Shown here: positions 1 to 64,000 of the stretch, in pieces
Layout of the letters: every line of letters starts with the position of its first letter
How positions within the stretch are numbered: the first letter of the stretch is position 1
From: Fimbriosthenelais zetlandica
Taxonomy: Eukaryota
Direction: 5' to 3'
DNA length: 64,000 bases
Assembly (NCBI GenBank): GCA_977030845.1
Contig: OZ365118.1
Span: 18,600,001 to 18,664,000, forward strand
Made by a program: the position numbers and the translations under genes
Notes under the pieces: generated by a model
Seen by the model: only the letters and a program-made list of their open reading frames with translations
Database searches by the model: none
What the model was told of the DNA's origin: nothing

Positions 1-50
1 GGGTATTGTTATTTAGACTGAGGGAGAGTGGGTTGGGGCGGGATACTCAC

Positions 51-864
51 ATTTTTGGCCGCCTTTTTACACTGCCCCTCATCCAGGCAGTCACCCGTGA
101 CTTTCTTCAGCTGTTCGTCTAGTGGGTTATCCTTCACGTCCAGCCAGCGCAGCTTACTGAGCTGGTACATGGACACGGGGAGGGTGCTCAGCTGGTTACC
201 CAGTAGATCAAGATGCTGGAGCCGGGACAGGTTACCAAAGTTAGCCGGCAGTTCATTCAGCTTGTTCTTACTCAGGTCTAACTTCACAATGTGAGTCAGC
301 GAGCAGAACTCCGCCTGAAATATACAAACAATCCTTATAATACAATGTATATGACTCTTTCTCAGCCTCAAAAAAATAATGTTCATGAATAAAATAATGT
401 AGTTGATGGATGGGCTGATGACTTACCGGAATACTCAAGATCATGTTACATGACAGGTCGATACTTGTAGCTTTCCGTAGATCCGCCTAAAAATAGAAAC
501 AAAATGTCTAAACTATCCACTATCTCCAGCCAGATACAGGGTAGCACTAGCCTAGGGCTAGGCTAGACAGAGCCAGCTTGAACCATCTATAGATATGCTT
601 ATAATGTTCATAGCCGGTGTTTGCTACGTTGAAATAACATTTACACGAAAAGTAAGGCATTTATTGCTATTTAAACCATTAACTACACGCCTAGCATGCA
701 GAGAAAACCGGGGGTTGAGATGGGGGAGAAGGGGGCTGAACCCCGCCCGGGCGATAATAGAGGTTTTTACTCACCAGCTCTTTTACTGGGACAACAGCCA
801 GGTCGCTGAGGCTGAGATCCAACTCATTCCCATCAAGTTTATCCCTCAAGCTTTCTTTAGGCAT
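51..864 (-). CDS. LRRC59: Leucine-rich repeat-containing protein 59, first three coding exons (775-864, 427-486, 51-314); gene continues beyond the window start
   Basis: Phase-0 GT-AG exons splice to [30 protein letters not shown] / [20 protein letters not shown] / [19 protein letters not shown]...[32 protein letters not shown]. This closely matches the vertebrate LRRC59 N-terminus ([17 protein letters not shown]...GDCLDEKQC). Confidence 0.93.
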
Positions 865-1221
865 CTTTAAAGCTTTCTGAACGTCAATAAAGGTAGATGA
901 ATGTAGTGATGATAAAGACCGGTGAAGCCCACGTCAACCGGATATAGAGAAACACATCTGGCTTCAGGTCTCACTACACAATGTTCATTAATGACTAAAA
1001 ATATAAAACAGTAATTCATTTAATCTCTTATATAGTATCATGACACATTAAATACATTTAGACTAAATCTAGAAAGTATTGTTCCAATGCATATTTGTCC
1101 CATTAATTATTCATTTTGCTGATAATTTACATCTTTATTACAGATATGGTGTAGAGACCTGAATGTCCTTGACGTGATAAACTTCCGGCGCCTGATGTAA
1201 GAAGCACACGCAATACACACC
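865..1221. promoter_or_regulatory. Bidirectional promoter region between LRRC59 and PAM16
   Basis: Divergent start codons only 357 bp apart. An ETS-type ACTTCCGG motif lies at 1181-1188, just upstream of the PAM16 ATG exon. Confidence 0.6.
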
Positions 1222-2628
1222 ATGGTAAGTCTGTTAATTCTATAATATTTACTTTAATATATACTACAAACGTTCACTAAGGGCAAAACTGGTTCATAAA
1301 GAACATTACTTCCATGTACGTTTGTGAAACCTCCCAGTTTGAGATGTTTAAAAGGACACTCCCCTTTTATCGCCCAGACCATGTTGTTTGGTTGCAGTGT
1401 CAGTCCGATGGTGAGACTGTCAGTGTCAGTGTCACTGAAGGACAATGGTCTTAATGTGGGCGGGGTGCATCATGTAATATTGGCTTCATTTATTAGAAAT
1501 ATAACGCTCAAATGTCTAAATGTTAAGATTAATAAACTCTAACTATAACATGGTCAGCCCGTCAGGTGTAAATAAATAAATTCTACACTAAGTCTAAGAT
1601 TATCATGGGTAGATGGGTGTACTAATAATCGTTGCCAACTGAGCCTCAAGAATGAGTATAAATGGGAAATTATAGAGTGCTTCATGTTTGATCATTTTAA
1701 TGGGACGATTCCCTGGTCTATTTCTTGAGAGAAGAGGTGACGTATTTTTAACTTTAATTTTAGTAATTTAACATTTAATAATTTGACATTTTGATTTTCT
1801 CTCATTGCAGGCTAAGTACATAGCTCAGATATTAGTGACGGGGTCTCAGATTGTGGGTCGTGCGTTTGCCCGCGCTGTACGGACCGAGTTCCAGGCCAGT
1901 CAGGCGGCGGCTCAGGCCAGACGCACGCAGGGCGGCGGTTCAGATTCCAGCCGCAATGCGGCGGCCGACGCCATCACAGGCATGTCTGTACAGGTGAGCA
2001 AATAATGCGGTCTTACATCCTCCACCTAATCCATTTTGTCGCTTGAATCATCAGGATGCATTATTTCCAGTAAGGTGTGATTTTTTCAGATATATGTCAC
2101 AGCTAATATCTCATGTAAAAATGTGTTTTTTTGAACTCTCCTTTAACTCATTGTCATCCTCTTGTAGGAAGCTAAGCAGATTCTGAACATGGAGAACTTG
2201 ACTGACGTGGAACGTATACAGAAGAACTACGACCATCTGTTCACAGTCAACGAGAAGTCCAAGGGCGGATCCTTCTACCTCCAGTCCAAGGTACACTCAC
2301 CCACTAGTCTGATAACCATTATCATTATTACATTAAAAGTATATAGAAATAAGTTATATATAGGACACTTATTCCCATTTTTCCTTCGTAACAGATCAGT
2401 ACTTGTGAAGTTTAAATGGTTGATATATTTTATATTTAATATACATATAGTTTATTAATATTGCAGGTGTTCCATATCTAGTTTCTGTATCTTATGTTCA
2501 CCATTTCTAACCTGTTTATTATTTATTTTAAGGTGGTTCGAGCTAAAGAACGAATTGATCAGGAACTTCTAGAAATGAAAAGACAAGAGGACAAGAAAAA
2601 AGAGAAAGCTGATGAGACTGCGAGTTGA
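1222..2628 (+). CDS. PAM16: Mitochondrial import motor J-like protein PAM16/TIM16/Magmas; exons 1222-1224, 1811-1993, 2168-2290, 2533-2628
   Basis: An ATG-only first coding exon, then [30 protein letters not shown]..., EAKQILN...[22 protein letters not shown] / [12 protein letters not shown], which are PAM16 signature segments. All junctions are canonical phase 0. AATAAA at 2971-2976. Confidence 0.95.
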
Positions 2629-3189
2629 CGGGGGAGGCTGTGATAGATGATTATAGAGAGTATGTACATAGAGACAGGCACACTAACATGTTACCTACAT
2701 CTAAGTCTTTAACATTCTACTTTACCTTCTTCTCTAGATTAAGTTTATTCCATGATCGGACCGTCAGTGTCACCTTCAGGTTATATACGTTCATGTCTAA
2801 AGATAGATTAATTTTCATTTTAAGTTCTGACATGTATGGTATTGAAGGTCGGAACTCGCGGAATGTCCGTGTATTGTGATTATGTAGTTATTAAGACTTT
2901 GTGATGTGGATTGAAGTTTATTTGATAAAAATGTAACAAATATCAGCCGAACATAACTTACTGGTTATCAAATAAATCGTTGATAACTAAAAGGAAACAC
3001 TTGTTATTGACTGGTAAAGTAGATGAGACATCGTCTAGGTTAGATCTTATAGGGCTTGGTAGTTATAGTGTCGGCCTGTAGGGCTTTAGTAGTAATAGAC
3101 TCAGCCTATAGGACTTTCTTAGTTATAGATTCGGCCGATAGGGCTTTGTTAGTTATGATCTTATAGGACCTTGGTTTAAGTGTACATAG

Positions 3190-5095
3190 TTAGGGGGTGA
3201 TCATCCCTAGTCTGGAGAATTCTTGAAGGATGAGTAAGAAGCTGGTGAATAGTCGTGTGGAGGCCTGGATCTGTAACGGTGTGATAGACTTCCTGAACAC
3301 CTCGTAGTCGCTGTGACTGAACCCCAGCTCCGTCAGTAAACTCTTAGTGCTCGTAGCGTCTGTAAAACATTGAGTGTCATGCTTGATTTTATATCTACAT
3401 TATTTTATAGTAACTGACTGAGCAGGGTATCTATAACTGATATATTAACTGACTGAGCAGGGTATCTATAACTGATATAGTGACTGACTGAGCAGGGTAT
3501 CTATAACTGATATAGTAACTGACTTAACTGGGTATCTATATCTGATATAGTAACTGACTGAGCAGGGTATCTATAACTGATATATTAACTGACTGAGCAA
3601 GGTATCTATAACTGATATAGTAACTTACTGAGCAGGGTATCTATAACTGATATAGTGACTGACTGAGCAGGGTATCTATAACTGATATAGTAACTGACTG
3701 AGCAGGGTATCTATAACTGATATAGTAACTTACTGAGCAGGGTATCTATAACTGATATAGTAACTTACTGAGCAGGGTATCTATAACTGATATAGTAACT
3801 GACTGAGCAGGGTATCTATAACTGATATAATAACTGACTTAACTGGGTATCTATAACTGATATAGTGACTTACTAAGCATGAGATCTGCCACCTTCTCTG
3901 GATCCTGATACACGGGGAAGACCATGTGCTTAAGGAGCCCTGTGAAGTCCCTGGTCTCTGTGCCCGCTCTCCGCTGCCAGTCTGTGAACCGGTCGATGAT
4001 ATCCTGCCTGCTCCCCACCTCCATGGACGTGACGTCCGGATATCCGGTCTCATCTAACCAGTCAGCGTACTCTATGATGATATCACCCATCATGAGTAAC
4101 TGGTCGTAACCCACCGATGTTATCAGGGGTTTCATGGCGTACTCGTAGTACATTGTGTAGCCATAACTGGTGAAGATGGGAGACAGTTCCATCTCAGCTG
4201 CCTTGTCCCCAGACGCCGCCTCTACAATGAGGAACATGCAATCATGACACAAGTCATATGAAGAAATTATTATGTCACTGTTAGATTGTTAGAGTATACT
4301 TACTGTAGACCAGGCAGGCTATTCGGTCCCGCGTCACACCGTCGAGCAGGTTAACGCCCACCGATCTGTTGACCCACGTCCAGATCTCGTCCACATCGTA
4401 TCTGATGTAGCGGATGTGTTTAAGGAAACTTTTAACTGTCTCCCAGTCAGGGTTCATAACAAAGTTAGCTAGGAGAGTCTTCATGGGTTCACACGGGCCG
4501 CCCGGTACCTGCGACATGAACATGGCTTTAATATAGGACAGTACCAGTATACATGTATTATTATATAGCTCATTACTACCCCATTCACCCTCACCCCATA
4601 CACTCTGACAACCAGCAGTGTGTCACCAGATCACTCTCTAATAGTAGCATATTACTCGTCTTTGTGAGCTGGTGCTCTGACTAGCTCGTTATTACTACAT
4701 TCATGTATTATAACATGTCTCCATGGTTCAAGTGCTCACCTTTCCTCCACCCGTCACAACTTCACCTGTCTCACCTCCACCCGTCTCACCGTCGCTTGTG
4801 ACATGGAGGTTGACGTTGAGTTTGGCCGTTATACCGCCCATTCCCTTCATGTCTACACTCCCCTTGATCACATAGCCCGCGCCTACCAAACCTGTATACA
4901 GTAAAACATCAGATACCTATAGACAGGAAATACCTGAGGAATTCTTAACATACTGAGAGCTACTTGAGAAATATTATATCACATCAACAGAATGTTAGAA
5001 GAGAATGATTAAATGTGAGAGATGTAGGAAGTGGACGTGAACTTACACGTCGCGACGTGAACCAGTATGAGTGACGTCATCCACCGCGTCGCCAT
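3190..5095 (-). CDS. Uncharacterised secreted protein, ~307 aa; exons 5047-5095, 4740-4891, 4304-4508, 3874-4221, 3190-3359
   Basis: Five exons with canonical GT-AG sites and matching phases (1,0,1,1) give one open frame of 924 nt. It starts MATRWMTSLILVHVATCLVGAG (signal-peptide-like), followed by a Gly/Thr/Glu linker and a predicted helical body. No family recognised. Confidence 0.78.
3408..3870. repeat. 35-bp minisatellite (~13 copies) filling the last intron of the orphan gene
   Basis: Unit taactgactgagcagggtatctataactgatatag, repeated head-to-tail up to the donor site at 3873. Confidence 0.95.
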
Positions 5096-6054
5096 CTTGA
5101 TGAATCTTCTCTCTCCTCCTCTCACCGTCTCTACAGCTGACTCGCCAAGTGATGAGTCTGTATAATATATCCCCATCCCATACATCCCATCCCATATATA
5201 CCCCATCAATATGGCCACATCAGTCTGACATGGGTCTCCCACTGGTTCCAGACAGGCGGCATCATGGATCTCTTGGATGTTTTATCAATTGTGAGAGAGT
5301 TCATGATAGGACCAAACTTGTATGTAATGTAGGGACGTAGTTGGCCCATTAAGGGTTAATCGGTGACTAAGGGTGACTCTATTATGTGTAATGATGTGTA
5401 AATAACATGATTGTACCCGCTCTATAATCTGTATTACTATTATTACTGACCAGAACTGACATGGTGGGGGACAGTAGGTAGCCTACATATCCCATTATAA
5501 TTAAGTGCTATCTATGGGGGTGTGGGATTGGGGTGGCTTTGGTGAGTTGTGTGGGATTGGGGTGGCTTTGGTGAGTCGTGTGTGACGGGAGTGGCTTTGG
5601 TGAGTCGTACAATGACATACGAACATCAATATATTAGAGAATTGTAAAAATGATCAAAGTTTGAGAATGATTCGCTCCACGAGGGGTTCATGACCTCACA
5701 CAGTTTTATTTCTCTCTTCTTTATTGTTCTACAGGGTTTCAACATAATACATGTATATATATAGTGTAGATATCCATAACAACAGTGACATGAATAACTG
5801 GTGATGACCATGTTAATGTATATTAGACCTGACGTTAATATAATATATAAGGTAATGTACTGTGATGGAAGTATAGCTTATAACGTCGTGTCCTCCTAAT
5901 CATATAGGGATCTTATACACAGTCCCACACAGTCATTAACAGTACCATTTACCCATGGTCCTACCAGTGTACAGTTCATTCACAGTAAACAGTTTACCCA
6001 TTATAAGTCTATATGTACAGTCTATACACTGCGTACCGTACTCAGTATGTAGTA

Positions 6055-9000
6055 TTATCGTGTTATAGGCTGTACGCCCAGTGAGCGAGCCCCGGCCACT
6101 ATATCATCTCCTCCATGCTCCTCCAGGGTGGCAGGGTCGGGGTGGGTGTAATCATTGAGGAAGTAGGAGGTACCAGGGACGTCAGGAGGGAAGCCTGGAG
6201 GTAGACATTCTCGGGGGCGAGGTGTGAAGCTGAAACCAGGCGTCACTAGGAGTAAACTGAAAAAATAATACATTATACTTATATATAACAATGATGAGAG
6301 GTGCGGCAGGCTGGTAACATGGGCTCCTTCCTTCTATACATGGATGAGATAATAGACACTATACCCAGACCGATAAAACCCTTCATGTAACCGTCTTAAA
6401 CTAATACTACACCTGTGGGTTGTGGGATTGTTATCTTCTAGTGTAGGTACTTTACCTGTGGATTGTAGGATTGTTAGTACAGTGTATGGACTTTACCTGT
6501 AGTTTTTTGTTCAGGTAACAGCGTTTATAATTTACCTGTGGGTTGTTGGGCTGATGTTGATTTGTCTCGCCTCACTTGATGATTCAAACTTATTAGCCAG
6601 CGTCACATTGTGACCAAAGAGACAGTATCGCGGCATGACAGTCCCCACCACCCCGGCCAGCACTGTGCCCGTGTGGAGGCCGATCCGCATCTATAACCAA
6701 TAGATAATACACATCTTACTTATCACGATTGGCTTTGGGGAAAACATCAAACATTTTCACCTGGCTATACTTTAATATTGGCTTATGGGGATGAGGACTA
6801 GTATCCCTTTTTCGCTCAGTGGTTTGTCCATCCCTCCTTAACACAATTAAGCCGATAGAAATATGAGATGAGAGATAATTCATATAGTATATCTGGGCAT
6901 GGTCGACAGAGTAGCTGAGTATGGCAGAGTAATTGAGACCTGTATAGGTTTTCCATCGTGAGCTCTCTCATTGTGAGCGACCGCCATCATCTTGAGCGCC
7001 ATCCACGCCACCTGTTGGGCGTGCGTCTCACTAGCGCGATGTAATCCTCCCGCTACACAATAGGCGTCACCAATAGTCTCTATCTGTAACATGATGAGAC
7101 ACACCTGGTGAGAAAACACTGGTATTATGCTGTAAAAAACAAATAGACCCAAAGTAATTGACAGTCAAACCTCAGATACTAGACAATGTATAGGTAGTCA
7201 TTCATTCATTCATTCATTCATTCATTCATTCATGAGGATATGGCAGCATTGCATTTCATGTTGAGGTATGAGAAATTGTAAACATCGAGTAGTAGACCTA
7301 CCCTAGCTAGGAGAGTTAGCTCGCCTTACTCAGTAGTAGACCTACCCTAGCTAGGAGAGTTAGCTCACCTTACTCAGCAGTATACCTACTCTAGGAGAGT
7401 TAGCTCACCTTATAGACATCGAGCAGCTCACACACCATGTCAAACTGCGTGTAGAGAGAGTTGAGCATGTTGATAACTTGTAGAGGCGAGGCTGTAGAAC
7501 AGATGGCTGTAAACCCGACCAGATCAGAGAAGAGCATGGTGACATTCTCTACCATACTGGGTAATACCTGCTCCCCTGAAACACCAAACCATCTCACAAT
7601 GATACGTTAACACCAAACCACCTAACAATGATTAATGATAGAGATAACAATCTGGTTACCCGCTTGGTCGTTGTACTGGGAATGCCCTCCCCTATAATAA
7701 AGTATCTACCAGCCTCTTTACTGGCTTGGTCGTTGTACTGGGAATGCCCTCCCCTATAATAAAGCCTCTACCACTCTGTTTACTGGCTTGGTCGTTGTAC
7801 TGGGAATGCCCTCCCCTATAGTAAAGTATATACCAGTCTGTTTACTGGCTTGGTCGTTGTACTGGGAATGCCCTCCCCTATAATAAATCCTCTACCAGTC
7901 TGTTTACTGGCTTGGTCGTTGTACTGAGAATGCCCTCCCCTATAATAAAGCCTCTACCAGTCTGTTTACTGGCTTGGTCGTTGTGTTTGACGATGCCCTT
8001 CCTCATGATAAAGTATATTTAGAGTAAGTACATACCGAGCCAGAGTTTCCTGGCCACATGTCTGGGGAAGATGAGGTCTAGGAGTTGGATGTTGGTGTTT
8101 CTCTCGACGTCCACCGCGGCTGAGGCCGTCTCTATCTGCTGCTTCAGCTGCTCCATACGCTTCGTCAGCGTCACCTGGTGGAGAACACTTCACTTAGTGT
8201 ACACTTAGTCAGACTGCTGCTACTCAAACACTGTCTGCTACTCAAATATTATTAAGATAGTAATCTATTCCTACAGTGAGGAAAACTTGGAGAGAGAGAA
8301 AGAGAGAGATATAAGGAGAGACAGTTAGAGAGCCGAGGGAGAAGTCAGGGAGTTGTCAGGTAGATTCGGGTATAATCTGATGGATTACCTGAGCCTTGCT
8401 CTGTTGACCCAGCAGTATGAGATCACGGGTAGCATCATGTATGGGAATGTCTGATATATACAGACCTTTACCCAGTAACTGGTCGAGATGCTCCAGTACT
8501 GGTGTACCCAGGAAGAGGAAGGAACGCGTCTCAGACAGATACGTCATCTGTCCCCGCAGTGACGTGCTCTGTAATCATACTTATATATCACTATGACAGG
8601 TTAGATGTGTCAATGTAGAGATCAGATCGAGTAGACCATGATGAGAGTTTTTATTTGAATTATACTGGAGATTTCTACAAGTAGGTTTTCAAAAGGACCT
8701 GTAAATGTTAAAAGTACCAGTATAATGTGTTAAAAGGACCAGTAAATGTTAAAAGTACCAGTATAATGTGTTAAAAGGACCAGTAAATGTTAAAAGTACC
8801 AGTATAATGTGTTAAAAGGACCAGTAAATGTTAAAAGTACCAGTATAATGTGTTAAAAGGACCAGTAAATGTTAAAGTACCAGTATAATGTGTTAAAAGG
8901 ACCAGTAAATGTTAAAAGTACCAGTATAATGTGTTAAAAGGACCAGTAAATGTTAAAAGTACCAGTATAATGTGTTAAAAGGACCAGTGAATGTTAAAAG

Positions 9001-11038
9001 TACCAGTATAATGTGTTAAAAGGACCAGTAAATGTTAAAGTACCAGTATATACCGACCTGTGACTGTTGTCCCATCAGTGCCACCTTACTCCTCACCTCA
9101 CACCGCAGCTCAAACCTCTGGTTAACATGTAATAGTAACTCCTGGTAGCTCCACTCAACTCCCGGGCTGACCATGGAGAAATACTGACTGACTCTCAGTC
9201 CTGGCCTCAGTACGTGCGGGCTCAGCAGCCTCCTGATACTGTCACCAATCTGTGTCATCGTCATCTTATCATCTATAATGATGTGGAAGGGAAACGATCG
9301 ACAGATGGTCGCGACAGAGATGGGTAGAGAGCGGGGGTCGCGGGACAGGCGAAATGTGGAGAGGCCGGCTGTACTAACCCCTGAATCCACTCCTGTCCCT
9401 CCTGTCCGCCCCCTTGATGCCCCTGTCCCCCGGTCTGCCCCATGTTGTGACGGAGGTTGACAGTCGGCCCCATGTTGTGACGGGGGTTGACAGTTAATAG
9501 CTAGTATTGTATCACATTCTCTATTCTCCATACTTTTAATCCTAGTTTCCATGTTCTCACCCAGCTGTACGTGTATGTTGAATATTGTACTGGCAGTCTG
9601 AGTGATCACTCCCCGGACTACGCTGATAAAATCCGCGTTATGCGGGTTACTGATATACACGATCAGTCCTCCTGACTTACTCACTTCACAGTTAAATGAG
9701 AGCATGTCCAGATCTTCATCATACCGTCTCCGGCCACGGGATGACCGGTACCGTGTAGGACGGACACTATGACCATTAGCTCTCCGCTGACCATTGCTCG
9801 GCTGACCTGCAGGAATATAAGATGACTGTTAAAATGACCAGTAAGAGGCATAAGTGTATAAAGCCTGGGGCACATAGAGGCGATTCTAACTGACCTGTGG
9901 AGGCTAGTTTGGCATGAATGAGGTGGTGGAAGTCGTCCAGTGAGTTGAGGAAGCTGTGGAGATGGCTGGCGAGTGACCGCAGCTCCTGGTCATACCTCTC
10001 CATGGTCCTGGTCAGCAGGTACTGCCCCGTCTCCTCCAGTAACTCTCCCACGCCTATACCTGATGAGATATACTGATAATGATACATACTTCTATACCTG
10101 ATAACGATATACATCCATATAGGCGGCAACACATCAATCTATCGCCATCCAATTCCCCATTTCTAATTCCATTTAATAATTGAAATTGAGTCAGTGGTCA
10201 GCCTTACCTATAGACTGTTCAATGAGTATAGGATTGTATAAGCCTCACCTAATGCTCGACTGCTCTCCTCCCCTCTCTCCAGCACGCTGTTTATAGTCAT
10301 GTTGCTACCATGGATACAATTGTTGATGACGTCATCTTCTGAGTCAACTTGAGCACTGTCAGATCAAAATCATTTCAGAATAATTCACATTCAAATTTCC
10401 TTTGATAAGATAGACATCAAATCGAAGGAAATATTTTAAATTAAGTCAGAATCTCACCAAGTAAGTTCCTGATGTTTCTCTACACAGTGGAGCAATGCTT
10501 GGAGTAGAGAATACGGCTGAAATGTAAAATAAATGAGAGTAAAGAGGCTCAGACAGAGGTCAATGACTCAATGAGAGAACGCAGGACAAGTACAGTCACT
10601 AACAAGAACTGCTTGATAGGAGTTTTAGTTTCTCTGTTGACTTATAAGATCTTGTAGTTCTTGTTTTAGTTTCTTTGTTGACTTATAGGGTGACTTTATG
10701 TGCTGACTTACTGATGGCATAATGATGCTCTGTACAGCATCCACCATGTGGTCTAGTTGTAATCTCTTGTAATCTCCCTCATCTTCCTCCTCTCCCAGCC
10801 CCTGACTGCTGGCCACTGAGATATTACTGATCTTCCTGGCCACGCCCGTCACGCCTGACTGAACGTCCGTCTCCCTCCCTGCTGGCGACCCCTGACGAGC
10901 TGCTCCCGAGAACGGACACCCTCCCCCCTGGTGGCGAACTCCCTTATCACGCTCAGGGGAAGTAGACGAGGCATTATGGGTAATCATGCGGCTCACATCC
11001 GGGGCTTTGGTGGTTCCTGTCCTCCTGGTGCTCATCAT
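6055..11038 (-). CDS. GUCY1A1: Soluble guanylate cyclase alpha subunit, ~797 aa; exons 10712-11038, 10458-10516, 10249-10355, 9895-10059, 9058-9806, 8389-8568, 8036-8174, 7409-7575, 6940-7083, 6536-6690, 6055-6256
   Basis: All junctions canonical and in phase. Contains the N-terminal GCPFS motif, PAS/HNOB segment (FPFHIIID...[18 protein letters not shown]) and coiled coil. The cyclase domain has both metal-binding Asp ([18 protein letters not shown]) but GHNVTLANK lacks the catalytic N/R, as in alpha subunits. The alpha-type tail [18 protein letters not shown] is present. Start codon choice is uncertain because an acceptor precedes it at 11047-11049. The symbol denotes the GUCY1A1/A2 family. 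Confidence 0.95.
7295..7411. repeat. Short tandem duplication (~3 copies) that includes the sGC-alpha splice donor
   Basis: ctaggagagttagctc(a/g)cctta repeated; on the gene strand each copy reads TAAG|G(T/C)GAGCTAACTCTCC. Confidence 0.85.
7660..7985. repeat. ~62-bp minisatellite (~5 copies) in an sGC-alpha intron
   Basis: Unit ctggcttggtcgttgtactgggaatgccctcccctataataaagcctctaccagtctgttta. Confidence 0.93.
8697..9050. repeat. 41-bp minisatellite (~8.5 copies) in an sGC-alpha intron, abutting the donor at 9057
   Basis: Unit gtaaatgttaaaagtaccagtataatgtgttaaaaggacca. Confidence 0.95.
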
Positions 11039-11599
11039 ATGACTACCTGAGAAAGGTGAAGCAAAGAGGACATGATTAGAGATAACATACATGTATTATA
11101 GCTTCATAGCAAATATAGGTGAGAGCAGATGTGAGCAAGAGTGGACATGAGATGTGAGTAAAATAACATCATAGATTAAAACATATATATTTGAGGCTAG
11201 ATGAGGTCAACAAACACTGTGATTGAGGAGCAGCTAGCTTGTTCTGTAATGGATTAATTCAGAATGAACAATGAGTTTGTATACTTGTTAGAATGAATGG
11301 GGAGCAACTCCCTCTCAGTCTCCCCCTCCCTCGCTCCATCCCTCTCTCCATCCCCCACTCTCCCTGTTCGGTAAGTTTGCTTTTCCTTCCTGCGCTCTCC
11401 GCCATCTCGCCTCAAACCACTTCACCTCACGCCCGCCAAATGTCAGCTCTTGGTGTGAGCTGATTACTTTTCTTCCCCGCTCTCTCCCTTCCTTCCATCA
11501 TTCTCTAACCTCCCCCATCTCTCCACACTCCCGTCCTTCCATTCTCTCCCTTTACTCAGCCTGCCGCCATGTTTCTGTGTTCATCAGGCAGACTGCCTC

Positions 11600-11765
11600 C
11601 ATCTCGCGGGGGATAAATGAACTAATATCATCACGTGACCCTGCTGTGGTCACCTGCTCACGTGACTTCCGGTCAAAATGTGAGCTGCTCTTTCTTCGTC
11701 TTTTCCGGGAGAGCTCTACTCATTTGTTGAGTCGTGTGAAGCTATTTTACTCCCCCAAAGTAAGT
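11600..11765. promoter_or_regulatory. CpG-containing promoter-like element upstream of sGC-alpha
   Basis: Two TCACGTGAC E-boxes (11631-11639, 11658-11666), an overlapping ETS ACTTCCGG (11665-11672) and a TCTCGCG motif (11602), followed by a strong plus-strand donor AAA|gtaagt at 11760. Confidence 0.5.
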
Positions 11766-13827
11766 CCCGGGGGTTTGACAAAACCACAGAAAGGAAATAC
11801 CAGTACAATCTTACTGATGGCAGGTGGACGTAGAAGATTTAGTGTGGTTTTACAATCTTATATTAGAAAAAGAATGGACTGAAATAGAACGATACGTAGA
11901 ACTAAGGCAATGTGTATTGGGTTAAGACTTGAACCCACATTTAAGTGACATTTTGCTAACATGAAATATGGATCTATATAGACAGGGCTGAAATGAAAAG
12001 ATAAAGAACTATAAAATAGAAGGCAATGTGTGAACGAGTAAAGACTTTAACCCACATTTTACTGGCATGTATAAAGGCTTACTTCATGTCATGAATGTCG
12101 TGAATGAGACATTAGTACGTCATTACTTAGTGACATGGTAGACATCAATGTGGACAGGAAATATGAGTGTAGTATATATAAAGAAGGAGCATGGGGGCTT
12201 ACCTTGTGGGACTTCCCCCCTATTCCCTCTCTCACCTTGTGGGACTTCCCCTCCTCCTTCTCTCATCTCCCTCTCAACCTTTTAACGCGTCAGGCCAAAT
12301 TATATGATATATGACCCGGTCAATATTCAGTAGATAGGTCTGAATTAAAGAATCAATATTGATCAAAAGGACAGTTACTTCGCCCATTGTCCACAAGGTG
12401 TCACTAGTATTAAAGTTTGTTAATTAAGTTTGGGAACAGGGGACCCATGATAAGTAATTAACGAGTAACCAGCAAAAAGAGTCCTGCCATCTGTGGGCGT
12501 GTAGATGAACTGCTTATCACTCCCTCCCAGCGCTCCCTCCCGGCAGGACTTATAGTCGTTAGTGAGGCTCGAGTGATTTACATGAAAAACTCCCGATTGA
12601 AAACCAAATTGGCGGAGAATTCCCCTATTCCACTCAATGCTTCTACCCTGCCTGGAACCACATCTAGTTTCATTTTCTTGGGACCAAAGGAAAAAGTCCA
12701 ATTAATATTTCCATGTCTCTCTTCCAAAGAAACTTCTAGCTTAGAAAGTACTGTAATTGTAGGCAACAGTTATTATAGGAAATAGTAATTGTAATAAATA
12801 GTAATTATAGGAAACAGTACATCAAATATCGTGGTTTAATACATGTAGTTCCCTATAGCGTCCTGTATGAAGTGACGTCATGAGAGCATATAACGGTAAG
12901 GACGTTAGAAGGTGAAGAGACCGGAAGTGGCTCGTGAAACGCCCCGGGCGTCTGTCACCAGCGCGTGTCAGATGTGTAGAGTTTTAATTAAACTTTAATG
13001 AGTTTATAATTAAATCTTCACATCTTTGTTTAACACTAAGACTTATTGCAGAACGATGCAATTAGTCAAACGGTGGGCTGGAATGATGGCTAGAGGTGCT
13101 GCCCCAGGCGGCGTGTGGAGGTACTATAGGCTCTGATGTATCACTCCTTATAATAAAGGGGGCAATGCTTCCTCTTACTGTCACCAGGCGTCACAGTCTG
13201 TCACATTATGTGACAGTCTGTCACCTTACCCCCCCCCCCCCCCCCCAGTCTGTCTCATGGCAGCTTCTATCTTGGACCAGGTTGCAGCATAGCTTGTGAA
13301 CCAAGGCCGTGTATATATCTTAAGTGACTCTCAAATTTCCAAAGTTCCACCAAGACCTAGTTCCCTTCATTGAGGACAGCTTCTCATACCCTGACTGTCT
13401 GTCACATTTGAGTGTCACTCAAGCATTGCCGATATCTCTCAATCTGATTATATCATAGGTGAAACATTTCCAAGAATATTTAACATAATATTATTGATAG
13501 ACATTCATAAATATTGTTATAAGTTTACAGTCAAATGAGGTGAATTTCTTTTACACTTTTTACACATTCTTGTTTCCGATGTCAGACTAATTGTATTCAT
13601 AATGAATTCCGTGTATTTCTTATTGTATAATTGTTACTTGATAATGGACTTTCTGAACTTCTCGTGGCCCGGGGCTTTCTAAGTTTGTTTTCCTTGACAC
13701 CGCGGGAGAAGGTTGAAGGGAAGAAGTGGTTTTAATGAGCGGGTCAATGAATTGTTGGTGACTTTCATCAAATCCATCCATATTCTCAACGGAAATGGTA
13801 CTAATTAAAATGATCATGTTAACAGGT

Positions 13828-13989
13828 GGGCGGGGGGCGCGGGGGGAGGGTCGGGGGGCGCGGGGGGAGGGGGCGGTCACTCATATATAGATGACGGACG
13901 CACTGGTCAGCCAGTTATTGCTGGACATCAAGACTGACCGTTAAGACGTGACGTGGAACACACCTTGGACATTTTCATTTACTCATAGG
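13828..13989 (+). promoter_or_regulatory. Probable promoter and non-coding first exon of Gly/His-rich gene A
   Basis: GC boxes at 13828-13877, TATATA at 13884-13889, an Inr-like CCAGTT ~27 nt downstream and a donor TAG|gttagt at 13990. The matching acceptor is at 15120-15122. An alternative closer start near 15015-15060 cannot be excluded. Confidence 0.5.
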
Positions 13990-14685
13990 TTAGTATCACT
14001 ATTTTTTGTATTCTTTATTAAATTTCTTTAAAAGTAAAAGTATATATTGATCATGAAATGTTCAATAGTAGGCCTAATCTCTCATATTTGAAGAATTCCT
14101 GTAAATTTGAATTCATGAAATCATTTGAAAGCTGCTGTAACGACAATCTCTTCTGCTGTATATCTAAACCCTACCCCTTATCTAACCCCTGTCCCACCCT
14201 ACCTAACCTTATCCCGACCTAAAGTATTTCTGACATGTATTTCTAGTTTAGAGAGATGGGGAATGGTTGTCTTGAGTTATGAATGTTAAGGATCATGGTT
14301 TATTTGATGATGTATTCAGGAATGTTTGATCTCCCGTGTAGACATGTTTTATTGTCATCTTTTATTGTCATATAGTCTGGTCATCCTGATCGTTAATGCA
14401 CACTAATCTCATGTATATGGATCAATCACTGAGATGTGAGGTATTAAATAATCCATGACTATAAAGTATCTGAAAGATGGAGGTCATTAACTGCTCACTC
14501 TCTCCTTAAAACGCACGTCGCTACTAAGCGGATAGAACCCTCACTTCTGGTATAGACTTGAGCCTGGATCCACCGGCCCATAGAAAGGCAAGGGAGGGTT
14601 CTGTCAAGTTTAGTCACCGACAATTTACTTAACAATCCCCGCCACCAGTCAGGGAGGTCATTATGCTCCCAGTAAATGACCAGTT

Positions 14686-14990
14686 TTGGTAGCTATAATG
14701 TCTGGAAGGGTCGGGTGGATACCAGCTCAATCAGAAGGTCCCGGGTTCAAACCCTCCACTCCTCACAATCATCTGTACTAGCTCTGTCTGCTCATTAAAT
14801 ATTCACATCAATCATAAAACATCCACAAATCAGAGAAGATATCCCGAGGCCTGCTCATATAGCGGCATCACGCGGCCTGCCCATATAGCGGCGGTTGTTA
14901 CCGCCCGGGGGCAGCGTCTCACTATGACGAGAACCATGACATCAAACTCGTGGCTCTCCTTAACATTCCCACTTCATCATTTATACAAAT
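14686..14990 (+). mobile_element. Degenerate tRNA-derived SINE-like element
   Basis: Pol III box-B GGTTCAAACCC at 14744-14754 with an A-box-like TAGCTATAATG upstream, then a GC-rich body. The 3' boundary is approximate. Confidence 0.4.
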
Positions 14991-15145
14991 ACCAGTCATT
15001 AAAATAATAAACTCATATAAGATAATGTTCAGTTCTTTCGGCCTTAAGATCTCTGTGTAGGTACCCATAGTACGTATGTCTAGACTTAATAACCTTCAAA
15101 CTAAATGTTATTTTATTTACAGGTGCCTGAAACAAAATTGCAAAG

Positions 15146-16031
15146 ATGAGAGAAGGCCTCCTATTGGCCCTAATCTCCCTGGGCGTGGTCTGTATTAGCC
15201 AATCAGAGGCGGGCTATGGTGGAGGAGGAGGAGGAGGTCACGGCGGAGGTTATGGCGGAGGTCATGGAGGAGGTCACGGCGGAGGTCATGGCGGAGGTCA
15301 TGGAGGGGGTCATGGAGGAGGTCACGGAGGAGGTCATGGCGGAGGTCACGGTGGGGGTCACGGAGGAGGTCACAGAGGTCACAGAGGAGGAGGGGGTCAC
15401 GGAGGAGGAGGAGGTGGTCACGGAGGAGGGGGGCACCGAGGAGGGGGGCACGGAGGAGGGGGGCACGGAGGGGGTCATGGAGGCGGGGGTGGACATGGCG
15501 GCGTCAGTTTTGGAGGTATTTATAACCTTGTTTCTTACATAACTTACATCTGATCATAAGATTCTCTTGGATGTAGAACATGGTATCAACATTTGTTATC
15601 ATTTGAAGCTGTATATAATATAATCTGACTTTAACTTGTATTCATTTCTTGCAGGGAGCAGTGTGAAGTTTTCTGCAGGTCGAGGCTCCAGTTTCGGTGG
15701 TTATGGTGGTGGTGGGGGAGGTGGAGGGGGAGGAGGCGGGGGAGGTCGGCGTGGTGGGGGAGGTGGGGGTGGACATAGTGGGGGAGGTGGTGGTGGTGGG
15801 GGTGGGTATGGTGGTGGGGGTGGTAATCCAGGGTTCCGTGGGGGACCTCATGGTGGTGTATTTGTTGGTTTTGGTGGGGGTGGTGGCGGTGCCAGTTACG
15901 TCCCTGAAGCCTTCAGTCTCAATAGTTACTTAAAGAGTGGCTCGTCGTACGGAGGTGGGAGTCAGTCTGTACCCAGTGCTTACAGTGTGGGTAGTTATCT
16001 ACAGAGTGGAGGGAGTTACGGCCATTATTAA
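15146..16031 (+). CDS. Secreted Gly/His-rich protein (gene A), 248 aa; exons 15146-15515, 15655-16031
   Basis: Signal peptide MREGLLLALISLGVVCISQSEA, then 10 consecutive GGGH units within a 19-His Gly-rich domain. A phase-1 GT-AG intron follows, then a poly-Gly/Tyr/Phe domain and a duplicated C-terminal VPxA[FY]SxxSYLxSGxSYG motif. Gly codons vary at the third position, as expected for coding DNA. AATAAA at 16396-16401. Confidence 0.88.
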
Positions 16032-18846
16032 ACATACTCTAACACACACCCCGCCATCCTACACTACACTTAGATACAGTAAGTATACTGCACCTCACAG
16101 TACCTCACATCATGCCTGCATTTCATGTTTGATTTTGAACATATTCCATATAATGAAATAATAACAATTCACTTGTATTTTTCAGATCTAAAAAAGTTAA
16201 CCTGTCTCTGCTGAATAATGAAGCTCACACCGGAGACATCTGGTGGAGATGTGAGGAACGAGAGGATGATGTAATGGCCGCCATGGGGAGACGAATCAGA
16301 TGCTAACATCTCTCCTCCTCTCATATCAATTCTCATTAACAGACCCCCAAACTACTCCCCCACAATGGTTAATGGCCACAATGGCCAAGAATGTAAATAA
16401 AAGTTATATTTATAATGAATATATTATATGTCTTCCTTTAATTTCGTTCATTCTAACATGGAGTGCTGTACTGAGTGCCGTATTCTGCCTATATGACACT
16501 CGTCACATACCAGTGAATTCGTCACATATTAATTCATGCTCCTCATCGTGCCATACTTTCAGCATATAGCTCATTCCGTGTGGTGATAGAGGCTATTACA
16601 GATGGCAATTATTATAGTTTCCCTCCTTGACACCAGTCGTTATCAATGGCGCTACCGTCAACTATTTGTACTCAGCTATGTTTCCCTCTTACTATTTTTA
16701 CCAAAGTGACCACACTAGCGCCTGATGAGACCTTTAGGTCGAAACCACTTATCCCATGTTGAGCTACATTTAATCCATATCAAATAAACTATTTATTACT
16801 GCTCTAAACCTGATTACATGCTATATAGGCATGAAAAGGACCTAAAACCATTATTCATAACCTTAACCACCTTTCCAAGCAACCCAACTTTAAGGTTTCC
16901 ATGGGACCACTAACCACTGTCCATTTATGACATAACTATTGTCAAGGTGAGCACAGGTGGAATGTTGTGTGGCAACCCAGCCTTATTGTGGTAGCGCAAA
17001 CAGGCTGTCTATATAATAACACGTCTGTCTCAGCTATGTTTCCACTTCCTTTTATTCATTTTGTCACTTCCAACCTATGGCAATACACATTTAAACAGGA
17101 AGTAGTTGTGTCTAAAAGTGGACGTTTTTCTATAGTTTTTCTATATACATGTACTTATATACTAAGTGGCAGGGCACTCTCAGAGCAAATACTACCCATA
17201 ATATTTCCCTCCCAACTACATATTCCCCAGCTTACTATTCCTATGGATGAACAATATTTGGGGTGGAATAAATAGTGGATTATCATATCAGTGAATGAGA
17301 AAACATGATATGAATGAAAAGATGATGAAAGTAGAGTGAAGTTTATGAGACATCAGTAAGCTAACTGTACGAGGTCTCGCCTGCTGATCCACTATTCACC
17401 ATTACGGTAGAGTGAGTGTTCATTATGTTATGGCAGGTTTTTTCACATGGCATTCATCAGGGCTATCTATATGATAGCCTCGAACAATACGCTACTCACT
17501 TGTTCATCATCCCAAAAGACTTAAGTCTCAAGAAATGTTTTGAATGTTTCCACTAGCCCAAATGACTGAATCATGAAAGATCTGTGACTTTAGAGTGGAG
17601 GTTATATAGAGTTATAGAGAAGTGCCAGGTATGAGTGAGTGGGGGTTGGGATGGTCAGTTTATAGCATTATATGGTTTAATGTTTGTTTAATGATGAATG
17701 TATCATTGTCCCTCATGTCCTACAGCCATGCTCCTCCCCGTGCTACAGCTGTTAGACAATAGGCCACACAATAACCTGATCTGTACATCTATAATTATTA
17801 ATGATTCTCCTTATAAATGATTAAGATCAATCATCAACCTGACCCTCTCCTCTTCCACCTGTCCCCACCTTATTCTTATTCTGAATATTTATAAGAATAT
17901 CCCATATTTATTATAATTATTGGCCGTTTATTGTCTTGTACCTTAATCATAATTTCATAGGAAAACATCCCATTCCGACATGAGCGCCTTTTAGACAAGT
18001 CTTACATTTGTAAACTCAAATATGACATGGCCAAAACCAGCTCTTATTATCTATAAAATATTCCCTATTTACTCTCGATAATTTGAAATTAAGTGATAAA
18101 TAATGACTTGATGTTATATTTTGAGTTGAGGGTACTTAGTACATGTATGGTAATGATCAGTTCATATACTAAGATGTATAAAGTTGTCACAGACAATGCT
18201 TCCCTCGCTGGCAATCACTATTCCCCATTATCTGACGTAGCCTTAAGGAAGGTCACCTCGCTTTCCCAGTAGACTTCCTACGGTTAATCAGATGACTTTT
18301 GCCTTTAAATGATGACATTTCTACGATACCTATGAATTATGAAAACATGTATTCTGACAGAATAAGATGTATTAATGATGTATGGATGTATTAATGTGAG
18401 GCCGGGGGCGGGGTGGTTTGATTAGGGTATGAGGGAGTATATATAGAGGAGAGGTGATGGTAGACAATCATCACAATCAACTCAACTTCTGATAACAGCA
18501 GCAACAGTCGGAGCAATCCCACACCACACACTAAAGTGAGTATAACTTTTACTATAGACACCTATAACTTACTATATAGACACCTGCCTATTTATAACTT
18601 ACTATAGAAACCTCCAGACATATATATATAACTTCTTGGGTCCTGGAAACTGTTATAAAACCTCAATGCAACTTAGTAAATCAGGAATTCTTGTGTCCTT
18701 TGCCTTACGTCTCACTTTACCTACACTTACGATATAATGCGACGTTATGTCTATGTTTTCCTTTACCTATCTTATCTTATGCCTTAAGTTACGTCTATAT
18801 TTGGCTTTCTATGCCTTACGTTGTCCATGTTTACGTTACAGCAATC

Positions 18847-19193
18847 ATGATGAAGCAGTGCATCTTCCTCCTGGCCGTCATGGTCGCCCTTGCAGCCGGT
18901 CAGTATAAACCCCACTAATCTTTACTTCATGTGTCGTACTGTCATCCTTTATTATTATATTGAGTTCTTTATTGAGTTTATTATACATTTTGTATTTGTT
19001 CTCTTCAGCTCAGTATAACAGTTATACCGGCTACAATCCCCAATACTCCAGCTACGGCCACGGTAACAACCAAGGACAGGGATACGGATACGGCTATGGA
19101 TACGGCCATGGCGGCAATGGCAATGGCAATGGCAATGGTTACGGCTACGGTTACGGAAGGAGCAACAGCGGCTACGGCTATAGTGCTTATTAG
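18847..19193 (+). CDS. Small secreted Gly/Tyr/Asn-rich peptide (gene B), 78 aa; exons 18847-18898, 19009-19193
   Basis: GC box plus TATATATA (18438-18445), and a non-coding exon ending at 18535 (AAA|gtgagt). The signal-peptide exon MMKQCIFLLAVMVALAA makes a phase-1 junction to QYNSYTGYNPQ...GYGYGYGYGHGGNGNGNGNGYGYGYG...SAY*. AATAAA at 19383-19388. Confidence 0.85.
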
Positions 19194-19922
19194 TGGAATA
19201 ACACTACATACATGGCCTACCTCTTCACAATGGTGGGCCTTCCTATTATATTGCTAATTATGATTATTATCTTTCCAACTATTAGAAATGTAAGTGTAAG
19301 CTATCAATACTGATTCATTCTCCATCTTTTCCAGGTGTCAAGGAACGTGCCTCAAGACATGCGTGGTGGTTGATTATTCAAAAATAAAATGACATTAAAA
19401 CCTATATATTTTGTTCGTGATTTTTGATACTTTGTTTATTTCATTTATTTAATCTTTGTGCTATCCAAAAACCTCAGTTAAAACCATGACTCGAACTGAC
19501 TGAGAGTTCTCAGACGGCTTCCAGAGGGATTGTGTATTGTTAAAGTGTATTGTCACGTTCCACCTGTTTTATACAAGCTCAATATCCCCAGGTATCCCCA
19601 GATATCACTAGATATCCCCTTATATCACTAGATATCCCCAGATATCACTATACTGGCCGCCTGTCACGGCTGACCTGTCGTCACGGACCCACCATTATGT
19701 CCTCCTGTCAAGCGTGACGTCACGAACGCTCGTTAAGTCACGTGGGGAGGAAGCTGCACCTTTTCCATGGTAACAGATGAGTAGAGGAATAGATGTTAAT
19801 ATGGTGGTGAGGTATATAAAGCCGGGAGGTGGGCAATGGTCATCATCACAGCTGTATCTGCCCTCACCTGAGGTAGTCAAAGTATTATAGAACTTTATAC
19901 ACAGGAGAAAGGTGTAGACGAC

Positions 19923-21008
19923 ATGGATATGAGACGAGAGATGCTATTGGCTGTGGTGGTACTGGTGACTTCAATCCTCCACCAATCACAGGCCATGGGA
20001 CAAAGTCCAGTCCAGGTTGGCCCAGGCTACAGCCAGGGTCACCACGATCCACCCCAGGCTGCCCCAGGCTACAGTCAGCCTGCTCCAGGCTACAGCCAGC
20101 CTGCCCCAGCCTTTACAGAGTTTACAGGGCCTCACTCCATGTATAGTGGACCAGGGATGACCCCTGACAGTCATATGTACGGTCACTTTACACCTGGATT
20201 CACACCTGGTGCCGGTATGTACCATACTGGACATGATACCGGTATGATGCCCCACCCCATGCCTAATACAGGCCTGTATATACACGACCCTAACACAGGT
20301 ACTCACCTAGTCCCCCACCCAGACATATACAGGCCTGACGCCGCGGGCTATGGTCAGTCAAATGGTCACTCAATGAACTATAACCCTACAGGTGGACTAA
20401 CAGTGAAGGCTGGTGAGATGATAGGAGCTGGACATAATGTGAGGGCTGGGTACGGTCAGCCTGCAGGCTGGACTGACCAATACTCAGGTCCTATTGATGG
20501 CCTGGGTCCGGCTGCAATCAATGGACATAGCCTGGGTATGAGTGGATATGGCCACAGTGGTCAATTGACCATTGGAGGGCATAAAGTGACCGGTGGAGGG
20601 AGTCCGGTATCAGCGGATTACACGCCCGCTGGGTCTACTCCTGGTTATGGTACAGTCCACAGTCAGATTATACCAGCATCAGAATATGACACAGTCCACA
20701 GTCAGATTATACCAGAATATGACTCAGCGAGAAGTAGTGGATATATACAGACAATGAGTAGTGGACAAGTGAGTAAAGCTGGCAAAGTGAGTAGCAGTAT
20801 GTATGGACAGTCAGGTAGTCATGGGTACGATGCCAGTAGTCATGGATACGGTGCCAGTAGCCATGGATACGATGCCAGTAGTCATGGATACGATGCCAGT
20901 AGCCATGGATACGATGCCGGTAGCCATGGGAAGGGCACAAATAATGGAAAGATCTACCTGAACCGGGGAAATAGCCTTGGCTATAACGAGGTGCGATGGG
21001 GAATATAA
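19923..21008 (+). CDS. Secreted His/Tyr/Gly/Pro/Ser-rich protein (gene C), 361 aa, apparently single coding exon
   Basis: TATATAAA at 19813-19820 and a 361-codon ORF with signal peptide MRREMLLAVVVLVTSILHQSQA. It has GYSQ(PAP) repeats, a duplicated TVHSQIIP and five (G/S)SHGY(D/G)A heptads (20814-20930). AATAAA at 21126-21131. Confidence 0.87.
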   Translation: MDMRREMLLAVVVLVTSILHQSQAMGQSPVQVGPGYSQGHHDPPQAAPGYSQPAPGYSQPAPAFTEFTGPHSMYSGPGMTPDSHMYGHFTPGFTPGAGMYHTGHDTGMMPHPMPNTGLYIHDPNTGTHLVPHPDIYRPDAAGYGQSNGHSMNYNPTGGLTVKAGEMIGAGHNVRAGYGQPAGWTDQYSGPIDGLGPAAINGHSLGMSGYGHSGQLTIGGHKVTGGGSPVSADYTPAGSTPGYGTVHSQIIPASEYDTVHSQIIPEYDSARSSGYIQTMSSGQVSKAGKVSSSMYGQSGSHGYDASSHGYGASSHGYDASSHGYDASSHGYDAGSHGKGTNNGKIYLNRGNSLGYNEVRWGI

Positions 21009-24000
21009 ACTCTATAAACTATAAACTGTATGAACTATAAACCCTAGAACTCTGTCTCGTCATGTCGACCTTATCCGTTCATTTATCATGGATTATTTTG
21101 TATGATTTTAGACATGTTATTTTGCAATAAATTTCATAACAAAAATAACCCAAGTGCAGACTAAATATTTAGATGTCATTTGATATCTGTGTGGCCCCAG
21201 GAGCATTGGTTATTTCTACGTTATTATATCATGATGTATTTGTATAGGCTGTGTTCCTATCATAATGTCAAGATCTGTCAAGTGACATCTAGCTGAGTTT
21301 AGGAATACTAACTGGTACTAAGGTGATTGTAGTAAGCTGGAAGTGATGCTAATGTCTGAAGACAGTGTGAATTTAATTTGGTCTCAATTCCGGACACGGG
21401 GAGGATTTCACTTCCGCTGTTCCCTGAGCCTCCTCCTAGCGCCATCTATGTAGACGGAAGTCAACTTAGGTCTAATTCATTTAGTCTGAGCCCACGTGAT
21501 CAGAGGTAGGCCAGCTGTGATAGGAGGAGAGGTAGCCAATGAGATGTCTCCACAGTGGCGTCCCCTGCTGATTAGATTGGACACTTTCAGACTAATTTTG
21601 TTGTAATCTGATAGATGTGTGAATTATACCATACAGAGAATGTGAACAAACTAATTAGCATGGATAGGCTACCCTCGATCTACTCTACACTATTTTCATA
21701 CTATATTTGACGAAATGACAATATTTTGAAATGAACAAATACTGTATAAGATTGCCAGTAGTATATAATTAGTAAGTAGAGGGAAATACTTCCTGATCCA
21801 GTCAGTAAGAGCGAGTATTTCTATCACTCTGCTCTCTCCATCTCTCTGTGCCTTCATCTCATGTAAAGTGGTTTCTGATTGGCTGAAGTATTTGGTGATG
21901 GATGGCCTGCAGGATGTAAAGCCTGCTCTGATTGGTCACGCAGCGTGTCGGACATGTTGGATGTATTCGGAAATCTCCACAAAGGTGGATGGGAAAGTAA
22001 TCCTGTCCTCGAAATATCTACAGGTGTTTTTACATGGGCTGATATTTATTTCACCTGGCTGGAATATTTCCCTTTGTGAGATGGAAGTTGTGTACTTATG
22101 TTATAATATTTGCCATGCCTACTCCACCCCCTACACCCCACCCATTACCCACCCCAACCCCCGCCTCTTGTAATCTATACCTCCTCCATCAGCCTCATGT
22201 TTTTTGTTCACGTCTCATCAAACTTCAAAGAGAGTATGAAGTTAATCCTGTAAGAGTTAGCCCAGGAGTTAGCTGAGAGATTAGAGCCTCTACTTGACCT
22301 CTACCTGACCTCTATATACCTCACCAGCTGACTCTTTATATCTAACGTCACTGTACGTCTGTCACCATGGTGATCTAGCGTACTGTGACGTCACTGTACC
22401 CTACTTCTTCATGGAGATCTGGTGTAGTACTTTACAGTCTGTCCACCTTTCCCATAATGCATCACGGCTCCTCCATTGAATGTTATAAGAGGTACTTCCT
22501 GTTCACCACGTGACAGTCAAGCGACCAATCAGAACACAGCCTGATATAGAGCAGAGATTAGTGAGTAAATCACCAGGCCTCATCCTGTTACACCAGTCCG
22601 GATTAACGGCCGATTATAGATTAAAGGGATTAAAGTGAATTCCTCCCTCTACCCTGTAATCTCCTACCGTCAGAATGAAGCAGAAATAAAGGAGTAAAGT
22701 GGATATATTGATGACTAATGCTCGATCCAATTTAACCTGCTATTAGTCTCCTACATGACTATAGACTCCTCTATTGACTGCTGATAAAGCCAGCATTTAT
22801 ACCATCCTGTGCTCGGGTTATTATTCAGGTACATGCTTTGTAGGTCTATGATGATATCTACGTTTTTATAACATTTATATTTATTCGAGAGAAATGCATT
22901 TGTTGCTGACATTTCATAAAGCCTCCATACAAGGATAATGTTCAGTTACAAATATGATCTCACACACTCTTATACCATATTGCAAATGATATAGGCTTAT
23001 TCCATATTGTAAATGATATATAGGCCATGTTGCAAATGATATATATAGGCTTACGCCATGCTATAAATGATACAGGCCCTGTTTCCTCTTATCACTGTCC
23101 GTTCATGTTAATAACCGTTAACAGACTTGTTGATGTAGGTGAAGCCTGGTGCACTGGTTGACTCCAGCCTTCATCCTGCCTCTGTGTGGAGGTGTAGGGT
23201 GAGAGTTGAGGCTGTTTGTACTCATTGCTTCCTCTTCTACTAAGTGTTCCAATCTAAACCATTAGGACCATGTATACATCACCACTACTCCTCCAACTCC
23301 CTGCTAACTTCTCCTATACTGTGATGAGAATGCCGGCTACAAGTGTTAGAGTGCTAAATGGTGCTCTCTGCAGGTCTACAGAGATCAACAAGGCTGAACT
23401 AATCTTCTATTGTGCTGAACTCCTAACTAACTATTTGAGAGTTCCAGTCATTTTGATAGCTGATAGCTGAAGCTAAAGCTGCCATCTCCGACTCAAAAGT
23501 TCAGGGAGCTACAGAACTATTAAGTAGACTTTCTATACAGGGCAGAAGTTTCTACTTTATTCTAAATGCTCATTTTAAAAGCATTTTTGAAATCATGAGC
23601 TATTGCAGTGAGCAGTGGCCTGGGGTGGGGAGGTGGGGAGGTGGGTCCGGGTGTATGGAGGGTAGGGAGGCGGGGGCGAGGAGCCAGCATAGTAAAGCCC
23701 CCCGTGAAGTCTGAATGCCTCTCATTAGACTTTAGACTTCTGGTTTCCCACCAGGAAACATGGCTTCACTGACACCACTTGTACATGTCAATCTATAGAG
23801 GATATACGCGTCAAAATACCATGAATCATCATGTATAAAGTGGCTATATTTACTCTATCTGCTTCTCATCTCATTATAACTCATACATTTATACATTCAT
23901 CGTGACAGTATGAGCAGGTAATGAGGGCTATACTGTATTATACTCTGATGAAATGATTTTAACGATGCTCTTATAGCATGTCTGGTTCAGAGAATATCTA

Positions 24001-27000
24001 GGCCTATCATTTACAGTATAGCAGTCTCTTCTCTTAATTATTTCTATATTAAATCAGAGCTACAGGCTTGTCTGTCCTTCCTCCAGGCATTATAATAGAA
24101 CATATGTGATATTAATTAAATAGCCTACCCGCCTATGATATCACTGTTATACTGTCCCTGATGTTAGTGCTATTCACCATATTAAATCATGAAAGTTAAG
24201 TTACCTTGCTTGGTGTGAGACGTCTGTAGGGCCAGGCGTTATTCAGCCATCATCCGGGAACTCATCCTGGAATCTTCTCCTCTCCATCTGCCCGCCATGC
24301 CACCTGGCGGAGATCATTATAAACACTAGAGGCCTCAGGACTGACGGAATCTAATGACGGCAGAAATTAACACAAAATGGCGGCGTTATGCCTCATGAAA
24401 CCTATCCGTTATTACCGCCATCTTGTCTCCTCCTAATTTCCTCCCATTCTCCGCCAATTATTACCTGATTGTTTTATCTTCCCCCTAGCGGAGCCTGATT
24501 AAAACATAAAATGATGTAAGGATCATCCACCAGGGGCTGATGAGCGGTTGGGGGCAGGTTTAGGAGAGTGAGGAGAGGAGGTAAGAAAAGCAGGAGGTCA
24601 AATGGAGGTCATGCCACCTAGTGGACTAAGAGAGGAACTACAAAGTAGTAAAAGCTCCTGCCCTCCAGCGAGAGAGAGGAGAACTAAGGAGGGGTCTCCC
24701 TGCTTGTCCCTTACAGCACAAATCATCTCCCCATTACAGCACGATGGGTCTCCTCAAAAAAGTACATTTAGTGTAGGGATACCTGAAGGCGGAGGGATAT
24801 AGCGGCGAGGAGAGCAAAAAATAGTGCGCGCATTGAGAGGTGAGGCAACTGTGGTGTGCCGGGGGTGTATTACTGTACTGGGTGTGTGAGGCGGCCGCTA
24901 CATAGCGCTGTAAGACGCCCGCTATGTAGCGCTACCCCGCGGTCATATTCTACATCTTATTACAGCCCCACTCTCAATGCTTACAGGCGGAATATTCCCC
25001 AACTAAACGAGCCTTACACAAGCCCTTCTTTACTTTGTTCCGGGCTTTTTGATCTTGTTTTATCTTCATACAGGCTGCTGTTTTATGTCTATATTTTAGA
25101 CCTCTCATCCCATTCACATCCCCTGCACCTCTGACACCGCCATATTGCCCTTTATCTCGTTTCTCTACTTGTGACCTTTTTATGCCGCTTTCTTCTTCTA
25201 CATGTACATTCTTTTATTACGCCAACCTCAGCTTTTAACTGCTGCTCGTTGTTTAGTGCCGTCTGTCGTTCCAGACGATTTAAATGTTTTTCCTGCCGCC
25301 TTCAGGAATGAATAGACACGTACATTATGACGGTTTTACGTGCATCAAAACTGCCCCTTGCAGTCTTAAGTTACCCACACACTAATCAGCTTATCCTGCT
25401 CCATCCCATAGCTGTCCCATACTATATTTCTGTTCACACCCAATTCAAGTCCCTTACACCTAGGTAGGGGTAACACTGACACAATTTCAATCATTGGATG
25501 TCATTAGAAATGGGGAATCGGATGGCGACGGATTGGCGAATCAGATTAGTGTGTGATGGGCACCGTTAAAGCATCTTGTATCCCCATGAAGGGAAATATT
25601 GTCATCCTAGAAGAGCCCTGATAGAGGTGAAAGGTCAGTCTAACTGACCCTGGTGGCGAACAATCACACTGCTCCAGGCCTTCATACGAGACGCCTTCAC
25701 GTCCTCCCCTGACGTCTGTGACGTCACCATCAGACGTCACGACTAAATGTCAGCCTGCTGGTTAGATTGACAATTACCCTCCCGAGGTCTCTCTCTCTTA
25801 CCAACCCGTGAAATGGGAATAAAAGTGAATAGTTGACGGAGGTTTCGTGCCGCCATCTTGTGGCAGAGTAATGAATTACCATCTGGTCACATGGTAATGG
25901 TTCTTGTCTGCTATTGGTGGGAAAGGTAACCAATTAAAAGTGTAGATGAATGTTTTGGGCTTGATTATGGAATTTGAATGTTGGTTGGGGTATAGGGGGT
26001 GGGGGATTGTGTGGATGGGGTGGGGTGCATTATGTTATTATGAGGGATATGGGTGAATCTGAGCAGGAGATGGACCTGAGCAGGAGATGGATGAGTTTGA
26101 GGCACCCTGAGTCTCGGATTACAGACTTGACATGGGAGAGTTAGAGGACAGAAGTCAGGTCTCTGTCTCATCCATCCTCCTCTATACAACTCATGTCTAC
26201 CCCTCCTTTTATCCTCGTGTTTTATCTATCAGTGGTTTTTCATTATTCAATCTTTATTTGTAATGGTGATGAATGGATGAACAAAAACAATGAGACGTGA
26301 CTTAAAGTCTGCCTTGTATAAAACCATTCCTTGTCTCCGCGTCTCGCAAGTCGTCATTCAACGATTCATTCTTAAAGTTTCAACTGACGAACTTTAGATA
26401 TAATATAAATAATCATATCTAACATATCTTTATAATTAAACCTATATCATATATCCGTGCCTTGGTTCAACTATTCAACATATAAAGGACATAGACATGA
26501 TTATTTTTCTCTCCTCGTCTCTCATTATTCCATCCTCCCCTCTGCCACTTTCCCAACTCATCTCAAACTTTTCCCATCATGCATTTCTGGCGGGGAGGTA
26601 ATCACTCCCCCTATTGTCGCCTACCTCACCTCATGCCCGCTCTCCACCAATCACATCACACAAACCCTGTCACGTGCGTGTTGGCCTTCATTTAAACAGA
26701 ATACAAACTTTGCCAATATGAGTTTTTTTCCCAAAGAAATCTGCCTCCAATTTCTTAATACTTTTCCTGGATTCGTTGCTGCCGGGGTAATTGGTAAAGG
26801 CTGGCCTCAGGCTCGTTCGCTGCTGCCTTCATCCCATGCCTTAATACCTGTACATGTTAATACATAGTAATATGAGAATCTCCATACCTGACATTACTCT
26901 CACTCTCCATGCACTACTAACATCATGTACTACTCACGGCTACCCCAGCTCTCTCCTCTCCTCTCCTCTTCTCGCTTCTGTTTTTACGCTCTGTTTTTAA

Positions 27001-30000
27001 TGCTGAACAAGAGAAGAGTCGTGGTATATTCTGCTTCATGTCACCCCATTCTTTCATAGCCCACCATAGGGCGCCTTGACGCTAACATCACTATTTTACA
27101 AACATCACAAATTAAACTCGCTTAGTTCCGACTGCTGCCACTGGGGGCAGACGTGTAGACCGGAAATGAGTGTATAGGGATGTCCCCTGGCGGAAGTGAT
27201 GAGGCATTGTGGGTAGAGGAGACGAGGTGCATTGTGGGGAGGGCGTGTGAATATTGTATCAGAATGAGAGCAGTGCATTCTGGGTAGAGAAGGAAGTTGG
27301 GAAAAGACAGATGTGGAGGTCGAGAAGAGACACGGAATTTTGAGATTTTACTTTTAGTTTTGAGATTTTACTTTTAGTTCACTAAGTACTAGAATCTCAG
27401 TGACACGGATTCATTCCTCATCTGAGCCTGTGTGATGGAGTTATTTGTTATTTATAACTTTAGTTGTTAATATTAGAATCTGTGTGAAATGCATAATAAG
27501 TAGACTCATATATAAGTTAAACATAGAAGGCCTTACTTCTACTTTCCATATACTACTATATATTGGCATACATATATATGCATATGCAGGACACATAGTG
27601 AGAAGTCCAATACATCCAAGTGAGAAATCCGTCCATCTATAACGTGATACAAAAACGTAATTGACAATGGAACGTCATCTAGATTTCACATTCAGGACGT
27701 GGCTCGCTCATTTAGTCGTGAATTGGCAAGGAATGGGTTTTGAATCACCAATATGCGAGAAGTCATTCATACAATCTGCCACCTCGAGGATGGCTTCATC
27801 ATGTAGCGTAATCAGGCGCCCTCCCCAGCCAACCCCCAGCCTCCCCATCACCCCACCCCCACATCACACCAGTTATTGGTAAAGATTACCTCACGTATAG
27901 CTTTCCTCGCTCACCAATGTGCGGCTAAATACGGCATTTAGAATGTGATGGCTTTAACATAGAAGGTGTGAGTGAAGGTGTGGGGGAACCACATGGGAGG
28001 TGTGAGTCAGGTGGTTGTGGGAGAGAATGCTGGTTTAATAGCGGGAATGGAGACGCACGCTGTTAGCTAAAAGCTGGGTTTTATTACATTTACCAGCGTG
28101 CTACCTGAATAATATAAGGAAGCTGTGGGGTGGAGGGAGCATGTCTGAGGTGGGTTGGGATTTCCTCACCCGCCTTATACCACACAGTAAGAACTTTCAC
28201 ACACCAAAAGCCGAGCAGGAATTTAACAATGATTATTGATTGTAAGGAGTGGTCATTGATAAAGGAATGAATGGGGCTTTATTTTACCAGCAGGAAAAAG
28301 AAACGAGTCATGGACTGACCTTTACCTGAGTGAGCCTCAGGTAATATCTGACCAAAGGCTGACCACTGAATGACCACTGGCTGAAAGGTCCGTACACAAA
28401 GCCAGGTGGACGAGGCGTGCCCTGGAGCGGTCCTCTACAAGTGGTCAGATCCTGGCCTGGCAAGCGGTCAGATCCCGGCCTGGCTAGTGGTCAGATCCTC
28501 GGTGAGCGAGTGGTCAGCTTTGTCAGGATGTAAAGCATCTCTATATATTATTACTTCAAAGGCTCTTATCTTCTGACTTAAAAGGTAGAGGGCAGACAGT
28601 CACTGGCACTGTCTGTACAACTCATTCTGTAATACATGGCAGGTTATCCCACTGGTCAGTTGCTCTGTTTTTGTCAGCTTATTGTGCTCTCTTTTCTGAT
28701 CATTTTCCGGCCACTGAGAATAGAAGTGACAGAAAGGTGTAGGCTAAATGTTTAGACATATATAGAACCTTAGTTCATTGGCTGAAGTACTGGAAGTGTT
28801 TGATTCAGCAAATCAAGAATAAAACAGAAAAAGGCCTTCCTGTGATCCATAGTATATCAACAGGTGTGGTGTCCACATATACCCCCTCCTACACACTTCC
28901 TCCTCCCATTCCTCCTTCCACCACCCACCCACCCATCCCCCACCCATCCCTCACCACATATAGCATCATTGGTGCCGGTAAACTCCATCAATCGTTGCCT
29001 GTGAGTTTGGTGGCCAGCAGTAAAGCATGATTGATGTCTTTCGTACACGGACCGATGCTTTACTTTACTAAAGTTTACAGTAAATTACTTGAATTACAAT
29101 CCTTGTTTTTTCACCTGTGTGAACTATAGAAGCTTTCAAGGTGCGGGAGTTGGTTTGAGAATGATTATTTTTCCGGTTATTAGTTCCCTTGACCCCCGTC
29201 CCCTCCATCATGATAAATGTACATGTGAAAAAAGAGGGCAGCACAAGACTTCCGGTGGCACTAGTCATGTGACCGGATGTACGGCCGCGCCATCTGGTGT
29301 CTGCCGCCCTGTGTGTGCCCACGTGATCTACCTGCTTCCTCCCATAATGCATCTTGTCTGTCTGTGTGTCTGTCTGTGTGTCGAGGTGTCTGTCTGTCTG
29401 TCGTCATGCTACCTCACCGTCTGGTGTCTGTGTCAGCATTCACGTCACCATGGAGACTATTATTAGACAAAACATGACGTCACCAATCAGTATAGCGTTC
29501 AGTACAGGCCTTGCTTTTGATATGTAAATGTATAGCCTCGCTTTTCTGGTGTTCATTATGTTTTTATCTCAGTTTTAGTGGGATATGACATTATTTACGC
29601 CGCCATTTTGTCTATTCATGATGAAGGACATTAATGAAGGTTGTATGTGACCTGCCTTCACCCAGCAGCTGGCCACTTCTGCCCCGCTTCCCCCATCTAC
29701 TCACTTACTTCCCCTTGTAAATTAAACCTGCCATTTCTTCTTTCTGACTCTTTTTATCTGATGAAATATGTCTCAAAATGAAAGCAGAATCATTTCCTTA
29801 TTCAGCTAAATCACGATCGTTCACGTCTACAATGACAGAGTGCTGCTGATCTAGTTTGGCTCGGTGACTAGGCCTACATGACTTTTTCTATTAAAAAGTC
29901 AAAACTTAGAGAAAAATGTTATCAAACGTGCAGCTTTCCTCAATCCTCATCAAGGCTTACTTCCGACGGAAGTTGAGATTGATGAATTAGTTGTAATGTT

Positions 30001-31120
30001 GGCCGGCGTGTGGCGCCAGTGGTGGCATCCATCAGACTGAGTAAGGAATATCTCACCTCCCAATGTGAGCATCCATCTCACTGTCCGCTTTTTCCTCTCT
30101 AATACTGTAAGCAACTATGCTACTGTACATAAGACTGTAGAACTGTTCACAATTGATCCTGGTAGAGAAATGTCTACATCTACAGATGCTATATACTGCT
30201 CTACTTGACAGAGTTATTGGATGTAAGTTACATTATCCTGACACTTGTCAAAGTGATTTTAATTGATGCCTTAAAACTGACAGACGCTGATGACAGGCTG
30301 GCTAATTGCTGGGGGGATGTCTCAGTCTGCCTTGGTCAATGCATTGTAGCTTTAAGATAGTCTTAAGAGTCCTCTTAATCTTCTGCAATGGTAGGAATGT
30401 ATCAGACTAGTGTCCAGCATCTTATATGGCCTGTGGGCAGTGATGATCACTACATACTATATGTAGAAAGCTCATGTGACTAAACCATCTCTCTATAATC
30501 GTGATTGACTGAGATAAAAATTGTAAACTTCTCCTCATGTCAGGAGGAGTGGTATCAGTGACGTGGTGGGAGAGCTGCGTCTGTGAGAGAACCCGGATGA
30601 AAGCTCGCATGATGTGCGGCTTCAAAATGTTCTTTTTTACAAAAGAAAGCGCGCGAGGAGATTGATGCGGAAAGGGTCGCGGGTTCCACTCCTCCCAACA
30701 GTCATTCTCATTCTCTCTGTCGCCACAGAACCACAATCCAGACTCTTGTTAGAAAAGCTTTTAATTTTGAAGATGGATTACTTTACCAAGTCTCCATCGA
30801 TATTCCCGCACCCTGTAACATGAAGAAGGTCTAATACTGGAGATAAAAGAAAGCCCCGTGTGGTTAGTGGAGGCGGATTACTTTATATTTCATTAGAGAT
30901 TTGTAGGAATGATTTGGAGAATCAAAGTGAGGTCGGTTAGTAGGACCTCCCACCCGGCACTCTCCTCACTATAATTCCGTCTTCTCTCACTCCAGTCTAT
31001 CACCTTCCGTATTCTCTAATATTTTTATTGATTTTAATCTGTCAGCTTGTAATCCAGCATGAAAGTGGTGAGATAGCATCATGTAGGACGGCAGACTTTG
31101 AGGCTGTTCTTCCCTCCGTC

Positions 31121-31437
31121 TTCACTCCCTGTTAGGAGTGGGTCTATAATTCACTCCCTGCTTGGAGTGGGTCTATAATTCACTCCCTGCTAGGAGTGGG
31201 TCTATAATTCACTCCCTGTTAGGAGTGGGTCTATAATTCACTCCCTGCTAGGAGTGGGTCTATAATTCACTCCCTGCTAGGAGTGGGTCTATAATTCACT
31301 CCCTGCTTGGAGTGGGTCTATAATTCACTCCCTGCTTGGAGTGGGTCTATAATTCACTCCCTACTAGGAGTGGGTCTATAATTCATTCCCTGCTTGGAGT
31401 GGGTCTATAATTCATTCCCTGCTTGGAGTGGGTCTAT
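31121..31437. repeat. 29-bp minisatellite (~11 copies) with an internal 6-bp inverted repeat
   Basis: Unit ttcactccctgctaggagtgggtctataa; CACTCC-6nt-GGAGTG forms a hairpin in most copies. Confidence 0.95.
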
Positions 31438-34400
31438 GAGAGGGTTCTGTAGGAGATAATAAGCTGTATGTTTTATTGCCATCTTCTATAATCACTGTAC
31501 TTGTATGGTACAATGTTCTTACATCATCAAGTGTTTATATGATTGATTATCATCTATAAACGCGGAGAAGCTTCTCTCACCACTGAATATTAATCTATAC
31601 GTTATATCATAACTTGGCTTGTTATCAAACTCCAGACACACTCATATGACCGTTGCGTTTTGTTGACCAAAATCACAGGTGAAATATGCAATTATCATGT
31701 AAGAGCCGAAGCGAGGGACGATTAATGGACATATTTCATCAAGTTTTGAGGTAGAAGTTGTGATATAAATATTGATATGGCGCTCTCTAAGCTAGAGCTA
31801 TAATGTGTTATTGGCAGGCTATGAACGCCTGTCACTATGTGACATATTAACGTTACTTTACCTGTCATCAGTCAGCTGGCGGTGTAAGGACGAGGTGTCA
31901 GGTATGACTTTAGTTTTAATACCGTCTGATATTTGATGTTTGATGGTAGGCAGGTCTGGTGTTAAACACAGTGAATGCTGGCATCACACCTCCACGACCC
32001 TCACCCCTCCAGATATATGTCAGTCTATCCATCTAACATTTTATACCCATAACTTGAGGTCTCAGGTGGATGAAGATCCCACAAACTTAGTTATATCACT
32101 AATAGCATCATGATATTAGACAAGTCTGACGTTGATCTTTCATTTCTTTGATTCCCATGGAAAATAAGTCTTCCTTTACTTCGCCTCTCGCCTTCTAAAT
32201 CTAGCGCCCTTTCAGTCTTCATTCTTATTGGACGTTTTAGATCACATGACTGTTGTAATTTCCACCTGGTTTATGACGTGTGACTTTGTGATTAACCAAT
32301 CAGGGGGAGGGGCGGGATGATGGGAGGACAGGAAGATGAGGGACAACCACTTCCGGTTTAGGTGAATCAGTGGTGCGTGTGGCAGGCGGCAGAGGTCGCT
32401 GTGGTGCATGCGGCAGGCGGCAGGGGGAGTTTTTACTGAATGACGCTATGGATCTTTATTATACAGTCTGTATGTCATATAGCCTGAAGTAAATAAGTTT
32501 GCCGTCTTACACCTCTCATTACTGTCACACTTGACTGTGTGAGTTTCCTTTTCCAAACTATTCCAATGTCCTTTGGTATTATGTTACTTTGTAATTGGTA
32601 TAGGATTACATATATCATGGAATTTAGGTCCTCCATCCCTTCTTAATTTGTCCTCCTACATGATGAAGTGTAGCCAAGGTCACCCTAGCTTAAATGGCAA
32701 CAAGCCAGACACAGAGGAATCCTTGCCGCAGGGCCGCAAATACAGATAATTAATCTCATCATTTCAATGAGAAAAATAGAGTAAAATCAGGTTAATATGT
32801 GTTCTGTGATTGCGAGCCATGTTAAACAAGATGGTAGACAGAAATTAGACACCTTGTATTCGGCTCCTCATTCAAGCACCGGAAGTGGTGATTATTGTAA
32901 CCGGAAGTCAGCCGATGGGTCATTAGTGAACACAATAACCGCCTGTCCCGCCCTCCTTGCCCGTATTATCGCCCAGTCTCACTGAAAATACATATTAGGA
33001 CGGCCACAGCTAGCCAATCAGAAAGCAAAGAGGATGTAGGCTATAATGGCGCCTCTTAGTGATGCTACTATGTAGCCTACATAATGAAAAGGCTGTTATT
33101 ATGGTTGGTACCATATGAACTATGATGTTGGCCTACAATTAGGCCTATATCTGACCCCTAGCCTGTCTCTTACCCAACCCTCGCCTGCCTCTTCCCCTCT
33201 TCCCAACCCTCGCCTGTCTCAGTTAGTCTCTTGTCTTTTATTTCCTGCCCGCTTGGTGGCGCGTCGTTCAAGGTCATGTAATTGACCTTGTCAGCAGACC
33301 GCGCGTTACTGGCGTCTCTCACCAGATGGCGGTGACGTCTATGTCTGTAGGAATGCTACAGGACGGAATCTAGCCCCTTATTTATTCATCTCTGACTTTT
33401 CTACCAGATTTTAGTCCATTTCCTCTTGTTAGGACTTATTTGAGTCAATTTCCTCTTGTGGGAACGTATTAACGGTATGTCCTGGGGCTGAGAGGAAGGG
33501 AGGAGGAAGAGGCGGGGAAGGTGGGAGGAAGAGGCTGGGAAGGTGGGAGGAATAGGGAAAGATGCGAGCAGAAATAAGAGTCAATAATCATAGGAAGATA
33601 GAAGTGGAAGATATGTTCCCATGTTTCATTACTCAATAGACATGCATTGTAATAATTTTCCATATCAGTAAAAACTATTTTCTTTTTAATCTTTTAAGGA
33701 TCGTTGAAGACGAGGAGAACTACAGGTGAGAGGAGAAGAATAGAGAGGATCACAGACTGATCTCCTTCACGAGAAAAACTAATGACCGGAGAAGGCAGAG
33801 AGCTGGACAGAGGCGGGATGACCGAGAGGTGGACTAGAGGAGCTGAGCTGGAGGTAGGACGATTCACCATATCTATTCTCTATATATATATCATAATCAT
33901 CTTTGACCACTCATTACCAGTTCTATAGTATATATATATATCTCTCTAAGTTTCACCAAAACTTTCTTGGATTTCACAGAAATACAGCATTACAGCATGT
34001 GAATCCACTAAAATTCGCAAGTCCTTTAACATAGGCTGTAATATGGTCACTATATGATGCATCTGGTCTTTCACAAATTAATGTGGGCCACCGACCACAC
34101 CCTACTGTTTTAAAGGCGTTAAAAAAGAAACTTGCGAACTTTTGAGATGAGCCTATATATCCTGACAGATGCCTAATGAATGAGCTCCCACTATAGCCTA
34201 TTATAAACAAGCCCCTACCCCCCTCCCACCACCCCCACTCATACATATTTCATCAAGACTTTGTTAATATCTAATTTCATTTTATACCACTTTGTCACCC
34301 AGTATAGCTTTTTACCTGTGCATACTAGATGAGACTAATTTCCAGTGATTTTTATGTCATATTTTATTTCCCACCTGTCCCCTACCACCCTTACGACCCC

Positions 34401-34844
34401 CCCCCCCCCCTCCCAACCGACCCTCCACCCTCCACACCCACCTGCGCTGGAACAATGGTTTCACTCTCCATTGTTCACAGAAACTTGACAACAAAAGTCC
34501 ATCTCCCTTTTCACCTTCCTTTTCTTTTTTGACCTTTTTATAAGGTAATATTTATTGGAGTCACTTGTTGAGAGATGTCAGCTGCAAGTGTGCGGCATTT
34601 GTTGCTGCTGTAATGTGTGCTGGGGAAAACAAAGGAGAACATAATCCCACACCTTACAATCCTAACCTGACCCCCTGCTTTCTATCATATCAGCGTCCTG
34701 ATAATATATCTATATGATATCTATCTCCACTCCCCGGCTTTATCATAGAGACATTTCGTGTATTTCACCCATTTTAATCTGCCTACATTTACTCGGGTTA
34801 CCTTCCTGGGATCTTCGGTCTATATTTCTGTGGGATCTCCCCCC

Positions 34845-35040
34845 CCCCCCCCCCTCCATCTCCTACCCTTACCCCGGGCAGGCTTTATAATAATCATTAT
34901 ATAAAGCTGTTACTAACATGAGAATGTCAGCTTCTCTCAGCAGCCACCCCCCCCCCCCCCATCTCCTACCCTTACCCCGGGCAGGCTTTATAATAATCAT
35001 TATGCTGTTACTAACATGATAATGTCAGCTTCTCTCAGCA
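34845..35040. repeat. Local direct duplication (~110 bp, 2 copies) with poly-C heads
   Basis: poly-C-catctcctacccttaccccgggcaggctttataataatcattat...aatgtcagcttctctcagcag occurs twice in tandem. Confidence 0.85.
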
Positions 35041-38000
35041 GGCATCTGACAGCCATCAACTCATTAACGTGTGGAGCTGTTAACGTCAGAATTAACAGTT
35101 ATAAAAGAGCAGCTCATTAAGTCATTAACTCACTGTCATATGGTACGTGACCTGTATCATTAGTTTATCTCACGCCTTTATTCCCTCCTCTATTCATGCC
35201 TCTCATTGATCTTAAACCAATGTTAAGCTATTAACCTATATATGGGATGTATATAGTACATTTAACTCCTGCATGATTTTCATCACTGTTTAATCAGAGG
35301 GAATAATTTATCTCAATCATTTGGCTGTTAACCTATATATAGTATCAATGCCAGGTATGTGGTAGTGGGAGGTAGTGGGATATATACATTATAGTGGTAT
35401 GTATAGTGGGGATCAGGTATGGAAGGCCTGCTCTTGTTTTCACCTTGTCCACCTTTTTCTGTCCCTGAGGAACTTAATCCCTGACATTTGGGCTGACATG
35501 CGGTGAGAAATGGCTGCCCGGGACCAATTTCTCACGAGCGTCACCGGAATCTGTCTAATTCTGGCTGACCAGAGCCTGTCTGTGGTCCTTTATATAGGCT
35601 TACTTCCCACCACACTCATATTACCCTCCCATACAATACGCTCCTCAATATCGCCCTCAATGCCGTATGATGAGTGTCTTACAGGAAATTGTAAAGTTTC
35701 AGATATTTTGGGAAGTATATTGATATGGCTCTGCGAACGGTAGTTATTAAAGAAGGGAATGAATGCTTGGTAAGGGTTGGTATGAAAGGATTAAATGTAG
35801 TAGAAGCAGCGCATGCAATTTGTACCAGGTCCAATAATGAGACTTCCGTCCTTCACCATATAGACTGAGAGGGGATGGGAGCCGGGGACCGAGGCAAGAC
35901 GATGACAATCTTTGTTTTTATTAAATCAGACATCTCAGATGCCATATGTCCCTTCCATGTTTCCCAGGAATCAATCTATAATATTAATATCTGGCTCATA
36001 CTGGACGATGAATTATGTATTTAGTGAGAGCTTTTCTGTCGTCTGATGAGCTCGGCTGGTCTCACCTAATCAGACGTCAGACGTCTTGGTCAGGGACGTG
36101 TAAGAGATTTGACCTTGGACGTGTAAGGTTTGAGCTTGAACAGTAAGATTTGACCTTGGACGTGTAAGAGGTTTGACCTTGACAGACAGAGCTGACTGTG
36201 AACAGCAGCAGCTGGGAGGCGGCGCGGACTATTTACTTCCGCGTCTTCATCTCACTAAGTGTGTGATGAGGCCGGGGATCGTTAAGCCACCGGCAGATGT
36301 AGCAATCTGACAACAGCTCCCACTTAGCGGTTTTGAAGAATTCAAATTTCACGCACAATTTCGAGCACAAAACCACGATTTTGACACACTTAGAGTTGTC
36401 AAAATGCAAAGAAATTGTGTATGGTGATTAAATACGATGTCTATTTTCAATTGTGGACTTTAACTAGTTATAATTGAGTTTATAGTCATTTCCTCTCCAC
36501 CTGACATCACTATGATAGTGTTTGTTATTCTAAGGACCAGCACATCCTCTCCTTCAATATTTAATTAGCTTTGATTAATGATGAGGAAGTTGCTGGTATA
36601 GTTTAGAGGCTGGAGGAGGAGGAGGAGGATGTGGAGGTGATCTGTGTGTTTGGATTAATGAAGTATTGGGATTAATTAATGCCCTATCATCTATGATTAC
36701 AGAAGGAGATGTAGAATCAGCCAGTCCTGATGACAGGGCCTAATTGATGCTTCCCCCTCCTCATGCTGCTCCTACTGTTTCCCTTCTGTTTTTCTGGTTT
36801 CTTAATCCTCATCTCCTGACTATAGCAGCGGATTAAAGGGTCATCTATAGACTATACAGGACAGGGGGATTAGAAGAGGTGCTGATGGTGAAAGAGGCGC
36901 TGGTTAGGTGTTGAGGAGTGGATTCAACATTTGTTGCTCCAGAAAAAGAGCCAGATTGTTTGACCTGCAAGAGGACAGAAACCTTACCAATATAGTCTAT
37001 TGCCCACCAACCTTCTCAGCTTATTTCCCCTGCTCCCCCGCCTCCATTCCCCTCCCCCTCCCCATGTTGATCGTCTTGATCTCCACCCCCTCTGGTCTCC
37101 TCTCACCTCTCTCTCCGGGATTTCTTCCCCATCTCAGTAAGTGTTTGGTCAATGCTGGGATGTGCATGGATTAAGGTCGGAGTGAAGCAGGCTTTGATAT
37201 GACCACAAACCGGCCACATCTCACTCACAATCACCAGATTGCCCATTTGTTTTATTTTGTTTTTTGTTAGAATAAGATTATTTTTTCTTTAAAAGTAGAT
37301 CTATATAAAAACACAATCGTGGGCAGGACTATATGTATAGGGCATTGACATACCTCCCTGTGCCGGAAGCAGTGGCGTGATCGTCCCCCATCTAAAACAT
37401 TTCATTTTCACGCTCGGTTTTAGCTCACATCTGCCTAGTTTTTCTACTGTATTCCACTTTATCTAGCTGTCCATATTGAGGGGAATATTTTATTGCTCAG
37501 ACGTGAGTTGACGGAGTTTGTGGAGGTTTCCTGGAGACGGAAAGCCTGCAGACTGTCATCAATTACTGCTCATTATTAACCAATCACAGCACGGTATTCC
37601 TCAGCCTCACCCCAGGTGTATATTGATTAATTACACTAATTATATTAATGACCTGCCTCCTCACCCCCTTACCTCCTCACCCCTTTACCTCCTCACCCCA
37701 TCCTACCCACATCACATACCTGTGGCCCGTCTCCTCTGGATCTGACTAATCTCAGGACGGAGTATAAGGATTATACCCATCCTGTCACAGCTTTATCATA
37801 CCCCCTCAAAACAGAATAATAGACATGAGATCTGATCACAGATTTTGAGCAGTGAATGTCCCCTCACTAGGGTTGATAATGGTGTTACCTGAAGCGCCAG
37901 GTAAAAGTGAAGACAAGAGCGGGACTTGAACCTTCCACCAGCAGCTATATGTATACCCCAACCCCTGTTTACAATACCTCAAGCTTAGACTTATTGTGCG

Positions 38001-39289
38001 AGGGGAAGATTATACCCCCAGCCACACCTCCACCCCCAGTCACATACGTCAGTCACCCATACATATCACTGTCCCCTTCCTCTAGTCTCTGTCTGACATT
38101 AATTAAAAACCCCGTGATTAATTATAAGCCACTGATTACAGTTTTACACGCTCCTCCTCCTCCTCCTCTCATGGTATTATTAGTCCTTCAACTTTTCAAT
38201 TCATCAACTTATGGTCGGAGAGATGGATGAAGAAATATTCACTGAACTCATTATTCCTTCATCCATTCAACCCCCTCCCTAACCCCCAGTCATCCCCCCC
38301 CCCATCCTGTCCTCTACCTCTCTCCCTCTATCAATACATTATATAGTTTGACTTTTCTCCGCTCGTTATTCTCCAGTTTCTACCTAGTTTCATTGCCTTT
38401 TCATAAGTTTGCAAAATTAGGATGTTTTTCTGCCAGTTAATTGCGTGGAGTGATGGATGGCCTTCTAGTGCAAAGTAGAGGAAAGGAGCGCTGGTCGTAG
38501 GCGTACTCTTTCCTCCATGATCTCAAAATTTTAAATCGACTTTTCTCTGATCAGAATAAGTTGAGAATGTGAAGTGATCTGTATAATAATTGCACCTCCC
38601 ACCCTGCCCATTCCCACGGTGTATTACACTTTTTACTTTAAATCAAATTTCATTCACCACTTCCATCAATATTTCAGTCCTGCGGGCATTCAGGCATTTC
38701 TTCCCCAATAAAACCTGCCCGTCCTCCCGGCCCGCTCAGGAGTGGTCCTCTACTTTTTGGCACATCATGAAGATTACAAGATTAGGATAATCTGACAAGT
38801 GGTGCACTCTGTCTGCTGGATTATGAATTACCATGGTCACGTGATATATAGAGCTGTAGGTATGTTAAACCCACCCCCGGGCTCTGTACACTGGGCCGCC
38901 TAGTAGGCTACCTATCACTCCATTGTCCTCACAAATTGCTCGTTTTTATTTCATTATTTTTCTGTTTTTATAGCATCAGGTTCTCGCTAATTTTGTCCTG
39001 CCTTCAAGGCCTTGTTGCATCCATTGCCCCGTCTTCCATCTCTCACACCACCCCTCCCCCATCCCCACATCTCCACACATACTCTAATTCTTCCCGATAG
39101 ATACATCACGTACCCATATTACCATCTTGACACTCGACTCCATCCTGTCCATCTCCACCAATCAGATATCAAAGGATAGGTCATGTGATGTGAGTGGTTT
39201 TGGCGGGGGATGAAGCAGTCCACATATCAACCAATCAGCGATAAGAATAGAGGTGTGTATTCTCACTATGACAACAGAGACAATACCTT

Positions 39290-39375
39290 AGTTACACGTC
39301 ATTGACAGACCCTGGTTACACGTCATTGACAGACCCTGGTTACAGGTCATTGACAGACCCTGGTTACACGTCATT
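39290..39375. repeat. 24-bp tandem repeat (~3.5 copies)
   Basis: Unit ggttacacgtcattgacagaccct. Confidence 0.9.
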
Positions 39376-41147
39376 GTCACACCTCTCACCACCTCGTCAT
39401 CAGATCAGATAAAGGCATCAATTTAGATCAAACTGTCTTCATGCCCATCACTGGCCGAGCCACACTTAAAGCGAGCAGCCCCCAACAAATATACAGGCAA
39501 CAAGGGCAGGCCAATCATTCATTACCTTTGTTTTATTTCAACAAGGGCCTCCGGCCACTAAGCAAATAGAAATTAATTTGATTAAATTTAAGTGTAAAAG
39601 ATCAAATTTAAAAATAAAATCGGTCAGCCCCTTCAGGCCAACTAAGAAAATATAATGTTACGTAGGCCTACATTGATTATTGGGACAAAATATTGTGAAC
39701 ATTTTAAAATTTATTTATTTCAGAAAGGTCCCTCGGCCCCCGTGGGCTAATTAATCAAATATAACGGGTACGGGACGGGTACCTGGTCATTGATTCAGTG
39801 CTAAACACGAAAATGTAAACAAAATCCACAAACATCTATTTGAAAAAAAGACATATGGTCAAGACCCCCTATAGATATGGGTCAATACTAAACCCATTTT
39901 CTCTTCGTGCTATTATAGCATGTATAACAATGTGTAGGCTAGGCCTAGGTCTGTGGCTATGCAGGGACACAGTCCTGAATATTATAAAAGTATCTCTTTC
40001 AGATATATATATTTTGTTTAATATTTCATTTCATTTCATACATGTCAATGCATGTCAGTGAATTCGCAAACAAATTATATTAAATCATGACAATAACACC
40101 GAGGCTAAACATTAGGCCCTGACAAATTTTGGTCTTCAATCAGATACACTATGTCACTGACAATATAAATCAATAATAATTAGTATTTCCGTAAGTTAAA
40201 AGCAAATTAAAATTATTATGGCACAGCCTACAATGTACAATATCTGCTGTATGACAATTGACATACATATATGCCCTGATTTTGGCCATACTATATTGCG
40301 ATTTCACTGTCACCGATAGGCCCTAAACTTAAGATAATTATAATAGGCCTATTACAGGCATTTATATGATCTAGGCCTATAGGGAAAATTCCAACTGTTG
40401 TTAGTGTTAGCATTTAATCAATGTAGACCTATAGGCTACTTTATATTTTCTTAGTTTGCCTACAGGGGGTGATCGATTTTATTTTTAAATTTAGTCTTTT
40501 ACCGTAGGCCTAGGCCTAAAGACTCTACCATATACTAATACCACCATCCTTCCCTCTCACTGCCGGCCTGCCCTCCACTCGGCCTCCGACAACAAAACCC
40601 GGGATTACCCTATACTGCCTTACTGGACATCGGCAGACATAGCCTATACTGACAGAGGCGGAAGAATATAGGCCTACCACCTTCTAACTCTTCTATAACT
40701 GTTCAAAACTTATCAGGGGACAGCAGGGTTAAATTATTATAATCCCATCTAGGAAAATAACCCCCATAAAAATGCAAATAAATTGTATTTTAGCGTGGAG
40801 TAATGATAATGCAATCCATTGAAGGTATTATGGAGTCAAAAGATAAAAGTAAAGTTGAAAAATAGCATGTGTATGGTTTATAAAATTATTCAACTTTGCA
40901 CCCCCCCTACTGAAAACCGACCTTCTTTTGTTCGAGCATAGCCATAGGCTGCAGGCATTTTATTGTGTTTTTATTCTACTAGCGGTTACCCGTTTCCAAC
41001 GGGATTACAATACCCGTTTCCAAAGGAATTAAAATGAGGGGCGAATTCTGTGGGTCTAGTGTTATTAGTGGTTGTGGTTGGTTAGGTGAGAAATAAATAC
41101 TGAAACTTACAGGATGGGTGTAGAATTTCTGTTTAAAGGACAGTTCT

Positions 41148-41700
41148 GTATACAACGTTTGTTCATATGGTGACCCCCATCTCTTCCCCCTCCTCCTCCC
41201 CCTATGGTCATCCTAACCTCCCGCTGCCCGCTGACCCCCATCTCTTCCCCTCCTCCTCCTCCCCATCCTCCTCCAACCCCCCCCCCCCCCCCCCCTTCCT
41301 CCGAGTCCTCCTTCTCTCCCTCTGCTTACCCCGGAAAGTTTGTCCCTAATAAATAGATATCCCCCATCCCCCTTCTCATGTAGCTATATAGGCCTACAAC
41401 GTTTGTTGTTGTCATATGGTGACCCCCATCTCTTCCCCCTCCTCCTCCCCCTATGGTCATCCTAACCTCCCGCTGCCCGCTGACCCCCATCTCTTCCCCT
41501 CCTCCTCCTCCCCATCCTCCTCCAACCCAGTTCTGTATACAACGTTTGTTGTTGTCATATGGTGACCCCCATCTCTTCCCCTCCTCCTCCTCCTCCTCCT
41601 CCTCCCCATCCTCCTCCAACCCCCCCCCCCCCCCTCCGAGTCCCCCTTCTCTCCCTGTGCTTGCCCCAGAAAGTTTGTCCCTAATAAATAGATATCCCCC
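41148..41700. repeat. C-rich nested tandem duplication (2-3 copies of a 130-250 bp segment)
   Basis: tatacaacgtttgtt...catatggtgacccccatctcttccccctcctcc recurs at ~41148, ~41395 and ~41537. Confidence 0.8.
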
Positions 41701-43789
41701 TTCTCATGTAGCTAAATGTTTGTTCCCAAGTAAAGCAGATGTGTATATAGTCCAGAAGTGGCCAGAAGTTTTCACCTGTGAGTGAGTGGGGTTTCCTTGT
41801 GATTCACACACCCATATATGGTCCTATGGGGTTTCCCTGTGATGAAAGCGAGGCTGTATGCGTCGTCACGCACCCATATATGGTCATAAGGCGGGGCTTC
41901 TGGGAATCACCCTGGTTTGGTTAGGGGGCACTGAAGGGAAAGTTGCACTTGTTCCTTTTCACGAATAGCATGTGTCACAGGCATAAAATGGGAAAACCAA
42001 GGGCGTCATGTCGAGGAGAAAAAATCAAAGATTGGAAGGATATAAGAAGCTTGGCAGAAGAGGGCGTTCCGCAAGAGCCTTTAGCATTATAGCAATAAGC
42101 AGCAATAAGCTACCCCGGGGGGCTCCAGCATTACTATAGAGGATGTTTTGTCACTTACACTGGATGACTGCCCTGTCTATGACTCAGAAAGCTCTGATTT
42201 TATCTTTTCCTTACCAGCCGCTATCTTTGCTAATCGACTCGCCTGTTTTTGATGTGAGAAAATGCCCTTTTCTGTCATGGGAAGGCATGAAACTTTGCAA
42301 AATTGGAGCCGCCATTTTGGGGTCGGGTGGTCGTGCTGGTCCCCGTTCCCCACGGCTTCCGGTTTAGTGTCGTAAATTTCAATGGAAAATTTCTTGGAAA
42401 TGGAAATTTTTTCCCCCTATCCAACCACCAAAGACATGTTAGAGCAAACATAGGTGCATGATATTTATAGATTTTGGGCAAAATACATGTTTTAAAACAC
42501 AAACACATGTCGTAAAATAACAATTTGGTCACGATTGGTGACATATGCAAATGAGCCCGCACTCCAACGGGCTAACTCCAACGGGCTAACTCCAACTCCA
42601 ACTATTTAAGTAGGATAGTAATGACTAGCTACAGATATTTAATTCTGTCAAGGCAGATTTTTTTTCACACTATGACATAAATCTGTGCATTGTTGAACAA
42701 AAAGTGGAGGAGAAATGTCAGGAGAGTAATGTGAGATGAGATGACGTCATGATCACCATGGTTACACCTGCCCGCTGTCATGACAACACACCGACTTCCG
42801 GTGAAATATGTCATAAATACCGGCAGAGGTAGGGTAGATGAGGAAGCCGTATAGACCTACCTATAATCCATCCCTCACCTCCCCCATCCCCTCTCACCTC
42901 CCCCATCCCCTCTCACCTCCCCAATCCTCTCTCCCCTCCCCCATCCCCTCTCACCTCCCCAATCCTCTCTCACCTCCCCCATCCCCTCTCACCTCCCCAC
43001 TCCTCTCTCCCCTCCCCCATTCCCTCACACCTCCCTTTTTCTATGGGAGATGGCCAGCACTAACAGCAGTAATTCAATTCCTCACTGTTAATCCTTCTGT
43101 CCTGCTGGATTAAAACAACAAGTCTTCCCATCTTCTGAGCAGAAAGTACTACCTTTTTAGAGCAACAAGTCTTGCCATGTTCTGTCACCTTTTGAGCAAC
43201 AAGCCTTGCCATGTTCTGTAACCTTTTGAGCAGCAATCCTTGCCATCTTCTGAGAGGAGAGGAAAGCATTTCTTTTAAATGATTGAAGACTTGCCAAGTC
43301 ATGAGCGAATTCAGAGCAGTTGGCTTTACCATATTCTCAGACTGAGCAGGTCTTACCAGCTTGAGAGCAATTAATGTTTCCATTTTAGTTTCAAATAGTT
43401 GGGTTGATATTTGTCATCGCTCTGCCATGTTACAGTAAGTTTCCGTCCATCTCACTCCGACTTATCATGAAGAAGCAGACAGAGTTTGATGGAGGCTAGA
43501 CGAGGACTGTGATGATCATTGCCACCACCAGATGGCCCCCCGTCCCTCAGGTGGTGCGCTTAACACACCAACCATTAGCATATAGACCAGGTCATCCTCC
43601 ACTCGTTATCCTCCGGTGGGGAAAAGTGTCTGGGCATTCCTCCAGCTGTCTATTTTGTCCCCCCCCCCCCCACCCCCCCCCCCCCCCCCCCCACCCCCGT
43701 CACTGCTGTGAGGGCATTATACAGTTACCCTGCTGTATTATATGTCTGTGTTAAGGTCATACTTGGCCAGTCTGTACCTGACATTCCTC

Positions 43790-44070
43790 TTTCTGCTTCT
43801 CTCCCTTTCCCTTTCTCTTTCTCTCTCTTCCTTTGTTTCTCTCTATCTCTTTTTCCATCTCACTCTGCCTCTCTCGATCTCCCGCTTTTTCTCTCCCTCT
43901 CTCTCACCTCACTTCCTCTGTCTCTTCCTCTCTCCCTCTCTATCTATCCCTCTTTCTCAATCCCTCTCTCTCACTTTTCTCCGTCCGTCTCTTTCTCTCT
44001 ATCTATCCCTCTCTTTCACTTTTCTCTCTCTCTCTATCTATCTCTCTCCCCTTGTCTCCCTCACTTTCTC
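43790..44070. repeat. CT-rich low-complexity microsatellite
   Basis: Nearly pure C/T tract that follows poly-C runs at 43659-43692. Confidence 0.9.
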
Positions 44071-44641
44071 TAATACATGCATGTATCACAGTGTAGGCTG
44101 CAGACTCCGGTATCACCAAATTATGTGTACACCTCAGCAAATTTGAAAATTTGACATCAATATATTCCCCACTGATTAAACGGGCCGATATAAAACATCT
44201 GGCTGCTTACACAAGATCCGCATAGGATGATTTATAACACTGAAATGATTGCTTTTTATTGATTTGATTGGATAAAGTAAATGTTTAGAAAGTGTACGAG
44301 TAATATTCTGTGATTGTGAATGCATATTGTTGATGGGATGTTGTGTATTATAGGCCTACAGTCTCATATCAGACATCACTCATGGACCGATCGTCTCTCA
44401 ATTACACACTCATACACTGAAAGAGATTTAAAATCAATTGTCGAGGAGGAGGATTGCGTTTTCTGTCATTCTCCTCCGTCTCTCCTCCTTTATCGAGGCT
44501 TGTCTTCCATGGTAAAGTCAAGACTCCACTGCTGCGATTTTGCTTACGACACTATACTGTGACAAAGGTAATGGTTTTGTCGCAATGGAAACTATACCAG
44601 TGGAAGACGGCCTTAAGGCCTTGAACACTTCAACTGCAATT

Positions 44642-44712
44642 TATAAATTGTATTGTGACAGGCTTCACCTTTGTCGTAGTATAAGGTGAAGCCTGTCACA
44701 ATACAATTTATA
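44642..44712. other. Perfect 30-bp inverted repeat with an 11-nt loop (possible minimal MITE or small-RNA hairpin)
   Basis: tataaattgtattgtgacaggcttcacctt (44642-44671) is the exact reverse complement of 44683-44712; both ends are TA. Confidence 0.9.
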
Positions 44713-47700
44713 GTGACACAAGCTTAATCAGAGCAGTGGCGGACAGGCTTAAGTCGCCAGTTATCCTATGGAGCATGCTATCCCCGCAGCCTCGCCCCTT
44801 TAACATGCTTTATTAACTCAAGCCTCCATGAAAACTTTAATTCCCCTGATGAGAAGTTTTATCCCTTGCGGTTGACCTCATTATGTTTAATAATTTATAG
44901 ATAATTTTGGAGAAGTTTGGTCACTTTTTGGCCAATTATTGACATGGTAAGACATGGAGGTAGGAGGCGGTGTGGGGGTGACTGGGGACTGCAGTCTTCA
45001 GGAGGAGAGGATGAAGTTGAAGAGAGAAACTTCTGGAGAGAGAAACTTGGGAGAAAAATCAGTGGGAATTAAGGCAGTGTAAGTCAGGAGGAGAGGGTGA
45101 GGGGCGGGTGAAAGCGGGTAAGGCGGGTGGCAGTGGGAAGTTGGGTGGGTAGGGGGTAGAAGGTGGGAGGTATCAGTAACAGTATAATTTTAAGAAGAGA
45201 TCCAAATGAAGTAATGAACCTTTCCAGGGAATTGTATCATCTATCTACAAACTCTAGACTGTCACCTTCTTCATCCTCCAGCTTTAGAAGCTTACATTTC
45301 TCATTCATTTCCCCCCGTACAGAGATAAGATGCTCCAGGGAGGTGTCTTTATTTTACTCCTGTATATAATGCCAGTAGTTCTATTGGTTTTTATTGGGTT
45401 TTTATCAAAGGTTGAAACTCGAGCTGAGAACTCGGTAAATACGAGTGATGTGATCCATTCAACGACGATCAGAGAAACAAGAACAATAGAGATGTTACCA
45501 TAGAAACAGAATCAATGTCAACCCGGGACTCAACCCAGCAAACTGACACTGTCAGAGTCAAATAACACGGTGTCAGTCACTCTCCATTCATCCACACTTC
45601 AGGTCCCGCCCCTCTCATCCCTTTCTCTCATCCCTTTCCTCACTCTCATCCCTCTCCTTCATCCCTCCCTTCCCCCCCCCCCCCATATTTTAGAGTCCTC
45701 CAGGTGTCCTCTTCCTCCTAGCTTCGTTCCCATCCATTCTTCACAAGTCATGACACCGGGCAAGTCATGTGACCTTACTCGGGTCACATGACCTGATCGG
45801 AAGCGTAAAAAGTGGCGTTGGGCGTTTGGGAGGAATGATGGAGGATGATCACCCTCATCCCTCATCCTCCTCTTTCCCCACTATATACAGTCCATGTCTC
45901 AAACATACCTAGACATTGTGTTTTTTTTTTGTTTTCTTGTAATTTAGTATATTTATAGACATAAGGAGTGTGACTAGGCTCAATGGGGGGAAAACAATCG
46001 AGATTCTCAGCCTAGGTTTATACTACTACTAGTGCGAGAACTAAATTTAATGGAAATGAAAGGAAAGATTTAGGGTCTACAGTGACAGAGGGAGGAGATG
46101 AGAAAGATAGTAGATAGATAGGTAGATAGGTCATACAAGTAGCCTATACCTCGCCAAGCTACCTGATGTAGCCTACCTATTATATTAGCCTACCTCGCCC
46201 AGCCTACCTGATGTAGCCTACCAATTATATATTAGCCTACATCAATCAAACTGTAATAGTTGATTGGGATTTGTAGTTGACATTTATGCTGGCCACTGCC
46301 TCCTGTGTCCGGGCTAACCTGGTCAGTAGACAGAGCATCCTCTATCACTCCCATTGTTTCCTATTGTCCACTGACTGACCACTGTCTGGAGTAGCACCCC
46401 CACCCCCACCCCCGACCCCCACACACACTAACTGACCACTGGTCAGATTCCTGTACGTGTTCAGCCTACCACACCTGACCCCCTCTCACTACATCTGTCA
46501 CTCACAGTCTGACTCTCACTTCTTCTTGTTTTTTACCTGAGATTCCTCCTACTTTCTGCATCCACTTCCCCCCAGATGGGTCTTGTATGTAGTATTCGAA
46601 GGAAATGGAAATTGTATAAACTTTTAATTATATTATCATTATTCACTTAGTATGAATATTTCATACTAGATAACCCAAGTGGTTGGAAACCAGAGAAACA
46701 CGCTAATATCAGATCTTTATGTTTGATTAAATGAATTTTTTTTTGGTACTATTTTCACATGCTTTGGGCTTCTTATTAATTTCAGACTTGCCCGTCGCCG
46801 TCGGCGTACCCAGCCTCGCATCATTTCCCCTGATTTGCCTGGTTGCCATGGAAACGTGAGTAATTATGATTTAATCAGCGGTTTAGAGGTGGCAGGACGT
46901 GACATAACATAATGATATATCATGTAGTTACATATAGGTTATCACTTATTAAAGCATCGGTAAAAAAGAGCAGTTATTAGAGAAAGAAGGGGACAGAGAG
47001 AAGTGGAGAGAATGGGATAGGAAGAGAAGACAAACAGAGAGAGACAGGGGGTAGAAAGATACAGGTGGGCTCTGACATTTGGTTAAACCGGTTGTTCACA
47101 AAATTTGACATACTGGGTATTTCCATTGGATGCTAGACATGTGCATGAAATGCGACGATGAGTTGAAGCATTTCTGATCATAGATGCATATCTTTTCCTA
47201 TCATTGGTTTGGTAGACGTACAAATTAGTAGACGTACAAATTAGTAGACGTACAAATTAGTAGACATTACTGGAGTCCGCTCCACTGGTTCTACCCTCCA
47301 CACCCAAGTCTGAGAGCAGGAGGGCAGTGAGCCGGGACAGGGGTGATATAGCTGGTGGTGGGTTCTAATCCCTCTCTGACTCTTAGCTTTACTTGGCGCT
47401 TCTTCACGCTTCAGTGGTTCTACATAGATCTACTATTACACCCCCCCCCCCCCGTCCCCACTCCCACTTACACATAACCCAGTAATCCTGTGAGATTGTC
47501 CATGCATATCCTCCCCCGCACCCTCTCTCATGATTATGTAACATGACTCGCACCTTTCCAGATGAGTGATTTTGGACCTGAGGCGAGAGGTACAGATGGG
47601 CTGAAATGGTGTGAGCCTCCTCTACCTGTACAACCCCCCCCCCCCCTCCCCCGCCCCGCATACAGGCATATAGTTCCATATACGAGCTAGCAATTAGGTC

Positions 47701-48050
47701 AGTGCTTCAGTCACCTCCTCTCATTCGTTAGTGGACAGAGAGCCGCCCTGGATTCCAATACTATACTCTGGACATTTAGAGGACAAATGAAATATATTTC
47801 TGTGATATGTGCAGTGGACAACTGGAATATATTTATGTGTAGTGCCTAGAGGACAAATGTATTATATTTCTGTGATATTTGAAGTGTGTAATGCCCCACC
47901 GTGAAAGAACATTTGCCAGAACCGGTCTCTCACATGGCGGGTGAGTGATCACTGCAGCTACATACGTTTAGCGGAAAAATGGATTATATATTTCTGTGAT
48001 TGTAGCGTTCAGTGGACAGATGGATTATATTTCTGTGATTTTCGTTTCAG

Positions 48051-50241
48051 GACATCATAACTTTTGGACGAGACAGTCTATACGTTTCAATTATGACGAG
48101 AAAATTACCAGCCGTGACATAAACCAGCTTGAAGGGAATTATGTGGATATCGAGGCATGAAGCCCAACCAACATAACCAAAGCCACACGCACGCGCATTC
48201 CCCTTGTCATCGATGCGGTAAGTAATGACGCAATACACATTACCTTCTACTTTATGTATATTGTTATAAGCCGTGATTTGTATGATTTGTATTGGAGATT
48301 GGAGATTTAGATTTTTAACTTTAAATGTTACTGATGGTAGTCTGAGCTAAATTCACTTTTCCACATATTGATCTCCTTTTTTATCTATAGTCACTGTGAT
48401 ATTGTTGTGGTCATTGTCAAATACAATTGAAATCATAAATCCGACTTATCTAAAACTTTGATATCACTGTAGGCCTATAATAGAGTTGTTCCCTACTCCA
48501 TGAATTTCTCCCTCATTTAATTTTCATGAAAAACACAGTCATTAGGCTTATAATAGGCTCACTACTCATTGATGAGATGAGTCAAATGTCAGTTGATTTA
48601 TTATCTTTAGGGCTTATTTACATCTCTGCACGGTTTTATGTCAAAAGTCATATAATCTTTGAAGGCTTGTAGGAAATCTGGAGTAGGCCTAGGAAATAGA
48701 AATCACTGAGAGAAAATCAGGTTTTTTATATTATATTATAATTTTCATGAATTGTGCGAGGTGTGAGGTACGTTTGGGCTACACTTCCGCCTCGATCCTG
48801 GACCTCCTTCGTGAATGTCAGATCTGATGCGATTTGGGGGCAGATCTTGCATGTCAGATTTTAATTTGATCAGATCATAAATCGGTGTAGTGTAGAACGC
48901 GCTTTACTCTATGAATTGCCGGTAGATGTAGTAGAGGGGAATGGGCGCGGGGTGCAGATTCATGTGAGTTGTGGCGGCGATAAGTCAATGTCTCAGGTAC
49001 ATAGGGCCTACATAGATAGGGCCTACACACGGCCGTTATTATTGACGTTAAAAGATGAATAGGTCCATAACTCCATAACACACAACTACACATTTCACTG
49101 TATTTCATCTCAAAAAATATTTGGACTCTACTGAACTGTATTTTCTCCAAAACTCGCCCGCATTGGAATGTTCTGAATTTCATCAGTGATAAATCAATGT
49201 TATTATAACAGATGTATATTATAATGTATAATTTAATTTATTTCATCTCATATTTCGTATGAATTAATCTGTTTGCCACGTTTTGCTTTTTCACATTTGG
49301 CGGTGGATATTTGCTGTTGTTCTGGGAATGTAACGTAGGCTGGTAATAGGAGGTATAATCTTACAGTTAGTGACAGGAAATGTGACGTAATCATACACAT
49401 GATACTGATAACCATGGCGATAATGGAGTAATGAATATGTATGTATTTAGCATAAACTACTATGTCACTTTAGTCAAACGTTACGTATTTCTAAGTAAGA
49501 GTAATGGAATCCTAATATAATAGTTATATGTTTGTTAGGAGGGGGGAGTGTTGGGTATGGGGAGTGTTGTAACAAGTTATGATATAAATGTCTGGAAGCG
49601 CTGGATATCACAATGATAGTCAATACAGAATAACAATCAAATACTCCCGGGGGCAGGTGAGAAAACCCTCCGGGAAACCAGCAGGAATTCCCCAATAATA
49701 GCAGGGGTATCCATCTCTGTGATCCCCCAGGAGCCCCCCGGCCCCCTCCCGGGACAAACTATATTTTTATATTCCGCGATATTTGGGAATATTTGAGCAG
49801 ACCTTCCGGTGCCGGAACTACTTGTGGGCAGTTGATAATCAATCTTCCTCCGCCTTTGATGACACCTGTCAAGTCATTATTGATAATAAACTATTTTTAA
49901 TATTTTCAGGTGTGAAGTGGACCACCTACCTGACTTTTGTACGTCTGTGTGGAGCGTCGCTCGGGGAAGACGTTGTGGATATTGAATCCGTGAGATTAGA
50001 AGCGTCCTCCTCTCAGGAGCAGAACAAACTCCCGGGGAAGGAGAATACTGCTACCATACCCCCAGACGGGCACCACAGCACCACCACCAGCACGACCAGG
50101 AACTAACACCCAGAGCAGCTCAACAGGCAGGAGGCGCTCACCACACAGCGCCATGAGCGGCGGGAGCGGGAGTTAGAACCAGGAGGAGGAGAGAGGAGCG
50201 GGAGGAGAGATAGACGTGCTGAAGACGCTGGACCAGCAAGA
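48051..50241 (+). other. Candidate spliced 5' leader of sGC-beta (exon 48051-48217 and the non-coding part of exon 49910-50244)
   Basis: Acceptor ttttcgtttcag and donor GCG|gtaagt delimit 48051-48217. Acceptor ttttaatattttcag opens the exon that ends in the beta ATG|gtgagt. Confidence 0.5.
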
Positions 50242-53200
50242 ATGGTGAGTAGCTCTGAGCAGCAGCCAGGATTCAATGTTTGCCTTCTTTTAGTCTATAT
50301 ATTTGCTTTATTTGCTTTTACACGTGTTTTAACAACATTGTACAAGACATAAAGCGTGAGATTATGTAGGGAATGAACAGGTAGCCGGGGAAAATCTATC
50401 CTTATTTTTGTATGGAGCTAATCTACGTGTTTCACGTACATTTACTTTAACAGAGACCTATAATGGGCTCTCTGACTTTATTACTGGTACTGTCATGATT
50501 GTACATTTGGTGCCGTTTTCCTCACACCGTAACTTGATAATAAAAGACGATCCAGGTCTCATTAACATAATTAATTCTTCCAGTGATTGGCGAGCGAGCA
50601 TGTTTTGAGATTTATTTTATTCTGACTTTTTATTCCAGTACGGATTTGTGAACTACGCTCTCGAGCTCCTTGTGCTGAGGAACTTTGGGGAAGCGATATG
50701 GGAGGATATCAAGTAAGTAACTACCATGTATCAATCATAAAAGTTTATCCTCTCTCTCATTCCCTTTCTCTTCTCTCTTCTCTCTCTTTCTCTTCTCTCT
50801 TCTCTCTCTCATTCTCTAACTCGATCATGTGATGACTGGAGAAGGTCACGTTAGGTGATTGAAAGCTTAGAAGTACAATCAATCACTTGTGTTAAAAAGA
50901 AACGAAATCCTAAACTGTACATATTACGTGAATGAATGTTTTAACGACGTGGTGCTGCACATGTACATTAAGTGAATGAATGTATCAACCATGTGGTATG
51001 TTTTGTCTGTCAGACGGGAAGCCTCGCTGGAGATGGAGGGTCACTTCCTCATCCGACTCGTCTACGATGATGCTATATCGTATGCCCTGGTCGGAGCAGC
51101 TTCTAAAGTCCTCAGTAAGTTAAACTTCTAACCTTTTATCATTGTTCAATATATTAGGAGTTTTTCAGCTTTTCAATGGGGGTCCTTTTCATGATAACAT
51201 ATATAGGCCTAACTTAGGCATATATTATTAATTCTAGAATGCTTTCAGAACATCATTCTACTCTCTAGGGAAATGGGGCAGATGGAAGTTGGTGACTAGC
51301 CCCCCCCCCCCCCCCCCCCCAATCAGTGATCAGTGATTGGTGTTTAATGTGACCTTGTCTTTCTTCCCACCAGATGTACCAGCTGACGACATTCTGGAGA
51401 TGTTCGGGTGTATGTTCTTTGACTTCTGTCAGGAGTCCGGCTATCAGAGTATCCTCCAGGTGTTAGGTTCTACCACCAGGGACTTCCTCCAGAACTTGGA
51501 CGCTCTCCATGACCACCTGGCCACCATCTACCCCGGCATGCGAGCACCCAGCTTCTGCTGCACCGAGAGGCCTGAAGACGGCGCCACCATACTCCATTAC
51601 TACTCTGAACGCGAGGGTCTGGAGAGCATCGTGATAGGTATCGTTAAAACGGTGGCCAAGAAGCTTCATGAGACAGAGGTGGACGTGAAGGTGTATAAGA
51701 CTAAAGCTGACGGTATTGATCATGTTCAGTTCCTGATCCTGGAGTCAGGAGAGAGCCAGGAGGTGAGCACTAAGACTAGTAAAGTCTACCAAGACGTCCT
51801 CTCAGACCAGCCCAAGATCAGCCCCGATTCCTTCGCTACGGTCTTCCCGTTCCACCTGATGTTTAATCAGGACCTGCGGATTATCCAGGCTGGTAAATCC
51901 ATCCAGCGGTTAATCCCGGAGATTAACTGCTCAACCACGTGTCATATGAGTGAGGTGTTTGTCATGGTGCGGCCACACATGGACTTTACGTTCTCTAACA
52001 TTACGTCCCATGTTAACACCATCTACGTGCTGTCGTCACGTCCTGCCGTCCACCTGACCGGCTGTCAGGAGGCGGGAGCCAGTCTACGTCTGAAGGGAGA
52101 GATGGTGTGGGTTCAGGAGAGTGACGCTCTACTCTTCCTGTGCTCACCTGCCGCCGCCTCGCTGGATGAACTCTGTCGTCTGGGGATGTTCCTCAGTGAT
52201 ATACCGCTTCATGATGCCACCCGTGATCTGGTTCTCCTGTCAGAGGAGTTCCACTCACAATATAAACTGACACGCAGGCTAGAGCTGCTCAATGATAAAC
52301 TCCAACAAACCTACCAGGAGCTGGCTGACGAGAAGAAGAAAACAGACAAGTAGGACTCTCACTTATTTTATTTTAATAATCTCTATTGACAGTAACTCCC
52401 TCTTATACCACCATCTCTCTATTGACAGTAGTTGAAACCTTCTATCTCTGTATGTAAGCCTTCTATCTCTGTATGTAAACCTTCTATCTCTGTATGTATG
52501 CCTTCTATCTCTGTATGTAAGCCTTCTATCTCTGTATGTAAGCCTTCTATCTCTGTATATAAGCCTTCTATCTCTGTATGTAAACCTTCTATCTCTGTAT
52601 GTATGTCTTCTATCTCTCTGTATGTAAGCCTTCTATCTCTGTATGTAAGCCTTCTATCTCTGTATGTAAGCCTTCTATCTCTGTATGTATGCCTTCTATC
52701 TCTGTATGTAAACCTTCTATCTCTGTATATAAGCCTTCTATCTCTGTATGTAAACCTTCTATCTCTGTATGTAAGCCTTCTATTTCTGTATGTAAGCAAT
52801 TCTATCTCTGTATGTATGTCTTCTATCTCTCTGTATGTAAGCCTTCTATCTCTCTGTATGTAAGCCTTCTATCTCTGTATGTAAGCCTTCTATCTCTGTA
52901 TATAAGCCTTATATCTCTGTATGTAAGCCTTCTATCTCTGTATGTAAGCCTTCTATCTCTGTATATAAGCCTTCTATCTCTGTATGTAAACCTTCTATCT
53001 CTGTATGTATGTCTTCTATCTCTCTGTATGTAAGCCTTCTATCTCTGTATGTAAGCCTTCTATCTCTGTATGTATGCCTTCTATCTCTGTATGTAAACCT
53101 TCTATCTCTGTATATAAGCCTTCTATCTCTGTATGTAAACCTTCTATCTCTGTATGTAAGCCTTCTATTTCTGTACGTAAGCAATTCTATCTCTGTATGT

Positions 53201-56200
53201 ATGTCTTCTATCTCTCTGTATGTAAGCCTTCTATCTCTGTATGTAAGCCTTCTATCTCTGTATGTAAGCCTTCTATCTCTGTATATAAGCCTTATATCTC
53301 TGTATGTAAGCCTTCTATCTCTGTATGTAAGCCTTCTATCTCTGTATATAAGCCTTCTATCTCTGTATGTAAACCTTCTATCTCTGTATGTATGTCTTCT
53401 ATCTCTCTGTATGTAAGCCTTCTATCTCTGTATGTAAGCCTTCTATCTCTGTATGTAAGCCTTCTATCTCTGTATATAAGTCTTCTATCTCTGTATGTAA
53501 GCCTTCTATCTCTGTATGTAAGCCTTCTATCTCTCTGTATGTATGTCTTCTATCTCTGTATGTAAGCCTTCTATCTCTGTATGTAAGTCTTCTATCTCTG
53601 TATGTAAGCCTTCTATCTCTGTATATAAGCCTTCTATCTCTGTATGTAAGCCTTCTATCTCTGTATGTAAGCCTTCTATCTCTGTATATAAGCCTTCTAT
53701 CTCTGTATGTATGTCTTCTATCTCTGTATGTAAACCTTCTACCTCTGTATGTATGTCTTCTATCTCTCTGTATGTAAGCCTTCTATCTCTGTATGTAAGC
53801 CTTCTATCTCTGTATGTAAGCCTTCTATCTCTGTATGTATGCCTTCTATCTCTGTATGTAAACCTTCTATCTCTGTATATAAGCCTTCTATCTCTGTATG
53901 TAAACCTTCTATCTCTGTATGTATGTCTTCTATCTCTGTATGTATGCCTTCTATCTCTGTATGTATGCCTTCTATCTCTGTATGTAAGCAATTCTATCTC
54001 TGTATGTAAGCCTTCTATCTCTGTATGTAAGCCTTCTATCTCTGTATATAAGCCTTCTATCTCTGTATGTAAACCTTCTATCTCTGTATGTATGTCTTCT
54101 ATCTCTGTATGTATGCCTTCTATCTCTGTATGTATGCCTTCTATCTCTGTATGTAAGCAATTCTATCTCTGTATGTATGTCTTCTATCTCTGTATGTAAG
54201 CCTTCTATCTCTGTATGTAAGCCTTCTATCTCTGTATGTAAGCCTTCTATCTCTGTATGTATGCCTTCTATCTCTGTATGTAAACCTTCTATCTCTGTAT
54301 ATAAGCCTTCTATCTCTGTATATAAGCCTTCTATCTCTGTATGTAAGCCTTATATCTCTGTATGTAAGCCTTATATCTCTGTATGTAAGCCTTCTATCTC
54401 TGTATGTATGTCTTCTATCTCTGTATGTATGCCTTCTATCTCTCTGTATGTAAGCCTTCTATCTCTGTATGTAAACCTTCTATCTCTGTATGTAAGCCTT
54501 CTATCTCTGTATGTATGCCTTCTATCTCTCTGTATGTAAGCCTTCTATCTCTGTATGTAAACCTTCTATCTCTGTATGTAAGCCTTCTATCTCTGTATGT
54601 AAGTCTTCTATGTCTGTATGTAAGCCTTCTATCTCTGTATGTAAGCCTTCTATCTCTGTATGTAAGCCTTCTATCTCTGTATGTAAGCCTTCTATCTCTG
54701 TATTTAAGCCTTCTATCTCTGTATATAAGCCTTCTATCTCTGTATGTAAACCTTCTATCTCTGTATGTATGTCTTCTATCTCTCTGTATGTAAGCCTTCT
54801 ATCTCTGTATGTAAGCCTTCTATCTCTGTATGTAAGCCTTCTATCTCTGTATGTAAGCCTTCTATCTATGTATGTAAGCAATTCTATCTCTGTATGTAAG
54901 CCTTCTATCTCTGTATGTATGCCTTCTATCTCTGTATGTAAACCTTCTATCTCTGTATATAAGCCTTCTATCTCTGTATGTAAGCCTTCTATCTCTGTAT
55001 GTAAGCCTTCTATCTCTGTATGTAAGCCTTCTATCTCTGTATGTAAGCCTTCTATCTCTGTATGTAAACCTTCTATCTCTGTATATAAGCCTTCTATCTC
55101 TGTATGTATGCCTTCTATCTCTGTATGTAAACCTTCTATCTCTGTATATAAGCCTTCTATCTCTGTATGTAAGCCTTCTATCTCTGTATGTAAGCCTTCT
55201 ATCTCTGTATGTAAGCCTTCTATCTCTGTATGTAAGCCTTCTATCTCTGTATGTAAGCAATTCTATCTCTGTATGTAAGCCTTCTATCTCTGTATGTAAG
55301 CCTTCTATCTCTGTATATAAGCCTTCTATCTCTGTATGTAAGCCTTCTATCTCTGTATGTAAGCCTTCTATCTCTGTATGTAAGCCTTCTATCTCTGTAT
55401 GTAAGCCTTCTATCTCTGTATGTAAGCAATTCTATCTCTGTATGTAAGCCTTCTATCTCTGTATGTAAGCCTTCTATCTCTGTATGTAAGCCTTCTATCT
55501 CTGTATGTAAACCTTCTATCTCTGTATATAAGCCTTCTATCTCTGTATGTATGCCTTCTATCTCTGTATGTAAACCTTCTATCTCTGTATATAAGCCTTC
55601 TATCTCTGTATGTAAGCCTTCTATCTCTGTATGTAAGCCTTCTATCTCTGTATGTAAGCCTTCTATCTCTGTATGTAAGCCTTCTATCTCTGTATGTAAG
55701 CAATTCTATCTCTGTATGTAAGCCTTCTATCTCTGTATGTAAGCCTTCTATCTCTGTATGTAAGCCTTCTATCTCTGTATGTAAACCTTCTATCTCTGTA
55801 TATAAGCCTTCTATCTCTGTATGTATGCCTTCTATCTCTGTAAGTCTTCTATCTCTGTAAGTCTTCTATCTCTGTATGTATGCCTTCTATCTCTGTATGT
55901 ATGTCTTCTATCTCTGTATGTATGCCTTCTATCTCTGTAAGTCTTCTATCTCTGTAAGTCTTCTATCTCTGAACATGTATATAACTGTTCCCTGTCTCTG
56001 TCCTCAGGTTGATGTACTCAGTGCTGCCCCCATCTGTCGCGGATGATCTCCGCAACAAGCGTCCGGTTCACCCGCGACGTTACGATCAGGTTACGGTCCT
56101 CTTCAGTGGTATCGTCGGCTTTAACGAGTTCTGCGCCAAACATTCTGACCAGGCTGGAGCAAGAAAAATAGTCCAGGTGCTCAACGACCTCTACACTACG

Positions 56201-57842
56201 CTAGACAAGCAGGTGGACCCCAAGAAAAACCCCAATGTCTACAAGGTGAGAAAAACGGACCATGACAGTCACAGTATTATAATGGGCACCTTGCTGTATT
56301 ATTAAACTGTTCATATTATAATGCTTTAAATCAGTTATTATTATAAGGCTGTAATTGACAGGGAGCGTTCTGTAATTAGCAGAGGGCGTCCTGTAATTAG
56401 CAGAGGGCGTTCAGTAATTAGCAGAGGGCGTCCTGTAATTAGCAGAGGGCGTCCTGTAATTGGCAGAGGGCGTCCTGTAATTAGCAGAAGGCGTCCTGTA
56501 ACTCATGCAAGTCGTTGATTGATTGTTGTGTATCTTCTCATGTTAATACTGTTCACAAACTGTAGGAAGTTCTGGTCTTATTGTCTACATTAATTGACGA
56601 TGCGTCATTGTTACAGGTGGAGACGGTGGGAGATAAGTACATGGCTGTCAGTGGTGTACCTGAACCGTGTACAGACCATGCTCGATGTATCGGCCGACTG
56701 GCGCTGGATATGATGGACAGTATTAAAGCACTACAGGACCCAGACGGCCACCATATACAGGTGAGCTTCTTCACGTAAACTTGGTCCTTTAAACTTAGTT
56801 AATACCAGGCATCAGCGTTGTATCCACATGACTCTGCACCGCCTGCGCTGCACCGCTCCTGTACATAGGTCCCTATACTTCCACTCTTTGTAAACATTAT
56901 GTTAGCAAAATTGAGGAAGTCTAGACCCAATAATCTAAAACCTATGCAGAGGTAACATTTAGCCAAAATATTTATTCCAAACCAAAAGGGTTCTCTCCGA
57001 AACCCTCTACTTCCTCTACAAAGGAATGTTATATTGGACATTTAGACCCCCTACCCAATGAAATTCTCATATGATGGCTTGTTAATAATGAATGTGATGT
57101 TTATTAATAATAATGAATGCGATGATGTTTATTAATAATAATGAATGTGATGATGTTTTTAGCTGACAATTGGCCTGCATAGCGGCGAGGTGATGACTGG
57201 AGTGATCGGCACGCGCATGCCCAGATACTGTCTCTTTGGTAACACAGTAAACCTAGCGAGCCGCACAGAAACTACCGGTGCCAAGGGAGAAATCAACGTG
57301 TCTGAAGAGGCTCACAAGTAAGAGAATACTCCATCCTCCACATTACAATATGATAATGCCATGTTATTCCAGAACTCTCACCCTCACCACCGATGGTGGG
57401 AGTAAGAGAGTGAGAGGGAGAGAGAGAGTGAGGGTGAGTGTGAGGGTGAGTGATAGGGTGAGTGCGAGGGTGAGAGTGAGTGAGTGAGTGAGTGAGTGAG
57501 TGAGTGAGAGAAGGAGCAACACAGGGAGACAATGAGAGAGAGAGTAAAAGAGACCGAGAGTGAGTGACACTGAGAGAGATAGTAAGAGAGAGAGAGAGAG
57601 GAATATAGAGAGAGAGAATTAGAGAGCTGCCACAATTAAAGCCATCATTCAATGAATGAATTATTATATTTATTTCTTTATAATCTCTAATTACTCTCTG
57701 TATCTTCGGTTGCAGTAATTTCTCTATGGATGACAACTATGACTCCCAGTTCCTCTTTGAATACCGAGGTCCGGTGGCCATGAAGGGGAGGAAGACTCCC
57801 ATGATTTGCTGGTTGCTCAGACGGTCACCCTCAACCGATTAA
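50242..57842 (+). CDS. GUCY1B1: Soluble guanylate cyclase beta-1-type subunit (NO receptor), 605 aa; exons 50242-50244, 50639-50712, 51014-51114, 51374-52349, 56008-56245, 56617-56760, 57163-57317, 57716-57842
   Basis: Begins [13 protein letters not shown]. The H-NOX domain has His105 (51508-51510), Pro118, Y135-S137-R139 and Ile145 at the same numbering as mammalian beta1. PAS and coiled coil follow. The cyclase has the beta1-type [32 protein letters not shown]. All junctions are canonical and in phase. AATAAA at ~57966. Confidence 0.97.
52438..55970. repeat. 3.5-kb 21-bp minisatellite (~168 copies) filling the fourth coding intron of sGC-beta
   Basis: Unit tatctctgtatgtaagccttc, with minor variants (aaac, tatg, tgtc, tata, caat) and occasional 2-bp slips. 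Confidence 0.98.
56349..56501. repeat. 21-bp tandem repeat (~7 copies) in an sGC-beta intron
   Basis: Unit ctgtaattagcagagggcgtc. Confidence 0.92.
57390..57615. repeat. GA/GAGT microsatellite in the last sGC-beta intron
   Basis: (GAGT)n and (GA)n tracts. Confidence 0.9.
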
Positions 57843-58520
57843 ACTTAACAAACACTCTGTAATGCATGTAACTAATTATAAGGTGTTCTAGGGTGTGAAC
57901 AAGAGTAATCATCTCCTACTTCTATGAACGTGCACTGCCCCTATTAAGCTACCAAATATCTGTACAAATAAATAGATCTCACATCTATATTAATGTCAGT
58001 GAAGCAGGGTGTTGGTGGGTTTACTCCCAATATCTCAGTCAGAATACATCATGGAGCTTTCACATTGTTGTCATGGAGCATCTACGTCCTTCTGTCCATT
58101 GCAGGGTTTCATTGTCCCAGCCCATCAGTCCGCCAGTAAATGCCAATTTGTGTTATATCAACTGTAGCAGACATCTTTTGGCTGCCATGTTGAAGGTATT
58201 GTGCGTGCCCAGAGGCGGCGCCTGGTGTCAAATGTGCAAAACTAAAGAAATTCCATAGAAATCCACTAGAGGGCTCCCAGTTCCACGTTCATTTCTACCT
58301 TCTCTATTCTAAATTTCACTTTGATGAAAAGGAGGATTTTAAGACTTTAATCTGTTAAAATATAAGGATATTGAAAACCCTTTCAGGCCTCAGTTCCTTC
58401 CATATTAACAATCCACGATAACGGAAAACTAAGATTCAGAATTTGATTCCTTTCTCTATGATTCCTATGTAGACCAACATGTATTTCTATTTCTATTTGT
58501 AGGCTATATGTCCCTCCTCT

Positions 58521-59114
58521 GTAATGTTGTCGATTTTTCAGCAAAGACATATATTCAGTTTCCATAGCAACTGCAGTATTTGGTATTTCAGAATTTTTAC
58601 ATTTAATATTCAAGGTATGTCAACTACCTATCTCGTGCATATATAATTAAAGACAATTGTATTGGATAGTTTCCATGGTGATAAGGGCGAAATGCAACAT
58701 TCACATCCTCCTCTCTCCACCCTTCCTCTCTCTGGTCAGGTCAGGTATAGAAATACCTTGCGCTGCTATGGCCCGCGTGCGCTGCTATGGCCCGCCTGCG
58801 CTGCTCTGATCTGCCTGCATTAAGCCATGCTTTGCTGGCATTTCCTAGCCTTGCCTGCGCTCCTTAGCCTCGCCTGCGCTCCTTAGCCCCGCTCCTTTAG
58901 ATATACTTCCACTCTGTTTATCTGTTATAATGTGAATGTTCCTTTTTGCCGTCATCACCATGGAAACTGACCGATACAATTGTCTTTAATTATATATGCA
59001 TGACTTAGGTAGTTGACGTACATTGAATATTGAATGTAAAAATTGCTGAAATACCAATTACTGCAGTTGCTCTGGAAACTCAAAATAAATCTGCTGAAAA
59101 ATCGATGAAATTAC
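58521..59114. mobile_element. Fold-back/MITE-like element with ~170-bp imperfect inverted arms (58521-58692, 58943-59114)
   Basis: The arms are reverse complements along their length (e.g. gtttccatagcaactgcagtatttggtatttcag vs ctgaaataccaattactgcagttgctctggaaac). A third, solo copy lies at 62311-62482. No transposase ORF. Confidence 0.65.
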
Positions 59115-60691
59115 TTAGTTTTCAGGATGCCATGGTAACCTGGTAAACAGGCTGACTTATATTTTCAACAAGGTCGATTTCTATAGTTGGCATCCAGAAA
59201 AATGGTCTTAATACTCTTTAAACGGGTCGCCTTGTTACCCAGGGTCTGGTACATAGAGGAAAAGATTTGGGACAAGGAAAAAGTAGTCTTATATACCAGG
59301 TGGTCTAGTTGGAGGGATCTGTGGTCGTTTAACTGTATACATGTATATAGGCAGAGTTTCTATTATTATTGATTTCTCTGTTCCAGGATACAATGTGGCG
59401 CGCGATCATGACAAAGGATCATGGTTTAAACAAGAGCTGACACGCACGGACCAGACCTGACGGCGGAAGACAACTCAGCACGATGCAGTGTATTTCCTGC
59501 CCGCTTTATTGAGTAAAATGACATTGTAAAGTATCGTAGAATGCACAATTGGTGTACAATGTTCAATTATTGTATAATACACAATTAGTGTACCATGTGT
59601 CTCGGAAATTAGAGCAGCAGCAGAATGTATAACATGTTCACATAATTGCCTGGCCCCTCTCCTGAACGCCCAGCCCTTCCTTTAATTAAAGTTTGTCCTT
59701 AAACTTATTCCCAGCCCTTCCTATCCTTGAAATATTTCCCAGTCCTTCCTTTACTTAGTCTATCCTTGAAATAATTCCCATCCGTTGCTTTAATTAAAGT
59801 TTGTCCTTAAACTTATTTCCATCCATTTCTTTAATTAAAGTTTGTCCTTAAAATTATTCCCAGCCCTTCCTGTAATTAAAGTCAATCCTTGGAATAATTC
59901 CCAGCCCTTCCTTTAATTAGGCTATCCTTGGAATAATTCCCAGCCCTTCCTTTACTTAGTCTATCCTTGAAATAATTCCCAGCCCTTCATTTAATCAAAG
60001 CCCAGTCCCTTTATTGTGACATATGTAAGTCACATCTAATATTGTAGAAGGTGATATAATAATGATGAGGATTCCAGGTGTATAGTAGGTTTTATTGGAG
60101 AGTCGAGCTCAGAGTATAATATACAATGTCTGTGTTCGTATGAATGTCCAGTAGTGTTCTAAAGAGTGTCCCAAGGTGTTCTGTCTATGAACCCAAAGGT
60201 ATGGGTTTATATATAGTCAGGGGGGGAAGGCCCATACGCTAATAATAATATATACAATTGCTAAGAGATAAAGCTGCCTGCATCCCATGTCATCAAAGCA
60301 TTGATAATGACAATAGGGATGGCAAGCTTAAAGACCATGCCTGTTCCTGAGATGTACACATCTCTGGAGACAGGCTGGCTTGGATAAGGGACATAGACGT
60401 CTAGATTGGGAAACATTACAATTATGGAGACATGGATATAGAAACATGAAAGGGATTTAATATTGATAATAAATAATACTTGTGACACCTGTCGGTGACA
60501 CTATCAGAATAGTGATTAGAAAATGTGTCTGATATAGTAAGATGGATAATATTGTAGTTTTGAATTATGTACTTTCTTATCCAAACAAGACTTATCTGGA
60601 GTTCCTAATTAATTCATTTTAAGAACTTGTAACCTAAATGTTCTTAAAATGGACAGCAAAACAGGTACATGTGTTACCTAATTTTAATGAT

Positions 60692-61088
60692 TTCTTCTCA
60701 GGAAAAATCTTAGTTGATTGTGATTATGTTATGAGCATTGAAATATTGTGTTAATAGGATTCATGGAATTACTTTAATGAAGTTGCTTATTAGTACTGAT
60801 TTCTCAGTTCTTAGGTTCAAGAAATATTGGCATGGCTCAGTGCTTTCAAGGATTTCTGTATCAATCTTAATTTAATGTTCTTTGGCTTTCTTCTTCTGAG
60901 GAAAAGTCTTAGTTGATTGTGATTATGTTAACTTATGAGCATTGAAATATTGTGTTAATAGGATTCATGGAATTACTTTAATGAAGGTGCTCATAAGTAC
61001 TGATTTCTCAGTTCTTAGGTTCATGAAATATTGGCAGGGCACAGTGCTTTCAAGGATTTCTATATCAATCTTAATTTAATGTTCTTTG
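60692..61088. repeat. Tandem duplication of a ~200-bp segment
   Basis: ttcttct..ggaaaa.tcttagttgattgtgattatgtta...caatcttaatttaatgttctttg occurs twice. Confidence 0.9.
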
Positions 61089-61380
61089 CCTTTCCACACC
61101 CCCTTGTGAATTTCCTAATAGTTTTTTATACGAGAGGATTCATTTGAGATAATATAATATTCTAAATGGTGTATGACTGCCGAAGCCAAAGTATTAATAA
61201 AAAGGACATTCTGAAGTGAAGTGAAGTGTTTTCAATTTGTCTCCTATCATGCTGAGGCGTTCTGTGAGTTCAAACTCATCCTATCATATCATGCTGGGGG
61301 GTTCTGTGAGTTCAAACTCATCCTATCATATCATGCTGAGGCGTTCTATGACTCAGACGGCGTTAGACACTACATACACT

Positions 61381-62125
61381 TCAGACGAGGTCACTTGACC
61401 AGTCTCAAGATAAATCCCTCATTTCCCACTCTTATACACCAATTGACCACCCCGATTTGACTAAGACTGTGTCAGACACTTCAGAGACCTCAGAGACCTC
61501 AGACGAGGTCACTTGACCAGTCTCAAGATAAATCCCTCATTTCCCACTCTTATACACCAATTGACCACCCCGATTTGACTAAGACTGTGTCAGACACTTC
61601 AGAGACCTCAGACACCTCAGACGAGGTCACTTGGCCAGATAAAGCCCTCATTTCCCACTCTTATACACCAATTGACCACCCCGATTTGACTAAGACTGTG
61701 TCAGACACTTCAGAGACCTCAGACACCTCAGACGAGGTCACTTGACCAGTCTCAAGATAAATCCCTCATTTCCCACTCTTATACACCAATTGACCACCCC
61801 GATTTGACTAAGACTGTGTCAGACACTTCAGAGACCTCAGACACCTCAGACGAGGTCACTTGACCAGTCTCAAGATAAATCCCTCATTTCCCACTCTTAT
61901 ACACCAATTGACCACCCCGATTTGACTAAGACTGTGTCAGACACTTCAGAGACCTCAGAGACCTCAGACGAGGTCACTTGACCAGTCTCAAGATAAATCC
62001 CTCATTTCCCACTCTTATACACCAATTGACCACCCCGATTTGACTAAGACTGTGTCAGACACTTCAGAGACCTCAGAGACCTCAGACGAGGTCACTTGGC
62101 CAGATAAAGCCCTCATTTCCCACTC
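61381..62125. repeat. ~118-bp tandem repeat (~6.3 copies)
   Basis: Unit cagacgaggtcacttgaccagtctcaagataaatccctcatttcccactcttatacaccaattgaccaccccgatttgactaagactgtgtcagacacttcagagacctcaga(g/c)acct; one copy is shorter. Confidence 0.95.
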
Positions 62126-62138
62126 AGGATATCAGCTA

Positions 62139-62230
62139 GCTTCATGGCTCAGTGGTAACGTGTCTGCTTCTGGCACGAGAGTAGAGGGTTCGAACCCTGG
62201 TGATACGATGACAGTGTGTTTTTGGAGCGT
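62139..62230 (+). mobile_element. tRNA-derived SINE head or tRNA pseudogene
   Basis: Box A TGGCTCAGTGG (62145-62155), box B GGTTCGAACCC (62187-62197) and a residual anticodon stem GTGTC/GGCAC. The acceptor stem does not pair. Confidence 0.6.
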
Positions 62231-62310
62231 GCACTACTGCTTGAGGTAACTATGCATTTTGTTTCTAAATCAAAATCAGTTCGTTCTCACAACATTCACT
62301 GAACTAAAAC

Positions 62311-62482
62311 TTTTTGCCCTTATCACCATGGAAACTAACCGATACAATAATCTTTAATTATACATGCATGACATAGGTGGTTGACGTTCCTTGAATATTG
62401 AATGTAAAAATTGCTGAAATACTAATTACTGCAGTTGTTCTGGAAACTGAAAATAAATCTACTGAAAAAGCGACAAAATTAC
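62311..62482 (+). mobile_element. Solo copy of the 58521-59114 arm sequence
   Basis: tttgcccttatcaccatggaaactaaccgatacaat...ctgaaaaagcgacaaaattac aligns by eye with 58943-59114. Confidence 0.7.
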
Positions 62483-63125
62483 AGTTTTCTGTCAGTGTGA
62501 GAATGCTGAGCCATGCCCAGTAAGCAACCACTATCCTCGATATATGTTCTCTTAATAGACAGCCATCCCGCTAAAGTGATAATCATCTTTTGATATGATG
62601 AAGATTAAGATTAATGTGAGCTGGGCGGTGGACCCCCGGCTTTATAGCCTCAGGTGTAATCCGCCAGCCGTGTATGGTGTTTATGATGCTCCACGAGCTG
62701 CTCATCATCTACTCTAGGTGAGCTAATTATGGAAGCCATTCAGTGCTCCTAGTGAAGCCACACTATAAGACAGGCATGAAACTCTGTTTCCTATCACTGA
62801 TAAAACTCTCCATTAACCCTTTATCAACTTGTACAGTGGATCAGAGACCACTTGTCAGTGTAAATTATTTGATCAATTGTTGCTACTGTCATGATCGGTT
62901 GTATTATTTGTGAGGTTCTACTGTATATTATTATACCCCAATATGGTAGGCTACATGTATGTATACCTTGGTTGTAGTCATTGTTGGGTCATCTAATTAT
63001 TCTGGTGACTCTGTGATTAGGAGACAAGCAGACTTTTAAAGATTTGAGAATTTGCCTTCTACAGTTTGTTTTTCTGTACAACACTGGGTTGTGTTCTAGG
63101 GCATTTGCTAATGACGATGGAAAAG

Positions 63126-63705
63126 TTTGAGATGATATGATGGCACATGAACATTAATGGTCGCTTCCTTTTTTGCACATCAGAACCAGTGCTCAAAGTT
63201 GATCGATGGAGGTTAGATTTTGTATGTTATATAGTGTTATATATACAGACTATCCTTGGTGTTGTTCCATTGCATTTTTGTTCTGTTGTGTTTTAGGGCA
63301 TTTTGTAATGACGATAAGATGTAAACTTAGCCTGTTGTAGAAATTCATCATAATATTGTTACATGTGACTGGAGTTTAATCATACAAATTGGGGGAAAGG
63401 TAAGGCATGTTACAGTGATCGACTTATAAGAAATATTGTTTGATCTGCTTTGATAATTGGTTCTATCGGAACTGAACTATTATTTTGGAATTATTGTTTA
63501 AAGTATTAGAAGACGATGTAAAATATGTAGTTTTTAGGTTTAATGAAGACTAAAGTTTGAGATGATAGGATGGCACATGAACATTAATGGTCGCTTCCTT
63601 TTTTGCACATCAGAACCAGTGCTCAAAGTTGATCGATGGAGGTTAGATTTTGTATGTTATATAGTGTTATATATACAGACTATCCTTGGTGTTGTTCCAT
63701 TGCAT
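63126..63705. repeat. Direct duplication of ~150 bp (63126-63274 and 63557-63705)
   Basis: tttgagatgata(t/g)gatggcacatgaacattaatggtcgc...gttgttccattgcat occurs twice. Confidence 0.9.
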
Positions 63706-64000
63706 AAATGTCAAAACACGAGGGGTTTAACGGAGTAATGTAAATACATTTCATACTTGGCCCTTGACAATGATAACATGGCCCAGTACTCTATGCTTTT
63801 TGTATACTAAGAAGACTGGAAATCATGTTTATTTTTGTGTCATGAAATAAATAATGTACATAATATTATGGCGAATCTTGTTTATATATTTGAACAATGA
63901 AAATAATCAACTTCAATCAATCTGCTTCAACTCACAGAACGATTCCCCTCCCCCCGTCCCCACCCCCCCCCCCCCCCCCGGCCAAGTCTAAAACTTATAA

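What the first reader, a model, noticed from the sequence alone, without database searches (positions are those of the whole stretch)
13828..21131. Cluster of three secreted, Cys-free Gly/His/Tyr-rich protein genes: candidate undescribed biomaterial locus
Seen: three adjacent same-strand genes within 7.3 kb, each with a TATA-type promoter and a signal peptide. Their mature chains are low-complexity and lack Cys: (GGGH)n, (GY/GN)n and SSHGYDA repeats. Known: Gly/His-rich proteins harden polychaete jaws with Zn or Cu (Nereis Nvjp-1, Glycera MTP) and squid beak (DgHBPs). Gly/Tyr(DOPA)-rich proteins form mussel and sandcastle-worm adhesives and shell organic layers. Inference: this is a co-regulated kit of structural proteins cross-linked through His-metal and Tyr/DOPA chemistry instead of disulfides, sitting between the two sGC genes.
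Basis: partly seen in the sequence, partly recalled or inferred. Interest (0 to 1): 0.85.

Follow-up and report, generated by a model that had tools for sequence, protein, structure and literature searches.

The report
Three orphan secreted glycine-rich protein genes
Three neighbouring genes of an invertebrate (probably a worm) encode secreted, floppy, cysteine-free proteins rich in glycine, histidine and tyrosine. They look like building blocks of some outer material, but they have no relatives in any database searched, no expression data could be found, and a role in defence against microbes is not excluded.

Summary
Window 13.8-21.1 kb carries three + strand gene models (A 248 aa, B 78 aa, C 361 aa). 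Each has a TATA box, a signal-peptide-like N-terminus, canonical splice sites where spliced, a poly(A) signal, and a Cys-free low-complexity mature chain. They lie in the ~39 kb gap between two divergently oriented soluble guanylate cyclase genes.

No homologue was found for A or C in searches of up to 15 billion proteins. The only hits to C are chance matches to its heptad repeat. Pfam finds nothing significant, and AlphaFold predicts disorder.

- The conserved Nvjp-1/Nai11527 modules are absent.
- A breaks the Glycera MTP rules, with Gly runs up to 14 and 10% His.

All three meet the operational definition of "silk-like structural proteins" (signal peptide, at least 25% Gly in an 80-residue window). 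That class is mostly lineage-restricted and mostly material-forming.

A is strongly cationic and C is anionic at seawater pH, while both are cationic at pH 5. This fits pH-switched coacervation, but that is inference only. B and C share a core-promoter pattern; A does not.

Gly/His-rich and Gly/Tyr-rich antimicrobial peptides are a live rival for A and B. No transcript evidence could be obtained. The scan has noted similar Gly/His/Tyr-rich secreted genes elsewhere in this genome. Verdict: real, ordinary-kind orphan genes whose function is unproven.

The parts
13831..13890 (+). Gene A promoter: perfect 21-nt x2 G-rich direct repeat (13831-13871) and TATATAG (13884-13890)
13910..13988 (+). Gene A non-coding first exon (start inferred about 30 nt after the TATA box; donor GT at 13989)
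   Evidence: inferred, no transcript data
15123..15515 (+). Gene A exon 2: ATG 15146, signal peptide, twelve 12-nt units in register (eleven GGGH, one GGGY) and further Gly/His runs
15655..16031 (+). Gene A exon 3: poly-Gly runs (up to 14), then a Ser/Tyr-rich tail with a duplicated S-Y-L-x-S-G-(S/G)-S-Y-G motif; stop at 16029-16031
16396..16401 (+). Gene A poly(A) signal AATAAA
18438..18535 (+). Gene B TATA box (18438), initiator-like ATCATCACA at +29 (18467-18475) and non-coding first exon
18842..18898 (+). Gene B exon 2: ATG 18847, signal peptide, phase-1 donor
19009..19193 (+). Gene B exon 3: 60-residue mature peptide with N-terminal Gln and GY/GN runs; stop
19383..19388 (+). Gene B poly(A) signal
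19813..19850 (+). Gene C TATA box (19813) and the same ATCATCACA at +29 (19842-19850)
19923..21008 (+). Gene C single-exon CDS, 361 aa: signal peptide, three PGYSQ-type units, Met/His/Pro-rich part, Gly-rich middle, duplicated TVHSQIIP unit, five SSHGYDA heptads (20814-20918), short C-terminal tail
21126..21131 (+). Gene C poly(A) signal

Best explanation
A, B and C are three real, lineage-restricted genes for secreted, intrinsically disordered, glycine-rich low-complexity proteins. They belong to the class called silk-like structural proteins.

Most likely mechanism (inferred, not shown):
- The proteins are made in gland or epidermal cells and released as fluid precursors.
- They condense outside the cell into a solid or gel-like material. 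Candidates are jaw, bristle, cuticle coat, tube lining, glue or egg envelope.
- Condensation would be driven by the abundant Tyr and Gly, which give aromatic stickiness and phase separation.
- A charge switch would add to this. At pH 5 both A (+28) and C (+15) are cationic and repel each other. At seawater pH the histidines lose their charge, A stays at +7 and C becomes -10, so they can pair, with B as a neutral aromatic filler.
- Later hardening through Tyr cross-links and His-metal bridges is possible but untested.

B and C share a core-promoter type and may be expressed together. A has a different promoter.
For: - Gene structure: TATA boxes, signal-peptide-like N-termini, in-phase GT..AG introns and poly(A) signals.
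- Coding constraint: among the twelve 12-nt repeat units in register in A (eleven GGGH, one GGGY), 14 of 15 differences from the consensus are synonymous third-position changes, which is 4 of 5 variant types.
- Predicted disorder: mean pLDDT is 39 for C and 50 for the tail of A.
- All three meet the SilkSlider definition. Maximum Gly per 80 residues is 75% for A, 26% for B and 27.5% for C, and each has a signal peptide (PMC4944945). In that paper's silkworm test, 145 of 178 such proteins had known or likely material roles, and most were lineage-restricted.
- Charges: pI is 10.1 for A, 8.1 for B and 6.2 for C, with the pH-dependent net charges given above.
- The feature-based nearest clusters are arthropod cuticle proteins, keratin-9-like, prisilkin-39-like, KRTAP and enamelin. 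The scores are weak (at most 0.83) and are leads only.
- B and C share TATATAxAG..G.GAGGTG and ATCATCACA at exactly +29 from the TATA box. In the +8..+40 stretch 18 of 33 bases are identical, against a mean of 9.1 for random TATA-site pairs (1.3% reach 18). The 9-mer occurs only 4 times on both strands of the window.
Against: - There is no transcript, proteomic or tissue evidence. No sequencing run could be listed.
- There are no homologues, so conservation cannot vouch for function.
- A's His content (10% overall, 20% in the repeat block) is well below that of metal-hardened jaw proteins.
- No motif is shared by all three promoters.
- A, B and C are not paralogues, so their adjacency may be coincidental.
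- The charge-switch mechanism is calculated from composition only.
Confidence: 0.5

Rival explanations
1. Host-defence effectors. A would be a long Gly/His-rich antifungal-type protein like beetle holotricin 3 or tenecin 3. B would be a Gly/Tyr-rich epidermal peptide like nematode NLP/caenacin peptides. Such genes typically sit in small, fast-evolving genomic clusters and are induced by infection or wounding.
For: - A contains the exact 12-residue string GGGHGGGHGGGH that is printed for holotricin 3. Like that peptide it also has Gly runs with interspersed Arg and ends in a Tyr (PMC5715947).
- A is strongly cationic, with pI 10.1.
- NLP and CNC peptides are secreted, Gly- and Tyr-rich, clustered and rapidly diversifying (PMC2453101, PMC6780910).
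- Orphan status and low complexity fit fast-evolving immune genes.
Against: - Mature A has 226 residues, against about 80 in the insect peptides.
- B is uncharged at seawater pH and lacks the YGGYG/YGGWG motifs and the basic residues of NLP/CNC peptides.
- C (337 residues, acidic, modular) does not look like an antimicrobial peptide.
- No Gly/His- or Gly/Tyr-rich family is listed among the annelid antimicrobial peptides in the review read.
- The resemblance is compositional, not demonstrable homology.
Confidence: 0.2
2. Three unrelated neighbours with different jobs rather than a kit. They would be adjacent only because the large gap between the two guanylate cyclase genes tolerated new genes arising from, or expanding through, simple repeats.
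For: - There is no DNA or composition-independent protein similarity among A, B and C.
- A's promoter differs from those of B and C.
- In a distant relative, the 37 kb upstream of the beta-1 exon holds no such ORFs.
Against: - All three share the same strand, the same secreted Cys-free Gly/Tyr/His-rich design, and TATA promoters.
- B and C share a core-promoter pattern in register.
- The relative examined is distant (66% identity in a conserved enzyme) and of unknown taxon, so the absence there says little.
Confidence: 0.2
3. Not functional genes: open frames created by G-rich minisatellites that happen to follow ATG codons, or decaying or unexpressed loci.
For: - No transcript evidence and no homologues were found.
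- Inside the repeats every frame is open.
Against: - Each of the three has TATA box, signal peptide, in-phase canonical introns and a poly(A) signal in the right order.
- C is a 361-codon ORF, most of it non-repetitive.
- The variation among A's repeat units is mostly synonymous.
Confidence: 0.1

Closest known systems
Silk-like structural proteins (SLSPs; McDougall, Woodcroft and Degnan 2016, PMC4944945)
   Same: Signal peptide plus a domain with at least 25% Gly in 80 residues; disordered; mostly lineage-restricted; independently evolved.
   Different: SLSP is an operational class, not a homologous family. Membership predicts a material role only statistically.
Nereidid jaw proteins Nvjp-1 / Nai11527 (PMC9999432, PMC13120676)
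   Same: Secreted, Gly/His-rich, Tyr-containing, Cys-poor, disordered, and from worms. An HGGVS string follows the Gly/His run in both A and N. aibuhitensis Unigene946/947.
   Different: The conserved non-repetitive modules (F-x-S-x-Y-x-Y-K-G-Y-D, GGYVKV, GNYDD) are absent from the whole window. A has 10% His rather than 16-27%, and almost no Asp/Glu rather than about 15%.
Glycera jaw multi-tasking protein MTP (as described in PMC9999432)
   Same: Secreted chain made of short Gly/His repeats.
   Different: MTP has 49% Gly and 40% His, never more than two Gly in a row, and no Tyr. A has a GGGH unit, Gly runs up to 14, 10% His and 11 Tyr.
Holotricin 3 / tenecin 3, insect Gly/His-rich antifungal peptides (PMC5715947)
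   Same: A shares the exact (GGGH)3 string, Gly runs with Arg, a cationic character and a Tyr at the C-terminus.
   Different: The insect peptides have about 80 residues and come from beetles. No statistical homology can be shown. A has a long extra poly-Gly and Ser/Tyr-rich half.
Sabellariid tube-cement proteins, GY-rich / H-repeat / SY-rich classes (PMC12621633)
   Same: A set of secreted GY-rich, His-bearing and Ser/Tyr-rich proteins used together. Oppositely charged partners, with a pH-triggered setting step, are a model for that glue.
   Different: The cement GY-rich proteins are polybasic, but B has no Lys. The cement polyanion is phosphoserine-rich, but C is only mildly acidic. No sequence similarity was tested or found.
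Nematode NLP-29 / caenacin clusters (PMC2453101, PMC6780910)
   Same: Small genomic clusters of secreted Gly/Tyr-rich peptide genes that evolve fast.
   Different: Those genes are paralogues carrying YGGYG/YGGWG motifs and basic residues. A, B and C are not paralogues, and B has GYGYGY and GNGNGN runs instead.

Membership tests
Silk-like structural proteins (SilkSlider definition) | N-terminal signal peptide | tested here: met
   Hydrophobic cores with small residues at -3/-1 in A, B and C; confident N-terminal helix in C. No dedicated signal-peptide predictor was available.
Silk-like structural proteins (SilkSlider definition) | At least 25% Gly within an 80-residue window | tested here: met
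   A 75%, C 27.5%, B 25.6% over its whole 78 residues; criterion from PMC4944945.
Nvjp-1 / Nai11527 jaw proteins | Conserved non-repetitive modules shared by N. aibuhitensis paralogues (F-x-S-x-Y-x-Y-K-G-Y-D; GGYVKV; GNYDD) | tested here: not met
   Motifs were read from the paper's Dataset 1. A regex search over all six frames of the window found none.
Nvjp-1 / Nai11527 jaw proteins | His 16-27 mol% with Asp+Glu about 15 mol% | tested here: not met
   A: His 10%, Asp+Glu 0.4%. B: His 3%. C: His 7%, Asp+Glu 6%. Reference values from PMC9999432 and PMC13120676.
Nvjp-1 / Nai11527 jaw proteins | Expression in jaw pulp and presence in the jaw | not testable with these tools
   No sequencing runs were listed.
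Glycera MTP | [quoted passage not shown] | tested here: not met
   A: longest Gly run 14, His 10%, 11 Tyr. Rule taken from PMC9999432.
Insect Gly/His-rich antifungal peptides (holotricin 3 type) | (GGGH)n-type repeats in a secreted cationic chain | tested here: met
   The string GGGHGGGHGGGH is shared with the printed holotricin 3 sequence. A has pI 10.1.
Insect Gly/His-rich antifungal peptides (holotricin 3 type) | Small mature peptide (about 80 residues), infection-induced, antifungal activity | tested here: not met
   Size: mature A has 226 residues. Induction and activity are not testable here.
Nematode NLP / caenacin antimicrobial peptides | YGGYG or YGGWG motifs in basic Gly/aromatic peptides | tested here: not met
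   B has GYGYGYG and GNGNGNG, no YGGYG/YGGWG, and a net charge of about 0 at pH 8.1. Definition from PMC6780910.
Sabellariid cement proteins | Polybasic Gly-rich repeats (GY-rich class), His-repeat basic proteins, expression in cement glands | tested here: inconclusive
   A is polybasic through Arg/His. B lacks Lys. No cement sequences were compared, and the taxon and expression are unknown.

The most novel reading that the evidence does not exclude
The locus encodes a genomically linked, three-component, pH-switched coacervate system. It would consist of a His-gated polycation (A), a His-gated polyanion (C) and a neutral aromatic filler peptide (B). Together they would build a worm material not yet characterised at the protein level (for example bristle matrix, jaw coat or tube lining) without phosphoserine, lysine or cysteine chemistry.
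Probability: 0.15. Interest if true: 0.65.

Novelty: new member of a known kind. Interest (0 to 1): 0.33.

Why it matters
If the three proteins prove to be co-secreted components of one material, they would give a compact, Cys-free and Lys-free recipe for a histidine-gated, self-condensing protein mixture, which is of interest for bio-inspired materials. It would also add a genomically linked example to a field where components are usually found one at a time from gland transcriptomes. As it stands, the locus mainly shows that this genome carries many unannotated, lineage-restricted low-complexity secreted genes that homology-based annotation will miss.

Tried and rejected
Searches that found nothing useful:
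- Homology search for C: word-indexed search, no hit. Exhaustive phmmer over 1.84 billion representatives gave 11 hits, all to the heptad repeat of unrelated proteins.
- Homology search for A exon 3: no hit.
- Exact look-up of C in public assemblies: not on record.
- Pfam on all pieces: nothing significant.
- ESM Atlas feature search on C, A exon 2 and mature B: only weak look-alikes.
- Sequencing-run search with C and with A: none listed, so no read mapping was possible.
- A motif shared by all three promoters: none beyond chance.
- Paralogy among A, B and C at DNA level: none.
- tRNA and Rfam scans of the window: nothing.

Synteny:
- The closest beta-1 sGC relative (84% identity) sits on a 1.1 kb contig.
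- The next (66% identity) lies on a 3.45 Mb ENA contig. I walked 37 kb upstream in four steps and found neither a second sGC gene nor any Gly/His/Tyr-rich ORF.
- That relative is too distant and of unknown taxon, so the result is uninformative.

Not done:
- The spliced A and B proteins could not be handed to the large searches as whole proteins because they have no single reference. Only exon pieces were searched.
- The organism could not be identified here. "Annelid" rests on earlier follow-up notes from other windows of this genome.
Full report
**What is there**

The interval 13.8-21.1 kb holds three + strand gene models.

- **Gene A.** A TATA box lies at 13884, behind a perfect 21-nt x2 G-rich repeat. 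A short non-coding exon ends at 13988. The two coding exons are 15123-15515 and 15655-16031, joined in phase across a 139-nt GT..AG intron. The product has 248 residues. After a signal-peptide-like start, the mature 226 residues are 59% Gly, 10% His, 9% Ser and 5% Tyr, without Cys. They comprise twelve four-residue units in register (eleven GGGH, one GGGY), then looser Gly/His/Arg runs, poly-Gly runs up to 14 long, and a Ser/Tyr-rich tail with a duplicated motif.
- **Gene B.** TATA box at 18438; coding exons 18842-18898 and 19009-19193. It gives a 78-residue precursor. The 60-residue mature peptide begins with Gln and is 33% Gly, 25% Tyr and 15% Asn.
- **Gene C.** TATA box at 19813; a single CDS 19923-21008. 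It gives 361 residues with PGYSQ-type units, a Met/His/Pro-rich part, a Gly-rich middle, a duplicated TVHSQIIP unit and five SSHGYDA heptads.
- **Poly(A) signals** follow at 16396, 19383 and 21126.
- **Cysteine.** The mature chains contain none. The signal peptides of A and B contain one each.

**Are they genes?**

Inside the G-rich repeats every frame is open, so ORF length there proves nothing. The better evidence is as follows.

- Each locus has, in the correct order, a TATA box, an ATG, a hydrophobic leader with small residues at -3/-1, in-phase canonical introns and a poly(A) signal.
- C is a 361-codon frame that is mostly non-repetitive.
- Among A's twelve repeat units in register, 14 of 15 differences from the consensus are synonymous third-position changes, which is 4 of 5 variant types. 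This points to constraint on the protein. Because repeat units copy each other, it is only modest statistical support.

No transcript evidence could be obtained. No sequencing run was listed for C or for A, and the exact product of C is not on record in public assemblies.

**Context**

The neighbours are two soluble guanylate cyclase genes in divergent orientation. One has exons from 11092 down to 6379 on the - strand. The other is a beta-1 orthologue with exons from 51033 to 57839 on the + strand. A-C occupy the first 7 kb of the ~39 kb gap between them, and no other sizeable ORF with a domain lies in the rest.

The organism was not identified here. Earlier follow-ups on other windows of the same genome call it an annelid. 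The same scan has noted several other secreted Gly/His/Tyr-rich genes elsewhere in this genome.

**Relatives**

None were found.

- C gave nothing in the word-indexed search.
- An exhaustive phmmer search against 1.84 billion cluster representatives returned 11 hits. All were confined to residues ~270-340, and they come from unrelated proteins carrying similar x-x-x-G-Y-D-A heptads.
- A's C-terminal exon gave nothing.
- Pfam found nothing significant.
- Feature-based Atlas look-alikes score at most 0.83. They are arthropod cuticle proteins, keratin-9-like, prisilkin-39-like, plant Gly-rich wall proteins, KRTAPs and enamelin. These are structural low-complexity proteins, but they are leads only.
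- AlphaFold models C (mean pLDDT 39, only the leader helix confident) and A's tail (pLDDT 50, no secondary structure) as disordered. These were single-sequence runs, so this is weak evidence.
- A, B and C are not paralogues of one another.

**Synteny**

The nearest beta-1 relative (84% identity) is on a 1.1-kb contig. The next (66%) is on a 3.45-Mb ENA contig. Walking 37 kb upstream of its beta-1 exon showed no second sGC gene and no Gly/His/Tyr-rich ORF. Given the distance and the unknown taxon, this says little.

- **Nereidid jaw proteins.** In the N. aibuhitensis data set they share conserved non-repetitive modules (F-x-S-x-Y-x-Y-K-G-Y-D, GGYVKV, GNYDD). They have 16-27% His and about 15% acidic residues. 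None of the modules occurs in any frame of the window, and A has 10% His and almost no acidic residues.
- **Glycera MTP.** It has 49% Gly and 40% His, never more than two Gly in a row, and no Tyr. A violates all three rules.

So A-C are not members of either family, although they could still work in a similar way.

**What they do match**

They fit the operational class of silk-like structural proteins: a signal peptide plus at least 25% Gly in an 80-residue window (A 75%, C 27.5%, B 25.6% over its 78 residues). In the paper that defined the class, most such proteins had known or likely roles in extracellular materials, and most were lineage-restricted and independently evolved (PMC4944945). 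That sets the prior for my best explanation.

**A possible mechanism**

This is inference from composition only.

| Chain | Size | pI | Net charge at pH 8.1 | Net charge at pH 5 |
|---|---|---|---|---|
| Mature A | 18.9 kDa | 10.1 | +7 | +28 |
| Mature C | 34.8 kDa | 6.2 | -10 | +15 |
| Mature B | 6.4 kDa | 8.1 | about 0 | about +3 |

(All values.)

Histidine deprotonation on release from an acidic granule into seawater would therefore turn two mutually repelling polycations into an attracting pair. Tyr-rich B, and the FUS-like G-Y-(S/G)-Q units of C, would favour phase separation. This is the logic proposed for sandcastle-worm cement and for His-rich beak and jaw proteins (PMC12621633, PMC9999432). 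Nothing here shows that A and C ever meet.

**Co-regulation**

No k-mer is shared by all three promoters beyond chance. B and C, however, align in register from the TATA box.

- Both read TATATAxAG..G.GAGGTG and carry ATCATCACA at exactly +29.
- In the +8..+40 stretch 18 of 33 bases match, against a mean of 9.1 for random TATA-site pairs in the window; 1.3% of those pairs reach 18.
- The 9-mer occurs only four times on both strands of the window.

B and C thus share a core-promoter type or ancestry. A, with its G-rich repeat, does not.

**Rival reading**

- A contains the exact string GGGHGGGHGGGH printed for the beetle antifungal peptide holotricin 3. It resembles that peptide in style (Gly runs with Arg, a cationic chain, a C-terminal Tyr).
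- Secreted Gly/Tyr-rich peptides in small, fast-evolving clusters are the hallmark of the nematode NLP-29/caenacin defence genes.
- Against this, A is nearly three times longer than the insect peptides. B is uncharged at seawater pH and lacks the YGGYG/YGGWG motifs. C does not look like an antimicrobial peptide at all.

I put this rival at about 0.2. I put the structural-material reading at about 0.5, "unrelated neighbours" at about 0.2 (this overlaps with the others), and "not functional genes" at about 0.1.

**Verdict**

Co-regulation of all three, His-metal/DOPA chemistry and any link to jaws remain untested, and kinship with the named jaw proteins is excluded. This is a new member of a known kind, of moderate-to-low interest until expression or proteomic data exist.

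Noticed in passing
window 52438-55500: A 21-nt minisatellite of about 144 copies (92% matches) fills most of the intron between the beta-1 sGC exons at 51373-52326 and 56006-56251.
   Followed up: partly
window 6379-11092 (-) and 51033-57839 (+): Two soluble guanylate cyclase subunit genes lie head to head about 39 kb apart. The + strand one is a clear beta-1 orthologue. The subunit type of the - strand one was not resolved, since it matches alpha-1 and beta-1 structures about equally.
   Followed up: partly
window 13831-13871: A perfect 21-nt x2 G-rich direct repeat (CGGGGGGCGCGGGGGGAGGGT) lies immediately upstream of gene A's TATA box. It could hold GC-box sites or be G-quadruplex-prone. It is about 2.7 kb from the first coding exon of the divergent sGC gene.
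   Followed up: no
proteins P0001 and P0006: Unrelated secreted proteins from public data carry long arrays of x-x-x-G-Y-D-A/T heptads. P0001 is a 973-aa protein that looks like a trypsin-type serine protease and ends in about 50 such heptads. P0006 is a Cys-rich secreted protein with T-T-A-G-Y-D-T repeats. This suggests the G-Y-D heptad has arisen repeatedly.
   Followed up: no
window 41100-44200: A pyrimidine-rich low-complexity tract on the + strand gives long spurious Pro/Ser/Leu ORFs and strong negative GC skew.
   Followed up: no
window 14690-14760: The 1.1-kb 5' UTR intron of gene A contains a tRNA-like B-box string (GGTTCAAACCC), possibly a tRNA-derived SINE. ARAGORN finds no tRNA in the window.
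   Followed up: partly

What the first reader, a model, noticed from the sequence alone, without database searches (positions are those of the whole stretch)
15146..16031. Gene A: (GGGH)n poly-His/Gly protein with a duplicated ordered C-terminal motif
Seen: 19 His in a ~95-residue stretch that is otherwise almost all Gly plus a few Arg. A His-poor poly-Gly domain follows on its own exon, then two copies of VPxA[FY]SxxSYLxSGxSYG (~15897-16028). Regularly spaced His suggests Zn/Cu coordination or pH-triggered coacervation. An alternative is a Gly/His-rich antimicrobial protein, since beetle holotricin-3 has GGGH repeats. The C-terminal motif may be an assembly or chitin-contact module that I do not recognise.
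Basis: partly seen in the sequence, partly recalled or inferred. Interest (0 to 1): 0.7.

Follow-up and report, generated by a model that had tools for sequence, protein, structure and literature searches.

The report
Orphan secreted glycine-histidine repeat protein gene
A marine-worm-type genome holds a one-copy gene that looks intact, for a secreted, floppy protein made mostly of glycine with evenly spaced histidines. It is built like known metal-binding jaw, glue or antifungal proteins, but it has no detectable relatives and no expression data, so its job is still a guess.

Summary
Splicing 15146-15515 to 15655-16031 (GT-AG, 139-nt AT-rich intron, phase 1) gives a 248-aa protein. It has four parts:
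- a 22-aa signal peptide;
- a 101-residue block of 74 Gly, 19 His and 3 Arg, with ten perfect GGGH units;
- a 77-residue poly-Gly block;

Three results argue for coding constraint in this frame:
- All DNA differences among the ten units are at third codon positions.
- The two tail motifs share 12/18 residues but only 33/54 bases (dN 0.37, dS about 2.5).
- No shuffle of 2000 reaches that match.

Pfam, a full HMMER scan of 1.84 billion proteins, a word search and the ESM Atlas found no relative. The tail has no second copy in the genome. No sequencing run was listed, so expression is untested. AlphaFold2 sees no fold.

Best reading (0.42): a matrix protein that self-assembles on a pH or metal switch. 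Main rival (0.27): a holotricin-3-like Gly/His host-defence protein.

The scan noted His-rich or Gly/Tyr/His-rich secreted genes elsewhere in this genome (s1-223631, s1-191757). I found two more GGGH-bearing secreted genes, on contigs C1 and C10.

The parts
15146..15211 (+). Start codon and 22-residue signal peptide (hydrophobic core, Ser at -3, Ala at -1, cleavage before Gly-Tyr)
   Evidence: residues 4-17 have mean Kyte-Doolittle hydropathy 2.79 and the -3/-1 rule is met. This is a rule-of-thumb reading; no predictor was run.
15212..15514 (+). Gly/His block, residues 23-123: 74 Gly, 19 His, 3 Arg, 2 Tyr
   Evidence: It is a tandem repeat of period 12 with about 17.7 copies.
15254..15373 (+). 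Ten perfect GGGH units (residues 37-76)
   Evidence: the units differ only at codon position 3 (70 of 70 pairwise differences). The pattern search finds them at the same place.
15516..15654 (+). Intron, 139 nt, GT...AG, phase 1, 28% GC, pyrimidine tract before the AG
   Evidence: Inferred from sequence only; no RNA evidence.
15655..15884 (+). Poly-Gly block (residues 124-200): 50 Gly of 77, Gly runs up to 14, punctuated by Phe, Tyr, Arg and Ser; only 2 His
15885..16028 (+). Ser/Tyr-rich tail (residues 201-248): 13 Ser, 10 Gly, 7 Tyr; ends ...SYGHY
15900..15953 (+). Tail motif copy 1 (residues 206-223)
15969..16022 (+). Tail motif copy 2 (residues 229-246). It shares 12/18 residues and 33/54 bases with copy 1, with 8 synonymous and 6 non-synonymous codon differences.
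   Evidence: NG86 gives dN 0.37 and dS about 2.5.
16029..16031 (+). Stop codon TAA
16396..16401 (+). Only AATAAA within 600 nt after the stop: putative poly(A) signal
   Evidence: inferred.
15121..15122 (+). Possible 3' splice site (pyrimidine run then AG) 23 nt before the ATG. If used, a non-coding first exon lies further upstream, and the two upstream ATGs at 15076 and 15105 are removed.
   Evidence: Inferred; the 5' end of the gene is unknown and no TATA-like box lies within 250 nt.

Best explanation
Gene A is an intact-looking, single-copy, lineage-restricted gene with two coding exons. It encodes a secreted, cysteine-free, intrinsically disordered polycation. The mature protein is 226 residues, about 18.9 kDa, 59% Gly and 9.7% His, with calculated pI about 10.2. 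It is a triblock: a (GGGH)n block, a poly-Gly block punctuated by aromatic and Arg residues, and a Ser/Tyr tail carrying an old internal duplication.

Most likely it is a matrix component of an extracellular material such as jaw, bristle, tube, glue or cuticle, and it sets by a histidine switch. The inferred steps are:
1. In an acidic secretory compartment the 22 imidazoles are protonated (calculated net charge about +28), which keeps the chains apart.
2. At sea-water-like pH the charge drops to about +8.
3. The free imidazoles, one every fourth residue on a fully flexible Gly backbone, can then bridge Zn or Cu between chains.
4. The protein condenses into a coacervate, gel or fibril.
5. The Tyr-rich tail supplies aromatic and hydrogen-bond stickers, or sites for oxidative cross-links.

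Shown here: the gene anatomy, composition, charge arithmetic, signs of purifying selection and lack of relatives. Inferred: secretion, metal binding, condensation, tissue and role.
For: - **Gene anatomy.** ATG, a signal-like peptide, a GT-AG intron in the right phase, a stop and AATAAA.
- **Constraint in this frame.** Repeat units differ only at third codon positions. The tail motif copies have dN 0.37 against dS about 2.5.
- **Charge switch.** Calculated from composition.
- **Disorder.** No fold was predicted (pLDDT 50), which fits a disordered protein.
- **Precedents in the literature.** Cu drives phase separation of Glycera MTP, and Zn drives amyloid-like assembly of Nvjp-1 (PMC9999432). 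Zn turns the GGH peptide shepherin I into fibrils, and its repeat acts as a polymorphic multi-His site (PMC10698721).
- **Cluster context.** Gene A heads a 6-kb cluster with two other unrelated secreted, Cys-free Gly/Tyr/His-rich genes.
- **Genome context.** The genome has two more secreted GGGH-bearing genes. One on contig C1 is 53% Gly and 21% His. One on C10 flanks a Cys-rich domain. Several different proteins sharing one chemistry is the pattern seen in material proteomes.
Against: - **No expression evidence.** No run was listed, so the tissue is unknown.
- **His content is low for the class.** 9.7% overall and 19% in the block, against 27% in Nvjp-1 and 40% in MTP.
- **The closest printed look-alike is an antifungal blood protein.** Holotricin 3 is not a material protein.
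- **No conservation found.** I found no orthologue. A 37-kb walk upstream of the neighbouring guanylate cyclase gene in a distant relative showed no such gene.
- **Weak ORF evidence.** G-rich repeats keep several frames open by themselves, so an open frame alone says little.
- **Host animal unverified.** I did not check the identity of the animal or whether it has hardened parts.
Confidence: 0.42

Rival explanations
1. Host-defence protein. On this reading Gene A is a secreted Gly/His-rich antimicrobial or antifungal protein of the holotricin-3, tenecin-3 or shepherin kind. It may be cut into smaller peptides, for example at the Arg-Arg pair in the poly-Gly block, and may be activated by Zn.
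For: - Holotricin 3 as printed in PMC5715947 has seven GGGH units (my hand count), a Gly run with Arg/Ser and ends ...THGY. It is 84 aa and 64% Gly. Gene A's His block is 73% Gly and 19% His in GGGH units, and the protein ends ...SYGHY.
- Shepherin I needs Zn to form antifungal fibrils.
- Neighbouring Gene B, and other small secreted Gly/Tyr/His peptides in this genome, look like the Gly/Tyr-rich defence peptides of nematodes. That comparison rests on my own knowledge and was not tested.
Against: - The mature protein has 226 residues. That is about twice the longest Gly-rich antimicrobial peptide listed in PMC5031766 (ctenidins, up to 120 aa).
- Half of it is a His-poor poly-Gly block plus a Ser/Tyr tail, which those peptides lack.
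- The passages I read of one review of aquatic invertebrate peptides name no annelid Gly/His-rich peptide.
- There are no paralogues, whereas defence peptides usually form families.
- Similarity to holotricin 3 is compositional. It could not be tested as homology.
Confidence: 0.27
2. Extracellular Gly-rich protein whose histidines are not a metal or pH switch. It could be an elastic or space-filling 'glycine loop' matrix, a mucus protein or an egg-coat protein, with the aromatic residues and the tail doing the binding and His incidental.
For: - Gly runs of 5-14 residues are flanked by Tyr, Phe or Arg through the middle block.
- The tail motif, not the His array, is the part with the clearest sign of selection on specific residues.
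Against: Ten perfectly kept His codons, with only synonymous change among the units, argue that the His positions themselves are kept.
Confidence: 0.15
3. Not a working gene. The open frame would then be a by-product of a G-rich minisatellite next to a chance ATG, or a very young gene that is not expressed or has no role.
For: - No relatives in any database.
- No expression data.
- Other frames over the repeat are open too.
- The promoter and 5' end are undefined.
Against: - A signal-like peptide sits right after the ATG.
- The intron is in the exact phase, with a sharp GC drop.
- All indels in about 370 nt of slippage-prone repeat keep the frame.
- Variation among the repeat units is third-position only.
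- The two tail motif copies are conserved in protein but scrambled at synonymous sites.
Confidence: 0.12

Closest known systems
Holotricin 3 (Holotrichia diomphalia antifungal haemolymph protein) and tenecin 3
   Same: Secreted, over 60% Gly, His placed in GGGH units, a Gly run with Arg, and a C-terminal aromatic/His end.
   Different: Holotricin 3 is 84 aa against 226. It has no long His-poor poly-Gly block and no duplicated Ser/Tyr tail. It is a beetle protein. Homology was not testable here, and the likeness may be convergent.
Nereis jaw protein Nvjp-1 / Nai11527
   Same: Secreted annelid Gly/His-rich disordered protein. His-Zn coordination hardens the jaw, and Zn and pH trigger assembly.
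   Different: Nvjp-1 is 27% His, 36% Gly, about 15% Asp+Glu and 7% Tyr, with GGH and GH motifs. Mature Gene A is 9.7% His and 59% Gly, with no Asp and one Glu. No sequence relation was found.
Glycera jaw multi-tasking protein (MTP)
   Same: Low-complexity Gly/His protein with short tri- and tetrapeptide repeats. Cu binding drives phase separation.
   Different: MTP is 40% His and never has more than two Gly in a row. It has no Tyr. Gene A has Gly runs up to 14 and a Tyr-rich tail.
Shepherin I (Capsella bursa-pastoris)
   Same: A regular Gly-Gly-His array that acts as a polymorphic multi-His site for Cu/Zn. Zn triggers fibril formation.
   Different: A 28-aa plant peptide with a tripeptide unit and 29% His.
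Sabellariid tube-cement proteins (Pc-1/Pc-2 Gly-rich, Pc-4/Pc-5 and Sa-5 His-rich, Sa-3C SY-rich plus GY-rich diblock)
   Same: Annelid secreted basic Gly-rich or His-rich block proteins with Tyr. Sa-5 is 8.6% His, close to Gene A's 9.7%.
   Different: They have different repeat units and are Lys-rich. No sequence relation was tested or seen.

Membership tests
Nvjp-1 / Nai11527 jaw proteins | Detectable sequence similarity to Nvjp-1 (Nai11527 matches it at BLAST E 2e-11, PMC13120676) | tested here: inconclusive
   Exon 2 against 1.84 billion representatives gave 0 hits. The exon 1 word search returned only weak compositional hits; the three that carry a source name are bacterial or generic, and its length filter (68-215 aa) would exclude a jaw protein of 32-53 kDa.
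Nvjp-1 / Nai11527 jaw proteins | Composition: His about 16-27%, Gly 29-36%, many Asp/Glu | tested here: not met
   Mature Gene A has His 9.7%, Gly 59.3%, Asp 0 and Glu 0.4%, against the figures.
Nvjp-1 / Nai11527 jaw proteins | Found in the Zn-rich jaw tip | not testable with these tools
   No expression or proteome data; no run listed.
Glycera MTP | [quoted passage not shown] | tested here: not met
   Gly runs of 5-14 residues at eight places; His 9.7%.
Holotricin-3-type Gly/His antifungal proteins | More than 60% Gly with repeated GGGH units | tested here: met
   18 GGGH units. The His block is 73% Gly and 19% His. Holotricin 3 has seven units by my hand count and is 64% Gly.
Holotricin-3-type Gly/His antifungal proteins | Small mature peptide (about 80 aa) made only of the Gly/His region | tested here: not met
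   The mature protein has 226 aa, with a poly-Gly block and a Ser/Tyr tail.
Holotricin-3-type Gly/His antifungal proteins | Antifungal activity; induction by infection | not testable with these tools
   Needs an assay.
   No Pfam family at E up to 1 for either exon. There are no Cys for a CBM14-type fold.

The most novel reading that the evidence does not exclude
Gene A, its two cluster neighbours, and the two other GGGH-bearing secreted genes on contigs C1 and C10 are a lineage-specific Gly/His/Tyr toolkit for a material that is set by metal or pH. On this reading the toolkit arose independently of Nvjp-1 and MTP, and the duplicated Ser/Tyr tail motif is a previously undescribed assembly element.
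Probability: 0.25. Interest if true: 0.55.

Novelty: new variant of a known kind. Interest (0 to 1): 0.33.

Why it matters
Gly/His-rich secreted proteins are the working parts of metal-hardened worm jaws, mussel threads and squid beaks, and of some antifungal peptides. They are also models for synthetic self-healing and pH-set polymers.

A clean triblock of (GGGH)10-plus, poly-Gly and a Tyr-rich tail would be a very simple natural design for testing how His spacing and spacer length set metal-driven condensation.

If the gene is expressed in a material-forming gland, it would be another independent origin of this chemistry. If it is induced by infection, it would be, as far as the papers I read show, an annelid example of the beetle-type Gly/His antifungal design.

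Without expression data it remains a well-formed candidate, not a discovery.

Tried and rejected
- **Pfam.** Both exons and Genes B and C gave nothing meaningful.
- **HMMER.** Exon 2 against 1.84 billion representatives gave 0 hits.
- **Word-based search, exon 1.** Eleven hits at E 2e-4 to 9e-3, all compositional. The few that carry a name are bacterial or generic.
- **Word-based search, Gene C.** It gave nothing, not even itself, so this genome's proteins are probably not in that collection.
- **ESM Atlas.** Three queries gave a best score of 0.75 to an arthropod DUF4766 cluster, below any useful level.
- **AlphaFold2, exon 2.** No fold, so no fold search was worthwhile.
- **Synteny.**
  - The soluble guanylate cyclase beta exon at 51409-52353 has a 66%-identical counterpart on a 3.45-Mb ENA contig.
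  - I walked about 37 kb upstream of it in three steps (one search failed on a one-codon slip).
  - There was no Gly/His-rich frame there.
  - The relative is too distant for this to count against the gene.
- **BLASTP.** Gene A against the C1 Gly/His protein gave no alignment, because low-complexity masking removes everything.
- **BLASTN without masking.** Similarity is confined to the repeat array, so a shared origin of the GGGH module is neither shown nor excluded.
- **RNA genes nearby.** No tRNA or Rfam family lies in 13000-22000.
- **Shared promoter motif.** No shared upstream motif among Genes A, B and C turned up in a repeat scan.
- **Holotricin 3 alignment.** The comparison is by counted motifs only.

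Full report
**1. What is in the sequence.**
- An ATG at 15146 opens a frame that reads 22 residues with a hydrophobic core, Ser at -3 and Ala at -1. A Gly/His array follows.
- The frame meets a GT at 15516.
- The next 139 bases are 28% GC, against 66% and 58% in the flanking coding parts. They end in a pyrimidine run and AG at 15653-15654.
- Exon 1 ends in phase 1. The two bases 15655-15656 complete a Gly codon and continue exactly in the frame of the downstream ORF, which runs to TAA at 16029-16031.
- The spliced CDS is 747 nt and the protein 248 aa.
- If the intron were kept, the product would be 135 aa and stop at 15551-15553.
- A second AG at 15677-15678 would also keep the frame and drop eight residues.
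- The only AATAAA within 600 nt after the stop is at 16396.
- The 5' end is not defined. No TATA-like box lies within 250 nt. Two upstream ATGs (15076, 15105) precede a good acceptor-like site at 15121-15122, so a non-coding first exon further upstream is likely (inference).

**2. Check of the observation.**
- Residues 23-123 hold 74 Gly, 19 His, 3 Arg and 2 Tyr.
- His spacing is exactly four for ten units (residues 37-76) and 3-8 elsewhere in the block.
- The second exon starts with a 77-residue block of 50 Gly, with Gly runs up to 14 and only 2 His. It ends in a 48-residue tail with 13 Ser, 10 Gly and 7 Tyr.
- All the stated facts hold.

**3. Is it more than a repeat artefact?**
- The His array is a 12-nt tandem repeat, and G-rich repeats leave several frames open. 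An open frame alone therefore proves little.
- The ten perfect units differ from each other only at third codon positions: 70 of 70 pairwise differences, in variable columns 3, 6 and 12 of the unit.
- Every length change in the 370-nt array keeps the frame.
- The two tail motifs share 12 of 18 residues but only 33 of 54 bases. Eight of the twelve shared residues use different codons.
- NG86 gives dN 0.37 and dS about 2.5, which is saturated. No shuffle of 2000 reaches 12 identities.
- The duplication is therefore old and the motif has been kept at the protein level. With only 18 codons the numbers are rough, but the direction is clear.
- Together with the signal-like start and the exact splice phase, I put the chance that this is a real protein-coding gene in this frame at close to 0.9.

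**4. Properties.**
- The mature protein has 226 aa and about 18.9 kDa. It is 59% Gly, 9.7% His, 8.8% Ser and 4.9% Tyr, with no Cys or Asp and one Glu. Its calculated pI is about 10.2.
- Calculated net charge is about +28 at pH 5.5 and about +8 at pH 8.2. Nearly all of the change sits in the His block.
- Single-sequence AlphaFold2 on exon 2 gives mean pLDDT 50, pTM 0.10 and no secondary structure. The tail scores lowest.
- This fits disorder, but a prediction from one sequence is weak evidence.

**5. Relatives.**
- Pfam found nothing for either exon.
- Exon 2 against 1.84 billion representatives found nothing.
- Exon 1 in the word-based search gave only weak compositional hits.
- The ESM Atlas gave nothing usable.
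- In the animal's own 447-Mb assembly the tail has no second copy.
- Gene C also has no relatives, not even a self-hit, so this genome's proteins are probably not in those collections.
- No sequencing run was listed, so expression could not be examined.

**6. Context in the window.**
- Gene A is followed by Gene B (18848-19193, two exons), a peptide of about 60 residues rich in Tyr, Gly and Asn.
- Gene C (19923-21008) follows: one 361-codon frame with a signal-like start, rich in His, Tyr and Pro, with five SSHGYDA-like heptads.
- The three proteins are unrelated to one another in sequence. All are secreted-looking and lack Cys after the signal peptide.
- The cluster lies between two soluble guanylate cyclase subunit genes that point away from each other. 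HNOB/HNOBA exons are at 9016-10132 on the minus strand and at 51337-52353 on the plus strand.
- In a distant relative (66% identity in that exon), about 37 kb upstream of the beta gene holds no Gly/His-rich frame. At that distance this says little.

**7. Context in the genome.**
- A pattern search for three GGGH units in a row found two further loci.
- On contig C1 (9186338-9187270, minus strand) one uninterrupted 311-codon frame encodes a signal-like start. The mature part is 53% Gly and 21% His, with Phe, Asp and a short non-repetitive centre. That composition is much closer to the published jaw proteins than Gene A's.
- On C10 (about 195335-195934, minus strand) an exon encodes a Cys-rich domain flanked by GGGY/GGGH arrays.
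- The commonest C1 unit (GGC-GGA-GGT-CAT) also occurs in Gene A and in the C10 gene. Similarity stops at the edges of the arrays, so a shared origin of the module is possible but not shown.
- Small secreted Gly/Tyr/His peptides ending in ...HY also exist elsewhere in the genome.
- Earlier notes of this scan describe other secreted His-rich or Gly/Tyr/His-rich genes in the same genome (s1-223631, s1-191757). They call the animal an annelid. I did not verify the taxon. The named guanylate cyclase hits only show a protostome-like invertebrate.

**8. How it most likely works.**
- The shared mechanism of all the closest analogues is assembly driven by histidine.
  - Cu triggers phase separation of Glycera MTP (PMC9999432).
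  - Zn and a rise in pH turn Nvjp-1 into insoluble beta-rich fibrils (PMC9999432).
  - Zn turns the GGH peptide shepherin I into antifungal fibrils, and its regular repeat acts as a sliding, polymorphic multi-His site (PMC10698721).
- Gene A offers 19 imidazoles at near-constant spacing on a Gly backbone, a large calculated charge drop between granule-like and sea-water-like pH, and a Tyr-rich tail.
- I therefore commit to a secreted protein that self-assembles on a pH or metal switch.
- For the role, I favour a material matrix protein (0.42). My reasons are its size, the long spacer block, the conserved tail, the cluster with two other unrelated low-complexity secreted genes, and the several GGGH proteins in the genome.
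- The main rival is host defence (0.27). Holotricin 3 is the nearest printed look-alike, with seven GGGH units (my hand count), a Gly run with Arg and a ...THGY end. Gene A, however, is about 2.7 times longer and half of it is unlike any listed Gly-rich peptide.
- Two lesser rivals remain: a Gly-rich matrix in which His plays no switching part (0.15), and a non-functional frame (0.12).

**9. Membership.**
- It is not a member of the Nvjp-1 or MTP groups by composition. MTP never has more than two Gly in a row, and Nvjp-1 is acid-rich and three times richer in His.
- It meets the GGGH and Gly-content feature of the holotricin-3 type but not its size or its single-block build. Homology could not be tested.
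- It has no chitin-binding profile.
- It works like these systems at most by analogy.

**10. Verdict.**
- This is a new variant of a known, repeatedly evolved kind of protein, with no expression evidence yet. Interest is modest.

Noticed in passing
G000:C1:9186338-9187270 (minus strand; L017 801-1733): A single 311-codon frame for a signal-bearing protein whose mature part is 53% Gly and 21% His, with 26 GGGH units, Phe, Asp and a short non-repetitive centre. Its composition is much closer to published worm jaw proteins than Gene A's. No similar gene lies within 10 kb on either side.
   Followed up: partly
G000:C10:195335-195934 (minus strand; L020 1002-1601): An exon encoding a Cys-rich domain flanked on both sides by GGGY/GGGH arrays that use the same codon pattern as Gene A. 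No Pfam match. It may be the kind of gene noted earlier as s1-191757.
   Followed up: partly
window 18848-19193 and 19923-21008: Gene B is a two-exon gene for a Tyr/Gly/Asn-rich peptide of about 60 residues. Gene C is a 361-codon His/Tyr/Pro-rich frame with five SSHGYDA-like heptads and a TATA-like box at 19813. Both follow Gene A on the same strand. Gene C has no relatives in the word-based protein search.
   Followed up: partly
window 9016-10132 (minus) and 51337-52353 (plus): Two soluble guanylate cyclase subunit genes (HNOB/HNOBA exons) lie head to head about 40 kb apart, with the three orphan secreted genes between them.
   Followed up: partly
window about 14590-14700: A dispersed repeat about 450-550 nt upstream of Gene A's ATG, with at least 40 copies at 71-93% identity across the genome. 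It contains a GGTTCAAACCC stretch like a tRNA T-arm, but ARAGORN and Rfam find nothing.
   Followed up: partly
L007 1465-1680 (+), L009 1441-1770 (-), L011 1440-1740 (-): Small secreted Gly/Tyr/His-rich peptides elsewhere in the genome (contigs C25 and C1), each with a signal-like start and ending in ...HY, as Gene A does.
   Followed up: no
window 52438-55939: A 21-nt satellite of about 166 copies at 92% match, directly after the guanylate cyclase beta exon and presumably in its intron. Another array, of 118-nt units, lies at 61376-62103.
   Followed up: no
window 15677-15679: A second acceptor-like AG 24 nt into exon 2 would keep the frame and remove eight residues. It is a possible alternative splice form.
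   Followed up: no
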